Below, piece after piece: positions 1 through 38,677 of a stretch of DNA of 38,677 bases. Where the stretch lies: the IMG/VR virus record IMGVR_UViG_3300027419_000019, one strand, 5' to 3'. The position numbers and the translations under genes are program-made. Source of the DNA: a virus. The notes below the pieces were generated by a model, which did not search any database, had not been told where the DNA came from, and worked only from the letters and a program-made list of their open reading frames with translations. How positions within the stretch are numbered: the first letter of the stretch is position 1; each line of letters starts with the position of its first letter.

Positions 1-127
1 AACACAGTCGTGCCGAAATTTGCAATTGTGGTGTTGGTCACGCGCCACGCCGTGCCCCCATTGACCGTCCCCCCCGTTACGGCAATGCTCGCCCCGAGCG
101 CGAGTGCTGCTGATGTGAAATCTGCCG
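1..127. repeat. Terminal direct repeat, copy 1. It is identical to 38551-38677 and indicates a circular-assembly overlap or terminal redundancy.
   Basis: Read directly: 1-127 (aacacagtcgtgccgaaatt...gatgtgaaatctgccg) recurs base for base at 38551-38677. A minus-strand ORF is continuous across the junction. Confidence 0.95.
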
Positions 128-977
128 CACGATCGGGTGCACCCGATGCCTTCACGACATAGATCCCGTTGCCCCCGTCGGCTTGGTTCTTGACCAGGAT
201 GCGGTCGCCGGTCGCCATAGTTACACCATCGAGCGCCTGCCCGTTATACAGGTTTGCTAGCGTGACTGATGCAGTTGTGGCAGCAACCACAAGACCCTTC
301 CAGTTCCCCCCGGCATTTGCCACGGCCGCTGCGATCGCAGCCGCCACGTGGCCTTTGTTCGCGGCATCGGTGTCTGCATCGGGGTCAGCGACATCAGTGA
401 TTTTCATCGTGCCGGCGTTGATGCTCCCGTCGGCATTCGAGAAGGCCTTGCCCATCCGTGCACCAAGCCAGCCGCAGTCAGTCTCCGATCTCTTGTCGTG
501 GATGTCCGCCGTTTGGATCTGAGTCTCCCCTGCTGCGACATCAATGTCGGCAAGTCTTAATTCATGGACGTCGGTGCTTCTTGTCATGTCCGGGGCAACC
601 GGAGAGGCTGCCGCCACGCCTTTCTTCACTGCCAGAATCGCATCCCGATAGAGGTCTCCTGTGATCCGGAAGCGCACGACAACCGAGTCGATACGTGGGT
701 CGGCCTCCCCATTGTCGTCGATATCCAGTTCATACGTTGCGCTGTTCGAGAGCCATCGCCGGCCGCTGATCGCGACCCCTGCGGCCACGTTTACTTTCAT
801 TGCTGGGGACCCGAGCGCCGATACTGCGAGCTCACTGAGTATGCCGCTTACGACCCCTTCCCCGGGGAATCGCCATTTCTCATAAGCGTCATCAACTACA
901 TCGGTGTATGACCGGTCTGCTGGTGTCACTCCTGCAAGCGCTGCAAAGAATCCGAATGTTGGTTCAACGTTTACCAT
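1..977 (-). CDS. Tail fibre / receptor-binding protein, N-terminal part. The ORF starts at 977, runs off the window start and continues at 38550->38181, for about 448 aa in total.
   Basis: ATG at 977 lies 8 nt after the stop of the upstream tail gene, with AGGAGGT just upstream. Hand translation gives MVNVEPTFGFF... with no stop down to position 1. Fibre-type motifs are KITDVADPDADTDAANKGHV and GDRILVKNQADGGNGIYVV. The frame matches track ORF 38181..38591 through the repeat. Confidence 0.7.
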   Translation of the reverse strand, partial: MVNVEPTFGFFAALAGVTPADRSYTDVVDDAYEKWRFPGEGVVSGILSELAVSALGSPAMKVNVAAGVAISGRRWLSNSATYELDIDDNGEADPRIDSVVVRFRITGDLYRDAILAVKKGVAAASPVAPDMTRSTDVHELRLADIDVAAGETQIQTADIHDKRSETDCGWLGARMGKAFSNADGSINAGTMKITDVADPDADTDAANKGHVAAAIAAAVANAGGNWKGLVVAATTASVTLANLYNGQALDGVTMATGDRILVKNQADGGNGIYVVKASGAPDRAADFTSAALALGASIAVTGGTVNGGTAWRVTNTTIANFGTTV

Positions 978-985
978 TTCTCGTT

Positions 986-2155
986 CTACCTCCTGATTGT
1001 CTGCAAATACTGTTTCCTGTCTCTCCTCACGACATCGACAAGATCGGGTTTTTCGGAGCCGAGAGTGAGCTTGACCCGTTCGCCGCTCTCGGTGTACTCT
1101 TCATCAACCATGACGATCGTCGATATCGCCTCTACAACCTCATGCACCGTCAGGGTCTCGACATCGCGGATCTGGATCTTCGCGGTCACTTTGTCCCCGA
1201 GGTCAAAATCCGTGATGTACCGGAACGGCCCGAGCTCGTTGTACTCCGGTGTGATGGAGGTCTCCCCTGCATAGTCCATGAGCCGGGTCGCCCCATACTG
1301 GTCGATCTCATCGTTCGTCGAGTATGCCGAAGCGTCGATGAAAACCACCCTTCGCGAAATGCCGGTCGGGCTTGTGCCGTCATCCACGGTGCGGAAAGTG
1401 CGGGTGGTACCCTCTCCGGCCCCCCCCACAACTCCGACATTGCGGTAGTTCATGAGGTTGTGCTGGTACTCGGAGCCGCGGATCGACTGGAATGTTGTGG
1501 AGAGTTTTACCGTGGTCTTGTCGCGGGAGCTGCGGATCCTGAACGTGAGATCCCCCGGGTCTGCTGAGCTGTCATCGACAGGAGTGTATATCACATCCCA
1601 GCCAAGCGGGTCCGGGGTACCTGCTGCGCAGAGCTCGCTGATCGTCTCATCGAGATACTGGTTCCTGCCCTTGTACGGCGCTGAGAGCGTGCCGCCCCGT
1701 CCCCCATCAGCCTCAAGAGATAAGTTCGGGATGTTGTTGGCGGGGATGAACGAGTTGATGGCCTCGACATCCACGTAATGCCGACAGGCCGCCTCTCGGG
1801 TCACTGCGTCCTGCTCGTCAAACTCGGTCCCGAGGTCCTGATAGTTCTGGAGGATCCTCCGGTTCAGGATCGCGTTGGCATCCCGGCCCCGGAACTCCCA
1901 GATATCTTCATCGGGTTTGCTCCCTGTGGTGAGCTTAGGGAACTCGATCAGGCCGAACCGGTATTGTCCGCCCCGGTAGAACCCGATAAACCCGTCCTCG
2001 ATGAAGTAATTGGCGTTCGGCAGATGGGCATTGATCTGCAGGACCCACTCACCGAACCCGCGCCACCTGCGTTTCCAAGTCAGCGACTTGGCATTCTCGA
2101 CAACCCTGATCCGCTTGGAATTCGGATCATAAACATGGATCTGCGGTACTGCCAT
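986..2155 (-). CDS. Tail-tip / baseplate protein (siphovirus Gp37-like / Tal-position protein).
   Basis: 389-aa ORF between the Dit-like gene and the fibre gene. The N-terminus (HVYDPNSKRIRVVENAKSLTWKRRWRGFGEWVL…) resembles the siphovirus ReqiPepy6 Gp37-like family as I recall it. Gene order supports the call. Confidence 0.6.
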   Translation of the reverse strand: MAVPQIHVYDPNSKRIRVVENAKSLTWKRRWRGFGEWVLQINAHLPNANYFIEDGFIGFYRGGQYRFGLIEFPKLTTGSKPDEDIWEFRGRDANAILNRRILQNYQDLGTEFDEQDAVTREAACRHYVDVEAINSFIPANNIPNLSLEADGGRGGTLSAPYKGRNQYLDETISELCAAGTPDPLGWDVIYTPVDDSSADPGDLTFRIRSSRDKTTVKLSTTFQSIRGSEYQHNLMNYRNVGVVGGAGEGTTRTFRTVDDGTSPTGISRRVVFIDASAYSTNDEIDQYGATRLMDYAGETSITPEYNELGPFRYITDFDLGDKVTAKIQIRDVETLTVHEVVEAISTIVMVDEEYTESGERVKLTLGSEKPDLVDVVRRDRKQYLQTIRR

Positions 2156-2158
2156 CCA

Positions 2159-3097
2159 TCACACCGCCGAATGCCGTGGGATCCAGTACAGGATCATGCT
2201 GCTGCCGTCATTCGAGTCGTCGCTCTCGAACTTGATGCGGTTTGCCTCGTTGCCGATATACCCCTGGGCTTCATTCATGGCGAGCGCCCGATCGGATGAG
2301 ATCAACCAGAACCAGGTCGAGTCGATACTGGCATACTGGAATGCGTCCTCGATCAGGGCGTTCGTCGTGGCGTTCCGGATCTCGCAGGTGATATCCCCGA
2401 ATGTGGTCTCGATATAGAGCCTCTGCCCCGAAGTCAGCGTCTTGGTAATCTCGATGTATTCCCCGGTCGTGAGGTTCGTGATGGTGGGGTTGACCATCGG
2501 CCCGTCGATCTGGAGCCGGAACGGGCAGTCGAGGTCCCCATCGTTCAGGATGTTGTTAGTATCGGAGTATGTCCCGTACGTCCGCGGGTACACGATCGGG
2601 TAGCTCCACCCCGTCCTCGCAACGAAGGTCTGCGATTGTTCCGCCGTGTACCATGCCGGGGAGTGGGCAATGAGAGAGATGGTGAATCGCTGCCAGTAGT
2701 TGTCCAGCCCGGGGCCTGTGGAGGACCGGCTGTCCTTGTCGGCAGGGTACTGTGGCGAGCCCCGCTTGATCTTGCAGTCCAGAAAGAACGTCTCTGCGTC
2801 ATCGAGCACGACCTTGAGCGTGCCCGCTCCCGATGCTGGGGAGAATGCCCGGGAGATCGTGCGTAGCAGGGTCGCGAGTGCTGAAGCGGAAGCTGCATTC
2901 GCGATGAACGAGATCGTTACCGGGTCCCGTGCATCCAGGGGAGATGCGAGAACGGTTTCCCCATCCTGCTCAGGCACCCGGTCGGTTATGTGGTTTGCCG
3001 GGATGTTCCCGAGCACATCCGGCTGTGCTGCCGTGTAGGTTGGTGACGAGAAGACGATCTCCGTGCCGCCATTACCCGGGATCCATGAGACGATCAT
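2159..3097 (-). CDS. Distal tail protein (Dit-like).
   Basis: 312-aa ORF starting 2 nt after the tape-measure stop, which is the canonical Dit position. It is beta-rich. The call is mostly by synteny. Confidence 0.6.
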   Translation of the reverse strand: MIVSWIPGNGGTEIVFSSPTYTAAQPDVLGNIPANHITDRVPEQDGETVLASPLDARDPVTISFIANAASASALATLLRTISRAFSPASGAGTLKVVLDDAETFFLDCKIKRGSPQYPADKDSRSSTGPGLDNYWQRFTISLIAHSPAWYTAEQSQTFVARTGWSYPIVYPRTYGTYSDTNNILNDGDLDCPFRLQIDGPMVNPTITNLTTGEYIEITKTLTSGQRLYIETTFGDITCEIRNATTNALIEDAFQYASIDSTWFWLISSDRALAMNEAQGYIGNEANRIKFESDDSNDGSSMILYWIPRHSAV

Positions 3098-3099
3098 CG

Positions 3100-5145
3100 C
3101 TACATCCCCCTGGTGATCGCGGTGGTCCCGAGGCTCTCGTTCGTTGCGCTGACGAGTTTGGTGCTGATCCCCTGCTCGTTTTTCACATTCAGGGTGACGT
3201 CAACTTTGGCCTGCCCATTCTCCGATCCTCCGGACTTCTTGTTGCTCCCGGAGAATTGCACAGAGGAGAAATCGGCTGCTGCAAGCGTCGGGGCTTCCAC
3301 CGGTGTGAACGTCGGGGGGGTCCAGTCGGGGCCGTCCGCTGACATGATAACCTTATTCTGGATAATGGGGTTCTCTCCTGCAAAATTGATGCACGCGGCC
3401 ATGTAATCGAGTTCGGCCTGTGAGCGGATCAGGGAGGTTAAATTCATCATCTCGCTTGTTTTGAGATGAGAGATCCCGACACCTTCCCATCCGGTTTTGA
3501 CATGATCGAAAAGATCAGTCCACAAGTCTTTCTGCGTGCTGAGATTTCCCTTGAGATCGGCAGTCTGGTCGGCGGAGCCGGGGGTTGCGGTTGCTTTACC
3601 GGTGGCGGATGCTGTACCGGCGCCGGGCACCTTCCCGGATTTCATCATCGAAAGGTACTGCTGGGCTTTCTCCGCCATGCCCTTTGACTTCCCGAGCCCG
3701 CCTTTTGCGATCTCCTGGAGTTCAGCCTCCGACATCCCGGCAAGGTCGGAATACCCGGCCCAATCGGGACCGAGGCCGCCGGTCTGGAGGGAGCTGGCGA
3801 ACATGGAGTTGTAGGTCGGGCCGCCCGCTGCCGTAATCGCTGCGCCCTCTCCGGTGAGTTTGCTCTCCCACTCTGCGAGCTGATTCTGGTTTTTCTGAAT
3901 TGAGATTGTCAGCTCATCAATCTGGGTTTTGATCTTCTTCGCGGCATCAGAGCCACGATCGCCCATTTCCCGGTACTGCTTCTGCAGATCCTTGAGTTCC
4001 TTCTGCTGGCCCGGGATGGTGATCTTCGACATCTTCTCATAGTCGAGTTGCATGTCGCGGATCTGGAAAGCATCGAGCCCGGTTTTTGATGACGAACTGC
4101 CAAGGTCTGCGGGCAAAGACGAGCCTTTACTACCTGAGGTTGGTTTAACCCATTTCCCGGCTGTGGCATCCCAGATCATCCCCTCCGAATACCCGGAAGC
4201 ATCCAGGGCGTCCTCTCGCTGTTTGGAAGCAATCCACGCATAGAGATCCCTCTGACTCTCAGAAGCCCCTGCCACATCCCCATGGACTAACTTCCATGCC
4301 ACCTCTGCTTCGGCCCCCATGATGTGGAAGCCGCGTGCCGAGAGTGTTAAGAAATCATTCAGCGTTCCGAAGAACTCCTCGATCTCTGTCGATCCCGCGA
4401 CATCGTTCATGAGATCAGTCCATTCTGAGAATGACGGGGCAAGCTCGGAGCCTACAGTATAATTGATGTTCTGCAGGGTCGCATCGAGGTCTTTACATGC
4501 TCCTTCATATTCGCGGAGTTTCCGCTGTTGCTCATCGGTGAGCGTGTTGGCGGTGTTGTAGTACTGCTCAATCCCGTCTTTCCCGAGCGCGATGTATCCT
4601 GAGAGTTCCTGATACCCCTTGCCCACGAGGATATTGGAGGCGGTTACACGATCGGCGGATGAGGAGAGTTTGCCGAGGCCGTCGATCATCTGAGGGAAGA
4701 TCTCGGTTGCGGATTTCAGGCTGCCGTCAGCGTTTCGGTAACTGACGCCCATCGCGTCCAGGACCTTGCGGGCCTTCTCTCCCTGCTCCCCCTGGTCACG
4801 GAGGTTGAGCTGGAGCTTGTTGACCATTGTTGCGAGACTGGAGATATCGCTGTCCGCGTAACGGGCGACATTACTCATCCGCTGGAGTTCCTCGTTCGTC
4901 ATGCCGGTGGTGACACTCAGCTTGTCGATGGTACTGATGAACTGCGATGCCTGATTTGCGAGCTGGATGAACTGCTGCCCGTATGCCATCAGCTTGTCGA
5001 AGACAAACATGGTAGCGCCGAGGCTCACCGACACGTCGCGGTAGAACTTGAGGATCCCGCCGGAAGATTTTTCCAGCCCGCCCAGGAACTCAGATGCATC
5101 TAGTCCGAATTTGGCGAAGTATGTCAGCAGGCCGTCGTCAGCCAT
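3100..5145 (-). CDS. Tail tape measure protein.
   Basis: 681-aa ORF directly after the chaperone pair. It is long, helical and Q/A/G/S-rich. The N-terminal region (…LANQASQFISTIDKLSVTTGMTNEELQRMSNVARYADSDISSLATMVNKLQL…) is typical of TP901-type tape-measure cores. Confidence 0.85.
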   Translation of the reverse strand: MADDGLLTYFAKFGLDASEFLGGLEKSSGGILKFYRDVSVSLGATMFVFDKLMAYGQQFIQLANQASQFISTIDKLSVTTGMTNEELQRMSNVARYADSDISSLATMVNKLQLNLRDQGEQGEKARKVLDAMGVSYRNADGSLKSATEIFPQMIDGLGKLSSSADRVTASNILVGKGYQELSGYIALGKDGIEQYYNTANTLTDEQQRKLREYEGACKDLDATLQNINYTVGSELAPSFSEWTDLMNDVAGSTEIEEFFGTLNDFLTLSARGFHIMGAEAEVAWKLVHGDVAGASESQRDLYAWIASKQREDALDASGYSEGMIWDATAGKWVKPTSGSKGSSLPADLGSSSSKTGLDAFQIRDMQLDYEKMSKITIPGQQKELKDLQKQYREMGDRGSDAAKKIKTQIDELTISIQKNQNQLAEWESKLTGEGAAITAAGGPTYNSMFASSLQTGGLGPDWAGYSDLAGMSEAELQEIAKGGLGKSKGMAEKAQQYLSMMKSGKVPGAGTASATGKATATPGSADQTADLKGNLSTQKDLWTDLFDHVKTGWEGVGISHLKTSEMMNLTSLIRSQAELDYMAACINFAGENPIIQNKVIMSADGPDWTPPTFTPVEAPTLAAADFSSVQFSGSNKKSGGSENGQAKVDVTLNVKNEQGISTKLVSATNESLGTTAITRGM

Positions 5146-5464
5146 CGTTCCGTCCCCTGCCGATCCGCATCAGCTTACGCTCCAGTTCCGCCTCAGATCG
5201 TGCCTTCTTCGCTTTTCTCTCCCTGAAGATCATGAACTTCTCCGGATTCGCTTCTTTATCCCCTGCGCACGCCCTGATGTGGGCGATTACTGCCGCGTTC
5301 AGGGCATCATCCTGATCGCGGATGCGCTTCACCTCTGCAATACACCCCCGTGCCTTGGCGAAATACTCGCCCGGAGTCATCCGCCGGAACTGTTCCAGTG
5401 TCAGTCCGCAAAGACCGAGCGCAGTTTCTTCATTAGCCCGCTCGTAGGCTTCGCTGAGTTTTTT
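5138..5464 (-). CDS. -1 frame extension of the tail assembly chaperone (GT-like fusion product). Track ORF 5138..5380 is its 3' part.
   Basis: The frame of 5138..5380 is -1 relative to 5401..5877. My hand translation found it open from the heptamer at 5458-5464 (…KKLSEAYERANEETALGLCGLTLEQFRRMTPGEYF…) to the stop at 5138. It overlaps the tape-measure start by 8 nt. Confidence 0.65.
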   Translation of the reverse strand, partial: KKLSEAYERANEETALGLCGLTLEQFRRMTPGEYFAKARGCIAEVKRIRDQDDALNAAVIAHIRACAGDKEANPEKFMIFRERKAKKARSEAELERKLMRIGRGRNDG

Positions 5465-5877
5465 GGGAGTTCGCCGTCCGCCGGCTTGGCTTCCGGTGCC
5501 GGCTGTTCATCGTCTGACCTCTCCTTTTCCGGATCGCCCCGCCACTCCTGCGCAATCAGGGCCTTGTTGTAGTATCCGTAGAGCATCAGGATCCCGGTGG
5601 TGCCCGGGAAGACCCGGCAGAACTTCTTCACGTACTGGAATGCGGGTTCGAGGCCGGTCTCATCTTGCGGGAAGATGTAGACCAGTTCTTTGCCGTCCTT
5701 CGATCTCTTCCTGAGCCCCCGGTGCAGGAACTTCGCGGCGTTCTCGTACGTCATGTTCTGCGCATGGAATGCTACGAACATCGACAGCGACCGCTCGATC
5801 TCCCTCAGGTCTTCATCCTGCAGCCGGAAAAGATAGGTATGGCCGTCGATCTCAATCGGCAGTGCGTCTTCGGTCAC
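5401..5877 (-). CDS. Tail assembly chaperone (G-like, 0-frame product).
   Basis: 158-aa ORF between the major tail protein and the tape measure. It has an acidic C-terminal region and contains the slippery heptamer near its 3' end. Confidence 0.75.
   Translation of the reverse strand: MTEDALPIEIDGHTYLFRLQDEDLREIERSLSMFVAFHAQNMTYENAAKFLHRGLRKRSKDGKELVYIFPQDETGLEPAFQYVKKFCRVFPGTTGILMLYGYYNKALIAQEWRGDPEKERSDDEQPAPEAKPADGELPKNSAKPTSGLMKKLRSVFAD
5458..5464 (-). promoter_or_regulatory. Programmed -1 ribosomal frameshift slippery heptamer A_AAA_AAC.
   Basis: The minus strand reads CTC CCA AAA AAC TCA (…ELPKNS…), giving an X_XXY_YYZ heptamer about 19 codons before the G stop. Confidence 0.6.
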
Positions 5878-5894
5878 TCAGTACCCACTCCGGA

Positions 5895-6641
5895 TTATGT
5901 CGGGCTGGCGACCGTGCCGTGCGTGACCCGGACCCAGTACACCTTCGGGACCTTGGCTGACTCCCAGACCACGATCGGAATGTTGGTGATGCTGCCGGTT
6001 GCCGTGCCGATGGTGATTGCGGCGGACGCCGCACCTGAGACAACGATCGTGCCGTTCACGTAGATCGTGCCGGCAGCTGCGGTCGGGGTGATCTTGATGC
6101 CCGTGTCATCGCTGAAGCTCGTCACGAAGTACTCATCAATGCCGGCACCTGCGGTCGGGGTGAAGTTCGTGATCGACTCGTCCGCCTGGTTCTTGAACGT
6201 GATCCAGGGAGTTGTCAGGCCGCCCGACACGGTGCTGACCCGGGTTACCTTGGTCTGCGGGGTGACGGTGACGGTGATCTGGTGCCCCTCCTTCAGAGGG
6301 ATCTTTTCCTCGGAGCTCTTGATAAACCCGGAGAATGAGATTGACCTTCCGGCTGTCGGGAGCACGAACGTCCAGAGATCGGTTGCACGGTCGTACACAT
6401 CTTCAAGGAGATCATCATGCGCCGTGATAGCGAGATAGTTCAGCGTGAACTTCGCTTCTCCCATCTTGATCCAACCGGCAATGACCTGCTCGATCATATC
6501 CGGGCTGTCGTAGCTCGTTGCATCGATTTCCCCAACCGTGGGGGTCGGAACGGTCACATCGACCAGTTCCCCGATCAGCGTGGTGTTCCGGATCACGGAA
6601 ACGTGCTGCTCAACTGTTTTCTGTTCTGTCGTTTCAATCAC
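5895..6641 (-). CDS. Major tail protein with a C-terminal Ig/cadherin-like beta module.
   Basis: 248-aa ORF immediately upstream of the chaperone pair. The C-terminal half (…YFVTSFSDDTGIKITPTAAAGTIYVNGTIVVSG…VYWVRVTHG) looks like a beta-sandwich display domain. Confidence 0.7.
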   Translation of the reverse strand: MIETTEQKTVEQHVSVIRNTTLIGELVDVTVPTPTVGEIDATSYDSPDMIEQVIAGWIKMGEAKFTLNYLAITAHDDLLEDVYDRATDLWTFVLPTAGRSISFSGFIKSSEEKIPLKEGHQITVTVTPQTKVTRVSTVSGGLTTPWITFKNQADESITNFTPTAGAGIDEYFVTSFSDDTGIKITPTAAAGTIYVNGTIVVSGAASAAITIGTATGSITNIPIVVWESAKVPKVYWVRVTHGTVASPT

Positions 6642-6644
6642 CTT

Positions 6645-7055
6645 CTAGTAAGCATAAGCAATCCTGAAGTCCCGGTGTCGCATGTAGACCTTCGCTTCAG
6701 CGTTCACATCCGGGTCTGCCCCGGCATCTTCGATACTTGTTACCCTGAGGTAGTCGGTCCCTGCCGGCAGGAGTGCGAGCCCGCAGGGGACCTTCTTCTT
6801 CAGGAGCTGGGAGAGGGCCTCGGCTGCCGGATCAGTGCTGGCAAATACCGAGACCTGCACCCGAGCGTGCCCGTTGTCGCTGGATGATGTGCAGGCATCC
6901 CCGATGTCCGAGATCGTGCCAGGAAGCATAATGTAGGGCAGCGTCGGGGAGACCGGGACATCACCGATACGATACACCCTTGTTCCGACAATGGCGGAGA
7001 TCTCCGCGATGCCCTTGATCCTGGTCTGCATGGCGATAACCGGGTCAGCCATCAT
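6645..7055 (-). CDS. Tail completion / tail terminator protein (DUF3168-like).
   Basis: MMADPVIAMQTRIKGIAEISAIVGTRVYRIGDVP…LPYIML resembles gp17/DUF3168-type proteins. The ATG at 7055 forms an ATGA overlap with the upstream stop. The track ORF extends to 7112. Confidence 0.65.
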   Translation of the reverse strand: MMADPVIAMQTRIKGIAEISAIVGTRVYRIGDVPVSPTLPYIMLPGTISDIGDACTSSSDNGHARVQVSVFASTDPAAEALSQLLKKKVPCGLALLPAGTDYLRVTSIEDAGADPDVNAEAKVYMRHRDFRIAYAY

Positions 7056-7498
7056 ACCCTCCCGGAGAGTTCGGTCTGGTAGAACTGTGCCGTGGCAACA
7101 TCGCGGTCCCACTGCTCGCGGTTGAAGAGGCCCTTTGCCATTCTCTCGTACTTTGCGAGATTGCGGTCAAATGCGGGCCTCCAGCGTGGCTGCGGGGCCT
7201 GGTTGTAGAGCCGGCCGAGCGAGTCCCTGCCGACAAAGCCTTTCTCAAGCCTGCGGGCCTGTGGCTGGTCGGTTCCTACGTAGGCGACCATCGCGGTTCC
7301 TTCCTGCACGACTTCTACATGCACGGAGCGCCGGAGGGTGCCGGTTTTGTAATGGATGATCACCTGTACATCGTTCTTGTACTCGTTCGCTGCGAGTTTC
7401 ACTACGGCTGCCTCGTTCTTCTTCACATTCTCTCCGATGCGCTGAACGTCCTTGCTCATGCGGTTGAGGCAGGAGAAGTCGAACGAGAACCCGGCCAT
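7052..7498 (-). CDS. HK97 gp10-like neck / tail-attachment protein.
   Basis: MAGFSFDFS…VVKLAANEYKNDVQVIIHYKTGTLRRSVHVEV…VGTDQPQARRLEKGF matches the HK97 gp10 family pattern. The start at 7498 forms a TGATG overlap. The track ORF extends to 7540. Confidence 0.7.
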   Translation of the reverse strand: MAGFSFDFSCLNRMSKDVQRIGENVKKNEAAVVKLAANEYKNDVQVIIHYKTGTLRRSVHVEVVQEGTAMVAYVGTDQPQARRLEKGFVGRDSLGRLYNQAPQPRWRPAFDRNLAKYERMAKGLFNREQWDRDVATAQFYQTELSGRV

Positions 7499-7803
7499 CA
7501 GATCATCACCTTCACGATCACCGGTACAACATAGACGCATACCAGGGCCGCTGATATCGAGAAGCAGGTCAATACTGCTACAACCCGGCCCAGCGTTGTG
7601 TCAAGGAATGAGATCACGGCCGTCTCACCTTCGTGCTTTCTCTCGATAGCAGTGAGACGCCCGCAGATACCTCCCTGGCCGTCTTCTCCATAAAGGGCCT
7701 TTTTGAATGCCGAGTTATCATCGGCCATACGGTCCATCTTTTCATCGAGCCGGATCAGGAGGTCGTGATCTGAGAGGTCCTCTCTGTTTGGTGAGGGGGA
7801 CAT
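7498..7803 (-). CDS. Small C-terminally membrane-anchored protein of unknown function.
   Basis: About 101 aa. It has a charged N-terminal region and ends in one hydrophobic helix (VVAVLTCFSISAALVCVYVVPVIVKVMI). It is packed between the head-closure-like and gp10-like genes. Confidence 0.55.
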   Translation of the reverse strand: MSPSPNREDLSDHDLLIRLDEKMDRMADDNSAFKKALYGEDGQGGICGRLTAIERKHEGETAVISFLDTTLGRVVAVLTCFSISAALVCVYVVPVIVKVMI

Positions 7804-7805
7804 TT

Positions 7806-8411
7806 TCACGCACCCGCCTTGGCGAGATCGCATTCCCAATGATGCAGGACCCCGCCCGGCCCGTCTTTCCGTTCCGGCAATCCGAGTGTCCAGGTCCCGA
7901 CAATGCCCGCGGTCGTGCTGATAATCTCGTCTTCCATCACTGGCGTTATTGTTGCCGGCAGCAGGACCCGGTCTGTTGAGACAATCGTGAGCGCTTGACC
8001 TGATGACCGAACCACGGCTTTGCGGTTGTAGAACTTGCAGGCCGTGGTGGTGTCAACATCTGTATTGACAAGCCCGCCATTGGTGTCGAAGGCGTCCGCG
8101 ATCGTGCCGTTGACCTTCGCGGACCCCGGGATCGTGCCGTTGTCGGCAATGGTCTCGTTGTCCTGGAACGTGCCGGTGATGGTGTGCAGGGCAAGGGTGA
8201 GTGCCGGTACGATATACGCGGCCGTGCCGTCCGGGTGGTAGATCTGCGTGCCAGGAATCCCGACAATGATGGCGGTGGCGTGACTGGTGGCGCCGGTGAG
8301 GGTCTTGCCGACCGTGAATGCTGCGGTGAGGGTGTCGTAGGCCAAAAGCATGTGCTGGCGCTTGCCGCGGAGGGTGCAGGTGTGGGGGGTGGCTTTTGCG
8401 GGGAGGGGCAT
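7806..8411 (-). CDS. Head-closure / head-tail adaptor-like protein with an extended N-terminal domain.
   Basis: 201-aa ORF after the gp6-like connector gene. The C-terminal segment (…KFYNRKAVVRSSGQ…VLLPATITPVMEDEII…GVLHHWECDL) resembles head-closure proteins. Confidence 0.5.
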   Translation of the reverse strand: MPLPAKATPHTCTLRGKRQHMLLAYDTLTAAFTVGKTLTGATSHATAIIVGIPGTQIYHPDGTAAYIVPALTLALHTITGTFQDNETIADNGTIPGSAKVNGTIADAFDTNGGLVNTDVDTTTACKFYNRKAVVRSSGQALTIVSTDRVLLPATITPVMEDEIISTTAGIVGTWTLGLPERKDGPGGVLHHWECDLAKAGA

Positions 8412-8414
8412 GAT

Positions 8415-8855
8415 CTACTCTCCCTCCACATAGAACGACGGGTTGTCGGTCTGATCGAGTTTGAAGTCACTCATCACCGCATCGCAGCGGGTGATACTTG
8501 CCTCGTCGTCCTCGACCGCTCCCTGCAGGCTCTTCGCATAATCGGAGATGATTTGCCAGGCCTGCTCCTCGAAGTACTTCGCGGCCCCGAGTGTATCGGC
8601 CGATCCGCTTTGCGAGTAGTCCCCGGATGAGAAACCTGTGGGGTTCTCTCCGGTGAGGTGGAACCGCGATGCTACGGCCGACCGGACAAGAAAGATAGAA
8701 GCCTGTTTTGCAGTGTCCGTATCAACGGAGATCCTTAACCGTGCAAACCGCTTGTCGACCTTCTTGTCGGCGTCGGCGATCATGTACCCGAGATCGGCAT
8801 CCGATACCGTACTGCCTACATAGACTTTCACGTCTGCTGCGGTGCAGTATACCAT
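8415..8855 (-). CDS. Head-tail connector protein (gp6-like / Phage_connect_1-like).
   Basis: MVYCTAADVKVYVGSTVSDADLGYMIADADKKVDKRFARL… is the typical N-terminal pattern of gp6-like connector proteins. The position after the capsid genes agrees. Confidence 0.65.
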   Translation of the reverse strand: MVYCTAADVKVYVGSTVSDADLGYMIADADKKVDKRFARLRISVDTDTAKQASIFLVRSAVASRFHLTGENPTGFSSGDYSQSGSADTLGAAKYFEEQAWQIISDYAKSLQGAVEDDEASITRCDAVMSDFKLDQTDNPSFYVEGE

Positions 8856-8871
8856 GATTGCCCCGAGCCCC

Positions 8872-9483
8872 TTAAGCCATCCTCACGTAGATCATCGTCG
8901 AGCGGCCATCTGCATCAGAGGCGACAGCCCACCGGCCGGCAACAGCACCACTGATCTTCCCGCACACGGCAACGTGGGTGGCACTGGCATTCGTGTAGAG
9001 CCATGAGAACTGCTTGGTGGTCGTGGTGATGTTGCCGAGCTCCGTGAGCCGCCCGCCCATCCGTTCGGAGTTCGCAACCGGTACGGCATTCCCTGCGTCG
9101 CATATCGCGTACTCCGAGAAGGTCGAGCCTGCACCTGCGATCGCGGTCGAGTTCTCGCGGATGTTTGCCTGGATCAGGTATGTTCCCGCCCGGGGCATGG
9201 TGAAGTTCAGCGACTGCGAACCGGTCACGGTTACCTGCGTCCAAGATGTCGTGAGGTTGTAGAACGGGACGGCCGTGCCATTATTCATGACAACCGTGCC
9301 GTTCGGCACAACGGTTGTGTTGCTCACCATGTCCTTCCAGTTCTGCGCAGTCAGGTTCTTGATCGCCGGGTCATTCCAGGCATATGCCGAAGCCGGCATG
9401 ATCATGGCAAGCCCGATAAGGATGACTGCAAAGAGCAGTACTGCTGTGGTTCTGCGTGTTCCGATCATAATTTCGCCATCCAT
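8872..9483 (-). CDS. Signal-peptide / N-terminal-anchor protein rich in N-glycosylation sequons, function unknown.
   Basis: The N-terminus RRTTAVLLFAVILIGLAMIMPASAYA looks like a signal sequence or anchor. I count nine N-x-S/T sequons (NLT, NTT, NGT, NGT, NLT, NFT, NST, NIT, NAS). The gene lies between the capsid and connector genes. Confidence 0.6.
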   Translation of the reverse strand: MDGEIMIGTRRTTAVLLFAVILIGLAMIMPASAYAWNDPAIKNLTAQNWKDMVSNTTVVPNGTVVMNNGTAVPFYNLTTSWTQVTVTGSQSLNFTMPRAGTYLIQANIRENSTAIAGAGSTFSEYAICDAGNAVPVANSERMGGRLTELGNITTTTKQFSWLYTNASATHVAVCGKISGAVAGRWAVASDADGRSTMIYVRMA

Positions 9484-9794
9484 GATACTGTCTGGGTCTG
9501 TCCCGCTTCGCCAAGGTTGGTCTTGATCGAGACGGTGATGTTCGTCGCGTCCACTGTACCGGTAATGATCTCGCCGGCTACTGATCCGGTGAGGATTACG
9601 ACATCGGGTGTGCCATCGAGGCCATGGGCGATCGTGCCGCCATCTGCCACGCTTTCAGATCCGCATGCAAAGCCGGTGCCAGCGATGATGCTCGCGAGCT
9701 CAGCCTGGATCAGCGCAAGCTCCGATGCAATCTTGCTGAGAAGAGATCCGCCCTGCTCGCGGAGTTCCTTTGCCGTTTTGGCTGTATATGTCAT
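9465..9794 (-). CDS. Hypothetical head-associated protein.
   Basis: 109-aa ORF with a strong AGGAGGT about 8 nt upstream of the ATG at 9794. It is the first gene after the major capsid gene. It has a helical N-terminus and a beta-rich C-terminus. Confidence 0.6.
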   Translation of the reverse strand: MTYTAKTAKELREQGGSLLSKIASELALIQAELASIIAGTGFACGSESVADGGTIAHGLDGTPDVVILTGSVAGEIITGTVDATNITVSIKTNLGEAGQTQTVSWMAKL

Positions 9795-9850
9795 AGATTG
9801 TTAACCTCCTGATTTTCGTACTGGAGAAGTCCCTCGAAAAAGAGGGGTGA

Positions 9851-10798
9851 TCAGAGGCCGTTGTCGTAGAGGTACCCGTAGGCATCCTTTACGACCACAA
9901 CCTGGTCGAACCAGAGCTGGATCACGGTGTCGTGGGTGTCGTCCTCGAAGTACTGGTGAGTGTTGAGGCCGAAGTTCGGGACCGACTTGGTGGTGGGAAC
10001 GCCATTGACGACGGTCTCGTAGCTGACTTCCATGGTGGAGAACTGCGGGTCGTTGTTGTAGAACATCGCACCTGCGGGGTGGTTGCGGTCGAGGCCGAAG
10101 ATGTCCCCGTGGGTGATGCCCTCGGAGAGTCCGTGGAGGACCGGCTTGCCCTCGATCGGGAGAACGATCGTGTCGGCGACCGGGGCGTTCAGGACCGCGT
10201 CGCGGTACTGCGGGATCTCCGATGCCGAGAGGAAGAGCTCCATCTCGCCCTCATTGGTGAGGTCCACGAACATGTCCGTCATACGGTACGGGTAACCTGT
10301 CCGCTTCATTGCGTTCTTGAAGTTGATGCAGTCCTTGATCGGGGTTGCTGTGCCAGCGGACCAGGGGGTCAGGGTTGCGCCGGCATCAGTGCCGCCCGCC
10401 CTCAGGGTTGTGTAGATCTGGGTGTTGAGGTACTCGGCAAGCCAGAAGCCTGCGTTCTGGTACCCGTCCATGATCATGTCGCGGCCCGCCGGGAGCTTGA
10501 TTGCGTCCTTGTCGAGCCGGATAGCAATGCCCTCCGTCTTTGTGATTGCGGTGGACTTGGTGATACGGGAGAACTGGACCTCGGGGAATTTGCTGGAGGG
10601 CGTGGTGATCCTGGGGGACTGTTTCTTGCCGTCACCGGATGCGCTGCCCTTCTTCCCGTAGGCGACCGGCTGGCCGCCGGTGTCCACGAACGGGATAAGG
10701 TTCATGAACTTCAGATCGGGCTCCATGACGCGGAGGATTTCCGAGAGAACGACATCCTGGAGAAGGAAGCGGTCGTTCACACCTGACATCTGCACCAT
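9851..10798 (-). CDS. Major capsid protein (HK97-fold type).
   Basis: 315-aa ORF downstream of the scaffold/protease and decoration-like genes. Size, position and composition (…GFWLAEYLNTQIYTTL…PQFSTMEVSYETVV…) fit an HK97-like MCP. Confidence 0.8.
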   Translation of the reverse strand: MVQMSGVNDRFLLQDVVLSEILRVMEPDLKFMNLIPFVDTGGQPVAYGKKGSASGDGKKQSPRITTPSSKFPEVQFSRITKSTAITKTEGIAIRLDKDAIKLPAGRDMIMDGYQNAGFWLAEYLNTQIYTTLRAGGTDAGATLTPWSAGTATPIKDCINFKNAMKRTGYPYRMTDMFVDLTNEGEMELFLSASEIPQYRDAVLNAPVADTIVLPIEGKPVLHGLSEGITHGDIFGLDRNHPAGAMFYNNDPQFSTMEVSYETVVNGVPTTKSVPNFGLNTHQYFEDDTHDTVIQLWFDQVVVVKDAYGYLYDNGL

Positions 10799-11415
10799 CA
10801 GGCAGTCACCACCGCATGGCCGCCGGTAAATCCGACGAGGATACTCACGGTTGCAGAACCGGATGCGACATAGTGGAACGAGATCAGGCCCGTGCCACCA
10901 CTGGCAACGTCATAGACCGACAGGGTTTCTGCGGATTCTGCTGCTGCGAGCGCATCGCTGGCAGACTGATCAATCTGCAGGAGCGCTGCAGTGCCGGGAA
11001 CGACGTTCGCAGTGCTTGCCCCCACGAGGGTTGCCTTGGCAACTCCCATGATGCCGAAGAACTCGACGGTTGCCACACGGTACCACTTGTTGGCAAGGAT
11101 GGTCGCCCTTGTCGAGCTGGTCGAAGTCGGGGTGACGACGAATTTCGGCTCGGTGATGATCTTACCGATGATCAACGATGCGGCTGAAAGACCGCATACG
11201 ACCGGCAGGCCACCGGTCGCTGCGTAGGTGTTCGCGGCATCGGTGTCGAGGGTCACGTACTGGTCCTTGTAGAGCGGGGTGCCGAGCGAGATCCCGGTAT
11301 CGGTGTAGCCGTCCGGCCCGAATACCTTGGAGGCTACGGTAAGCGTGCCGTCATTGATGATGCACGGCAGCTTGATGCCGCCCCCGGTATATCCTGCAAT
11401 AGTTGAAACTGCCAT
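10798..11415 (-). CDS. Head decoration / auxiliary capsid protein-like.
   Basis: 205-aa Gly/Ala/Thr-rich beta protein between the scaffold/protease and MCP genes, the position of lambda D. GAGGT lies upstream of the ATG at 11415. Confidence 0.45.
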   Translation of the reverse strand: MAVSTIAGYTGGGIKLPCIINDGTLTVASKVFGPDGYTDTGISLGTPLYKDQYVTLDTDAANTYAATGGLPVVCGLSAASLIIGKIITEPKFVVTPTSTSSTRATILANKWYRVATVEFFGIMGVAKATLVGASTANVVPGTAALLQIDQSASDALAAAESAETLSVYDVASGGTGLISFHYVASGSATVSILVGFTGGHAVVTA

Positions 11416-11421
11416 TTCTGG

Positions 11422-12972
11422 TTACCTCCCCATCCTACCGGTGGAGCTCCGGAGTTCGCGGATCGTTGCGAGCGTTGCGGCCTTCTTCGTGGCTGCGTCA
11501 TCGCCATCGGTGCCACTCGGCCCCTGGGTGTGGACCTGCCCCTCGGGTTTGGTGCCGGCCGGCCGGTTCGCCATGATCTTCGCGTTGAATGCGAGCGGGT
11601 CCTCCTTGCAGAGTTTGCGGAGGTTGGCCTCGTCGGCCGGGTCCTTCACGAGCCCTGGCGGGATGGCGGTCTTCTTCAGCTGGTCCCAGTCGGCGTCTTC
11701 CTTCTGGAGTCTGATCTTCTCCTGCTCAGCTTTGAGGTCGTCCCGCTCCTTCTGGAGCTTGGCGATCTCGAGATCCTTTGCCGTGGCAAGATCGTCCTTC
11801 TCCTTTTGGAGCTTCGCGATCTCGGGGCTCGGGGTTTCGGTTTTGGATGCGGTTTCAGTTCCCATTTTGTTCCTCTTCACAATGTTTTCCAGGTCCTCGG
11901 CAGTCATGTTGGTGATGACCGTCCCGGCCTTCTTCACCACATATGCCTGCTCGACCTCTTCCGGCTGCCCGAACGACACGGTCCCATCCTCTGCGATGGA
12001 GTAGGGGGTCGCATAATACTGCGCCGTGTCCGGGTGTTGCCAGATTACCTGATCCTGCAGGGTCATCACGGTCCATACGTTCCGTGCGGTCCCGTCCGGA
12101 TACCTCAGGCCAACTGTCTCAGACAGTGCACGCCGGACGTTTTCGATCTGGCTTTCGAGGGACTCGCCGTCCGGCGTGTTCATTGTCCCCTGGCCGACAA
12201 CTGCCACTTCCTGGTTGGTCTTCACTGCAATAGGCCATGCCTTACGCAGCACTTTTCCGATATCGTCGAGGGTGGTCTGGATTGCTGCAGCGCCATCCCC
12301 GGCTGCATTCGCTACTCCATCAGTCACATTCTCAGTCTCCATGTTGAGGATCACGGCGCCAGGATCCAGGGGTCGATCAGTAAGGGTCTCTTCGAAATCG
12401 AGCACGTGGTTTGGCAGCACGAGACCGACGAGCTTATCGCCATCATCCGGGCAGATCATCCCTGTTGAGTGGCTGAGTTTGCCCTCTTCCATGAGGGCCA
12501 TGGCGGTCTTGAGTGCGGCCTTTGACCGGTCGAGCGTTTCCTGCGAGATGAAGCCCTGTTTGAACAGGCGCTTTGCGGTGTCGATCGAGTATACCTTCTT
12601 TGCCATGAGCTTTGCATGGCCGGAAGTCTCGACCTGCGTGTCTGCAAGTTCCCCGATGATCGCGCCGCCGTTCTCTGACAGCGGGGCGATCCGGTTGAGC
12701 TCGGCCTCGATACCCTCTCTGACAAAGAAGCGCGGGTCCACGTGGGCCTTACCGAACACGATCGGAAGTGTGTTCCACATATTGACGGTCGGAAGGAACG
12801 GCTCCTTGTTGAAGAGGATGTTCCGCTTGCCGATCCTGCGATCGAGATACTGGAGAATAGCGTCGTGAGATTCGGCCGCCGCCTCCTTGTTCACGCGGCA
12901 AGCCGGGCAATAATGGATGTGCGCCCCAGCAGAAGAGAGCGTGCCTTTCGCTGGCATTGGTGCTGCGGGCAT
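11422..12972 (-). CDS. Prohead protease / scaffolding fusion-like protein.
   Basis: 516 aa. The C-terminal third is a charged coiled coil with an internal repeat (EIAKLQKEKDDL…EIAKLQKERDDL), typical of scaffolds. The N-terminal globular part recalls DUF2213-type prohead proteases. It is the first gene of the capsid operon. Confidence 0.55.
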   Translation of the reverse strand: MPAAPMPAKGTLSSAGAHIHYCPACRVNKEAAAESHDAILQYLDRRIGKRNILFNKEPFLPTVNMWNTLPIVFGKAHVDPRFFVREGIEAELNRIAPLSENGGAIIGELADTQVETSGHAKLMAKKVYSIDTAKRLFKQGFISQETLDRSKAALKTAMALMEEGKLSHSTGMICPDDGDKLVGLVLPNHVLDFEETLTDRPLDPGAVILNMETENVTDGVANAAGDGAAAIQTTLDDIGKVLRKAWPIAVKTNQEVAVVGQGTMNTPDGESLESQIENVRRALSETVGLRYPDGTARNVWTVMTLQDQVIWQHPDTAQYYATPYSIAEDGTVSFGQPEEVEQAYVVKKAGTVITNMTAEDLENIVKRNKMGTETASKTETPSPEIAKLQKEKDDLATAKDLEIAKLQKERDDLKAEQEKIRLQKEDADWDQLKKTAIPPGLVKDPADEANLRKLCKEDPLAFNAKIMANRPAGTKPEGQVHTQGPSGTDGDDAATKKAATLATIRELRSSTGRMGR

Positions 12973-13059
12973 AGTACTATTGGAGCGCTATGCCCATATC
13001 CCTACACCGCACGTAAGGGAGGGCAAAAACCATATACGGGGTATACGCAATATATTATC

Positions 13060-13206
13060 ATGGCTGCTGAAGGTGTTTCGAGCATCCGCGTGAAGGCTGA
13101 TACGAAGGACCTGCTCAACGAGGAGCGCAATGGGCGGGAGACTGACGATAAGCTGCTCCAGCGCCTGATCAAAGAGGTGCGCGAGTACCGGAGGCGGTGC
13201 GGGTGA
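13060..13206 (+). CDS. Ribbon-helix-helix (CopG/Arc-like) small DNA-binding protein.
   Basis: Internal ATG at 13060 of track ORF 12742..13206 gives a 48-aa protein: MAAEGVSSIRVKADTKDLLNEERNGRETDDKLLQRLIKEVREYRRRCG. This has a beta-strand then two helices. It is the first gene of a plus-strand cassette. Confidence 0.55.
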   Translation: MAAEGVSSIRVKADTKDLLNEERNGRETDDKLLQRLIKEVREYRRRCG

Positions 13207-13490
13207 GCGGGGATCCTGACGTAATTGTCGAATATAACGAAGGGCTTGACCCGGTGGTGACCCGCAAAGCGCGGGACGAGGGTGAGATCCCGAAGAGTGC
13301 GTTTAAGCCCACGTTTTACCTGAAGGTCACTAACCCCGCGGGGGATGATATCGAATGGGCAAGAAAAGTCCTCAACCATATCGGGCGCCCGGATGCTGAA
13401 GAATTCAAGCCTAGACCCAATATGAAACTTGTTGAGACAGATGATAGTATTCTCCAGAGGGTGCAGCACGCTACAGAGTTGGGGAGGTAA
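13197..13490 (+). CDS. Hypothetical protein (partner of the RHH gene).
   Basis: 97-aa ORF with a GTG start that overlaps the RHH gene end by 10 nt. I recognised no family. Confidence 0.5.
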   Translation: MRVSGDPDVIVEYNEGLDPVVTRKARDEGEIPKSAFKPTFYLKVTNPAGDDIEWARKVLNHIGRPDAEEFKPRPNMKLVETDDSILQRVQHATELGR

Positions 13491-13494
13491 GTGA

Positions 13495-13692
13495 GTGACG
13501 GCTGAAATTGATGAGGGTAATGAAATAACAATTATCGAAAACACGGCAGAAGCATTAGAGGAATATGGAACCAGATATGGTGTTGATTATATAATTATTT
13601 CAGATAAACATATCGCCGCCTTAAAAGCTGGCAAACTTCTTGCATCAAACAACGGGGAGTACGTTCAACTCGTAGAGTACCAAAAAGATTAA
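13495..13692 (+). CDS. Hypothetical acidic mini-protein in a locally AT-rich segment.
   Basis: 65-aa ORF starting 4 nt after the previous stop. The local sequence is visibly more AT-rich than the flanks (…gaaataacaattatcgaaaacacggcagaagcattagagg…). Confidence 0.5.
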   Translation: MTAEIDEGNEITIIENTAEALEEYGTRYGVDYIIISDKHIAALKAGKLLASNNGEYVQLVEYQKD

Positions 13693-13994
13693 CCCGTCGT
13701 CTTCACCCGCTGCAAAATAGCTCGCAGCGCGATGAACTGGAGCTGGTCCTGCGAGATCCCTTTTTCCCGTGCTTTCCTGATAATTGATATCGGGATCTCC
13801 ATCTTCAGCACGGTGGCTGTCCTCTTCTTCTCGCGATATAGGAACACCTCGACTGTGTTCCGCCTGCGCTGCCCGTGGTTGTGCCGGGTGAACTGCGGGT
13901 CGGTATTCAGCGCGTGGGTGATGGCGCCCGGGCCGTCTTCGGTATGCCTGAGTATGTACTCCTTCTCCTCTGCATGAAGCGAGGGGCCGGACAT
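13689..13994 (-). CDS. Hypothetical protein (last gene of the packaging/portal operon).
   Basis: 101-aa ORF starting 3 nt after the stop of the head-morphogenesis gene. The basic C-terminus (IPISIIRKAREKGISQDQLQFIALRAILQ) may bind DNA. Confidence 0.55.
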   Translation of the reverse strand: MSGPSLHAEEKEYILRHTEDGPGAITHALNTDPQFTRHNHGQRRRNTVEVFLYREKKRTATVLKMEIPISIIRKAREKGISQDQLQFIALRAILQRVKTTG

Positions 13995-13997
13995 ATC

Positions 13998-14840
13998 CTA
14001 CTCGTCCCCTCCCTTTGCCTGCCGGTACGACTCCCAGCACCGGCAGCCCGGGAACCGTGGGGGGTTCTGGTGTCCGCTGCTGTGCGGTTGGTCAATAGGG
14101 ATCCAGCCATCCGCGGTATTCTCCAGACAGCCGTCGCTTACTTTACCGTCCCCGCTGTTCTCCCAGCGCTTCTCCATATTGGTACCCTCATCGTTCAACG
14201 TGTCTGCAAAACCACGATTGCCCGCCTCGTAGCTCTGAGCTGCTTCGTGCGTGGCGATGAGCCGGGCGCGGTCCCGGCTGATGGGGCCGTCGAAAAGCCG
14301 CTGGATCTCCTTCGCAGTCACATCATACGACTTGCCCTCCTCCAGAGCTTTGACGATCGCGAACTGGAGCTGGTCCCTCGTCGTAATCTGGATGTCTTTG
14401 ATGTAGCCGAGGCTGCCGCCAGTCTTCCGGAAAAATTCCACAGCCCGAGGATTGGAGAGATCCCAGAACTTCCCACCCGGGTTGATAAGGTCCTGCAACA
14501 AGTCCCCGCCGGCCTGCATCCCGTCTTCCTCTATCTTGAGAATAAGATCCTGCAGGTCCGGAGTGGTGCTCTTCTCAATCGATCCCCATGCTTTCCCGAA
14601 CTGGTCGAGCGCGGCTTGCTGCACATTTGGCGCGGCCTTGTTGGTCTTCGCGATAGTTTCCCCTTCCAGGTATGGTTTCAGCCCGTCAAGGGCCTCCAGC
14701 ACCCGTTCCCTCTGCTGTTTGAAGAACTCCCGAAGTGCCGGGAGATGTTTACGGGCGATATGATTCTTCTCACGGATCTTTTGCAAGCCTATGGCTGCGA
14801 GCCGGACTCTCTTTGCAGCGGTGGGAGTTCCTGAAGGCAT
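13998..14840 (-). CDS. Head morphogenesis protein (SPP1 gp7 / Mu F-like minor head protein).
   Basis: …ISRDRARLIATHEAAQSYEAGNRGF…RWENSGDGKVSDGC…PPRFPGCRCW… matches the conserved core of the SPP1 gp7 family. It lies directly after the portal gene. Confidence 0.85.
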   Translation of the reverse strand: MPSGTPTAAKRVRLAAIGLQKIREKNHIARKHLPALREFFKQQRERVLEALDGLKPYLEGETIAKTNKAAPNVQQAALDQFGKAWGSIEKSTTPDLQDLILKIEEDGMQAGGDLLQDLINPGGKFWDLSNPRAVEFFRKTGGSLGYIKDIQITTRDQLQFAIVKALEEGKSYDVTAKEIQRLFDGPISRDRARLIATHEAAQSYEAGNRGFADTLNDEGTNMEKRWENSGDGKVSDGCLENTADGWIPIDQPHSSGHQNPPRFPGCRCWESYRQAKGGDE

Positions 14841-14846
14841 TGCTGA

Positions 14847-16313
14847 TTATACCCTCTCTTTCTTCTTCTCGGCTGCGAGGTCCTCGGTTGCGTTCGCCAG
14901 TTTCAGCAGGGCACGGCGCTCCTGGTCCCGCCCGAGGTCCTCCTCCGGCTCTCCCTCCTCGATACCGAGCGTTGCCTGGAGGAACGACCGGGCCCCGCTC
15001 TTGTTGGTGATGCCCGCGGCCGCGGCCTTGGTGACGATCTCCGCTTTCTGGAGCTGGGCGCCGAAAGCGTTCTGATTCGCGGCTGCGTTGCGTTCCCTGA
15101 GGGCAGCGAGTTCCGCGCCATCGAGCGGTTTAAGGATGCTTGCGACCCGCGGGCCTCCCGCCTCTGACAGCAGGGCCCGGTGCTCGTTCTCCCCGATCGA
15201 GAAGCCCTTACCCTCTGTTGCGATCTTGATGATGTCGGCCGACCGGTCGATCTCGGGTGAGACCATCTTGACAATGATCTGATATCCCTTCTCCTCGTAG
15301 CCATTATAGATGAGCCACGGTTTGAGGAGCATATAAGTGTCCCATTCGATCCACCGCTGCTGCCCGCGGATTGATGAGATATACTTCCGGAGCTCGGCGG
15401 TGTTCGTGCCCCCTACGAGTTGCCCGCCATCCTTGCCGAGATCGGACCGGATGAAGAACCTGCGGAGCTGGCTGCCGATCTCGGTGATGGTTTCGAGTGC
15501 CGAGCCGTCCCCGGAGATCCCGAGGTTCACGACACTCATGTTCTCCCGGAGCGGGAAGCGCTTGGTGCTGCTGGTGTTCTGGAGCAGCTTCTTCGCGTAT
15601 GCGACATCATCACCCTGCGCCTGATCGACCTTGATAGACCAGATCCCGCCATCGCCCCACTGGTTGACCTTCGCCATCTGTCGCTGCCAGGAGTAATTCA
15701 GCATCTTGATGTACGGGAAGATCGGCATGATGAACGGCGTTCCCCCGAGCTCGGAGGAGAGTGGGTCGATGGTCATGTGGACGTTGGTGAGCTGGGACAC
15801 CTGCCCGTTCCGCTGGGTCTGCCAGAACTCTATCTCCCCGGTCTTCTCATTCACGCAGATCCCGGGCAGCAGGCGATTATACACCAGCGTTGAGGACTTG
15901 CCCTTCTTCGCGAACGAGTCCGGGGGCAGCCGGTTCAGCTTCATCAGCCGGTACTCAGGACCTTCATAGTCCCATACTGGATTTGTGAGGGCCGGACCCC
16001 ATGCCTTGACATCCCGCCATCGTTTCTGCGTGCTGAAGTTCAGGGCAACGTCCCGGTTGGTGATCACCATATCGTTGAGCGCAGAGGTGAGATCGGAATC
16101 CTCCTCTTTGTTTTTATCCACGACAGTGATCTGGATATCGTCCTGGAAGATGACGGTCTGCATGTCATCCAGACCCTCGACCACATACTTGTTTTCGAGG
16201 ATCTTCTGGTTCTCGGTTGCGTTATACTTCGGTGCCTTGAACGTCTGCCCGTCGCTGCGGACGTAGGTCGTTCCTTCTTCTTTTGCCGGTTCTCCTTTCT
16301 TTGCTGCTGCCAT
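14847..16313 (-). CDS. Portal protein.
   Basis: 488-aa ORF between TerL and the gp7-like gene. Size and position are canonical and the C-terminal tail is acidic. Confidence 0.75.
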   Translation of the reverse strand: MAAAKKGEPAKEEGTTYVRSDGQTFKAPKYNATENQKILENKYVVEGLDDMQTVIFQDDIQITVVDKNKEEDSDLTSALNDMVITNRDVALNFSTQKRWRDVKAWGPALTNPVWDYEGPEYRLMKLNRLPPDSFAKKGKSSTLVYNRLLPGICVNEKTGEIEFWQTQRNGQVSQLTNVHMTIDPLSSELGGTPFIMPIFPYIKMLNYSWQRQMAKVNQWGDGGIWSIKVDQAQGDDVAYAKKLLQNTSSTKRFPLRENMSVVNLGISGDGSALETITEIGSQLRRFFIRSDLGKDGGQLVGGTNTAELRKYISSIRGQQRWIEWDTYMLLKPWLIYNGYEEKGYQIIVKMVSPEIDRSADIIKIATEGKGFSIGENEHRALLSEAGGPRVASILKPLDGAELAALRERNAAANQNAFGAQLQKAEIVTKAAAAGITNKSGARSFLQATLGIEEGEPEEDLGRDQERRALLKLANATEDLAAEKKKERV

Positions 16314-16317
16314 GATA

Positions 16318-17826
16318 TTACCCGAATAAGTCTCCTAACTCGTCCTCGTATCCGATGCCGCTGTCCTCGTCAAACGAGTCATTGGAGCCCGCCGCGGTGA
16401 TGTCGTCGGATTTGAATTCGTTGGCCAGATTGCGGAACTGTTCCCCGAGCGTCAGGTCATAGTGGGCTCCGCTCAACGTATCCACCCCGTCATCATGATC
16501 GCCATTCGGGAACATCGTCACTTCATCCAGGAAGGCACTGTTCCAGTCTCCCCGAACGATGAATACATTCCCCGCCTCAGCCGCAGCTGAGACCGGCTGG
16601 GCGCGGACCTCTTTTGAGCCCGTTGAGGGGACACCTTTGAATGCGAATCCCTTGAGGATGTGGCGAGCATAATGATCGATCGTATTGAGCCCCGAGCTTC
16701 CCGGCTCCTGCTCCATCCTTATGAGGACCTGCGGGCCGTCCTCCATGGCTTTTTGTCTTACGAGTTTCTCGACGCCGGCGGGATTCTCCTGGACTCGGGC
16801 CCAATGGATGATCCAGAACTGACCGTTTAATGTCCCGTACCTCAGGCCAGATGTCCAGTCCCCTTTCCGTTGTGAGGCCGCGAGATCCCAGCGCCGGACC
16901 TGCCGGCAGTTTGCGGGGAAACTGTCGACGATCTTAAACCAGTGGCGTTTGAACATACCTCCTTCCTGGGGCACCGGGTGCTGCTGATAAAGAGCGGCCC
17001 AATAATACGATCCTGCTGTCCTCTTGATGCGGGCGAGGTCAGACACTCCAAACCGTGCGGGCCAGAGCGGATCGCCCGGTTTCCTCCCGATAATATCGTC
17101 AGTCTCGGCGACTGCGGGAAGATTGATCACGTCCCAGACTTCTCCATTGTTCTCCATATCGGTGAGAATCTTGCCGGCAAGGTCGCCCTGGTTCCACCGC
17201 GTCATAATCAAGATGAGGGCGCCGCTTGGTTCCAGACGAGTGTAGAGGGTTGATTGGTACCACTCCCAAGCTTTCTCCCGATAGGTCCTGCTCGACGCCT
17301 GCTCTGCGTTCTTGACCGGGTCGTCGATAATAATAAGGTGCCCTCCTTTCCCGGTGATCGGGCCCATGACGCCGGCTGTTGTCATGCCGCCTGTGTGGCC
17401 TTTGATATCCCAGCGGCTTGCCGCGGATGAGTCGGGCAATACTTCAATCGCCTCGATGAAAGCGAGTTTGCCGTGCTCCTCGACTATCTCACGGGCCCGC
17501 CTGCCCCACTGTGCCGCGAAGTCTGCTTCGTAGCTGGTGAGGATGACTCTGCGATCCGGAAACGTCCCGAGATACCAGGCGGTGAAGTATTTGCTGATGA
17601 ACTCGCTTTTGCCGTGACGCGGGGGCATGAAAACCATCAGCCGCGTGCACTTGCCGGCTGCTACGTCCAGCAGCTTATCATTCAGCAGCTCAAGGTGTCG
17701 CGGGCAGGTCCACCGGCCCCCGCTGACACTATGAGCGAGCATCCGCGGGCTTGGCGGAAAGGGTGTTAAAGACCTTTCTTTCGTACTCACGGTATCCCTC
17801 CGTTCCCAGAATCTTCTCGATATCAA
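16318..17826 (-). CDS. terL: Terminase large subunit. The true start is possibly at 17742.
   Basis: Walker A-like MVFMPPRHGKSEF, Walker B LIIIDDPVK, and C-terminal nuclease acidic motifs (…MFPNGDHDDGVDTLSGA…). MLAHSV… at 17742 is the alternative start. Confidence 0.9.
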   Translation of the reverse strand: MISRRFWERRDTVSTKERSLTPFPPSPRMLAHSVSGGRWTCPRHLELLNDKLLDVAAGKCTRLMVFMPPRHGKSEFISKYFTAWYLGTFPDRRVILTSYEADFAAQWGRRAREIVEEHGKLAFIEAIEVLPDSSAASRWDIKGHTGGMTTAGVMGPITGKGGHLIIIDDPVKNAEQASSRTYREKAWEWYQSTLYTRLEPSGALILIMTRWNQGDLAGKILTDMENNGEVWDVINLPAVAETDDIIGRKPGDPLWPARFGVSDLARIKRTAGSYYWAALYQQHPVPQEGGMFKRHWFKIVDSFPANCRQVRRWDLAASQRKGDWTSGLRYGTLNGQFWIIHWARVQENPAGVEKLVRQKAMEDGPQVLIRMEQEPGSSGLNTIDHYARHILKGFAFKGVPSTGSKEVRAQPVSAAAEAGNVFIVRGDWNSAFLDEVTMFPNGDHDDGVDTLSGAHYDLTLGEQFRNLANEFKSDDITAAGSNDSFDEDSGIGYEDELGDLFG

Positions 17827-18385
17827 CAGCCGAAACGGGCACCGGGGATCCTCCGGGCCCGCTGTGCTCCACGCGGTTCACGTTCTTCCACCGGTCAGAC
17901 CTGCGGTTGCAGAGCCAGAAGATCTGAGCGGTGACATCCGGGACGATCTGCTTTTTCGTCGTCTCCGTGCGTTCTGCCCCGAGATCGCTCCTGACGGTCT
18001 TCACTTCATCGTACGTGAACCCGAGCGCCCTCTTCAGGAGTGCGTTCTCCACAAGGTCGTCGATATGCTCTTTCCCCTCTTTTAGGGACTTAAGAAACTC
18101 CTGGTGATCGTTCTTCCATGCGTTGAGCGTGACCTCGGAGATCCCGAGCTCTGCCGAGATCTCCTTATCCGTCTTGCCGAGCTGCCCGAGGTACCGGGCG
18201 ATCTTCGGATGATACTCCGCATTATATTTTGAGGGGCGGCCACCCGGGTGCTTGCCATTCGCGGGCTTTTTTATCTGTTTCTTTTTATTATTCTCTGCTG
18301 GCTTCTTGACAGTTCCGGCCGCTTTCCGTGCCCGGTTTGATGATTTCGCCGGGACTTTGTGCCCGGATTTCTTTCTCGCGGTCAT
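17729..18385 (-). CDS. terS: Terminase small subunit.
   Basis: Basic N-terminal tail, an HTH (GKTDKEISAELGISEVTLNAWK) and a conserved core (…LLKRALGFTYDEVKTV…PDVTAQIFWLCNRRSDRWKN). The start at 18385 forms an ATGA overlap with the upstream mini-ORF. The track ORF extends to 18424. Confidence 0.85.
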   Translation of the reverse strand: MTARKKSGHKVPAKSSNRARKAAGTVKKPAENNKKKQIKKPANGKHPGGRPSKYNAEYHPKIARYLGQLGKTDKEISAELGISEVTLNAWKNDHQEFLKSLKEGKEHIDDLVENALLKRALGFTYDEVKTVRSDLGAERTETTKKQIVPDVTAQIFWLCNRRSDRWKNVNRVEHSGPGGSPVPVSAVDIEKILGTEGYREYERKVFNTLSAKPADARS

Positions 18386-18615
18386 TGGTAAGCCCTCATC
18401 GCTTCCTGTTCCCGCTCCTTGCATCGCTGGCGGCTTGCTATCGTCGCCGGGCAGGTTGCACAGTCATAATATGGGGCATACCATGTCGGCTGCGGGTGCT
18501 CGCTCTCATTCCGGGAATAATTGCATGTGGCCGGAGGCTCGAACCAGCCGCACCCTTTCCGCTCCCCGGGGTTTTTCCGAAGTGATTTCCTCTTCGTGGC
18601 CGCCACTACAACCAC
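18382..18615 (-). CDS. Cys-rich mini-protein.
   Basis: 77-aa ORF with a GTG start. It contains GCGWFEPPATCNY…YYDCATCPAT and is translationally coupled to terS by an ATGA overlap. Confidence 0.5.
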   Translation of the reverse strand: MVVVAATKRKSLRKNPGERKGCGWFEPPATCNYSRNESEHPQPTWYAPYYDCATCPATIASRQRCKEREQEAMRAYQ

Positions 18616-19193
18616 CCCATATTACAGGCCCGCCACAGCACGACGTCTATCAATCCTATCTTTTCGGAGCCGCCGATCTCATCACGGATGTCCTGGCACA
18701 TACGAGTGCATATCTCCGCGGATTCGCGGGCCTTTGAAGAGTGTCCATATCCGAACGTGGCGGCAACCCGGCAGAGATGACGGTCGGGTTTCACGCAATC
18801 GATCCCGATATTCCGGGCCAGGTGTCGACAGGTGACCGGGCCGATCATCGGCAGGCTGTTGAGATAAGCGAGTTTGTCGTGCGCTGCCTGGAGATTTCGG
18901 AGCCATTCTGCGGCATGAGTGACGCCCTGCATGATGGCGGCCCGCTTCCGCAGGTTTGAGATTACATCGGGGTTTCGGGTATCAAAGAACCGGTCCCATT
19001 CCCTCCTGGCGTATTGTTCTTTCCAGTACGAGCAGAGGACCACGTAGACGTACTGCTCCAGGAAGTACTCAGGAGTGATTTTTTCAAGCGGAAAGTCGAG
19101 GACAGCCCGGACGTGGTTCAACTCAGCGCGGAATTCAGGAGAGGCTTCGAGCCGTCCCAGCATCGAGAGGTAGAGTGTAGTTATGGGACGCAT
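18606..19193 (-). CDS. HhH-GPD superfamily (endonuclease III / DNA glycosylase-like) protein.
   Basis: LNSLPMIGPVTCRHLARNIGIDCVKPDRHLCRVA matches the helix-hairpin-helix plus 'VDTH..R' pattern of EndoIII/AlkA-type glycosylases. The ATG at 19193 forms a TGATG overlap. The track ORF extends to 19199. Confidence 0.5.
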   Translation of the reverse strand: MRPITTLYLSMLGRLEASPEFRAELNHVRAVLDFPLEKITPEYFLEQYVYVVLCSYWKEQYARREWDRFFDTRNPDVISNLRKRAAIMQGVTHAAEWLRNLQAAHDKLAYLNSLPMIGPVTCRHLARNIGIDCVKPDRHLCRVAATFGYGHSSKARESAEICTRMCQDIRDEIGGSEKIGLIDVVLWRACNMGWL

Positions 19194-19327
19194 CACCACC
19201 CCTCCGCTGCTTCCCGGGTCTTCCGGTCCCGGTCCTTGCAGCGCTCCGGGTCAGCCTGTGCTCTCAGCTTGGTGAGCCGGTCGCAGCTGAGCGAGCCGTC
19301 GCAAGTATCACAATCGCCTTCAGCCAT
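19193..19327 (-). CDS. 44-aa Cys-containing mini-ORF (below the track cutoff).
   Basis: Hand translation gives MAEGDCDTCDGSLSCDRLTKLRAQADPERCKDRDRKTREAAEGW. It fills the gap exactly and overlaps both neighbours. Confidence 0.4.
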   Translation of the reverse strand: MAEGDCDTCDGSLSCDRLTKLRAQADPERCKDRDRKTREAAEGW

Positions 19328-19595
19328 CCCATCCTTCCAGTTTTACGAACTCGTGCCACTCCCCGATATGCGGGGCATTGATGAGGATTGAAGGGGTGAC
19401 TGATCCGTCTGGGGCGATATCCCAATCGTGCCTCTCCCCGCCAAATGTCTTGCCCCCCCGTATCATCGCATAGAGGCCCGGTTTGTCTCCACAGATAACG
19501 ACTCGTTCTTCCGGGGTTCCGACATTATATCGCATCCACGTGAGGGGATCCGGAAGGCCATCCTCTCCTGCATATTTTTTCAGTAAGATCGTCAT
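19320..19595 (-). CDS. Hypothetical protein. The internal start at 19595 is preferred.
   Basis: MTILLKKYAGEDGLPDPLTWMRYNVGTPEERVVICGDKPG…HDWDIAPDGSVTPSILINAPHIGEWHEFVKLEGW. The C-terminal 'PSI…WH' pattern recalls small phage DUF proteins. The N-terminal 70 codons of track ORF 19320..19805 look noncoding. Confidence 0.5.
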   Translation of the reverse strand: MTILLKKYAGEDGLPDPLTWMRYNVGTPEERVVICGDKPGLYAMIRGGKTFGGERHDWDIAPDGSVTPSILINAPHIGEWHEFVKLEGWDG

Positions 19596-20007
19596 TGAGG
19601 CAACCAGCGGGAGTCGGACCCGCTCTTCCCTCTTCGGATGGTTGCTGTTATCGCTGCTGTTGATCCCTGCCGCCCGGACTATTTCAGGAGAATGAAACGA
19701 GGCGATACCTGGTGCGTGAGTGCATGATGGTCTATCGGGCCGGTACTGTCCGGACGACAGGGGAATGGCCGCCACCCGGAAGCCAGTGAACCGGGAGGGT
19801 AGCATCGCGGCCGATTTCTTGGAGTGATAATCCCCGCATGCGCAGCGGAATGTGGTCAGACAAGGGCTGACGCATGACAGGGGAATGGGCCCGGCCGGTT
19901 CGACCCGGACGCGGTGAGGCGCTTCGCTCCGTGCCGGCCTTGGAACAGACCAGACGGAAGAGGAGAGGACAAGTCCGACCCCATCGAACGCGGGCCCCGA
20001 GGATTCA

Positions 20008-20640
20008 TCAGCCGATCCCCACGGCTTTCAGTATTGCCTGGATTACGGGCGGGAGAATGATCCCGCCGGCTGCCAGGGCCGAGACTGCGATACTGGCGAC
20101 TTTCTTTGTGACATCGGGATTCGCGGTGATGAGACCGGTCCAGGTCTGGAGGGTTTCGAGCGCGGACTGTGCCTGCTGCTTGCCCTGCTCGGCATCCCCG
20201 ACTTTCTTTGCACCGCGGCCCATGGAGAGGCCAGTATAGCAGTATGCCATCTCTGTCAGGAAGAAGTCCGGAATCGGAGGTACATCATCCTTTGACTCGA
20301 CATCATTGTAGCCGATCCCTGCAAAGATAATGAAGGCGTGCCGCTCCATCCAGTTGCTGAAGGTGCCACCATACCCGGTAAATTTCGCGAGGAGCTTGGC
20401 GATCGCGTCATCGCATTCGATATCTCCTTGCCCTCCATCAGGATCCTGTCGACAGGGGCCGAAGAGTGCCGGGTACTTCTCGACCCATTTCCGGTGAACG
20501 CGGTACCCGTCTTCCTGTACCCAGAAGTCGCCTTCCCATTTGCCGGGCGAGAGGGGCTTTTTTGTCGCCGGGCCTGTGATCGTTGTCGTTGTGCCTGGGT
20601 AGGGTTCGGGGGTGATGACCGTTTCAGGCACAAGGATCAC
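20008..20640 (-). CDS. C-tail-anchored membrane protein of unknown function.
   Basis: 210 aa with a GTG start in a GTGA overlap. A globular domain is followed by an amphipathic stretch and a terminal hydrophobic helix (VASIAVSALAAGGIILPPVIQAILKAVGIG). Confidence 0.6.
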   Translation of the reverse strand: MILVPETVITPEPYPGTTTTITGPATKKPLSPGKWEGDFWVQEDGYRVHRKWVEKYPALFGPCRQDPDGGQGDIECDDAIAKLLAKFTGYGGTFSNWMERHAFIIFAGIGYNDVESKDDVPPIPDFFLTEMAYCYTGLSMGRGAKKVGDAEQGKQQAQSALETLQTWTGLITANPDVTKKVASIAVSALAAGGIILPPVIQAILKAVGIG

Positions 20641-20786
20641 CCATGAGGAGGGACGGGTTCGTAGGCCGCCTCGAATTCTGCTTTTGGCATCTCGACGAGC
20701 TTGCCGTCCTTCACGAAGGCATAGTCGCTATCGGGGAGGACGAGAGCGTCGATGGTCGGCACGTTCTTCTGACGGAAGAGGGCCAT
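20637..20786 (-). CDS. 49-aa mini-ORF (below the track cutoff).
   Basis: Hand translation gives MALFRQKNVPTIDALVLPDSDYAFVKDGKLVEMPKAEFEAAYEPVPPHG. It starts 4 nt after the upstream stop and overlaps the next start. Confidence 0.45.
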   Translation of the reverse strand: MALFRQKNVPTIDALVLPDSDYAFVKDGKLVEMPKAEFEAAYEPVPPHG

Positions 20787-20790
20787 GCGG

Positions 20791-21252
20791 TTACTCCATG
20801 TTCGGGTTCGTCCCGATCTTGTAGTAGTAGACCTCGGACTCGGCGATCTCTTCCCACTTCGAGACGAGCGACACCGGGACGCCCCAGACCATCCGCCGGC
20901 GGGAGAGACGGAACTGTACTGAGTGCGTCTTTCCGCGCTGCATCAGCTTGACGGGGTGCTTGTCGATCTCGTGCGTGAAGACGCGGGTCCGGTTGTCGTC
21001 ATCGTTCGGGATCCAGTTCGTCGCGCCCTTCATCACCACGCCGTCAATAAGGGTCTCGATCCGGAGCTGCCACGTGCCGCCATCGCTCGGGTCTTTGCTC
21101 TCCGTTACCTCAGCACTCATACAGGGGAATCGCGGGAACCGCTGCCAGTCAAGCGTGACGGCTTCGGGCCGGGTTGTCCCGAGTTCTACGCGGGTTTGCT
21201 GGTCCGCATAGAATACCTCGTTGATCGTTGCTTCCATGATTTGTGTACACAT
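20791..21252 (-). CDS. Hypothetical beta-rich protein (start uncertain: 21252, 21237 or 21336).
   Basis: Track ORF 20791..21336. The N-terminal about 28 codons overlap the repeat and promoter region, so an internal start (MCTQIMEATINEVFY…) is more likely. Confidence 0.55.
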   Translation of the reverse strand: MCTQIMEATINEVFYADQQTRVELGTTRPEAVTLDWQRFPRFPCMSAEVTESKDPSDGGTWQLRIETLIDGVVMKGATNWIPNDDDNRTRVFTHEIDKHPVKLMQRGKTHSVQFRLSRRRMVWGVPVSLVSKWEEIAESEVYYYKIGTNPNME

Positions 21253-21336
21253 CCTCCCGCCCGCTGTCCGGGACAGGATACTAATTGCAAAAGAGAGTTC
21301 GACGGAGAGGGGGGATAATAGCGTCAAATGTGGCAT

Positions 21337-21390
21337 AAGTGGTAAAAGTGGTGCAAGTGGGGAAAATGGAGGAAGTGGGAAAAAAGGGAG
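21337..21390. repeat. Tandem 9-bp repeat array AAGTGGnnn (five to six units).
   Basis: AAGTGGTAA AAGTGGTGC AAGTGGGGA AAATGGAGG AAGTGGGAA AAAAGGGAG, with units starting at 21337, 21346, 21355, 21364, 21373 and 21382. It lies in the gap between two minus-strand gene blocks. Confidence 0.8.
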
Positions 21391-21408
21391 GATTGAAAAG
21401 AGGGGGGA

Positions 21409-21651
21409 TTATTTTCCGCGGATGGTTATCATATCGATCCGCTCAGCAAAGGGTTCCACCCAGCATCGGCAATTCGGTGCCGGGGGCATATCAATGTCCG
21501 TTATTTCTTGACCGCACCGAAGGCAATGACACCGTTTCATGGGAATTTGGAAACCATCGGTGTACCCGGCTTCTTTGCAGTGCTCCCAATCACTCCACCG
21601 GTGCCCGAAATGGCGGCAGAGTTTTTTATTGATCCATTTAAGGAGCTTCAT
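21409..21651 (-). CDS. Cys/His-rich zinc-finger mini-protein.
   Basis: 80 aa: …KKLCRHFGHRW…HCKEAG…RCHCLRCGQE…PNCRCW…. Confidence 0.6.
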   Translation of the reverse strand: MKLLKWINKKLCRHFGHRWSDWEHCKEAGYTDGFQIPMKRCHCLRCGQEITDIDMPPAPNCRCWVEPFAERIDMITIRGK

Positions 21652-21657
21652 CGCCGA

Positions 21658-21804
21658 TCACACCTCTTTGTATTCAATCATTCCCTGGTCACTACTCACG
21701 ACCCGGGCGCACCTAGAGCACTTTCTCTCGTAGATTGGGGGAATGCAGCACTTCACCCGATGCTCGATCTTGCCCCCGCATTCCTTACAGTATTCAATGA
21801 TCAA
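21658..21804 (-). CDS. 48-aa zinc-ribbon mini-ORF (below the track cutoff; TTG start inferred).
   Basis: Hand translation gives (M)IIEYCKECGGKIEHRVKCCIPPIYERKCSRCARVVSSDQGMIEYKEV. It fills the gap between neighbouring genes. Confidence 0.4.
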   Translation of the reverse strand: MIIEYCKECGGKIEHRVKCCIPPIYERKCSRCARVVSSDQGMIEYKEV

Positions 21805-22057
21805 TAAGATCCCCCTCGTCGATTCCACCATATCGCTCGATGGCGTTCTTCTCCATTTTTCTTACATCTTCTTTGGAAAATTGTCTCTTTGATAGGACAT
21901 TACCCTGATGATCCAGACGATATATCGTTCCACCACAGTTATTACAGAGGAGTGCGATCGAGAATTCGGACCCGGGAGAGCCTCGGCCCGGCACGAAGCC
22001 TTTCCGTTCTCTTCCGCATTCACATTCAAAGATTTTTGCCTGCGTTGTTCCCATCAT
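21794..22057 (-). CDS. Zinc-ribbon mini-protein.
   Basis: 87 aa with CECG…CNNCG (a CxC…CxxC pair). Confidence 0.6.
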   Translation of the reverse strand: MMGTTQAKIFECECGRERKGFVPGRGSPGSEFSIALLCNNCGGTIYRLDHQGNVLSKRQFSKEDVRKMEKNAIERYGGIDEGDLIDH

Positions 22058-22377
22058 TCCACCTTTGCCGCTGCCGGCTCATCAACATTTCCCCGCCGGA
22101 CCCCTTGCGCCTGTTCTTCGATAAGATCTAATAAATGGAGCCGGTAACATTCCGGGCAGGTGTGATCGTCGTTCTCCTGCGGCACCCAATTAGGCCGGGC
22201 GTATTTGAGCTTGCATTTCCGCCCGTGCCGGTCTTTGCACCTGGACTTGCCATTCTTGAACTTGTGCACTACTCGCATATTATCTGATGGCCGGCTCCCG
22301 AGTCCCCAGATATAGCATACTTTTTTCCCATCGGGCTTTGCCGGTGCCGTGCTTCGTGTCGGTTCGTTGCCGGTCAA
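22054..22377 (-). CDS. Basic Cys-containing protein. A TTG start at 22377 is inferred; the track ORF extends to 22407.
   Basis: …KNGKSRCKDRHGRKCKLKYARPNW…HTCPECYRLHL…. The TTG at 22377 would give a TTGA overlap with the upstream stop, matching the operon's coupling pattern. Confidence 0.5.
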   Translation of the reverse strand: MTGNEPTRSTAPAKPDGKKVCYIWGLGSRPSDNMRVVHKFKNGKSRCKDRHGRKCKLKYARPNWVPQENDDHTCPECYRLHLLDLIEEQAQGVRRGNVDEPAAAKVE

Positions 22378-22559
22378 TCTGCCGTCGCCTCCTCTAACGG
22401 GCACCAATCGGGGAATTGGGCCGGATTGTCGATCTCCCTATTCGGGCGAGTTTTCCCACATCTCGGTTTAGGAAGATAGTGCCCCGGATTTTTCTTATCG
22501 ACGGTCTTGCGAGCCGGGCAACCGTAACAATTACGAACGGTGATTAAAATCCGCTTCAC
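22374..22559 (-). CDS. Cys-containing mini-protein.
   Basis: 61 aa: MKRILITVRNCYGCPARK…PRCGKTRPN…PDWCPLEE. Confidence 0.55.
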   Translation of the reverse strand: MKRILITVRNCYGCPARKTVDKKNPGHYLPKPRCGKTRPNREIDNPAQFPDWCPLEEATAD

Positions 22560-22747
22560 GTTCCCAGCCTCCTGCGGATCTCCGCGAGCAGTTCATCGGT
22601 GGTGAACTCGTGGATGTGCTTTGCCACGCTCGTGGTGTATGCCGGGAAATCATCAGACGTATGATATATGCACCCGAAACAACCCATTTGGGGGGCGCTG
22701 TTGCCTTCTTTCGGACAGTTGGCATAAAACGGTCTTGAGCAGCCCAT
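22556..22747 (-). CDS. Cys-containing mini-protein (C-terminal 63 codons of track ORF 22556..23137).
   Basis: MGCSRPFYANCPKEGNSAPQMGCFGCIYH…FTTDELLAEIRRRLGT. The ATG at 22747 is 2 nt after the stop of the GINS-like gene. The rest of the 193-aa track ORF is a P/R/G-rich alternative frame of that gene. Confidence 0.55.
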   Translation of the reverse strand: MGCSRPFYANCPKEGNSAPQMGCFGCIYHTSDDFPAYTTSVAKHIHEFTTDELLAEIRRRLGT

Positions 22748-22749
22748 CG

Positions 22750-23166
22750 TCACACCCCCGGCCCGCGCTGGTTCGGTTTGTCCGGCCGCCACTTCCCGGA
22801 CCATTCGCCTTTTCGCAGAACCTCCTGCGTTGCGAAGTCCAGCATCCGGTACCCCTCCGTGAGATGAAACCAGATGTTGCTCTCGAACGGGTACATGGCC
22901 TTTACGGCCGGCAGGCTTGCGTCGTCCGGGTTGAGCTCGCAGGCCCGGGCCAGCTTGCCGCGGCGGATCCGGAAGGTGTCCTCCAGTATTTCCCGGGCGG
23001 CAAGGGCCTCGCAGTCTGCGTCCCATTGCCGCGGGTCCGGGCCGGCTTCCTGCATGAGCTGGTCGCGGAGGGCCTTGATGTCCGGCAGTGGCGGGGGGAG
23101 GCAGAGGCCGGGGATTTCCTTTTCCTGCCGGCGCCACTCGGCGAGGTCGTGGAGGGAGAGGGTCAT
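22750..23166 (-). CDS. GINS (Gins51/Gins15 A-domain)-like replication factor candidate.
   Basis: LHDLAEWRRQEKEIPGLCLPPPLPDIKALRDQL…AAREILEDTFRIRRGKLARA follows the archaeal GINS N-terminal pattern as I recall it (L..ER.S..L..LP.DFY…L.DL…R..KI…A). Confidence 0.35.
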   Translation of the reverse strand: MTLSLHDLAEWRRQEKEIPGLCLPPPLPDIKALRDQLMQEAGPDPRQWDADCEALAAREILEDTFRIRRGKLARACELNPDDASLPAVKAMYPFESNIWFHLTEGYRMLDFATQEVLRKGEWSGKWRPDKPNQRGPGV

Positions 23167-23306
23167 GAGATCATCACCGTCCAGTTATGACAGGACATCT
23201 CAATCACGCACTCATTGCAAATCGTATTCGTTTCGCTCTCATGGCCCCAGCACCGCGGTAAATTCTCGGTTCTCGCTCGCTCTCTTTCGACTGGTTTTTT
23301 GCTCAT
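23163..23306 (-). CDS. 47-aa Cys-containing mini-ORF (below the track cutoff).
   Basis: Hand translation gives MSKKPVERERARTENLPRCWGHESETNTICNECVIEMSCHNWTVMIS. It has an ATGA overlap with the downstream start and begins 1 nt after the upstream stop. Confidence 0.4.
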   Translation of the reverse strand: MSKKPVERERARTENLPRCWGHESETNTICNECVIEMSCHNWTVMIS

Positions 23307-23307
23307 T

Positions 23308-23553
23308 TCACGCACCTGCCTTTTTCGGCTCTCCCCATGTGATCTTCGACATCCTCCGTACGTGGCGCTCCATCTTCGCGAACGTGACCATGCCCTCGCC
23401 TTTACAGTATGAACAGGTGATCATCGACTTACACTCGCCGTCGCATTCCTCCCGTCCCTCCGGGCAATGGTCCTCGTCCCAATCCGGATTATTGCAGAGA
23501 TGCCCGAAGCCTTCGCATTTAGGACATATTTCGTCTCTCGGAACTTTGCTCAT
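23308..23553 (-). CDS. DnaJ-type CxxCxGxG zinc-finger mini-protein.
   Basis: MSKVPRDEICPKCEGFGHLCNN…CSYCKGEGMVTF carries two CxxCxGxG motifs. The start at 23553 is in an ATGA overlap. The track ORF extends to 23607. Confidence 0.6.
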   Translation of the reverse strand: MSKVPRDEICPKCEGFGHLCNNPDWDEDHCPEGREECDGECKSMITCSYCKGEGMVTFAKMERHVRRMSKITWGEPKKAGA

Positions 23554-23750
23554 TTCAAACTCCCGGCCTTCTCGAATGTCGGCACGGCCTCGATCGCTGC
23601 ATAGCACTCTTCGGCCACGTGATGAGGGCAGACATAATACGACTTGCCATTGTGCTCCCAGATCATGCCCCGGTCCAAGGCCTCCTTGCGGGTGAGGTTG
23701 GCCGGGAGCGTTTTCTCGCAGACTATGCAGATGTGGGGATCGGGTTTCAC
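23550..23750 (-). CDS. Cys-containing mini-protein.
   Basis: 66 aa with a GTG start in a GTGA overlap: …HICIVCEKTL…YYVCPHHVAEEC…. Confidence 0.55.
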   Translation of the reverse strand: MKPDPHICIVCEKTLPANLTRKEALDRGMIWEHNGKSYYVCPHHVAEECYAAIEAVPTFEKAGSLK

Positions 23751-23884
23751 GTCTTCACCTTCCGCCCTGCATTGTAGAACGTGATCCGCTCGTACCGTTT
23801 CTCGTCACCCGGGCCGATCACATTTCCTTTCATCGGGGCCTCTGCCTTTTTGGTGTCGGGACCCGATCCTGCTGCCCGGCACAT
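23747..23884 (-). CDS. 45-aa mini-ORF (C-terminal part of track ORF 23747..23995).
   Basis: MCRAAGSGPDTKKAEAPMKGNVIGPGDEKRYERITFYNAGRKVKT. The ATG at 23884 forms a TGATG overlap with the radical-SAM stop. Confidence 0.4.
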   Translation of the reverse strand: MCRAAGSGPDTKKAEAPMKGNVIGPGDEKRYERITFYNAGRKVKT

Positions 23885-24687
23885 CAGCAGGTCACCCCCG
23901 CTGCCTGCAGGTACGGTTGCAGGTCCTTCTTGAAGATGAATTTCTGGTTGTGGTGCCTGAGGAGGGCCTCGGCTCGCTGCACAAAGATCCTCCATTCATC
24001 ATCCGTCGGGTACCTGTACCCGGTTTTGCGGATGACTTCCTCGACATCGGGGATATTGGCGTGGTTGAACTTTCCGATCCGGTACTCGTCAACGAATCCG
24101 AGCGTTTGCCGGATCAGGTTGATGGTCTGGTCCGGGAAGACCACCGGCTCGAAGGATACCCACGTACGGATCCCGCGTTTCTTCGCCTCTCTGAGGGCCT
24201 CGATGCGTTCCGGCGTATGGGCCGCCCCGGGCTCCCAGATGCCCTTATCCTTGAGATTGTCGAAGACGAGCGTGGTCCCGTACCTGCAGAGCTCCGGGTG
24301 TTCGGCCATGAGGTCGAAGTCCCGGGTGCTGCGAGGTCCTCCTGCTTTCGTCAGGATCGTGAAGTGCAGCCCGTGCCGGATCAGGATCTCGATTGCCTTC
24401 CTGGTCAGCTGCAACTCATAGTCGAGCGGCTGGTATGGGTCAGTGGAGAAGCTGATCAGGATCTCCCGCTGGTCCTTGGCCGCTGCGAGTTCGGCACAGT
24501 CCTTCTCGAACTTCTTCAGGAAGTCCGGTTTCGGCTTTGCGGATTTTGAGAACTCGTCTGCACACATCCCCCGGATTTCAAGATTGAAACAGTAGATACA
24601 GCCATGACCGCAGCAGACATAAGGCCCGGAGATTGACAGCGGGGCATACTCTGCAGCACGGCCCCGGGGCACGTAGATGAGCCTCAT
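23884..24687 (-). CDS. Radical SAM enzyme, SplB/COG1533-like ('DNA repair photolyase' family).
   Basis: The N-terminal cluster GPYVCCGHGCIYCF is CxxxCxxC in the GC.HGC.YC context typical of COG1533. It is 267 aa with TIM-barrel-like alternating b/a segments (…ILISFSTDPYQP…FTILTKA…VSFEPV…). Confidence 0.75.
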   Translation of the reverse strand: MRLIYVPRGRAAEYAPLSISGPYVCCGHGCIYCFNLEIRGMCADEFSKSAKPKPDFLKKFEKDCAELAAAKDQREILISFSTDPYQPLDYELQLTRKAIEILIRHGLHFTILTKAGGPRSTRDFDLMAEHPELCRYGTTLVFDNLKDKGIWEPGAAHTPERIEALREAKKRGIRTWVSFEPVVFPDQTINLIRQTLGFVDEYRIGKFNHANIPDVEEVIRKTGYRYPTDDEWRIFVQRAEALLRHHNQKFIFKKDLQPYLQAAGVTC

Positions 24688-25094
24688 GCCGGCACCTCAA
24701 AAGGGAGTTTTGTCTGGAAAGGATCCTGTTCCGCCATGAATGCCTTATCCCGTTTTTCGTAGAAGACCTCCTGATCTTCCCAGCGCTTGAGCGCCTCCTT
24801 CAGTGGAGCGGCATCCTCGCGGAGCTCTCCAAGCTCCTTCCGGGCGTCGTTGAGATCCTGCTGGTGCTCGGCAATAATCGAGGCGTGGAACTCGATACTG
24901 TCCCGCAATTTTCCCGCCACTTCGTTGAGCTCTTCGAGATCCTTTTTAATAGAGGATATCTTGGCCTCTCGGATCCTTGCGAGTTCTTCCGGTGTCGCCC
25001 GGGGGTTTTTACAGGATCTACATGGCGGTTCCTGTCTACCGACGCGGCCGTCTTGTTCATTTTCCGTGCCACAATACGGGCAGATCCACGGCAT
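24684..25094 (-). CDS. Zinc-ribbon plus coiled-coil protein.
   Basis: MPWICPYCGTEN…PPCRSCKNP is followed by about 90 aa of heptad-like charged helix. The ATG at 25094 is 2 nt after the PCNA stop. The track ORF extends to 25286. Confidence 0.6.
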   Translation of the reverse strand: MPWICPYCGTENEQDGRVGRQEPPCRSCKNPRATPEELARIREAKISSIKKDLEELNEVAGKLRDSIEFHASIIAEHQQDLNDARKELGELREDAAPLKEALKRWEDQEVFYEKRDKAFMAEQDPFQTKLPFEVPA

Positions 25095-25096
25095 CG

Positions 25097-25822
25097 TCAA
25101 TCCCCCTCCAGCCTTGGCGCGAGGAAATACCCGCATTCCATCCCGTCCAGCTCGAAGTCGAACCGGATCGGGTGGTCCTGGCCGAGCAGTGCCGTGCACG
25201 TGCTCGCCCCTTTCATTGCCTTGCCGATCTCCTTCAGGTAGTCCAGCGAGAACAGCGAGCGGACTGCTGCGTCCGGCACCTGGCACTTTCCTGTCGATTC
25301 GAGGACCTTGTGCAGCTGATCAGTGTCCCCCTCCGCATCCAGGGCCAGCCCTTCCTTGCAGGTACCGAGCCGGACCTTGTCGCTGATCACGCCCATGGCC
25401 TTGATCGCTTCCTGCAGCTGGCCGGCATCGATGTCGATCGCGGCGGGGAGTGAGAGGGACGGCGGGTTCGGGCGCTTGCGGACCGTTTGGACGTCGAGCG
25501 GTGTGTGCTTGACCGTGTACCTGCCATCAGACATGATGAGCCGGCCTTCCTTCCGCTCGATCGTGATCGTGCTTTTTTCATCGTCCATGACCTTCAGGAA
25601 GTCTTTCAGCTTCATGAGGTCCAGCCCGATCTCGGCCTTCTCGGTCTCGGTGAATTCGTCGAACTGTGCTTTCGGCAGATTGGCGCTGACCATCGCGACG
25701 TTCGCGGTGTCCACGGCAAGGGTGTTCCACCCCTGATCGGTAATCATCAGCCTGCATTCCGGCACCAGGGCGCTCAGGACATTGCAGAACGCACTGAGCC
25801 GGGTCTGGGGGATCTTCATCAT
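25097..25822 (-). CDS. pcna: PCNA (archaeal/eukaryal-type DNA sliding clamp).
   Basis: 241 aa with a two-domain clamp pattern: …FCNVLSALVPECRLMITDQGWNTLAVDTANVAMVSANLPKAQFDEF…SLFSLDYLKEIGKAM…IRFDFELDGMECGYFLAPRLE. The terminal 'Y.LAPR.E' is a PCNA hallmark. Confidence 0.85.
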   Translation of the reverse strand: MMKIPQTRLSAFCNVLSALVPECRLMITDQGWNTLAVDTANVAMVSANLPKAQFDEFTETEKAEIGLDLMKLKDFLKVMDDEKSTITIERKEGRLIMSDGRYTVKHTPLDVQTVRKRPNPPSLSLPAAIDIDAGQLQEAIKAMGVISDKVRLGTCKEGLALDAEGDTDQLHKVLESTGKCQVPDAAVRSLFSLDYLKEIGKAMKGASTCTALLGQDHPIRFDFELDGMECGYFLAPRLEGD

Positions 25823-28800
25823 GGGGTTTCACACTCCTTCGGTTTCTTCGGGGATCGTTTCTTCTTCGATGGTGGTTTTTTCTCGGCGATTTTGACTCCG
25901 GGTTTCCAGCCACTACATCCGTCTTTTTTGACGGAAGAGATGAGATCTTCCGCTTTTAATTTCCCACTCACAACATCGTCGAAAGAGGGGCAATCTCTTA
26001 GGATGATCCCCCCACCGCACCCCAGACAATTATCGCAGTTTTTTTCCGCACCGTATTCTTTCGAGGGTTCCTTATGCTCTACCAACTGCTTGAGGGCGTG
26101 CATCCTCTTTCCCTGGGGGAGGTCCTGGACCGGGTTGATGATTTCAACACCATGGAAGGCCCCCTCGATAATGCGCTGGTGGATCTGTCCGCAGAGGAGA
26201 GTGATCTTTTTCACTACTGCGAGGTCCGGATCGGCCTTGGCCCGCTGCTGGACCATGTCGAAGAATTCCGGATCATTCTCGATATCCTCCGGTGAGACAT
26301 CGTAGTTCTCGATCTCGTCTCCCGGGCGAATCAGGCCGTACTTGTCGGAGAGGATGTAATACTCGTCCCCCTCAAACACGTGCTCTGCATATTTCCTTGC
26401 CAGAGTGAAGAGGGGCCCGGTATATGCTTCACGGGCGACAACGCGGGCCGGGGTCTTCTTCCTTCCCTTCGCGGGTTCATCCCAGATTTTGGCCTTTCCG
26501 CAGGAGATGATACAGATCTCGCGGTATCCCCATCGGGGCGATGCGGGTTCTCCATCCTCCTCAAGTCTCCTTACGTGTTCTTCGAATTCCCAGCAGCCGT
26601 CATTGCCATCTTCATCGATACACTCGATCTTGCAGACCTTGCACGGCCCCTCGATATCATCGGTAGGATAATCTGGCTTCGGTCTTGGCCTTAAGGAGAA
26701 GTGGACCTTTGAACCATCCGGGCGGGTCTCCTCGATTTGATTCTTGATGGAGACGGCCCCCTGGTAGGTATCCGCCCCTTCGTACAGCCATTCACCTTTT
26801 GCGGGGTCGTGCTTCCAGACCTCCCAGATCCAGCCGGGATTATTCCTGCGTTTTGCCTCGGTGAGCGCTTCGAACCACTCTGGAGTGTCCCGTTTCGGTT
26901 TTACCGGCTTGATGGGGACGCTGCAACCCACCGCCGCCCTCTCTTCGAAGGTCTTCCTATCACACCTCTCACTGATCGTGCAGTTGCCAAGATCGTTGAT
27001 CTCCTTGCATCGATCGTTCTTATCGAGCCAGTGCCCGCATCTCTCCCGCTGTGTCTCCTCCATCAGGACCTTGGCACTCTTGGTTCCTTTCATGAACAGG
27101 AGTTCTCCAAGGCGTGGACATGAGGGGTGGAATGTTTTCTTGCCCTTGTGATGGCCGCAGGTCCCGCAGGTGCCGGGAGTCGGGCCACCGGGACCGGCCG
27201 GGTGACGGCCTTGCTCTCCCTCGTCCCGCTCCTCCTGGGCTTTGATGATGGCCTTCACCGCATCCAGGCAACCGGCATAAGGATCCCTCCTCAGGCAGTC
27301 CTTGTAGACGTCACACTCGATGCAGACCTGTGAAATGGGGTTTTCAGGATCGGGGCGGGAAGGCCCCCTGGTCCTCTTTATCAGGCACTTTGGATCGTCC
27401 TGGCCCTTGCAGCCATCTTCGCACTTATCACAAACGTCGTGCCAAATTTGCTTGACGGTCTTCCCTGTAGTATCATAGATCGCGGCCTGCTTGCTGGTGT
27501 CTTTTTCCTCCTTGATTTCCCTGGGCGCCGTTTGATCCGGCTCCTCCCCTCCAAACGTGAACAGGCCGATCGGCTGCTGCTGCAGCTCGCGGACCGCGAT
27601 CGCGTGGGTCTTCGGCTCGATCTCGAACCCGATCCACTCCATACCAAGCAGGTTGGCGGCAATCAGGGACGTGCCGGTACCCGCATACGGGTCCAGCAGG
27701 ATCTCCCCGGGTGCCATGAACCGGCTGATAATGCCGAGAACATCATGCACGGACTGCTGCCATGGGTGGAATTTCTTCTGCCTGAAGCCACGGACAACAT
27801 CCGAGAAACACCTTCGGACTCCTTTGATGTCCCCTCCTTCCGGGATCTTCTGGAAGACGAGAATCGGTTTGTGCAGGCAGAGGGCGTTCCACTTGTGGGC
27901 TTTCACGGCCGGTCCTGAGTTCAAGGAGGAGATGATCCAGAAGTAGACCAGCGTGCAGCCGTCCTTGAGGTCCGGGTCATGAGAGCAATACAGCTGCTCC
28001 ATGATCTCGGCAAGGTGGGCCTGCGGGGCATACGTGAATAGGAACCCGTACGGTTTCAGGACCCGGGTTGCGAGCTCGCAGAGGTCCGCGTATGCCTGCT
28101 CCCATAGTTCCTTGATATACGGCGGATCGGTGAAAATCCCATCAACCGAGCACGACGGGACCTTTTCGCCCAGCTCCACCACGTCGCCCAGGTGCACGGT
28201 CCCGAGTTGGAGGTCCGTGATCCATGCCCGCCGGCCCTTGGTCTTCTGGTCTTCCTTGCACCCGGCACAGACGTACCCGGGGATCGGCTTGCCGTATCGT
28301 TCACGGCAGTCTTCGCAGACGTGATCGGATTTCGCCTTACGCTTGCGCTTCTCAGGGGTTGCCGTCTTTTCTGAGGACAATACCGGTTTCGAGTTGTCTC
28401 CTGAAGGGGTCTCGCGATCCGGGTGCTCCCTGAGGTACTCTTCGGCATCCTGAAGGCAACCGGCATAAGCCGGGGCGAACATGCACTTGCCGGCCCACTT
28501 GCATGATGTGGGGCAGCCGGCACGGTTCAACTCCTCAGTGTTATCAGTGTGTGGTTTTTCTACGTTTTCTGTAGGTTCCTGTACCCGAGTGGCGGCCGAG
28601 GCCTTCAACAACTTCGGGGGGATTTTCCAGAGCGGGCAGCCGCGGCCACCATAGAGGGCCGATTTCTTCATCCGAATTATCGGGCAGAGTTCGGTATTCC
28701 CGTCAATCCACTCGTCGCGATCTTTCCCGTCCGGGCATACACCCATGGCACACATTCCCATGACGGGGTTGTCATCCCTGCAATGCTCAAGGCGCATTTC

Positions 28801-29235
28801 CACCAGGGTGCGGAGCCGTTCGATCTGGTCTTCTTGCCGAGGGTTTCCGAGCACGTTGCACGGGCAGACTGCAAAGGAGCCGAGAGCCCAGCCGGTCAGC
28901 GCACAGACGCCTTTTTTGACCTTGCGGCCCTTCTCGCTCTCACCTTCCGACACCAGTTTGTACGGGCAGGCGTCCGGGCAGTTCTTCACGCCAGGGCTTG
29001 GGCTGTTGAACTCACTGGTGTTGAGCCGGGCGCTGATGCGGCGGATAAACTGCTCATCGTCCATTTCCTTGACGCACATCGGCATGGCGCCCGGCATCCC
29101 GTGAATAACGGCACATGTTTGCGGGCTGTCCGGATATTCGGGATCTCGCTGCAGGTCCGGGCACTTCCTCGCCCGGCAGTCCTTGATGCCCCACTTGCTC
29201 TCTTTCTTCTCCGGGGCTCCGCAGCAATCGCTCAT
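25819..29235 (-). CDS. Giant Cys-rich multidomain protein. It has an N-terminal Cys-rich region, a beta-class N6/N4 DNA methyltransferase (DPPY), a Cys-rich linker, a DUF6884/YaaA-like domain and a Lys-rich tail.
   Basis: Track ORF 25819..29265 (1148 aa). MSDCCG at 29235 forms an ATGA overlap with the wHTH stop. MTase motif IV is SVDGIFTDPPY (28117-28128). Motif I is ILLDPYAGTGTSLIAANLLGMEWIGFEIEP (about 27670-27693). The C-terminal ICIISCGKAK…AREAYTGPLFTLARKYAE…YYILSDKYGLIRPGDEIENYDV (26080-26523) resembles DUF6884. Confidence 0.8.
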   Translation of the reverse strand: MSDCCGAPEKKESKWGIKDCRARKCPDLQRDPEYPDSPQTCAVIHGMPGAMPMCVKEMDDEQFIRRISARLNTSEFNSPSPGVKNCPDACPYKLVSEGESEKGRKVKKGVCALTGWALGSFAVCPCNVLGNPRQEDQIERLRTLVEMRLEHCRDDNPVMGMCAMGVCPDGKDRDEWIDGNTELCPIIRMKKSALYGGRGCPLWKIPPKLLKASAATRVQEPTENVEKPHTDNTEELNRAGCPTSCKWAGKCMFAPAYAGCLQDAEEYLREHPDRETPSGDNSKPVLSSEKTATPEKRKRKAKSDHVCEDCRERYGKPIPGYVCAGCKEDQKTKGRRAWITDLQLGTVHLGDVVELGEKVPSCSVDGIFTDPPYIKELWEQAYADLCELATRVLKPYGFLFTYAPQAHLAEIMEQLYCSHDPDLKDGCTLVYFWIISSLNSGPAVKAHKWNALCLHKPILVFQKIPEGGDIKGVRRCFSDVVRGFRQKKFHPWQQSVHDVLGIISRFMAPGEILLDPYAGTGTSLIAANLLGMEWIGFEIEPKTHAIAVRELQQQPIGLFTFGGEEPDQTAPREIKEEKDTSKQAAIYDTTGKTVKQIWHDVCDKCEDGCKGQDDPKCLIKRTRGPSRPDPENPISQVCIECDVYKDCLRRDPYAGCLDAVKAIIKAQEERDEGEQGRHPAGPGGPTPGTCGTCGHHKGKKTFHPSCPRLGELLFMKGTKSAKVLMEETQRERCGHWLDKNDRCKEINDLGNCTISERCDRKTFEERAAVGCSVPIKPVKPKRDTPEWFEALTEAKRRNNPGWIWEVWKHDPAKGEWLYEGADTYQGAVSIKNQIEETRPDGSKVHFSLRPRPKPDYPTDDIEGPCKVCKIECIDEDGNDGCWEFEEHVRRLEEDGEPASPRWGYREICIISCGKAKIWDEPAKGRKKTPARVVAREAYTGPLFTLARKYAEHVFEGDEYYILSDKYGLIRPGDEIENYDVSPEDIENDPEFFDMVQQRAKADPDLAVVKKITLLCGQIHQRIIEGAFHGVEIINPVQDLPQGKRMHALKQLVEHKEPSKEYGAEKNCDNCLGCGGGIILRDCPSFDDVVSGKLKAEDLISSVKKDGCSGWKPGVKIAEKKPPSKKKRSPKKPKECETP

Positions 29236-29492
29236 CGCTGCACCCCCGGTACCGCCCGCTTCCACAGGTGCTTGTGGCCCCGTCCTCCGGCTCCCGGCAC
29301 GCCCTCCATCAGGATCCGGCCCTTCTTCTTGAGCGTGTAGAGATGGTTCACGACCGTGCTTTTGTGGTAGCCGGTGGCCCGCACTACGTCTGCGGTCGGT
29401 ATCGACTCGGCCGGGTTGGCTGGGATGGCATCGAGGATCCGCTGCGCCATGATGGGATCGCGCTGTTTGAATTCCAGTCCTTTGAGGCTCAT
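29232..29492 (-). CDS. Winged-helix DNA-binding protein.
   Basis: MSLKGLEFKQRDPIMAQRILDAIPANPAESIPTADVVRATGYHKSTVVNHLYTLKKKGRILMEG fits a MarR/ArsR-type wHTH. Both ends are in ATGA overlaps. The track ORF extends to 29723. Confidence 0.6.
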   Translation of the reverse strand: MSLKGLEFKQRDPIMAQRILDAIPANPAESIPTADVVRATGYHKSTVVNHLYTLKKKGRILMEGVPGAGGRGHKHLWKRAVPGVQR

Positions 29493-30004
29493 GGGTTCTG
29501 CACCCCCCTCTTCTGGAAGTGCTCGGGATCGCACCGGGCCTCCGCGGTCCTGGGGCTGTAGGGGCACACCAGGAGCTGCCCGTTTCTCCAGCACCGTTGA
29601 CTTCCGCGGTTGTGGTCGCATGGGTGCCGGGACTTGCCCTGCCGGATCCTCTTTGCGACCCATCCTTCGCACTTCGAGCACTTCTCGCGGCCGGGCTTCA
29701 TCCAGCCGCCGCACTCGGGGCACCGGACGAATCCCTTGTGGTGCTTATGGTGACAGAGCGATTGCCAGGGCTCGCATTGCGAGAGGTCTGCCCACTCGTC
29801 CTCATAGAGATCATCACTTGGGTGGTGGGCGCAGTTTGCCGGTTGGCCGCAGCCACAGGTGCAGAGCTTTCCCACGCACCATTCTTTCACGGCAGCGATG
29901 CGGGCCGGGTCTCGTTCCCGCTTCCGGTTCTTTGTCTGCCGATTCTGGATCCTGATATTCGGCTGACTGATGCAATGATGGGGTTTTGCGGCAGACATCA
30001 GCAA
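29489..30004 (-). CDS. HNH-like endonuclease / multi-zinc-ribbon protein.
   Basis: …CTCGCGQPANCAHHPSDDLYEDEWADLSQCEPWQSLCHHKHHKG… shows an HNH-like H…N/D…CHxxHH arrangement. It is followed by CPECGG…CSKCEG and further Cys. Confidence 0.4.
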   Translation of the reverse strand: MLMSAAKPHHCISQPNIRIQNRQTKNRKRERDPARIAAVKEWCVGKLCTCGCGQPANCAHHPSDDLYEDEWADLSQCEPWQSLCHHKHHKGFVRCPECGGWMKPGREKCSKCEGWVAKRIRQGKSRHPCDHNRGSQRCWRNGQLLVCPYSPRTAEARCDPEHFQKRGVQNP

Positions 30005-30222
30005 TCAGCCCCCAACTGCCGGCAGGCCGCCTGAATAACATCATCAAGGCTGCACCGGGTATACATGACGGTCCGCTGGATGTTTCCACAGATTTTGCAC
30101 TTCAACAAAAGTTTGGCCTCATAGAGACCCTCATATTCATGATCTTCTGAATATGGGGGAGGTGCGATCAGGAGCATATGAGAGCCGCACCGAAGACAGG
30201 TAACGCCGATTATCGCCATCAC
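29998..30222 (-). CDS. Zinc-ribbon mini-protein.
   Basis: 74 aa with CLRCGS…CKICGN. Confidence 0.6.
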   Translation of the reverse strand: MMAIIGVTCLRCGSHMLLIAPPPYSEDHEYEGLYEAKLLLKCKICGNIQRTVMYTRCSLDDVIQAACRQLGADC

Positions 30223-30449
30223 GGCACCGCCTTAGCCGGCTCGTTGAATTGGGAGATCCTTGTCTGTGCCTTAACCAGGGCGAGGGCTGCCTGCCATGTG
30301 AGCCATTTCTCATAATGCTCTTTACAACAGAACCATTCCTCGACCTTTGTACCGGTCCGGGTTTCATACCCTCCCTGGTGCGTTGCCTCAGGATATCCGC
30401 ACCAGGCGCACTTGTGCAGCTCGACTGACGACGGTTTATGTTTGGTCAT
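30219..30449 (-). CDS. Cys-containing mini-protein (first gene after the AT-rich intergenic region).
   Basis: 76 aa: …HKCAWCGYPEATH…WFCCKEHYEKW…. Confidence 0.6.
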   Translation of the reverse strand: MTKHKPSSVELHKCAWCGYPEATHQGGYETRTGTKVEEWFCCKEHYEKWLTWQAALALVKAQTRISQFNEPAKAVP

Positions 30450-30762
30450 CAGTACCCGCCCCCCTTTTGCGCCGATGGAAAGTTTATTTTGAGGTGTCCC
30501 ACCTTTCCGGATTTTCCATCTTTCTCACTTAATAATAAATTATATATACTATTAATTCCATAACTTACAACACGGTTTTTTGTAAAAACGGTTTCAAGCA
30601 GTGAAACGGTTTTTGTGGGGGTGAGAGTCTCCCAGAATGTTTCCATCGCCCGGAAGGGGCCGGGGGTACTGCTCAGCACCTCCGTCGATAAACTTTCCTT
30701 CGGAAACAAAGGTCTAAAAATTATCGGGGAACTTTCCATCGGAAATGGACGGGTTATTGCAG
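30450..30762. promoter_or_regulatory. AT-rich intergenic region with inverted 12-mers and iterons. It is a candidate replication origin, a ParB-type centromere, or both, and probably carries a promoter.
   Basis: CCGATGGAAAGT (30472-30483) is the reverse complement of ACTTTCCATCGG (30731-30742). Related copies are TTTTCCATCT (30513-30522), GTTTCCATCGCC (30639-30650) and ACTTTCCTTCGGAAA (30692-30706). ACGGTTT occurs three times (30572-30612). The AT core is cttaataataaattatatatactattaattcc (about 30529-30560). Confidence 0.5.
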
Positions 30763-31902
30763 TCACTCCATCCCCTCACACGCCCGGAGGACCAGCGCCC
30801 GGTACGCTTCGTTGTGAGACTTTGCGGTGATCTCACCCTCTTCCAGGAGCCTGGCGATAACCTGATCCGCTGCCTGCTGTTCCTTGTCGGTCCAGTTCCC
30901 GCGGACCGCTGCGATCATTAGGCTCTCGGCCTCGGCATCGGTCTTTTTCACTGCCGTTATGACAAGGGGGCGGAGCTCATCGGTGATCGGGCGGGGCTGC
31001 GAGCCGGTCGTAAATGCCGATCCTCGCACTGCCTGAGCCGCCGCCCCCTTCTGCCGCTCCAGGATAGGGCACCTCTGGATCTCTGCGAGACTCTTGCCCT
31101 GCAGGTCGCACTCCATCCGCTTCCGGTCGGGATTCTCCCGGAAGTGGTGCGTGTCGCCAGGGCAGGTGTTGGACATACAGGCCGAGAGATCCCATACGGG
31201 CAGGTCCGGGGACTCTATCGGGCCGGGAGCGTCCGGCTTCAGCTGCTCTGATAGGGGGGCCCGAGGAGGCAGATCGGTTTCTTTCAGGGAGCCCGGCTGA
31301 GCGCAGCCGACACCATGATTGGGGTGATCTTTCGGTACGGTACCGAGACCGGAAACGGGTTCGCTTGATGATTTTTTCTGGTTCTTGCCGATCTTGGATG
31401 TGTCCACTGTGTAGACTTTGCCGGCCCGTTCAACCTTCTTCCGGTCAGACGTGCATCTTGCCGACATCGGCAAGATAGATTTGCGGATTTTCCCGACGAA
31501 CTCCGGCGATACGTGCGCAACTTCCGAGATCTTGGTATCGTTCCACTGTCCCCACTCCTTATCTCTCAGGAGTATCAAAACAGCCCGGCGCTTGTCCTCG
31601 TTCGTGCGCTGGATCCCGTGCTTGGAGTTGACGCCCGCAGAGTAGAGGATCGCGTCCCGCATCGTGCCGTGGATGATGTCGGCCATCACCCGCTCGATCT
31701 TCGCGCCCTGGGCAGCCATGAAGCGGTGATACCCATCGACAAGGTAGTATTCCCTCTCGACCTTGAAGACCGTCAGGGCCGGGAACGCATCACCCCGCCG
31801 CATGGCCTCAGTGTATTCGTCGATCTTGTCGGTGTGCATGCTCGCCCGCGGCTGGAGCTCGCTGCTCTGCTTGATTTGTTTTACTGGTAAAAGTTCAGTC
31901 AT
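30763..31902 (-). CDS. ParB/Sulfiredoxin-type nuclease-domain protein with a C-terminal Cys cluster.
   Basis: …LPVKQIKQSSELQPR…IDEYTEAMRRGDAFPALTVFKVEREYYLVDGYHRFMAAQGA…SAGVNSKHGIQRTNEDKRRAV… fits a ParB N-terminal domain with the DGxHR motif. Later comes …CMSNTCPGDTHH…ECDL…RCP…. Confidence 0.8.
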   Translation of the reverse strand: MTELLPVKQIKQSSELQPRASMHTDKIDEYTEAMRRGDAFPALTVFKVEREYYLVDGYHRFMAAQGAKIERVMADIIHGTMRDAILYSAGVNSKHGIQRTNEDKRRAVLILLRDKEWGQWNDTKISEVAHVSPEFVGKIRKSILPMSARCTSDRKKVERAGKVYTVDTSKIGKNQKKSSSEPVSGLGTVPKDHPNHGVGCAQPGSLKETDLPPRAPLSEQLKPDAPGPIESPDLPVWDLSACMSNTCPGDTHHFRENPDRKRMECDLQGKSLAEIQRCPILERQKGAAAQAVRGSAFTTGSQPRPITDELRPLVITAVKKTDAEAESLMIAAVRGNWTDKEQQAADQVIARLLEEGEITAKSHNEAYRALVLRACEGME

Positions 31903-32212
31903 AGTATCCCTCCCCTACGCACACCCGTGAGGGCATGGTGATCACAGATTCTCTGCGGTCTGCGAGATGCGCCCAAACGGCGCGGACGGGCGGATCCCCG
32001 TGGTGCCGGGCCTTGATGGCATCCCAGGTATCGGCCTGAGTCTGCCGCTCGATCTTCATGTCCGCGAGCAGGGCCGCCATCACGGCCTTGGCGCTCGGGA
32101 CCGCAATCGCCGGCGCGGGTATGAGGACCTCGCGCAGGACTGCAGGCTCCTCCTTCTGCGGCGGGTGCATCTCCAGGTATCGGCGCGTCTTCGCGCTTTG
32201 CTTGCCGGCCAT
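31895..32212 (-). CDS. Hypothetical protein.
   Basis: Internal start MAGKQSAKTRRYLE… at 32212 lies just after the upstream stop at 32218. The track ORF extends to 32227. Confidence 0.55.
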   Translation of the reverse strand: MAGKQSAKTRRYLEMHPPQKEEPAVLREVLIPAPAIAVPSAKAVMAALLADMKIERQTQADTWDAIKARHHGDPPVRAVWAHLADRRESVITMPSRVCVGEGYYD

Positions 32213-32217
32213 GGAGA

Positions 32218-33201
32218 TCACCCGCAATGTTCCGCGAGAGAAGTCGTGCGGGGAACGGTCGCAGCAATGCCCTGGTTGATGCCCTGGGCGGAAGAGTGGG
32301 CGCCTGTCGCGGTCTCCTCGCCGTCGAGCTGCATCTGCCGGGCCCTCAGGACCGCACGGATCCGCTCGACCGCAACGGGCGAGTACCGGATCATCTTCTT
32401 CTCGGTCAGCCGGTGCGGGAAGAGCGGATAGTGCGAGAACACCTTGCCGGCGCCGATCTTCTCGCCAAGCGTCGTGAGGTGGTAGACTTTGTTGGCATAG
32501 ATGAGGATCTCCTGTTTCTCAAGGATGCGCTGGACCTCGATCTTGCTGAGATCCACCATGTCGGCGACCTTCTCCAGCGAGAAGTACTTGTCGAACTCGG
32601 GATCGCGGTCCTGCATGATGCAGTGCTCGCAGTGGTCCGCGGATGCTGGCAGGAGTGGCACGATGACCTCTTTTAGTTCAGCCGGCGCGTTGCTTGCCCC
32701 GTTCAGGACCGGGCCCTTGAACGGTCCCAGGATCTCCGGGTGCTTGTTGACCGCATCCTGCATGGCGAGTTTCCGGGCAACGGTCTTGTCATATCCATAC
32801 CCTTCGATCAGGATATCGGCGATTTGCCGGTTTTTTTGCAGGGTCTCAATCACTGGATCGGGTCCTGCGGATGGAAGGGCCGGGGCGGGCATTGCGGTCC
32901 GGTCGAACGTTTCCGCCCGGAACCGTGCGATACGCTGCGCCAGCTCGGGCCGGGTCGTTGCGTCCGGGCACATCAGGGAGAGAAAACGCCGCACGCCCTC
33001 CTCGGACAGGCAGAGGAGTGTCCTGGACCCGTTGTTCCCTTTGATGGTTTTACAGACTGTCAAGCCGGAAAGGGCGGGTTTGTTGGCCGGGCGGTTAATC
33101 AGCCGAGTTGCGGCGGACCTCGAGTACCCTACCTGCGTGCAGATGTCAGATACCGGGATGACCGGGCCGATGTCGGATTCGATAAGGCGAAGGCCGTTCA
33201 T
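32218..33201 (-). CDS. DNA-binding protein with a Bro-N/antirepressor-like N-terminus.
   Basis: 327 aa. …VIPVSDICTQVGYSRSAATRLI…TLLCLSEEGVRRFLSLM… resembles Bro-N/KilA-N type modules. A second HTH-like segment is …SLEKVADMVDLSKIEVQRILEKQ…. Confidence 0.4.
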   Translation of the reverse strand: MNGLRLIESDIGPVIPVSDICTQVGYSRSAATRLINRPANKPALSGLTVCKTIKGNNGSRTLLCLSEEGVRRFLSLMCPDATTRPELAQRIARFRAETFDRTAMPAPALPSAGPDPVIETLQKNRQIADILIEGYGYDKTVARKLAMQDAVNKHPEILGPFKGPVLNGASNAPAELKEVIVPLLPASADHCEHCIMQDRDPEFDKYFSLEKVADMVDLSKIEVQRILEKQEILIYANKVYHLTTLGEKIGAGKVFSHYPLFPHRLTEKKMIRYSPVAVERIRAVLRARQMQLDGEETATGAHSSAQGINQGIAATVPRTTSLAEHCG

Positions 33202-33416
33202 GGGCGATACACCCCATCACCCTCATTGAGCGATTCATCCAGCCATCGGGCCCGGGTGCTTCCCTTCATTGCATTGATGATCTCCTTCGCTGTGACCTCG
33301 TGATCGCAGACGCAGAAGTTCGTATCGTTTAGGAAGATCCGGTACTCTTTCTCACCCATGCCGGCATCCTGACGGTATATCTTCCACGGGGCAACATCAT
33401 AGACGAGCTCGCCCAA
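33198..33416 (-). CDS. Hypothetical protein.
   Basis: 72-aa ORF with a TTG start. Its stop overlaps the start of the downstream gene. Confidence 0.5.
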   Translation of the reverse strand: MGELVYDVAPWKIYRQDAGMGEKEYRIFLNDTNFCVCDHEVTAKEIINAMKGSTRARWLDESLNEGDGVYRP

Positions 33417-33717
33417 TGCGGCTATTCCGGGGGCAGCCGTTCACACCACCCCCTCACTGGCCCGCTGCTGCATCCGGTTCTCAGCAAAGCGGTCGAACCA
33501 GTAATTGATCATCGGAACGGTCGGGGCCTCCATGTACTGCTGCCAGAGCCAGTGGATGGCCTGATCTGCGGTGATCATCAGTTCACCTTCCTGCCGACAA
33601 GCACCGAGGGGCATGGCAAAACAAACGGGCCGACTTCGACGAGGCGATATCCGAAAAGAAGGGACGTTCTCCTGATGTTGAGAAAGATCCCGATGCCGGG
33701 TTCATATGCCAATTCCA

Positions 33718-34035
33718 TCATCCCACCGCCGGAAACGCTCGCCGGTCGTCCGCGATGATGTTCAGGACCTCCCGGAGCGTGGGGGCGGGTTGCCCCCTCA
33801 GGTACTCCTCCCGGAGATTCCCGAGGATGCCATACTCGCGGGTGAAGAACGTCCCGAACTCCTGCACCTGGACAGGCCGCTCAAGGACCTGCTCGACTGC
33901 CTTGTGGAACTCCGAGAATGGCATGCAGAGCCGGCGCTCGAAAAGCTGGAAGCGCACGACATCTGCGGGTGTCTTGCCTCTCCACCAGCCGGAGTTATAG
34001 AGCGCGATGGCCCGCTCTTCCGTGAGGGGCATCAT
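33718..34035 (-). CDS. Hypothetical protein.
   Basis: 105-aa ORF (MMPLTEERAIALYNSGWWRGKTPADVVRFQLFE…) overlapping the upstream gene by 4 nt. Confidence 0.6.
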   Translation of the reverse strand: MMPLTEERAIALYNSGWWRGKTPADVVRFQLFERRLCMPFSEFHKAVEQVLERPVQVQEFGTFFTREYGILGNLREEYLRGQPAPTLREVLNIIADDRRAFPAVG

Positions 34036-34310
34036 TCTGCTACCTCCGCGATTGTATACGGGACGAGGGAGAAATACTCCTCTCCGTCGTCTTCGTTAAT
34101 TCCGACCGGTATAACCTCGGCCCGCTTGTGGATCCGGCCCATCTCGACCATTTCGTCGCCTTCATATTCCCCACCGCAAACGCCGTCGTTAATCTGCTTG
34201 ATCAGTTTGTCAAAGGCAGCCTGCGCCTCGGTCTCAGAGAGATACGTAGTGAAGTCGCCCTCTGTTCGGTCATACACGAACCACATCTCAGGAAAAGGAA
34301 TGTTAAGCAC
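34032..34310 (-). CDS. Hypothetical acidic protein.
   Basis: 92-aa ORF with an 8-nt overlap with the upstream gene. Confidence 0.6.
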   Translation of the reverse strand: MLNIPFPEMWFVYDRTEGDFTTYLSETEAQAAFDKLIKQINDGVCGGEYEGDEMVEMGRIHKRAEVIPVGINEDDGEEYFSLVPYTIAEVAE

Positions 34311-34782
34311 CCCCGCCGTTAAGCCCCGATGCTGTGATCCCTGCTTCCGTGGCCTTCTTCGCGGCCTCTATGACCGAATCGACAGAGGTCTCGAAGCTCT
34401 GCCCGCTGCTGTTGTTCCCGAGCCGGCCAAGGTACAGGTCCACCATCGCTTTTAGGCAGCACTCGAACATGATCGCCTTTTCATTGCGGGGCATCTGCCA
34501 GGACTTGCCAGATCCTCCGCGCTGGTCCTTCGGGAACTTGTCCTTCCCCTCCTGCCAGTATGAGACGTTCTTGACGGTGCGGGAATCCGGATCATAAGTC
34601 ACGGTGAGATAGTACCCGACCTTCCACTTCTCCGATCCGTTCTTTATCATCACGACATCGAGCGGCTCTGTCCACTTGAACGGGTGCTCGGCCCCGGTCT
34701 CGTCCTTGATCCGGAAAGTTCGGGCCGGTGCGTCCATGAGGGTGCACTTGCCGTTCAGGGAAATGTCTTTGGCGTCAGACAT
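34303..34782 (-). CDS. Hypothetical protein. The beta-rich N-terminal half is a possible OB-fold / ssDNA-binding candidate.
   Basis: 159 aa. …FRIKDETGAEHPFKWTEPLDVVMIKNGSEKWKVGYYLTVTYDPDSRTVKNVSYWQEGK… is followed by a helical C-terminus and a Gly-rich tail. The functional guess is weak. Confidence 0.3.
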   Translation of the reverse strand: MSDAKDISLNGKCTLMDAPARTFRIKDETGAEHPFKWTEPLDVVMIKNGSEKWKVGYYLTVTYDPDSRTVKNVSYWQEGKDKFPKDQRGGSGKSWQMPRNEKAIMFECCLKAMVDLYLGRLGNNSSGQSFETSVDSVIEAAKKATEAGITASGLNGGGA

Positions 34783-35239
34783 CGCGCTTCACCACCTCAT
34801 ATGATATCCGGGGCTCGCCGGGCCGGTACAGGAACGACTCGAACACTGCCTTCTGCGGAATGGCCCTCTTGAGCTCGGCATGCGTGATCGCGGTCCCGAG
34901 CGTCCGGAACTGTTCGCGAACTCTCTCCACGAGGAAGAGGCGCTGCCATTTCTGGATCGTCTCGATGATTTCCGGCTTTTCTGCACGGAGTTTCTCGATA
35001 TCGACCTTCTGCACCGGGGGCGTCACCCTCGCGACGAGCCGGCAGAGGTCATCCTGCTCGATGTGATTGCTGACGGCGTATTCCATCAGGGTTAGACGCT
35101 GCGTGCTCAGCTCGGCGATCTGCTCATGGAGGGTGGCGATCTTCTGGTCGATGTAATAGACCTGCGTGAGCGGGTCCATGATGGCGACCGGGGGCAGCGG
35201 GTCTTCCCTCAGGGATTGCGTCTCTTCGCGGGCGTCCAT
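34775..35239 (-). CDS. Hypothetical coiled-coil protein (Gam / Sipho_Gp157-like architecture?).
   Basis: 154 aa. It has an N-terminal heptad helix (…IDQKIATLHEQIAELSTQRLTLMEYA…) then …VDIEKLRAEKPEIIETIQKW…. The similarity is by general layout only. Confidence 0.3.
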   Translation of the reverse strand: MDAREETQSLREDPLPPVAIMDPLTQVYYIDQKIATLHEQIAELSTQRLTLMEYAVSNHIEQDDLCRLVARVTPPVQKVDIEKLRAEKPEIIETIQKWQRLFLVERVREQFRTLGTAITHAELKRAIPQKAVFESFLYRPGEPRISYEVVKRDV

Positions 35240-35240
35240 C

Positions 35241-35582
35241 TCACTGCACCCCCGCCTTTTCCCTCAGGTATCCGATATTCCCTGACACCCGCAGGCAACC
35301 GGCAATCGCTCCGGCCGTGCCCCGCATGTCACATTCCTTACCGGGGCAGAGCTGGCCGCAGAAGTTCCGGATCTCGTTTAGGAGCTGGATGGTGACGAGG
35401 GGTTCGCTCTTCGGAGTTGCCCCACAATAATAGCAGACCCCCTCATCAAGCCGGTCCCGGTCATCCCTCAGCGGGCGGCCGCAGGACGAGCAATACAGTA
35501 AGGGCACCTCAGTGACGATGGGCCGGGGCCGCCCTACGTGGACGATCTCCATTGTAGCACCGGGTGCGGGTCCGTGAGCCAT
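35241..35582 (-). CDS. Zinc-ribbon protein carrying the shared Cys4 '…AGCL' module.
   Basis: MAHGPAPG…LLYCSSCGRPL…VCYYCGAT…FCGQLCPGKECDMRGTAGAIAGCLRV…. The start at 35582 forms a TGATG overlap with the upstream mini-ORF. The track ORF extends to 35768. Confidence 0.6.
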   Translation of the reverse strand: MAHGPAPGATMEIVHVGRPRPIVTEVPLLYCSSCGRPLRDDRDRLDEGVCYYCGATPKSEPLVTIQLLNEIRNFCGQLCPGKECDMRGTAGAIAGCLRVSGNIGYLREKAGVQ

Positions 35583-35713
35583 CACCAGTTCACCTCCCCG
35601 CAGCACCGATCGTACCGGGGGCACCGGTGCTCGATGCAGCGTTCGTGATAGCATGTCTCCACCAGAGTGACATCGGACGTTTCCGGGTTCTGCTGGATGC
35701 GGACGCGCTTCAT
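35582..35713 (-). CDS. 43-aa Cys-rich mini-ORF (below the track cutoff).
   Basis: Hand translation gives MKRVRIQQNPETSDVTLVETCYHERCIEHRCPRYDRCCGEVNW. It has an ATGA overlap upstream and a TGATG overlap downstream. Confidence 0.45.
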   Translation of the reverse strand: MKRVRIQQNPETSDVTLVETCYHERCIEHRCPRYDRCCGEVNW

Positions 35714-36060
35714 GATGCCACCAGGTCCCCGGCAACCGTGCCGAATGGTGTTGGCGTGTTAGCCGCAATCCTCGCGTTCAGGATGGCCAGCGCAGTCTCC
35801 GCGTCGATCAGCGGGTGGATGCGCTTTAGGGTCCGAACCTCAATGGCGTCGATCTCGTCACCACGGACGAGCTCGTTCCTGCCCGGCTGCGAGAAGTAAA
35901 AGATGCCGTCAACTTCCCTTACGAGCTCGAAGGAAAGCATTTTCAGGTCGTGATTCGATACTTTGCTGGCAGTCGCACCCTTCTCCTCGTTTCCAGCGGC
36001 GGAGAGGCTGCTGCCATCCTCACTTTTTGCTGATTCTGTTGATTGCTGCATGCTGACCAC
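35710..36060 (-). CDS. Hypothetical protein (start uncertain).
   Basis: 116-aa track ORF. The N-terminal 40 aa are low-complexity Ser/Ala/Glu and overlap the AbrB-like gene end. MLSFELVREVDGIFYFSQPGRNELVRGDEIDAIEV… is an alternative start at 35940. Confidence 0.55.
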   Translation of the reverse strand: MVSMQQSTESAKSEDGSSLSAAGNEEKGATASKVSNHDLKMLSFELVREVDGIFYFSQPGRNELVRGDEIDAIEVRTLKRIHPLIDAETALAILNARIAANTPTPFGTVAGDLVAS

Positions 36061-36208
36061 ATTCCTTTGACACTACAAGTGTTGTTCCTACACGATCCAT
36101 CTGGAGTTTGTCCCCGAAGGTCCACCCCAGTTCTCTGATCAGGCGCGAGGGAATTGTCGCCCTATGCGCCCCGTTCCCGACTTTTGTCAGTGTTGCTGAT
36201 TCAGTCAT
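36020..36208 (-). CDS. AbrB/SpoVT/MazE-type (swapped-hairpin) transcription regulator, first gene of the long minus-strand transcription unit.
   Basis: MTESATLTKVGNGAHRATIPSRLIRELGWTFGDKLQMDRVGTTLVVSK matches the AbrB-like pattern (v.vg..g.~~tIP..ir..lg...GD.l…). GAGGTGA lies 3 nt upstream of the ATG at 36208. The track ORF extends to 36301. Confidence 0.65.
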   Translation of the reverse strand: MTESATLTKVGNGAHRATIPSRLIRELGWTFGDKLQMDRVGTTLVVSKECGQHAAINRISKK

Positions 36209-36246
36209 AGTCACCTCTTGACGACTAGGTATTACCACGATAAAGG

Positions 36247-36260
36247 TATAAACTTTTCGG
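36247..36260 (-). promoter_or_regulatory. Candidate archaeal BRE/TATA promoter for the early operon.
   Basis: The minus strand reads CGAAAAG-TTTATA-CC, about 40 nt upstream of the AbrB-like ATG. That spacing leaves a short Shine-Dalgarno-containing leader. Confidence 0.4.
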
Positions 36261-36502
36261 GACTTGCTTGAAAAAGAGAGGAGTATTATTACCGCACGCA
36301 CAGCGGAGCCCGGACCCTGCGCCGGAACCCGGGGTCGGCCTTCGGGTACTCGGGTGTGGCGAAGACGCCTTTCCTGAGCTGCCGGATCGCTGCTCGGATG
36401 CTCTTGAGCTTCAGCATATGTGAGATATTTCTAACATTTGAAGTATTTAAAGTTTTTTTGAAATGTCCGCCCATGCCAGCGAGGTGCGGTAAAATAGCAG
36501 CC

Positions 36503-36512
36503 TTTTTATTTT
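36503..36512 (+). promoter_or_regulatory. Candidate TATA box for a (near-)leaderless acyltransferase transcript.
   Basis: CTTTTTATTT is centred about 30 nt upstream of the ATG at 36537, with no obvious SD in between. The region is an AT-rich divergent intergenic stretch. Confidence 0.35.
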
Positions 36513-36536
36513 TCCGATGGAACATTTTAACCTGCA

Positions 36537-37481
36537 ATGGCCCGTAAAAAGCAGGTAGTCGCTCCAACCCCCCATAAGGATCGGTTATTGTTCTTTGACC
36601 TTCTGAAGATCCTATTTATCGCCATAATCGTTTACGACCACTCGCAGCTCTTCATCCTCAGGGATTTTAATGGCCTGCTGTTCTCCGATGGCTGGAACTT
36701 CTATAATATTTATATCAACGGACTCACGGGAATCGCAGTTTACGGCATGTTTTTTATCAGCGGGGCGGTGCTGGAATACTCATATAAGAGAGTTGGCACA
36801 TGGGAGTCGTATTATACCTTCATTAAGAACCGTGTGACACGATTATATCCCGCGTTCTGGATGAGCTTGATCCTGGGTCTGGCGCTTGTCATAATTACGA
36901 ACGCATCCATCACGGCACAAATATTCGTAAGTTCCCTGCCGGACATCCTGTTTGAGTATACGGGGTACTATGTCCTTTTGAATCAGGGGCCGGGTCTCAT
37001 CAACAATATGAGCTGGTTTATCGCTGCAATCGTATCCATTTATCTTATTTTTCCCCTTGTCTCCGACACAGTCAGGAAGTACCGGATATATGCGATCGTC
37101 GCTTTTATGATCGTAAGCTTCAGCTTGCGGGTCCTCCTGCTCACTTATGCCGGAAGTATTCCGCAAGATCTTCTGTGGAGGTGGTTCCCCCTCTGCAACC
37201 TCTTCGAGTTCGGACTCGGGATCTATATCATACAAGCCGGGATTTACCCGAAGATCCCGAACACATCTACAGTCCTGCGGGAACTTGTCGATCTTAGCTT
37301 CTACGTCTTCCTCTTCCACATGATCGTAATCTGGAGCGTAATCCCGATACTGCCAAAAACAGGGCCGGAATACATCGGGGTTATTGCTTACTTCCTGATG
37401 ATGGCGGTGATGCTTGCGGTCTGTTGGATCGTGATGACGATCGATAAAAAAATCCAGAAGGGGCTCCGTCAATCCGGTTGA
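36537..37481 (+). CDS. Acyltransferase family 3 (integral-membrane O-acyltransferase).
   Basis: 314 aa with about 10 hydrophobic helices. The N-terminal signature LLFFDLLKILFIAIIVYDHSQL corresponds to the AT3 'D.lR..a...Vv..H' motif. Local GC is visibly lower than in the rest of the genome. Confidence 0.8.
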   Translation: MARKKQVVAPTPHKDRLLFFDLLKILFIAIIVYDHSQLFILRDFNGLLFSDGWNFYNIYINGLTGIAVYGMFFISGAVLEYSYKRVGTWESYYTFIKNRVTRLYPAFWMSLILGLALVIITNASITAQIFVSSLPDILFEYTGYYVLLNQGPGLINNMSWFIAAIVSIYLIFPLVSDTVRKYRIYAIVAFMIVSFSLRVLLLTYAGSIPQDLLWRWFPLCNLFEFGLGIYIIQAGIYPKIPNTSTVLRELVDLSFYVFLFHMIVIWSVIPILPKTGPEYIGVIAYFLMMAVMLAVCWIVMTIDKKIQKGLRQSG

Positions 37482-37627
37482 GCGAGCGGCTCCAGGAGGA
37501 CGACAGCGACCTTTTTACCAACCCATGCAATAGGGACGAACACTCTTCCAGAGTCCCCGCTGTTTTTCACTTCCTTCTCTAAAAAAGCATATCCCTCTAT
37601 ATTTAATTCCTGTTTTTTCAGCATCAT
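37469..37627 (-). CDS. DUF2080/AbrB-like archaeal mini-protein.
   Basis: MMLKKQELNIEGYAFLEKEVKNSGDSGRVFVPIAWVGKKVAVVLLE matches the archaeal DUF2080 pattern as I recall it (…K.V…GnSg.V.vP..W.Gk.V.V…). The track ORF extends to 37687. Confidence 0.5.
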   Translation of the reverse strand: MMLKKQELNIEGYAFLEKEVKNSGDSGRVFVPIAWVGKKVAVVLLEPLAQPD

Positions 37628-37645
37628 CACCCTGTAATAATCTAG

Positions 37646-37712
37646 CAATAATATGGCAATAAAATATAAATACCTAACCCGTATCACAATAATATGACAA
37701 TAAAATTGTCAT
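37646..37712. promoter_or_regulatory. Operator-like repeats in a divergent promoter region.
   Basis: A 20-bp direct repeat, CAATAATATGGCAATAAAAT (37646-37665) and CAATAATATGACAATAAAAT (37687-37706), matches at 19 of 20 positions. The second copy overlaps a perfect palindrome ATGACAAT-AAA-ATTGTCAT (37694-37712). Confidence 0.6.
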
Positions 37713-37721
37713 GAGTGAGGA

Positions 37722-38144
37722 TTGATGAAAAAGACTGTTATTGCCCTCATCGCGTTCTGGTTGATCGCGGTGATCGTTGCAGCTCCCGTAACTGCGGGTG
37801 ATTGCGTCGTACCTCCCGATGAATACTTCATCACCGATGGTCCACACAACGGCCAGCCGGTGCATGGTGGCCTGCAGCTCGGCTTTGTGTTCTGGACCTT
37901 TGACAATGGCCACAACCAGTATGCCGGAAGCCACTATCTTGGAATCACCGAGTATAAGCTGAAGGAGAGCCACGCGGAGCAGGAAAAGATCGCGATGGGT
38001 AAGCTCTGGTACTGCCAGACGATTCCGGATTTTCCTTACGATCCAATGTATCCGGAGCGCTGGGGCGCCCACGTCAGCGAGGATCCGTATGATTCAGAGT
38101 ACCTGAGTACTCAGGAGATGCGGGCGCGAGATGTCCCGGTTTGA
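37722..38144 (+). CDS. Secreted or membrane-anchored accessory protein of unknown function.
   Basis: 140 aa. The N-terminus KKTVIALIAFWLIAVIVAAPVTAGDC looks like a signal peptide, possibly with a lipobox-like Cys. GTGAGG lies upstream. The likely ATG is at 37725. Confidence 0.65.
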   Translation: MMKKTVIALIAFWLIAVIVAAPVTAGDCVVPPDEYFITDGPHNGQPVHGGLQLGFVFWTFDNGHNQYAGSHYLGITEYKLKESHAEQEKIAMGKLWYCQTIPDFPYDPMYPERWGAHVSEDPYDSEYLSTQEMRARDVPV

Positions 38145-38180
38145 TCCCCCTGCACGTTCCCTTTTTTTCAGGAGAGAAAA
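38145..38180. terminator. Convergent intergenic region with an oligo-T tract (candidate archaeal terminator).
   Basis: CCCTTTTTTTC (T7 at about 38162-38168) follows the plus-strand gene. The opposite strand reads AATTTTCTCTCC just after the fibre stop. Confidence 0.35.
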
Positions 38181-38677
38181 TTAGAATGGGCCGTAACCAT
38201 CTGCATTCCTGAACTGCACGAATACCAGGTCAGTCACGGCCGGAGTAGTCTCGGTGTAGAACCAGAGTATATCATCTACAGCCACGGTGATATCTACATC
38301 AGTGCCGTAGTTTCCTGCCGTGCCCCCCCCGAGCTGCGCCCCTGTACCATTGATGTAATAGGTGATGACTTTCCCTGTCTGGTCGCCACCCGACGCCCGG
38401 TTTTTCATGCGGATGTTGTATACTCCGGCCCGTTTGATGATCCCGCCAGCCATTTTTACATCTGTAGGATGCAAGAGGAGCGTTTCGCACTGGACCGTCC
38501 CAGTGACTGAACTTGTGGCGAATGCGTCAAGGACGTATTTCATAAATGTCAACACAGTCGTGCCGAAATTTGCAATTGTGGTGTTGGTCACGCGCCACGC
38601 CGTGCCCCCATTGACCGTCCCCCCCGTTACGGCAATGCTCGCCCCGAGCGCGAGTGCTGCTGATGTGAAATCTGCCG
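38181..38677 (-). CDS. Tail fibre / receptor-binding protein, C-terminal part (same ORF as 1-977 across the circular junction).
   Basis: Track ORF 38181..38591 starts inside the terminal repeat and is in frame with the ORF leaving position 1. The beta-rich C-terminus (…VITYYINGTGAQLGGGTAGNYGTDVDITV…) fits a fibre tip. It is the last gene of the tail operon. Confidence 0.7.
   Translation of the reverse strand, partial: ADFTSAALALGASIAVTGGTVNGGTAWRVTNTTIANFGTTVLTFMKYVLDAFATSSVTGTVQCETLLLHPTDVKMAGGIIKRAGVYNIRMKNRASGGDQTGKVITYYINGTGAQLGGGTAGNYGTDVDITVAVDDILWFYTETTPAVTDLVFVQFRNADGYGPF
38551..38677. repeat. Terminal direct repeat, copy 2 (equals 1-127).
   Basis: Same 127-nt string as the window start. 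The unique genome length is therefore 38550 bp. Confidence 0.95.

Follow-up and report, generated by a model that had tools for sequence, protein, structure and literature searches.

A pattern of effector-domain fusions and mosaicism has been described for polyvalent proteins, and phage methyltransferases often carry fused extra domains (phrog_67; PMC5512222). Proteins of the DUF6884 family share two motifs, CxxxK and LSAxxG (PMC11701544); a role of this domain in DNA-lesion binding or base flipping is supported by the Pfam curators' model and by pull-down data on YfjM (PMC10220248). The viral stretch analysed here (the window; 38,677 nucleotides) encodes a 1138-residue protein in which a methyltransferase and a DUF6884 domain are embedded in Cys-rich sequence. 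In the searchable literature (the main compendium of methanogen viruses excepted), no account of this architecture turned up, in line with the initial annotation, which did not recognise it as a described enzyme. The protein is not the one fixed fusion enzyme implied there; it represents one state of a family of shuffling scaffolds in which the methyltransferase and DUF6884 are both optional.

With a direct repeat of 127 bp at its ends, the window corresponds to a complete unit genome of 38,550 bp, in which terminase, major capsid, tape-measure and tail genes were identified. The closest record, vir524, is annotated with Methanomicrobiales as host, and relatives occur in Methanoregulaceae MAGs; it is a tailed archaeal virus of Methanomicrobiales, with Methanoregulaceae as the probable host family. 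Counted from the first GTG, the open reading frame spans 25819-29265 on the minus strand (1148 aa), which is the numbering of the initial annotation. Because an ATG at 29235 shares an ATGA with the stop codon of the upstream winged-helix gene, the gene likely comprises 25819-29235 (1138 codons and a TGA stop), and residues are numbered here from this ATG. Its 3417 nt represent 8.9% of the unit genome, as expected from the single uninterrupted frame of about 9% first reported. The probability of a stop on this strand is 0.0365 per codon, so that 1148 open codons would arise by chance with a probability of ~3e-19. The identical protein was present in two sources (JGI and Logan), and a first search retrieved 28 homologues of 626-1284 aa from independent assemblies. 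This confirmed that the gene is real and intact, encoding one 1138-residue protein in a complete viral genome.

The central domain was assigned to the beta class of methyltransferases, motif IV (DPPY, residues 370-373) preceding motif I (DPYAGTGT, 515-522) as originally noted. It scored 43.3 bits with the Pfam N6_N4_Mtase model (cut-off 26.7), the phrog_67 match spanned residues 320-583, and the best PDB sequence match was CcrM (E = 6e-7). By these comparisons the domain is an intact, CcrM/DpnA-like enzyme, and its DPPY motif makes N6-adenine a likelier predicted target than N4-cytosine. GATC is abundant in the genome and not avoided, which says little on the target. Residues D370, P371, Y373, D515 and P516 were invariant in 29 sequences. 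An intact methyltransferase with invariant catalytic residues was carried by all 29 homologues of the first search and by about 60% of the examined loci; the domain is therefore under selection where present. The KDTSKQ motif that follows it was shared by 25 of these 29 homologues and by one additional relative with a methyltransferase, but by no methyltransferase-less relative.

The DUF6884 assignment also held (Pfam PF21818, 64 bits, cut-off 30, E = 2e-17; PADLOC PDC-M57A, E = 4.6e-16): the translation contains ISCGKAK, YTGPLF and ILSDKYGLIRPGDEIENYD, and keeps both family motifs. In two distinct loci (three contigs), stand-alone DUF6884 genes were followed by an overlapping gene for a GIY-YIG nuclease. 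What connects DUF6884 with repair or modification of DNA are predictions and a small number of gene neighbourhoods.

Cysteine makes up 5.2% of the protein (59 of 1138 residues), and 6.6% of the sequence outside the two known domains as compared to 1.19% in 26 other window genes. The initial annotation had described an unknown region of 340 residues and a linker. Both lie outside known domains and can be divided into recurring modules. In all, the ~760 residues beyond the methyltransferase and DUF6884 comprise eleven four-Cys groups (M1 to M11), conserved wherever relatives exist, and one Cys-free alpha/beta module named WxW (Table 1). The Cys clusters cited at the outset (CDKCEDGC, CGTCGHH, CKVCKIEC, CDNCLGCGGG) were all present. 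All 12 cysteines of M1-M3 were invariant in 24 sequences, and those of M5, M7, M8 and M10 were 97-100% conserved over 10-37 instances per module. M2 was found 62 times across the family, with up to four copies in one protein, M5 23 times (each Cys 100% conserved), M7 31 times (97-100%; AF2 pLDDT ~80-87), M10 10 times (100%) and WxW 15 times (pLDDT 93-98). M8 occurred 37 times and in 28 of the 29 homologues, its C, C, H, H, C, C pattern being invariant in 17 sequences; the M8 HMM also matched residues 1067-1110, within M11 (9e-14). M4 resembles M7 in Cys spacing, with a nonsignificant HMM match, and a stretch related to M9 was found in P0057. In the domain order of relatives, M10 precedes DUF6884 in every DUF6884-bearing case. 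Lys-rich tails, which the initial annotation had rightly recognized here, end most relatives irrespective of the preceding module.

Searches of the Cys-rich parts against Pfam, PHROGs, NCBIfam, PDB sequence profiles and, by Foldseek, PDB folds placed them in no known family, and Pfam gave nothing significant outside N6_N4_Mtase and DUF6884. WxW showed only a weak resemblance in fold to uncharacterised phage proteins of 50-76 aa (BFVD, E 0.007-0.1). By these profile and fold comparisons, the four-Cys modules and WxW are of undescribed types. M1, which matched neither Pfam nor PDB, was modelled with a pLDDT of 75-90, while the mean was 57.6 over residues 1-280 and M6, M9 and M10 were modelled poorly; because of this low confidence the folds of most Cys modules are only tentative. 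The proposal of a metal-cluster-rich protein is consistent with these data, since the cysteines fall in eleven groups of four and are invariant or almost so in the recurring module types.

Table 1. Features of the 1138-residue protein and its surroundings (window coordinates; residues counted from the ATG)
Feature	Position	Strand	Residues	Remarks
Radical SAM protein	23884-24687	(-)	267 aa	Two genes downstream; conserved module; Pfam Radical_SAM
Viral PCNA	25097-25822	(-)	241 aa	Pfam PCNA_N and PCNA_C; NCBIfam sliding clamp, 200.6 bits
Whole gene	25819-29235	(-)	1-1138	Cys-rich scaffold with methyltransferase and DUF6884; ORF, ATGA overlaps at both ends, homologues
Lys-rich tail	25822-25890	(-)	1116-1138	Ends KPKECETP
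M11	25891-26058	(-)	1060-1115	C1067, C1070, C1082, C1107; second M8-type copy
DUF6884 (YaaA-like)	26080-26538	(-)	900-1052	CGKAK 912-916, LSDKYG 962-967
M10	26560-26664	(-)	858-892	C865, C868, C872, C881
WxW module	26680-26898	(-)	780-852	Cys-free alpha-beta-beta-alpha-beta; many conserved Trp
M9	26908-27024	(-)	738-776	C743, C752, C758, C771
M8	27016-27186	(-)	684-740	CGTCGHH...CP...CxHW; most widespread accessory module
M7	27232-27342	(-)	632-668	CxxC-x5-C-x8-C; D-P-x-A-G-C signature, then helix
M6	27361-27450	(-)	596-625	C602, C605, C609, C617; otherwise only in P0002 and P0007
KDTSKQ motif	27487-27504	(-)	578-583	Short conserved stretch C-terminal of methyltransferase
Methyltransferase	27538-28218	(-)	~340-566	Beta-class N6A/N4C; Pfam PF01555, phrog_67, CcrM match
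Recombination zone	27722-28317	(-)		Versus contig L025; ~70% DNA identity within zone
M5	28216-28338	(-)	300-340	CxxC...CxxC, zinc-ribbon-like; immediately N-terminal of methyltransferase
M4	28411-28530	(-)	236-275	C241, C245, C251, C260; unique to this protein
M3	28591-28794	(-)	148-215	C162, C167, C184, C200; C-terminal CPLW(R/K)IP
M2	28816-29001	(-)	79-140	C86, C90, C111, C124, invariant; C-x3-CP...C-x2-TG...CP
M1	29002-29202	(-)	12-78	C20, C25, C41, C54, all invariant in 24 sequences
Winged-helix protein	29232-29723	(-)	163 aa	Upstream; weak HTH_IclR match; stop overlaps scaffold ATG (ATGA)

The stop codon of the gene overlaps the ATG of the PCNA gene (ATGA), whose ribosome-binding site (AAGGAG) sits in the last codons of the Lys-rich tail. 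The scaffold gene shares a transcript with the upstream winged-helix gene and the PCNA gene, and its translation is coupled to theirs. PCNA lay directly downstream of the scaffold gene in 15 of 17 distinct loci; the two others (L010 and L020) had no PCNA gene within their available sequence. In L003, L025 and the P0032 contig, a radical SAM gene filled the slot two genes downstream, whereas DUF5131 did so in L002 and L005; the radical SAM protein of the window gave a PA0069/Rv2578c-like NCBIfam match below the cut-off. Because the PCNA gene is conserved and translationally coupled, the suggested replication association of the protein gains support, though in one small, close clade of viruses adjacency could be mere inherited gene order. 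The protein lacks a canonical PIP box; a contact with PCNA is putative.

The family comprises about 60 protein clusters, all in viruses or contigs linked to Methanomicrobiales/Methanoregulaceae, and its modules are duplicated, reordered and swapped between relatives. Compared with L025, the DNA was ~100% identical below 27721 and unalignable above 28317, the breakpoint being sharp and falling inside the methyltransferase. Among the full-length relatives, several have no methyltransferase and the majority no DUF6884; those without methyltransferase have the same N-terminus and mostly the same kind of tail. Fusions of the M1-M3 unit with ParB_N, with a Dam-type methyltransferase and with DUF6884 were also found, and the near-invariant CPLW(R/K)IP motif occurred in nearly all M1-M3 proteins, the ParB and Dam fusions included. 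Across the sequences compared, what stays constant is the Cys-rich frame with its N-terminal M1-M3 unit, which ends in the CPLWRIP motif, and the pairing with PCNA, not the methyltransferase.

The reading that we prefer, to which we give slightly less than an even chance, is that of a metal-binding modular scaffold, made with the viral clamp, whose exchangeable DNA-modifying domains would act on replicating viral DNA. It is rather unlikely that the conserved role lies outside DNA modification and that the scaffold is an adaptor of the replisome or clamp, an origin factor or a host-takeover factor, which would commandeer host polymerases with the viral PCNA and carry the methyltransferase and DUF6884 as passengers inserted in some lineages. 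Of the 15 PCNA-paired scaffolds, at least six lack the methyltransferase yet likewise directly precede PCNA, the shared parts are M1-M3, M8 and the tail, and a scan of the window genes, short of some small ORFs, yielded no polymerase, primase or helicase, so that the virus probably relies on host replication enzymes. Against this reading stand the lack of a PIP box, the absence of similarity to replication proteins in our searches and the invariant catalytic residues of the methyltransferase where it is present.

We regard as unlikely an ordinary orphan methyltransferase whose zinc-ribbon-like modules would serve only its stability or unspecific binding to DNA, with PCNA adjacency inherited in a narrow clade and functionally meaningless. 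Its core is conventional, fused extra domains are common in phage enzymes, and the family is small and closely related; but accessory sequence makes up two thirds of the protein, its modules are strongly conserved and also occur without the methyltransferase, M1-M3 is common to ParB, Dam and DUF6884 proteins, and the overlap with PCNA survives extensive upstream rearrangement. More improbable is a polyvalent anti-restriction effector packaged in the virion, in the manner of phage P1 DarB, that would be injected with the DNA and protect it before host restriction acts. Several effector-type domains in one polypeptide, including an N6A-type methyltransferase (a hub domain of polyvalent proteins), the ParB-fused relatives and the extreme mosaicism of orthologues recall such proteins, but the gene stands in a replication module between winged-helix and PCNA genes, away from the head genes, a MuF-like head protein is encoded separately ~11 kb away, and protease, MuF, ART and SNF2 domains are absent. 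An assembly chimera or read-through of several small genes, for which one could cite the annotation of two genes in vir524 and a frameshift within DUF6884 in one IMG/VR relative, is already effectively refuted and has virtually no chance of being correct, since, besides the two sources and the homologues mentioned above, every module is conserved at the protein level and the split in vir524, the one split copy, stems from a lone TGG-to-TGA substitution in the codon of an invariant Trp, which reads TGG in a contig 99.92% identical to vir524.

In the modular scaffold that we favour, each four-Cys group would bind one metal centre, by default a structural Zn; [4Fe-4S] clusters are possible in the CxxC-x3-5-C-x7-8-C and the Cys-Pro-rich modules, the host being strictly anaerobic. 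These centres would fold small modules making contacts with DNA and/or proteins, and M1-M3 with its CPLWRIP motif may be the anchoring part of the family. Synthesised alongside the viral clamp, the scaffold would act on viral DNA during replication; the methyltransferase would mark the new DNA and thereby protect it from host restriction, and DUF6884, from the prediction for its family, probably contributes base flipping or lesion binding. The enzymatic domains would be exchangeable cargo, frequent recombination swapping modules between co-circulating viruses. The swapped parts would include the motif IV half of the methyltransferase, which in the usual beta-class layout also contains the target-recognition region, and such swapping would fit an arms race with host defences.

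The minus-strand open frame spans 25819..29265; within it, the ATG at 29235 and the stop of the gene upstream overlap (gcgATGAgc). At the other end, its TGA and the start codon of the following gene overlap as well (ccATGAtg), and ten bases upstream of that start codon there is an AAGGAG site. Because of these overlaps at both ends, we assigned the gene to 25819-29235, encoding 1138 aa, as proposed in the initial annotation, and every motif quoted there was found in the translation. The chance of an open run this long is about 3e-19 (stop probability per codon of 0.0365 on the same strand). The presence of a 127-bp terminal direct repeat and of genes for the large and small terminase subunits, the major capsid protein and tape-measure, tail, MuF-like and Dit-like proteins indicated that the window represents the whole genome, about 38.55 kb, of a tailed virus. 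The gene makes up 8.9% of it, in line with the earlier figure of about 9%. The window genes that were scanned included none for a polymerase, a primase or a helicase. The stretch 36000-38200 is GC-poor (48%, against about 58% elsewhere) and contains plus-strand genes (36537-37481 and 37722-38144) in a genome that is otherwise almost all minus-strand; one of them encodes a membrane Acyl_transf_3 acyltransferase (Pfam, 2.6e-19). This stretch looks like an acquired moron, possibly modifying the host surface.

When the whole protein was searched against Pfam, nothing significant was found beyond N6_N4_Mtase (PF01555; 43.3 bits for a curated cut-off of 26.7) and DUF6884 (PF21818). The methyltransferase part was also matched by phrog_67 of PHROGs ('DNA methyltransferase'; aa 320-583, 6.8e-23). 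Its motif IV (DPPY, 370-373) precedes motif I (DPYAGTGT, 515-522), which is the permuted order of the beta class and confirms the class proposed from the sequence alone; the residues D370, P371, Y373, D515 and P516 do not vary among 29 homologues. The top PDB sequence matches were CcrM (6pbd), TTHA0409 (2zie) and DpnA (5hfj), while N4-cytosine enzymes ranked lower, in agreement with NCBIfam. The enzyme is probably active, and since it has DPPY rather than SPPY and its best PDB matches are adenine enzymes, the N6 of adenine is the more likely target. The viral protein has in common with CcrM, DpnA and TTHA0409 the order DPPY before DPxxGxGT, as well as a Pfam score above the cut-off. It differs in that the methyltransferase core represents only about 20% of its length, placed between undescribed four-Cys modules, and in that the usual beta-class HPTQKP region diverges to HPWQQS. 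The motif KDTSKQ, which follows the methyltransferase (aa 578-583), was found only alongside a beta-class methyltransferase. No restriction-enzyme partner for the methyltransferase was present among the window genes scanned. Palindrome statistics were uninformative as a guide to the methylation target: GATC is not avoided (389 in the whole window) and CTCGAG is depleted (2, for 19.8 expected). CTAG was found 7 times, for 15.6 expected. There may be an XhoI-like restriction activity in the host.

Outside the two known domains, cysteine represents 6.6% of the residues, compared with 1.19% in 26 other genes, and these cysteines sort into eleven four-Cys groups, listed in the table together with a Cys-free, Trp-rich module (WxW).

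Modules of the 1138-aa protein outside its methyltransferase and DUF6884 domains (numbering from the ATG)
Module	Position (aa)	Type	Remarks
M1	12-78	four-Cys	
M2	79-140	four-Cys	
M3	148-215	four-Cys	
M4	236-275	four-Cys	
M5	300-340	four-Cys	CxxC...CxxC
M6	596-625	four-Cys	
M7	632-668	four-Cys	
M8	684-740	four-Cys	CGTCGHH...CP...CxHW
M9	738-776	four-Cys	
WxW	780-852	Cys-free	
M10	858-892	four-Cys	
M11	1060-1115	four-Cys	second copy of M8 type (9e-14)

When 24 N-termini were aligned, the invariant cysteines were precisely the twelve of M1-M3, while neighbouring ones varied. The cysteines of M5, M7, M8 and M10 were 97-100% conserved (10-37 instances), and M8 also has two conserved histidines. M4, M6, M7 and M10 share the spacing CxxC-x3-5-C-x7-8-C followed by a helix; stand-alone M10 fragments were aligned onto M7 by MAFFT, which is weak evidence. 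The initial annotation had been unable to assign the Cys-rich parts to any domain, and database searches led to the same result. Isolated Cys modules had no significant match in Pfam (best WhiB, E=0.89), PDB profile searches with M1-M3 and M8 found none (best E=0.17), and a PDB sequence search with the whole protein found nothing beyond the methyltransferase. Foldseek of two module models against PDB gave best E values of 0.05 and 6. Across the whole protein, the isolated modules and 29 homologues, Pfam, PHROGs, NCBIfam and PADLOC recognized only the methyltransferase and DUF6884 (plus PDC-M57A, a PADLOC candidate matched by the DUF6884 part). The Pfam, PDB profile and Foldseek searches thus placed none of the Cys modules in known zinc-ribbon, Fe-S or WhiB-type families. 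AlphaFold2 modelled aa 1-280 poorly (mean pLDDT of 57.6, with M1 alone at 75-90), and Foldseek of this model against PDB found nothing. In the model of aa 585-900, WxW reached a pLDDT of 93-98, with an alpha-beta-beta-alpha-beta topology, and M7 and M8 were moderately well modelled. This model had no PDB match at E<=0.001, and in BFVD only weak matches with uncharacterised phage proteins of 50-76 aa. Zinc may be taken as the default metal for the four-Cys groups; Fe-S clusters are kept as a possibility because Cys-Pro pairs are numerous and the spacing is of the single-knuckle type. Pfam has no entry, and the PDB no match, for at least six of the recurring module types (M1, M2, M3, M7, M8 and WxW), each of which is characterised by Cys, His or Trp residues at invariant positions. 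A four-Cys stretch (aa 251-283) following an M2-like pattern (C-x4-CP...C-x2-QG...CP) was also noted in a 379-aa ParB_N protein encoded by the window (30763-31902, minus strand), though the M2 HMM did not match it significantly (iE=0.12, for a database of small size).

The C-terminal part had been described as DUF6884/YaaA-like. This description was correct, as DUF6884 scored 64 bits (curated cut-off of 30) over aa 925-1050, and both motifs of the family, CxxxK and LSAxxG according to the Pfam curators (PMC11701544), are kept, as C912-GKA-K916 and as LSDKYG (962-967, with D replacing A). The YaaA/DUF328 model itself (PF03883) remained below its cut-off (14.1 vs 29.6 bits, E=0.035), and the relationship with YaaA appears to be distant only, via DUF6884. 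The two motifs are also those that the viral protein shares with B. subtilis YfjM, a DUF6884 protein, and with its distant relative E. coli YaaA (PDB 5caj). A typical DUF6884 protein is stand-alone, of about 140 aa, whereas the viral copy sits behind a four-Cys module in a protein of 1138 aa. All 120 relatives listed for a canonical phage DUF6884 had 123-183 aa and contained no other Pfam family, which makes the fusion in the viral protein unusual.

The Pfam curators predicted a YaaA-like DNA-binding, base-flipping domain for DUF6884 and cited data on YfjM; an alpha/beta 'cantaloupe' fold of YaaA type, having a basic cleft, is expected of members of the family. At two distinct loci, represented by three contigs (L026/L027 4001-5075 and L028 4001-5048), a stand-alone DUF6884 gene is followed by an overlapping gene of the GIY-YIG_3 nuclease family; the L028 contig also has archaeal-type translation genes and FtsZ. 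The pair may form a conserved two-gene unit of DNA repair or defence. A third neighbourhood includes genes for a radical SAM protein and for an SNF2-type helicase. These neighbourhoods and the YfjM data suggest that DUF6884 may act on DNA lesions or in DNA modification, and the fusion with a methyltransferase, like the pairing with GIY-YIG, gives the family a DNA-modification or repair context. In Fusobacterium phage phiFN37 (L011 3194-5021), the genes flanking DUF6884 are annotated as queuine tRNA-ribosyltransferase and queuosine-precursor transporter, and a ParB-like gene is located upstream. The first of these two annotations, a transglycosylase, had no Pfam support. YaaA and DpdA are listed in the same virus, HRTV-29, in a paper on haloarchaeal viruses. 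We consider the link of DUF6884 with 7-deazaguanine (DpdA) clusters only as a lead, since it comes from one phage annotation without Pfam support.

The first search yielded 28 homologues of 626-1284 aa, of which five contain DUF6884. Searching 1.84 billion representative proteins with an M1-M3 profile gave 40 matches, and all of them belong to one small family except P0062, a spurious repeat protein. Relatives were located in MAGs of Methanoregulaceae and Methanoregula (genome scan, M8 alignment), and the closest annotated record, vir524 (BK063669.1, Caudoviricetes sp.), has Methanomicrobiales as its annotated host. The modules M2, M3, M7 and M8 are present in one to four copies per protein, and their order varies. 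The motif CPLW(R/K/S)IP, at the end of M3, is nearly invariant in all M1-M3 contexts, including fusions of M1-M3 with ParB_N (P0051) and with a Dam-type methyltransferase (P0048).

The enzymes, for their part, are optional, while the scaffold and PCNA are constant. The methyltransferase is missing in several relatives, for example P0031, P0032, P0033, P0035, P0036, P0042, P0052 and the scaffolds of L016 and L019, which nevertheless begin with Met, contain M1-M3 and M8 and end in a similar Lys-rich tail; DUF6884 is found without methyltransferase in P0033, P0040 and P0050. Recent exchange was observed with L025, a contig from another sample. Between 27721 and at least 20819, its DNA is ~100% identical to that of the window, but only ~70% identical over 28317-27722 (L025 2584-3180), and cannot be aligned upstream. 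This break in identity indicates a recent recombination junction inside the methyltransferase, where it separates the motif IV half from the motif I half. In the usual beta-class layout, the target-recognition region belongs to the motif IV half. The window and L025 are near-identical viruses that differ in the motif IV half, in the modules of the N-terminus and in the DNA next to it upstream, and are therefore a natural pair for asking whether swapping modules alters methylation specificity.

The gene for the viral sliding clamp (PCNA) directly follows the scaffold gene at 15 of 17 distinct loci (all except L010 and L020), usually with overlapping stop and start codons. This conserved overlapping gene pair makes the scaffold a candidate partner of the clamp. 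No canonical PIP box (Qxx[LIVM]xx[FWY][FWYL]) was found in the 1138-aa protein; the pattern was matched in two homologues only, probably by chance since both matches are inside the methyltransferase domain. Two genes beyond the scaffold, there is a radical SAM or DUF5131 gene. In the window, the radical SAM protein (23884-24687, minus strand) has PA0069, Rv2578c and 'mobile pair B' as top NCBIfam matches, all far below cut-offs; in L002 and L005 its slot after PCNA is occupied by a DUF5131 protein, and the two may be interchangeable module partners. A conserved protein of about 511-527 aa is encoded shortly upstream of the scaffold gene in L002, L003, L005, L006 and the P0032 contig, a position taken in the window by a 163-aa winged-helix gene. 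Its N-terminus reads as helix-turn-helix in L005 and faintly matches HTH_11 in L006, and it is a candidate replication initiator.

In the reading that we favour, tentatively, each four-Cys group would bind a metal, and M1-M3 would anchor the protein to DNA or to a partner. The substrate would be replicating viral DNA, the protein working alongside the viral clamp; the methyltransferase would provide protective methylation, to which DUF6884 would add base-flipping or lesion handling. A bolder and rather less likely reading is that the protein belongs to a new class of viral clamp-associated scaffolds, made of metal-binding mini-domains, which would dock on PCNA and carry interchangeable DNA-acting cargo to the fork. 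The mini-domains would be novel, possibly including Fe-S clusters; as cargo, either a beta-class methyltransferase or DUF6884 has been observed, and some members have no enzyme that can be recognised. In eukaryotes, the large maintenance methyltransferase DNMT1 has both a catalytic domain and zinc modules rich in Cys, and it is attached to PCNA at the replication fork. The comparison is an analogy only; DNMT1 is a C5-cytosine methyltransferase, hence of a different class and without sequence or fold relationship, and binding of the viral protein to PCNA is putative.

It is possible, though rather doubtful, that the scaffold is primarily a clamp or replisome adaptor in which the enzymes are passengers; at least six of the 15 PCNA-paired loci have a scaffold without methyltransferase, while the catalytic residues are invariant where the enzyme is found. 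We regard as unlikely that the protein is an ordinary methyltransferase with inert decorations, its gene order being inherited; inert decorations fit less well with the strong conservation of the modules, which also occur without the methyltransferase.

The polyvalent proteins of phages and conjugative elements include ParB-methyltransferase fusions and P1 DarB (Iyer et al. 2017, PMC5512222), and large mosaic phage methyltransferase fusions are already known as a theme. Like them, the present protein is large, viral and multi-domain, with N6A-type methyltransferase and ParB as recurrent partners, and its orthologues differ by domain duplication and rearrangement (PMC5512222). It also combines two unrelated effector domains, methyltransferase and DUF6884, with module shuffling between orthologues. 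We found no link with packaging or delivery, be it MuF, portal, a late-gene neighbourhood or a peptidase: the 1138-aa protein has no MuF, peptidase/protease, ART or SNF2 domain, and its gene is flanked by the winged-helix gene and PCNA, MuF being a separate gene (13998-14840). Unlike polyvalent proteins, it is from an archaeal virus, has no head-gene neighbourhood, is coupled to PCNA and consists for most of its length of metal-binding-type mini-domains rather than enzymes. That it is a packaged polyvalent effector is accordingly improbable; this reading is weakened by the position in a replication module and by MuF being encoded separately. Both enzymatic parts, methyltransferase and DUF6884, are of already known kinds; the module families, the organisation as a shuffling scaffold, the optional enzymes and the pairing with viral PCNA appear to be undescribed in the literature searched.

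The initial annotation had also envisaged that independent assemblies might split the ORF into smaller genes. In vir524, the region is indeed annotated as two CDS, 'hypothetical protein' and 'DNA methyltransferase' (vir524_00004/vir524_00005), with 47% identity to the 1138-aa protein across aa 6-738; WxW, M10 and DUF6884 are missing, and there are extra copies of M2/M3 instead. The order of genes is that of the window, a Holliday-junction resolvase being encoded upstream and PCNA directly after the scaffold/methyltransferase. The two-CDS annotation results from a TGA in place of a conserved Trp codon: in CPLWRIP, one substitution has turned the TGG of the invariant Trp into TGA. A contig from another metagenome, 99.92% identical to vir524, has TGG at this codon (comparison of L001 1695-1697, equivalent to L018 4823-4825, with L017 4823-4825), so that the split does not count against the ORF; the TGA reflects a nonsense mutation of recent date or else an error in sequencing. 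The idea that the long ORF is an assembly artefact, for which the vir524 split might have been invoked, can thus be set aside. In P0040 (L024, about 6900-7000), DUF6884 has a frameshift just after ILSDKYG, the remainder continuing in another frame, due to either an assembly error or a decaying copy.

Viruses of methanogens are poorly known, and they are relevant to methane-producing communities. If the clamp-scaffold reading is true, the protein would be an archaeal-virus counterpart of DNMT1-PCNA coupling, and viruses that circulate together would exchange modules, and even half of the methyltransferase, as part of an arms race against the defences of the host. Should the scaffold ride on viral PCNA, a virus apparently lacking its own polymerase would couple DNA modification to host-driven replication, with the enzymes as plug-in modules.

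Follow-up and report, generated by a model that had tools for sequence, protein, structure and literature searches.

The virus and the layout of the locus

The window, by which we mean the whole stretch of 38,677 nucleotides analysed here, is judged by its sequence to be a tailed virus of Methanomicrobiales of about 38.7 kb, and its terminase, portal, head-morphogenesis, tail tube, Dit and tape-measure genes assign it to the siphovirus-like head–tail type. The longest contig bearing the window PCNA has 38,691 nt, so the window spans almost the entire record. One contig matches the whole stretch with zero differences and may represent the source sample, and the sequencing runs that contain window DNA are groundwater metagenomes. 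The closest GenBank virus is vir524 (BK063669), whose host is given as Methanomicrobiales, and homologs of the window PCNA carry the host label Methanoregula or Methanoregulaceae, one of them lying inside a 3 Mb chromosome. No match to polymerase, primase, helicase or RFC families was found among 58 further ORFs of the window.

On the minus strand, the locus runs from a giant mosaic Cys-rich protein (25819..29235) through the viral PCNA (25097..25822) to a 136-aa zinc-ribbon/coiled-coil protein (24684..25094) and, as context only, a radical SAM protein (23884..24687; PA0069/Rv2578c-like, below cut-offs). The giant has 1138 aa from ATG 29235 or 1148 aa from GTG 29265; residue numbers below count from GTG 29265, and 10 is to be subtracted for the likelier ATG 29235. 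It consists of Cys-rich modules, a beta-class methyltransferase (MTase), a PIP-like tail, a DUF6884 domain and a Lys-rich C-terminus. DUF6884 (aa 935-1060, 26086..26463, minus strand; Pfam E 2e-17) is a YaaA-like, putative DNA-lesion-binding domain (PMC11701544), and it is a possible second cargo of a clamp tether.

A virus-encoded PCNA with an intact pocket

The PCNA ORF encodes 241 aa in which Pfam PCNA_N and PCNA_C are both above cut-off; its NCBIfam NF002222 score of 200.6 bits is slightly below the cut-off of 207. The AF2 model has a pLDDT of 95, and Foldseek aligns it with A. fulgidus PCNA (1rwz) at TM 0.90. About 66 proteins form a virus-specific clade that is split from host Methanomicrobiales PCNA with 100/100 support, in a tree without outgroup that shows the split and not its direction. 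The 66 members of this clade are 45-65% identical to the viral PCNA and host PCNAs 41-45%. These relatives were recovered by an alignment-based search of viral contigs, a single-sequence search having given none, and a search of genome contigs with the viral PCNA returned host-level matches only (39-45% identity).

The PIP pocket is intact (D38, A40-V42, M44, P121, L125, H217, P218, A235-R237), and its residues are identical between viral and host PCNA. Conservation of 18 pocket positions is 0.90 in the viral clade and 0.65 overall (p about 1e-4), for a position list that was picked after part of the data had been seen. The string QTRLSAF at the PCNA N-terminus was considered as a PIP and rejected, since in the PCNA fold it spans strand 1 to helix 1.

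The methyltransferase domain and its tail

The MTase domain of the giant (aa 352-561, 27583..28212, minus strand) is assigned by Pfam N6_N4_Mtase to beta-class N6-adenine/N4-cytosine DNA MTases. Motif IV, DPPY (28117-28128), precedes motif I, DPYAGTGT (27670-27693), in a Rossmann-like fold; the AF2 model has a pLDDT of 86, and its top Foldseek matches are CcrM, N4CMT and M1.HpyAVI. The catalytic motifs are intact, and they are conserved in the aligned homologs. DNMT1-type C5 catalytic motifs are not those of this domain, which is an amino-MTase with DPPY; by analogy, the giant's MTase may work like DNMT1, though it is not a member of that family.

The last MTase helix (aa 551-561) is directly followed by the string QQPIGLFTF (Q563-Q-P565-I-G-L568-F-T-F571, 27553..27579, minus strand), to which the preliminary description had drawn attention as a degenerate PIP and which is indeed present. 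Among 28 homologs the tail follows the pattern Q563-x-P565-h-[DGT]-L568-x-x-F571: Q563 is found in 28/28, residue 566 is hydrophobic in 28/28, and L568 and P565 are retained in 25/28 and 23/28. The aromatic column is F571 (23/28, plus one W), F569 being present in only 8/28. The register first proposed, Q563-x-x-I566-x-x-F569, must thus be abandoned, the more so as the co-fold described below buries L568 and F571; in the model, the docking register is P565(1)-L568(4)-F571(7). The codons of the tail P, L and F differ synonymously among homologs, so the constraint acts on the protein. Stand-alone MTase homologs mostly terminate a few residues past the tail, solved beta-class MTases are alignable only as far as the helix before it, and AF2 renders it as coil outside the MTase fold with confidence declining through 72, 67 and 58. 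The aromatic residue is lost from the tail in the giant of one relative (L041). A co-occurring strain hardly differs from the window over 26953-27763, a stretch that takes in the tail; it diverges in the MTase's N-terminal half.

Compared with the canonical PIP Q-x-x-[LIM]-x-x-[FY]-[FY], the tail has the aliphatic residue at position 4 and the aromatic residue at position 7, and it lacks both the Gln at position 1, where 23/28 homologs have Pro, and the aromatic residue at position 8, which is G572 in a variable column. PIPs of five Methanomicrobiales genomes, namely QKTLDAWF (Fen1), RTTLFDF and RTTLAQW (PolB), QSQLFDF and QKSLMDF (RNase HII) and QSTLFDGF (RFC-L), have a common L-x-x-F/W core; those of PolB are without Gln, and those of RNase HII and PolB likewise do without an aromatic residue at position 8. 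PIGLFTF equals host PIPs such as QSQLFDF and RTTLFDF at L4, F5 and F7 and differs by Pro at position 1. Among confirmed PCNA ligands 34% are without Gln, and Pro is tolerated at position 1; acidic flanks weaken binding to human PCNA (PMC6881253), and the C-flank of the tail is acidic with a net charge of -3. With a profile derived from host PIPs, which has one wrong sequence among its seeds, PIGLFTF scores 1.6, the best site in the giant has p=0.94, and 0/14 MTase-bearing giants are significant. In this genome alone neither the tail nor QTKLPFE, the string at the end of the zinc-ribbon protein, beats chance, and their support is conservation and modelling only.

Elsewhere in the window, a 76-aa Cys/His protein (30219-30449, minus strand) has, close to its C-terminal end, the string QTRISQF, which looks like a canonical PIP and has p about 0.06 taken alone.

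Modelled docking of the tail

When PCNA was co-folded with aa 552-585 of the giant (34 residues), the ipSAE was 0.63, compared with 0.01 for the best of three controls. Individual runs gave 0.02, 0.65 and 0.63, so that the tail docked in two of three, and the failed run had a pLDDT of 39. Agreement of contacts between runs amounted to at least 25% and the partner pLDDT to at least 39, and such a mark is attained by 58/80 solved complexes and 2/110 mismatched pairs. In the model L568 contacts PCNA residues 41-44, 218 and 233-235, and F571 contacts 217-218 and 235; overall the tail touches 40-44, 112-123, 217-218 and 233-238, which is the IDCL/C-terminal pocket. A predicted complex of the kind that the preliminary description had recommended places this fragment in the PIP pocket. 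Complexes of PCNA with PIP peptides are textbook structures, so this result possibly reflects memory; it shows likeness to a PIP and not binding. As a flexible segment that occupies the pocket in the model, the tail would be a PCNA-interacting motif in the broad sense.

The junction with PCNA and gene order

The ATG of PCNA at 25822 shares 4 nt with the TGA of the giant in the junction CCCC ATG ATG A, and the overlap and a Shine-Dalgarno-like sequence for PCNA lie within the giant's last codons (25819..25840, minus strand). The ATGA junction had been correctly noted, and matched stoichiometry of the two proteins had been read from it. A −4 overlap is present at this junction in 20/28 clade loci; it is likewise present at 45/77 junctions (58%) across four related early operons and at many junctions of the window. 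Being the operon default, it gives no ground for special stoichiometry, and dedicated coupling was rejected; the overlap suggests ordinary translational coupling and is uninformative about a specific complex. The giant's terminal ETP was also rejected as a protein motif, as it overlaps the ribosome-binding site.

A giant homolog lies directly upstream of PCNA in 26/27 distinct relatives, with homologs ranging from about 135 to >1100 aa and their modules shuffled. An MTase is found in the gene abutting PCNA in 15/27 informative loci, the window counted and L012 included though its MTase-bearing frame splits shortly before PCNA; it is truncated in 1 and lacking in 11. Conservation of the PCNA–MTase gene pair, which had been put forward as a check, accordingly held for adjacency to the giant and only partly for adjacency to an MTase, and the pair is not obligate. 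The slot upstream of PCNA holds at least four MTase types: the short beta-class type of the window; a longer one, also beta-class, that is fused into the giant (L014, L201); free-standing beta-class MTases that lie between the giant and PCNA (L002, L041); and, in L202, a C5 MTase. An MTase also directly adjoins PCNA in the more distant viruses L021, L028, L029, L032, L034, L035 and L037, and none is directly beside PCNA in halovirus-like PCNA loci.

Some further features of these operons were observed. The Lys-rich C-terminal end of the giant and the AAACCCCATG that follows it (25819-25870, minus strand) are retained in most relatives despite replacement of the remainder. A recurrent module in the giants of L002, L015, L042, L202 and L206 ends in a string like G-E-F-S-I-x-D-F-F; this string is similar to a PIP whose first position is Glu, and it may be structural. 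In relatives L001, L003, L004 and L202 an SMC/Rad50-like ATPase of about 805 aa lies upstream in the same operon; it is absent from the window.

Tails of MTases in other viruses and hosts

An aliphatic-x-x-aromatic core was sought within 30 residues past the last MTase helix, with a regular expression chosen after part of the data had been seen and in homologs that are related to each other. With these limits, the core is present in 22/26 N4/N6 MTase tails from archaeal viral loci that encode PCNA (shuffled mean 5.4), and when these MTases are treated as 10 sequence clusters, 7 are positive and 1.9 are expected (P about 6e-4). Tails of canonical type among them are QGKIGSWF, QVGLDKW, QVDLFKF and PARLDRWF. 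In host genomes the core is found in 6/20 MTase tails (shuffled 3.7). The host-genome N4/N6 MTases L232 (QTSISQYF) and L221 (QSRLF), from host genomes G003 and G005, have PIP-like tails.

A different tail type emerges among 79 MTases whose loci, on other viral contigs, contain no PCNA; these contigs are probably mostly bacterial phages, the host having been checked for L308 only, whose best relatives lie in bacterial phages. The PIP core is not enriched there (17 vs 12.9), and the beta-clamp-type motif Q-x-x-L-F is present in 39 (4.8 when shuffled), as in QGDLF, QPDLF and QKSLF. In the MTase tails of L277-L349 this motif often occurs twice. As the tail type changes with the clamp type, clamp binding is the best explanation.

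Giants that have no MTase also bear on this question. A significant PIP by the host profile is found in 6/11 of them and in 12/111 control ORFs (Fisher p=0.001), and the motifs, QATLDDF, QGTLFEF, NATLFDF and QKSIFSF, lie in the slot that the MTase usually occupies. The MTase subfamily of the window recurs, with the tail Q-K-P-L-D-L-Y-S-F, in a small element that encodes a rolling-circle Rep (L267-L270), where no match to a PCNA gene was found within the loci examined. In L267-L270 the MTase is joined to part of the Cys-rich region of the giant, and L267 is flanked by chromosomal genes.

Genes downstream of PCNA

The zinc-ribbon/coiled-coil protein matched no informative family, and its structure-atlas leads were all under 0.9. 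It ends in QTKLPFEVPA, as the preliminary description reported in naming it a further candidate for clamp binding, with QTKLPF at 24699-24716 (minus strand). Q-x-x-L-P-F-E is retained in 6/6 close homologs. As a PIP the string fares poorly: its Phe is off-register at position 6, no aromatic residue stands at 7 or 8, QTKLPFE scores 2.2 with the host PIP profile, and the L-P-F codons are CTC CCT TTT in 6/6 homologs, though CCT (8%) and TTT (15%) are rare here. The next gene's ribosome-binding site, GAGG, follows these codons without a gap. A nucleotide signal or a recombination boundary would account for QTKLPF at least as well as a PIP. The EVPA that follows was rejected as a protein motif, since its codons overlap that ribosome-binding site. 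At 24695-24707 (minus strand), CTCCCTTTTGAG precedes the start of the following gene and is invariant in six loci whose downstream genes differ; it is a possible RNA hairpin, terminator-like or recombination-boundary sequence.

In 14 relatives, loci L003, L012, L014-L018, L025, L040, L200, L202, L205 and L206 among them, the zinc-ribbon gene is replaced by that of an unrelated small protein, HicB-like by eye, for which no PHROG match was found. Past its domain, 13/14 copies have [NDH]-x-x-L-x-x-[FY], and the L006 copy lacks exactly this segment. From this pattern, the replacement protein appears to be a good candidate PCNA client, and a better one than the zinc-ribbon protein. One or two genes downstream of PCNA, the radical SAM gene and DUF5131 alternate across the clade.

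A probable clamp-tethered methyltransferase and its alternatives

We regard it as fairly probable, from the conserved tail, the gene order, the intact pocket and the co-fold, that the tail docks in PCNA and that viral DNA is methylated from the clamp. The viral PCNA, which comes without polymerase or RFC of its own, would probably be loaded by host RFC, by analogy with T. kodakarensis PCNA2. The giant would then be a mosaic clamp client, in which P565-x-x-L568-x-x-F571, located right behind the SAM-binding helix, enters the PIP pocket, as modelled. The MTase, and DUF6884 in the same chain, would be held on clamps remaining on newly copied viral DNA, and the daughter strands would be methylated promptly, most plausibly against host restriction; binding in cells, clamp loading, and the timing and purpose of methylation are what we infer here. 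In giants that lack the MTase, its slot frequently holds a canonical PIP; clamp binding would thus be the constant feature and the MTase an exchangeable cargo. The tethering first proposed thus survives in its core, and it was shorn of its original register, of dedicated coupling, of the obligate gene pair and of QTKLPF. A specific need for the viral clamp is likewise unsupported, since the same tail occurs on the element without PCNA and the host pocket is alike. The tail probably has two partners, viral PCNA and host PCNA, and the viral gene would provide extra clamp for several viral clients; that the tail can bind either clamp, with the viral gene boosting clamp supply, is the safest reading.

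The shared pocket and the Rep element would also suit a tail that is a PIP for host PCNA, in which case the viral PCNA would have another job, serving the host polymerase on viral DNA or small downstream clients, and adjacency would reflect only that the genes share an early operon, one slot of which is prone to recombination. The PIP-like tails of the two host-genome MTases and the ordinariness of the −4 overlap agree with this, but the order of giant and PCNA is retained in 26/27 relatives despite reshuffled giant content, and unrelated MTases recur beside PCNA, including in the distant viruses L021, L028, L032, L034 and L037, and we therefore consider it unlikely, though the least so of the alternatives. 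More doubtful still is a purely structural tail, a fold cap or dimer part of the MTase subfamily without any clamp, the co-fold being memory. Packing on the MTase is conceivable for a segment that stands straight after the last helix with an invariant Q563 and an always hydrophobic residue 566, and the monomer pLDDT of about 72, the low host-profile score and the one failed co-fold run would fit. However, solved beta-class MTases are alignable only to the last helix, the L-x-x-F/W core recurs in the differing tails of unrelated MTase types, and in other phages it gives way to Q-x-x-L-F.

PIP-like motifs are present in giants without MTase and DUF6884 (L009, L010, L011, L017) and in 13/14 copies of the alternative downstream protein. 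Such motifs could also belong to decoys, that is, the giant and small PIP proteins would occupy host PCNA and stall or divert host replication and repair while the virus relies on its own clamp, with methylation incidental. This seems very improbable to us, as, with a host-like viral pocket, the viral clamp would itself be blocked by a decoy, the MTase catalytic motifs are conserved, and the acidic flanks point to binding that is weak and exchangeable and not to a tight inhibitor.

Beyond the tethered MTase, a wider reading is tentative, and we hold it to be possible rather than probable: in these viruses of methanogens the stand-alone PCNA may serve chiefly as a platform for viral DNA-modifying clients, with interchangeable PIP genes on both sides, and clamp-coupled methylation may be a general strategy of prokaryotic viruses, MTase tails switching between PIP and beta-clamp type with host domain. 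The flanking genes would then be, upstream, the mosaic giant, whose MTase and DUF6884 are swappable cargo, and, downstream, the small protein.

Comparison with known systems

In mammals DNMT1 binds PCNA, as PMC9690074 states with reference to Iida et al. 2002. On that account, the likeness to the giant lies in a large protein with an MTase, a PCNA-binding motif and Cys-rich zinc-binding modules, and in the proposed action on newly replicated DNA. DNMT1, however, is a host C5 CpG maintenance enzyme, whereas the window encodes a beta-class amino-MTase of an archaeal virus; homology is limited to the SAM fold, the window motif comes after the catalytic domain, and the clamp is virus-encoded. The archaeal PIP consensus is QxxLxxFx (PMC7776575). 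With archaeal PIP clients (Fen1, PolB, RFC-L, RNase HII; PDB 1rxm, 3p83) the tail shares the L-x-x-F core, a flexible segment after the catalytic domain and, as modelled, the same pocket; unlike them, it has Pro at position 1 with an invariant Gln two residues earlier, an acidic flank and no aromatic residue at 8, and in the fused form the motif is internal.

Stand-alone viral or proviral PCNAs without polymerase or RFC, as in the window, are those of TK0582, phiCh1, phiH, HHTV-1 and vir524. The T. kodakarensis provirus PCNA2, TK0582 (PMC3914693, PMC2962436), co-purifies with host RFC-L (PMC2962436), which is a precedent for host loading. The PCNA of vir524 (BK063669) is 53% identical to that of the window, and an annotated DNA methyltransferase overlaps its pcn by 4 nt; the window clade itself is distinct from host and halovirus PCNAs. 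The role of stand-alone viral PCNAs is a stated open question (PMC4889955), and in the papers found no viral client is named for those of archaeal viruses. Bacterial beta-clamp clients use QL[S/D]LF motifs (PMC11139829), and beta-class MTases of other phages with Q-x-x-L-F at the same post-helix position are the apparent bacterial counterpart, from which the window tail differs in clamp and in motif spacing. The word 'methyl' is absent from that review, so no methyltransferases are among the clients it discusses, and a literature search, thin on subscription papers, found no report of clamp-binding tails in prokaryotic or viral MTases. Virus-encoded PCNA, an MTase beside pcn (annotated in vir524) and the DNMT1–PCNA precedent are known already.

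The locus offers a named candidate client for the clamp of small dsDNA viruses that have no polymerase or loader. With the residue-level prediction of L568 and F571 and the natural controls of MTase-less giants and the PCNA-less element, the question is testable with purified proteins. If the clamp-tethered reading is true, replication-coupled methylation, known from DNMT1, reaches an unrelated, viral enzyme class, and it hints at how viral DNA escapes restriction during copying.

Other genes of the window

A 197-aa ORF at 18606-19199 (minus strand) has the helix-hairpin-helix-like string LPMIGPVT and is DNA-glycosylase-like by eye, with no NCBIfam match for the ORF. On the opposite strand, in a region of lower GC (48%), an Acyltransferase_3 (O-acetyltransferase) gene lies at 36537-37481 (plus strand) and is a possible surface-modification moron.

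Follow-up and report, generated by a model that had tools for sequence, protein, structure and literature searches.

Given that a membrane O-acyltransferase (AT3) gene lies close to the tail-fibre gene of an archaeal virus, we asked whether this gene could serve to edit the surface of the infected cell. Surface-glycan editing by viruses is well established for Shigella and Salmonella phages, archaeal envelopes carry S-layer and appendage glycoproteins and no LPS, and to our knowledge very little has been established on which receptors methanogen viruses use or how they exclude rivals. The gene was found in a stretch of 38,677 nucleotides (IMG/VR record IMGVR_UViG_3300027419_000019; hereafter the window), in which an earlier note had described three genes as one low-GC island and proposed a surface-modification or superinfection-exclusion module. 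Its remark that AT3 genes of archaeal viruses are essentially unexplored agrees with the literature searched, where no paper discusses such genes and nothing is published on virus-encoded glycan acylation in Archaea.

Genome context of the acyltransferase interval

A 127-nt direct repeat at the two ends of the window joins it into a circular genome of 38.55 kb belonging to an archaeal siphovirus, the archaeal assignment of the earlier note being borne out by a PCNA gene and by relatives that come solely from Methanomicrobiales. The late and early operons occupy the minus strand and AT3 the plus strand. Directly after the TMP, Dit and Tal genes lies the fibre candidate, which is the 448-aa call in L007 and has mixed PHROG matches ('head protein', 'head decoration' and tail fiber phrog_11518, E 7.6e-11). 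At the other boundary, a BRE/TATA-like CCGAAAAGTTTATACC was read from the sequence for the first early gene (36260-36245, minus strand), the context of what had been called the early promoter. All three genes described previously are present between these boundaries in their reported positions and orientations, together with a fourth small gene, orf42, that had not been listed (Table 1). AT3 therefore shares an interval with the fibre gene, as claimed, but is not directly adjacent to it, because two genes separate it from the fibre stop at 38181.

Table 1. Features of the interval between the fibre candidate and the first early gene, with both flanking genes.
Feature	Coordinates	Strand	Remarks
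First early gene, 63 aa	36020..36260	-	AbrB/SpoVT-like by eye; phrog_661, E 2.2e-5
orf42, small basic protein ending P-L/M-CVR	36289-36420	-	conserved in L016 (44% identity), L022 and L024
Intergenic region upstream of AT3	36421..36536	.	candidate AT3 promoter
AT3-only membrane O-acyltransferase, 314 aa	36537-37481	+	PF01757, phrog_3333
DUF2080 mini-protein, 52 aa	37469-37627	-	PF09853, NF033496
Divergent AT-rich intergenic region between the DUF2080 and secreted-protein genes	37628..37724	.	candidate operator and promoter
Secreted or membrane-anchored protein, 139 aa	37725-38144	+	signal peptide; rare unnamed family; convergent with fibre gene
Tail-tip/fibre candidate gene, 3' part	38181..38677	-	448 aa; starts at 977, runs to 1 and resumes at 38550 across the circular junction

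The scanned ORFs, among them every large one, yielded no recognisable integrase or other lysogeny gene, and classical lysogenic conversion is therefore not established for this virus. ARAGORN found no tRNA in the window, Rfam found no ncRNA in the island (E <= 1), and a bacterial-type promoter and terminator scan, which is uninformative for an archaeal virus, returned no terminators. Comparison of 35000-38677 with GenBank phages by blastn gave no match, and an IMG/VR scan with the Tal protein gave none either, the window itself included. A scan of the genome collection with a Tal alignment recovered bacterial prophages and a single archaeal locus, a distant one at 38% identity in Methanogenium cariaci. 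We regard the long ORFs at 36843-37472 and 37674-38072 as spurious, since both are antisense to conserved genes and of low complexity.

An intact AT3-only acyltransferase

The identity proposed for AT3 is supported by matches to Pfam PF01757 (E 2.6e-19; 69.9 bits against a curated cut-off of 31) and to the PHROG 'O-acetyltransferase' family phrog_3333 (E 1.2e-14), and by intact motifs. Two motifs are essential in AT3 proteins, R/K-X10-H in TM1 and RXXR in the first cytoplasmic loop (PMC9558356). Closer inspection of an alignment of 33 homologues places the first at K24-x10-H35, where H35 is invariant and the consensus at position 24 is R, and the second at R99-V-T-R102, where both arginines are invariant; the FFISG motif at residues 72-76 is likewise invariant throughout the alignment. 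A crude hydropathy scan resolved nine hydrophobic segments with a positive-inside pattern, against about ten transmembrane helices for the AT3 family. The N-terminus, the RXXR loop (80-104) and the C-terminus are rich in K/R, and the similar charge of both termini implies an even number of membrane segments. Pfam detected no SGNH domain in the protein, which accordingly has an AT3-only architecture like that of Oac. Inverted repeats around the gene (36533-36551 and 37511-37529; 74% complementary) were judged to be due to chance.

Chromosomal origin and composition

The closest homologues of AT3 are Methanoregula and Methanomicrobiales proteins with 44-56% identity, encoded on contigs of up to 2.8 Mb. 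The chromosomal genes P0002-P0007 from these groups are 49-56% identical over their full length and share the motifs and the AT3-only architecture; unlike the viral gene they are cellular, encode slightly longer proteins (321-340 aa) and belong to a conserved locus in which Lhr, TBP and two AMP-binding (acetyl-CoA-synthetase-like) genes are followed by AT3, a synteny seen for some of the chromosomal homologues. A second TmAT (HGSNAT_cat) gene lies near the cellular homologues of the window clade, and no obvious glycosylation cluster surrounds the chromosomal ones. In a neighbour-joining tree the viral AT3 nests inside a Methanoregula-type chromosomal clade, so that the phylogenetic placement suggested in the earlier note puts it nearest to chromosomal genes of the host lineage (Methanoregula/Methanomicrobiales). 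Together, these comparisons indicate that AT3 was captured from the host lineage, from a Methanoregula-like chromosome.

The compositional break reported for the island holds for raw GC, which is 0.487 against 0.581 in the rest of the genome (z = -5.4 across 19 non-overlapping windows of the same size), and the lowest-GC window of island size in the genome starts at 35887. It hardly extends to the third codon positions of AT3, at which GC is only mildly low and no clear outlier: the gene has a GC3 of 0.638 and a GC2 of 0.337, and its GC3 gives a z of -0.6 against 42 minus-strand ORFs (mean 0.697) and of about -2 against 15 annotated core genes (~0.76). Values elsewhere in the interval are a GC3 of 0.49 for DUF2080 (z = -2.05) and a GC of 0.37 and 0.415 for the intergenic stretches 37500-37700 and 36400-36599, respectively. 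The GC drop thus appears to come largely from the hydrophobic residues of a membrane protein and from AT-rich promoter and intergenic DNA, and does not clearly signal foreign codon usage; given that the GC3 of AT3 is similar to that of the rest of the genome, the capture is not datable by composition.

A composite region that varies among relatives

The check suggested in the earlier note shows that the island varies among related viruses. At the L022 site, orf42 and a Zn-ribbon gene are followed by the genes for the secreted protein and the fibre, with neither AT3 nor DUF2080 in between, and AT3 is also absent from the recovered DNA of L014/L015, L016 and L026. The AT3 cassette is nonetheless present in at least three samples or assemblies. 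One of its carriers, L024 from the same sample, has a different left flank: the match to L024 starts at 36291, the sequence to its left is unrelated, and the island has its left mosaic junction at the stop codon of orf42. The DUF2080 and secreted-protein genes of the window and of L024 are 100% identical in nucleotide sequence. In the co-occurring strain L023, whose structural genes are 99.5% identical to the window at the nucleotide level and whose fibre C-terminus is identical, an HTH_17 gene stands in place of DUF2080 and the secreted protein is 74% identical; this contig ends before the AT3 side.

In L022 and L023 the homologue of the secreted-protein gene and the fibre gene converge; in L016 the homologue lies just downstream of the fibre gene on the same strand, and in L026 some 3.4 kb separate it from the fibre ORF. 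These homologues occur with no AT3 at the L022 site and none in the recovered DNA of L016 and L026. The view of the three genes as one acquired low-GC island could not be upheld, because the secreted-protein gene, which lies beside the fibre gene in three of the four relatives that have it, recurs independently of AT3; orf42 also recurs in relatives. The distribution instead indicates that AT3 is accessory and not core in the lineage of the window virus, and that the region is composite, with AT3 and DUF2080 as strain-specific cargo. We rejected the idea that orf42 is left over from an integrase or represents an att site, on account of its conservation at the protein level and its lack of similarity to the integrase of vir524.

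A second capture in the vir524 lineage

The closest deposited virus is vir524 (Caudoviricetes sp., GenBank BK063669.1, host Methanomicrobiales), with a TerL that is 56% identical. In vir524 and in three vir524-like variants an AT3 gene abuts the fibre gene; in vir524 itself the two genes overlap at the fibre 3' end, and a tRNA-Leu and an integrase gene come after AT3. Like the AT3 gene of the window, the O-acetyltransferase gene of vir524 runs counter to the late genes and sits where the tail module ends, but its flanks (fibre, tRNA-Leu and integrase) differ from those of the window gene (orf42 and DUF2080). At just 38% identity, the two proteins belong to separate clades, and the nearest cellular gene differs between them (56% identity for the window AT3, 62% for that of vir524). 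Adjoining the cellular relative of the vir524 AT3 are three Pilin_N genes and a PMT_2 glycosyltransferase gene. Collectively, these sequence relationships indicate that a host AT3 was captured independently twice, each time at a fibre-proximal position. Within the vir524 lineage, identities are 46-65% for AT3, 64-70% for the fibre and 83% for the integrase, and AT3 thus diverges as fast as the fibre or faster.

Proposed function in surface-glycan acylation

We propose, at about an even chance, that AT3 is a moron-type surface-glycan O-acylation gene resembling Sf6 oac and carried among the cargo of a hot spot. Oac of Sf6 acetylates the O-antigen and confers superinfection immunity, so the phage analogy drawn in the earlier note is accurate. 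It is, like the window AT3, virus-encoded and AT3-only, has the R/K-X10-H and RXXR motifs and is of moron type at the edge of a structural module; the similarity between the two is at the family level alone, with no close sequence relationship, and the function suggested for the window gene is by analogy. The Sf6 oac gene maps next to an integrase, an arrangement matched by the AT3 of vir524, whereas no integrase was found in the window virus. Unlike that of Sf6 Oac, the acceptor cannot be O-antigen, because the archaeal host has no LPS. Salmonella OafA and OafB (GtrC of prophage BTP1) share the AT3 domain and motifs and modify surface glycans, OafB being prophage-borne, but both are AT3-SGNH fusions and the window protein has no SGNH domain.

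By this analogy AT3 probably alters the cell surface. The interval from the fibre gene to the early operon would be a recombination hot spot and the cargo site of this group of Methanomicrobiales siphoviruses, and the cargo of the window virus would consist of two separate cassettes, one comprising the small secreted protein, which recurs across relatives, and a small DNA-binding-type gene, and the other the strain-specific AT3-only acyltransferase from a Methanoregula-like host chromosome. We infer the acyl donor, the acceptor and the effect on adsorption as follows. AT3 would insert into the membrane of the infected cell, accept an acyl group at its cytoplasmic face (probably the acetyl group of acetyl-CoA) and O-acylate an extracytoplasmic glycan, for which the candidates are glycans on the S-layer glycoprotein, on archaellins or on pilins, or their lipid-linked precursor. 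Acylation would change the surface recognised by the tail fibres of the window virus or of its competitors, and the outcome may be as in Sf6 Oac, whether through receptor masking, superinfection exclusion or keeping progeny off infected cells.

A tentative extension, to which we give rather less than an even chance, is that tail modules have repeatedly recruited different host AT3s to the end that serves receptor binding, which would amount to an archaeal serotype conversion: O-acylation of S-layer, archaellum or pilus glycans would block adsorption of the same virus or of competitors. That the modified glycan would be the receptor of the virus itself has indirect support in the proximity to the fibre gene, the two captures and the divergence of AT3 in step with the fibre. 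Points against the proposed function are the two genes between AT3 and the fibre gene, the chromosomal homologues outside any obvious glycosylation cluster, and the finding that loss of N-glycosylation in Halorubrum lacusprofundi was without effect on the tailed virus HRTV-DL1 (PMC10384203), which shows that archaeal tailed viruses do not all use glycans as receptors. If AT3 acts on an envelope glycan, viral surface-glycan editing would extend to archaeal envelopes, and the glycan would be indicated as a receptor determinant for the group of the window virus. Haplotypes with and without AT3 co-occur in one community and would then drive surface-glycan diversity and virus-virus competition; they also provide a natural comparison in methanogenic digesters and hydrocarbon-degrading consortia.

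We consider it unlikely that AT3 is instead an auxiliary or fitness gene whose substrate, such as a secreted or lipid-linked glycan, an exopolysaccharide or a membrane glycolipid, is unrelated to adsorption and serves envelope stability, stress tolerance or predator evasion and not exclusion. Such a role would accord with the many substrates of AT3 proteins, which include EPS, ECA and, beyond the surface, Nod factors and antibiotics (PMC9558356), with the position of the window-clade cellular homologues beside acetyl-CoA-synthetase-like and HGSNAT_cat genes and not in a receptor locus, and with the window virus having no integrase that we could find. Against it, both independent captures are sited at the end of the tail module that serves receptor binding, AT3 of the vir524 lineage diverges in step with the fibre, and the pilin and glycosyltransferase genes beside the cellular relative of the vir524 AT3 point to surface structures.

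The patchy occurrence of AT3 among relatives, its position at mosaic junctions and a GC3 too close to that of the genome to date the capture would also suit a recent passenger that hitch-hikes at a recombination hot spot without a selected function. Comparison with the 95% identical L024 allele makes this improbable: the two differ by 24 synonymous and 16 non-synonymous changes (dN/dS 0.18), which indicates that AT3 is under purifying selection, and in both of these diverged alleles the frame is intact and all catalytic motifs are present, RXXR being retained as R-V-I-R in L024. The recurrence of the cassette across samples and the retention of AT3 in four of four vir524-lineage variants despite strong divergence argue in the same direction. 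Surface-glycan acylation by a selected cargo gene remains our preferred reading of AT3.

Accompanying genes and intergenic elements

The protein encoded between DUF2080 and the fibre gene has a single N-terminal hydrophobic segment (residues 4-22) and no family match in Pfam, PHROGs, PADLOC or NCBIfam, and its family has just 17 representatives in 1.84 billion proteins. A serine and a glutamine are invariant in the family and a histidine is nearly so (S82, Q86 and H83, respectively). AlphaFold2 gave no usable structure (pLDDT 36.8 from 5 sequences, 57.9 from 15), and Foldseek found no match in PDB or BFVD. We discounted the multi-domain matches P0146, P0147 and P0152 to the secreted-protein profile, which appear to reflect repeats or low complexity in unrelated proteins of FN3 type.

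These properties bear on whether AT3, DUF2080 and the secreted protein form one obligate machine, in which the secreted protein would be the extracytoplasmic transferase partner and DUF2080 the regulator. AT3-only proteins may need partner proteins (PMC9558356), a part for which OafA has its SGNH domain; the three genes are contiguous, two of them are unchanged between the window and L024, and the secreted protein has the conserved S82, H83 and Q86. We nevertheless find such a machine doubtful and quite improbable, because the secreted-protein gene occurs without AT3 at the L022 site and without any in the recovered DNA of L016 and L026, the AT3 genes of the vir524 lineage have no secreted-protein neighbour, and the secreted protein, which matches no SGNH family, is smaller than an SGNH fold would require.

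The identity of the DUF2080 mini-protein is confirmed by matches above the curated cut-offs of both Pfam PF09853 (E 1.8e-7; 31.2 bits against 21.5) and NCBIfam NF033496 (E 7.8e-14; 51 bits against 22). This places it with the transposase-associated DUF2080 proteins, the SpnP2/DUF2080 antitoxins and the C-terminal domain of CalpT, but unlike in those systems its gene has no adjacent transposase, toxin or sigma factor and is divergent from the secreted-protein gene, with a promoter region that contains repeats between the two. Its 3' end is convergent with that of AT3, with a 13-nt overlap, and the sole ORF directly after it is antisense to AT3 and of low complexity. No similarity was detectable between the mini-protein and the AbrB-like early protein (36020..36260), and a sequence search against PDB matched a designed coiled coil alone, which we dismissed as meaningless. 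That the island is the remnant of a transposon or of a toxin-antitoxin or defence module is very improbable: although NCBIfam names the family 'transposase-associated', its canonical place is directly upstream of a transposase (Haladaptatus plasmid comparison) and experiments have confirmed one DUF2080 protein as an antitoxin (PMC10440598), we found no transposase in the island or any scanned ORF of the window, no toxin-like ORF near DUF2080, no convincing terminal inverted repeats or target duplication and no PADLOC match for any island protein, and a DUF2080-like domain lies at the same late/early junction of the lytic Methanoculleus virus Blf4, just after the tail genes, with no transposase annotated within 5 kb.

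We propose that the DUF2080 product may be a small DNA-binding regulator acting at a 20-nt repeat, CAATAATATGRCAATAAAAT, in the divergent intergenic region. This repeat has two exact copies (37646-37665 and 37687-37706) and a degenerate copy at 37635; the two exact copies are its only occurrences in the whole window, against 0 expected in 100 shuffles, and they flank a TATA-like AAAATATAAATA (37661-37672); the region is a candidate operator and promoter. A GAGGA at 37717-37721 precedes the ATG of the secreted-protein gene at 37725. In the candidate promoter region upstream of AT3, a T-rich TTTTTATTTTT lies at 36503-36513, ~29 nt before the ATG, and the transcript may be leaderless; the same region holds a palindromic TATA-like TATTTAAA at 36444-36451, upstream of the minus-strand orf42. 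The earlier observation that the island has its own TATA-like elements is correct: of the seven strict TATA-like octamers of the genome it holds two, both minus-strand, one upstream of DUF2080 (37670) and the other upstream of orf42 (36451).

Genome and setting of the fibre-adjacent region

The window holds the whole genome of a siphovirus in circular or circularly permuted form: its two ends (1-127 and 38551-38677) match exactly as a direct repeat of 127 nt, which leaves 38,550 unique bases, and the circular junction is spanned by the gene at the fibre position. All recognisable genes outside the region at 36302-38180, between the end of the fibre gene and the early promoter, lie on the minus strand. 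Because it encodes a PCNA sliding clamp and carries archaeal BRE/TATA-like elements that can be read in the sequence, the virus is archaeal, and the closest deposited virus is Caudoviricetes sp. vir524 (GenBank BK063669.1; host Methanomicrobiales; large-terminase identity 56%). A ParB-like protein is encoded in the window; no integrase was recognised among the scanned ORFs, all large ones included, and no tRNA gene was found in the window. A search of the fibre candidate against Pfam gave no match, and its PHROG matches were mixed ('head protein', 'head decoration', and 'tail fiber' phrog_11518).

Features of the viral genome and their positions in the window
Feature	Position	Strand	Remarks
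Fibre / receptor-binding candidate, 448 aa	977 to 1, continuing 38550 to 38181	-	named from position
Sipho_Gp37 Tal	986-2155	-	
Dit	2159-3097	-	
Tape measure	3100-5145	-	
Mu-F-like head protein		-	
Low-GC patch	13000-14000		AT skew reversed
Portal position	14847-16313	-	
Large terminase	16318-17826	-	
Lower-GC patch	21400-22560	-	GC 0.50-0.54; five consecutive small Cys-rich zinc-ribbon-like ORFs, 57-117 aa
Radical-SAM protein	23884-24687	-	replication region, alongside PCNA
PCNA sliding clamp	25097-25822	-	replication region; gene also present in vir524
1148-aa fusion	25819-29265	-	N6/N4 DNA methyltransferase domain plus C-terminal DUF6884 domain, the latter matching PADLOC candidate defence protein PDC-M57A (E 4.6e-16)
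orf42	36289-36420	-	small basic protein
AT3 acyltransferase	36537-37481	+	PF01757, E 2.6e-19; phrog_3333 'O-acetyltransferase'
Antisense ORF, 209 aa	36843-37472	-	opposite AT3; begins 4 nt from DUF2080 stop; judged spurious (acidic or low-complexity)
DUF2080 mini-protein	37469-37627	-	PF09853, E 1.8e-7; NF033496, E 7.8e-14
Antisense ORF, 132 aa	37674-38072	-	opposite secreted-protein gene; judged spurious (acidic or low-complexity)
Secreted protein, 139 aa	37725-38144	+	single N-terminal hydrophobic segment; no match in Pfam, PHROGs, PADLOC or NCBIfam

An earlier note had described the region as a lower-GC island with its own TATA-like elements, holding genes for an AT3 acyltransferase, a DUF2080 mini-protein and a secreted protein. 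All three genes lie where it placed them, and two of the seven strict TATA-like octamers of the genome fall within the island. Raw GC content is indeed low (0.487 versus 0.581 elsewhere; z = -5.4 over 19 same-size windows), with the genome-wide minimum at that window size falling here. The compositional case for an island is nevertheless weaker than it appears: the AT3 GC3 of 0.638 gives a z of only -0.6 against the 42 minus-strand ORFs (roughly -2, by rough arithmetic, against 15 confidently annotated core genes), its GC2 of 0.337 is typical of membrane proteins, and the GC troughs are deepest in intergenic DNA (37500-37700, GC 0.37). The earlier note had also overlooked a fourth gene, orf42, encoding a product of about 42-50 aa with the C-terminus P-L/M-CVR and bearing its own TATA-like box; homologues occur in three related loci (L016 6186-6341, L022 654-773, and L024).

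Two cassettes beside the fibre gene

Comparison with related loci revealed that the arrangement at this site varies among relatives. In L023, whose structural genes are 99.5% identical to the window at the nucleotide level and whose fibre C-terminus is 100% identical in amino acids, the secreted protein is 74% identical and an HTH_17 (excisionase-like) gene stands in place of DUF2080; homology ends near window position 37746, and the contig stops before any AT3 could appear. From the same sample, L024 carries orf42, AT3, DUF2080 and the secreted protein, with a left flank that is unrelated past the orf42 stop. The more distant relative L022 holds an array of six tRNA genes, an orf42-like gene (-), a 48-aa Zn-ribbon gene (+), the secreted protein (76%, +) and the fibre gene (-), and its site has neither AT3 nor DUF2080. 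In L016 (Tal 58% identical), the fibre gene is accompanied by an RHH-like gene of 44 aa, a remote homologue of the secreted protein (25% identity, E 7e-6) and an orf42-like gene inverted relative to the fibre gene. L026, a 44% GC locus with related tail genes, has a secreted-protein homologue (46%) and no AT3, and L014/L015 (Tal 61% identical) have no AT3 in the 8.6 kb past the fibre gene.

The secreted-protein gene thus recurs in this virus group, always accompanied by some small DNA-binding-type gene; it is present in four relatives and lies near the fibre gene in three of these. AT3 and DUF2080 are strain-specific cargo, placed between orf42 and the secreted-protein cassette. A single acquired three-gene island is therefore not borne out, since the secreted-protein gene recurs without AT3; the region is better read as a composite of two cassettes at a probable recombination hot spot.

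The cassette copy in L024, from another assembly, is 95% identical to that of the window. Its AT3 gene differs at 40 sites (24 synonymous and 16 non-synonymous; dN/dS 0.18), with all amino-acid differences within the first ~100 residues, and its genes for DUF2080 and the secreted protein match those of the window at 100% identity. This pattern suggests that a recombination event had its breakpoint within the AT3 gene and that AT3 is under purifying selection.

Two further features of these loci were observed. The six tRNA genes of L022 (87-639; 2 Ser, 4 Leu) sit at the late/early junction directly beyond the orf42-like gene, and vir524 has a tRNA-Leu at the corresponding junction. The element in L014 (190-9822) and L015 (5016-14262), which was sequenced in the same run as the virus of the window, is related only to the window's tail module (tube, TMP, Dit, Tal, fibre). 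Archaeal genes of cellular type (TFIIE-alpha, Trm56, ATP-grasp, FilR1, TPR) lie on its flanks, and no head genes can be seen upstream of it; a defective provirus and a tailocin-like element are possible identities.

Origin of the acyltransferase

Among 143 AT3 homologues, all named ones belong to Methanoregula or Methanomicrobiales (44-56% identity; contigs of up to 2.8 Mb). Two of the closest, P0004 and P0007, share a chromosomal order of Lhr helicase, TBP, two AMP-binding acetyl-CoA-synthetase-like genes and AT3, with a second transmembrane acyltransferase (HGSNAT_cat) nearby. When placed against cellular genomes, as the earlier note had proposed, the viral AT3 nested inside this Methanoregula-type cellular clade in a neighbour-joining (NJ) tree. 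Together, the homologues, their chromosomal neighbourhood and the nesting indicate that the window AT3 was captured from a host-lineage chromosome.

A second AT3 occurs in the vir524 lineage, where a gene annotated 'O-acetyltransferase', encoded on the other strand, overlaps the fibre-position gene (1134 aa) at the 3' end of the latter; tRNA-Leu and then an integrase come next. Three further vir524-like IMG/VR contigs keep AT3 at this position, with identities to vir524 of 83% for the integrase (L028 only), 64-70% for the fibre and 46-65% for AT3. The vir524 and window AT3s are only 38% identical, and the vir524 enzyme shares 62% identity with another cellular AT3, P0118, whose gene adjoins three Pilin_N genes and a PMT_2-family glycosyltransferase. 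Because each viral AT3 is nearer a different cellular one, the NJ tree and pairwise identities provide evidence for two related virus lineages having independently recruited different host AT3s to the same tail-module end. These two putative recruitments are the strongest indirect argument tying the enzyme's role to host recognition.

Cellular AT3 genes occur in two kinds of neighbourhood (L011-L013 7474-11023; the P0004 contig; L043 5006-10861). The window-type neighbourhood has two acetyl-CoA-synthetase-like genes together with a fragment of an AT3 and the HGSNAT_cat acyltransferase; the vir524-type neighbourhood has the Pilin_N and PMT_2 genes described for P0118.

Candidate function of the acyltransferase

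Membership of the window protein in the AT3 family is established. It carries K24-x10-H35, FFISG (72-76) and R99-V-T-R102, with H35, S75, G76, R99 and R102 invariant across an alignment of 33 homologues; R/K-X10-H and RXXR are essential motifs of OafA/OafB and Oac (PMC9558356). A crude hydropathy scan gave about nine hydrophobic segments, with the N-terminus, RXXR loop and C-terminus rich in K/R. The window AT3 has no SGNH domain and is therefore 'AT3-only', an architecture common to it and Oac. From its sequence, the enzyme looks functional.

The best-supported reading, drawn by analogy, is that the window AT3 would be a moron-type surface-glycan O-acyltransferase acting like Oac of Shigella phage Sf6, which acetylates O-antigen and confers superinfection immunity, and whose gene adjoins the integrase. 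Membership in the class of serotype-converting prophage acetylases is not established, as that class is temperate and integrase-linked and no integrase was recognised among the scanned ORFs of the window virus. By inference from general phage biology, AT3 chemistry in a non-integrating virus could mask receptors on infected cells or debris during lytic infection. Two cautions bear on the surface-glycan reading: the archaeal tailed virus HRTV-DL1 indicates that such viruses are not always N-glycan-dependent (PMC10384203), and AT3 enzymes act on many substrate classes (PMC9558356).

Archaeal-virus AT3 is annotated in one GenBank record (vir524) and discussed in none of the papers that we found, among them the one on Blf4 and a 2026 survey covering 3708 genomes of archaeal viruses, consistent with its earlier description as essentially unexplored. 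New here are the evidence for two independent host-to-virus AT3 captures, the apparent co-occurrence of haplotypes with and without AT3, and the recasting of the 'island' as two cassettes. AT3 morons are well known in bacteriophages.

The secreted protein and DUF2080

The secreted-protein family is tiny (17 representatives in a set of 1.84 billion proteins) and conserves the motifs C..PPDxYFxTDG..NGQPVH, KESHxxQ and YC..PDFPY; structure prediction gave no confident model, and a fold search no match. Its gene is divergent from that of DUF2080 across a 97-nt spacer, which contains two exact 20-nt repeats (chance expectation 0) comprising CAATAAWAT half-sites spaced 11 nt apart and flanking a TATA-like box. 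The DUF2080 family is named 'transposase-associated', and its canonical context, for example on a Haladaptatus plasmid, is likewise; the domain has been validated as an antitoxin (PMC10440598) and forms the C-terminal domain of CalpT. The setting of the window DUF2080 has no transposase, toxin or PADLOC match, and we infer that the protein may be a small regulator acting at the repeat-bearing spacer.

Blf4, a lytic virus of Methanoculleus, also encodes a DUF2080-like domain just past its tail genes, at the C-terminus of a 121-aa hypothetical protein (24185-24550; L040 4752-5117; 45% identity over 38 aa) encoded two genes past the last annotated structural gene.
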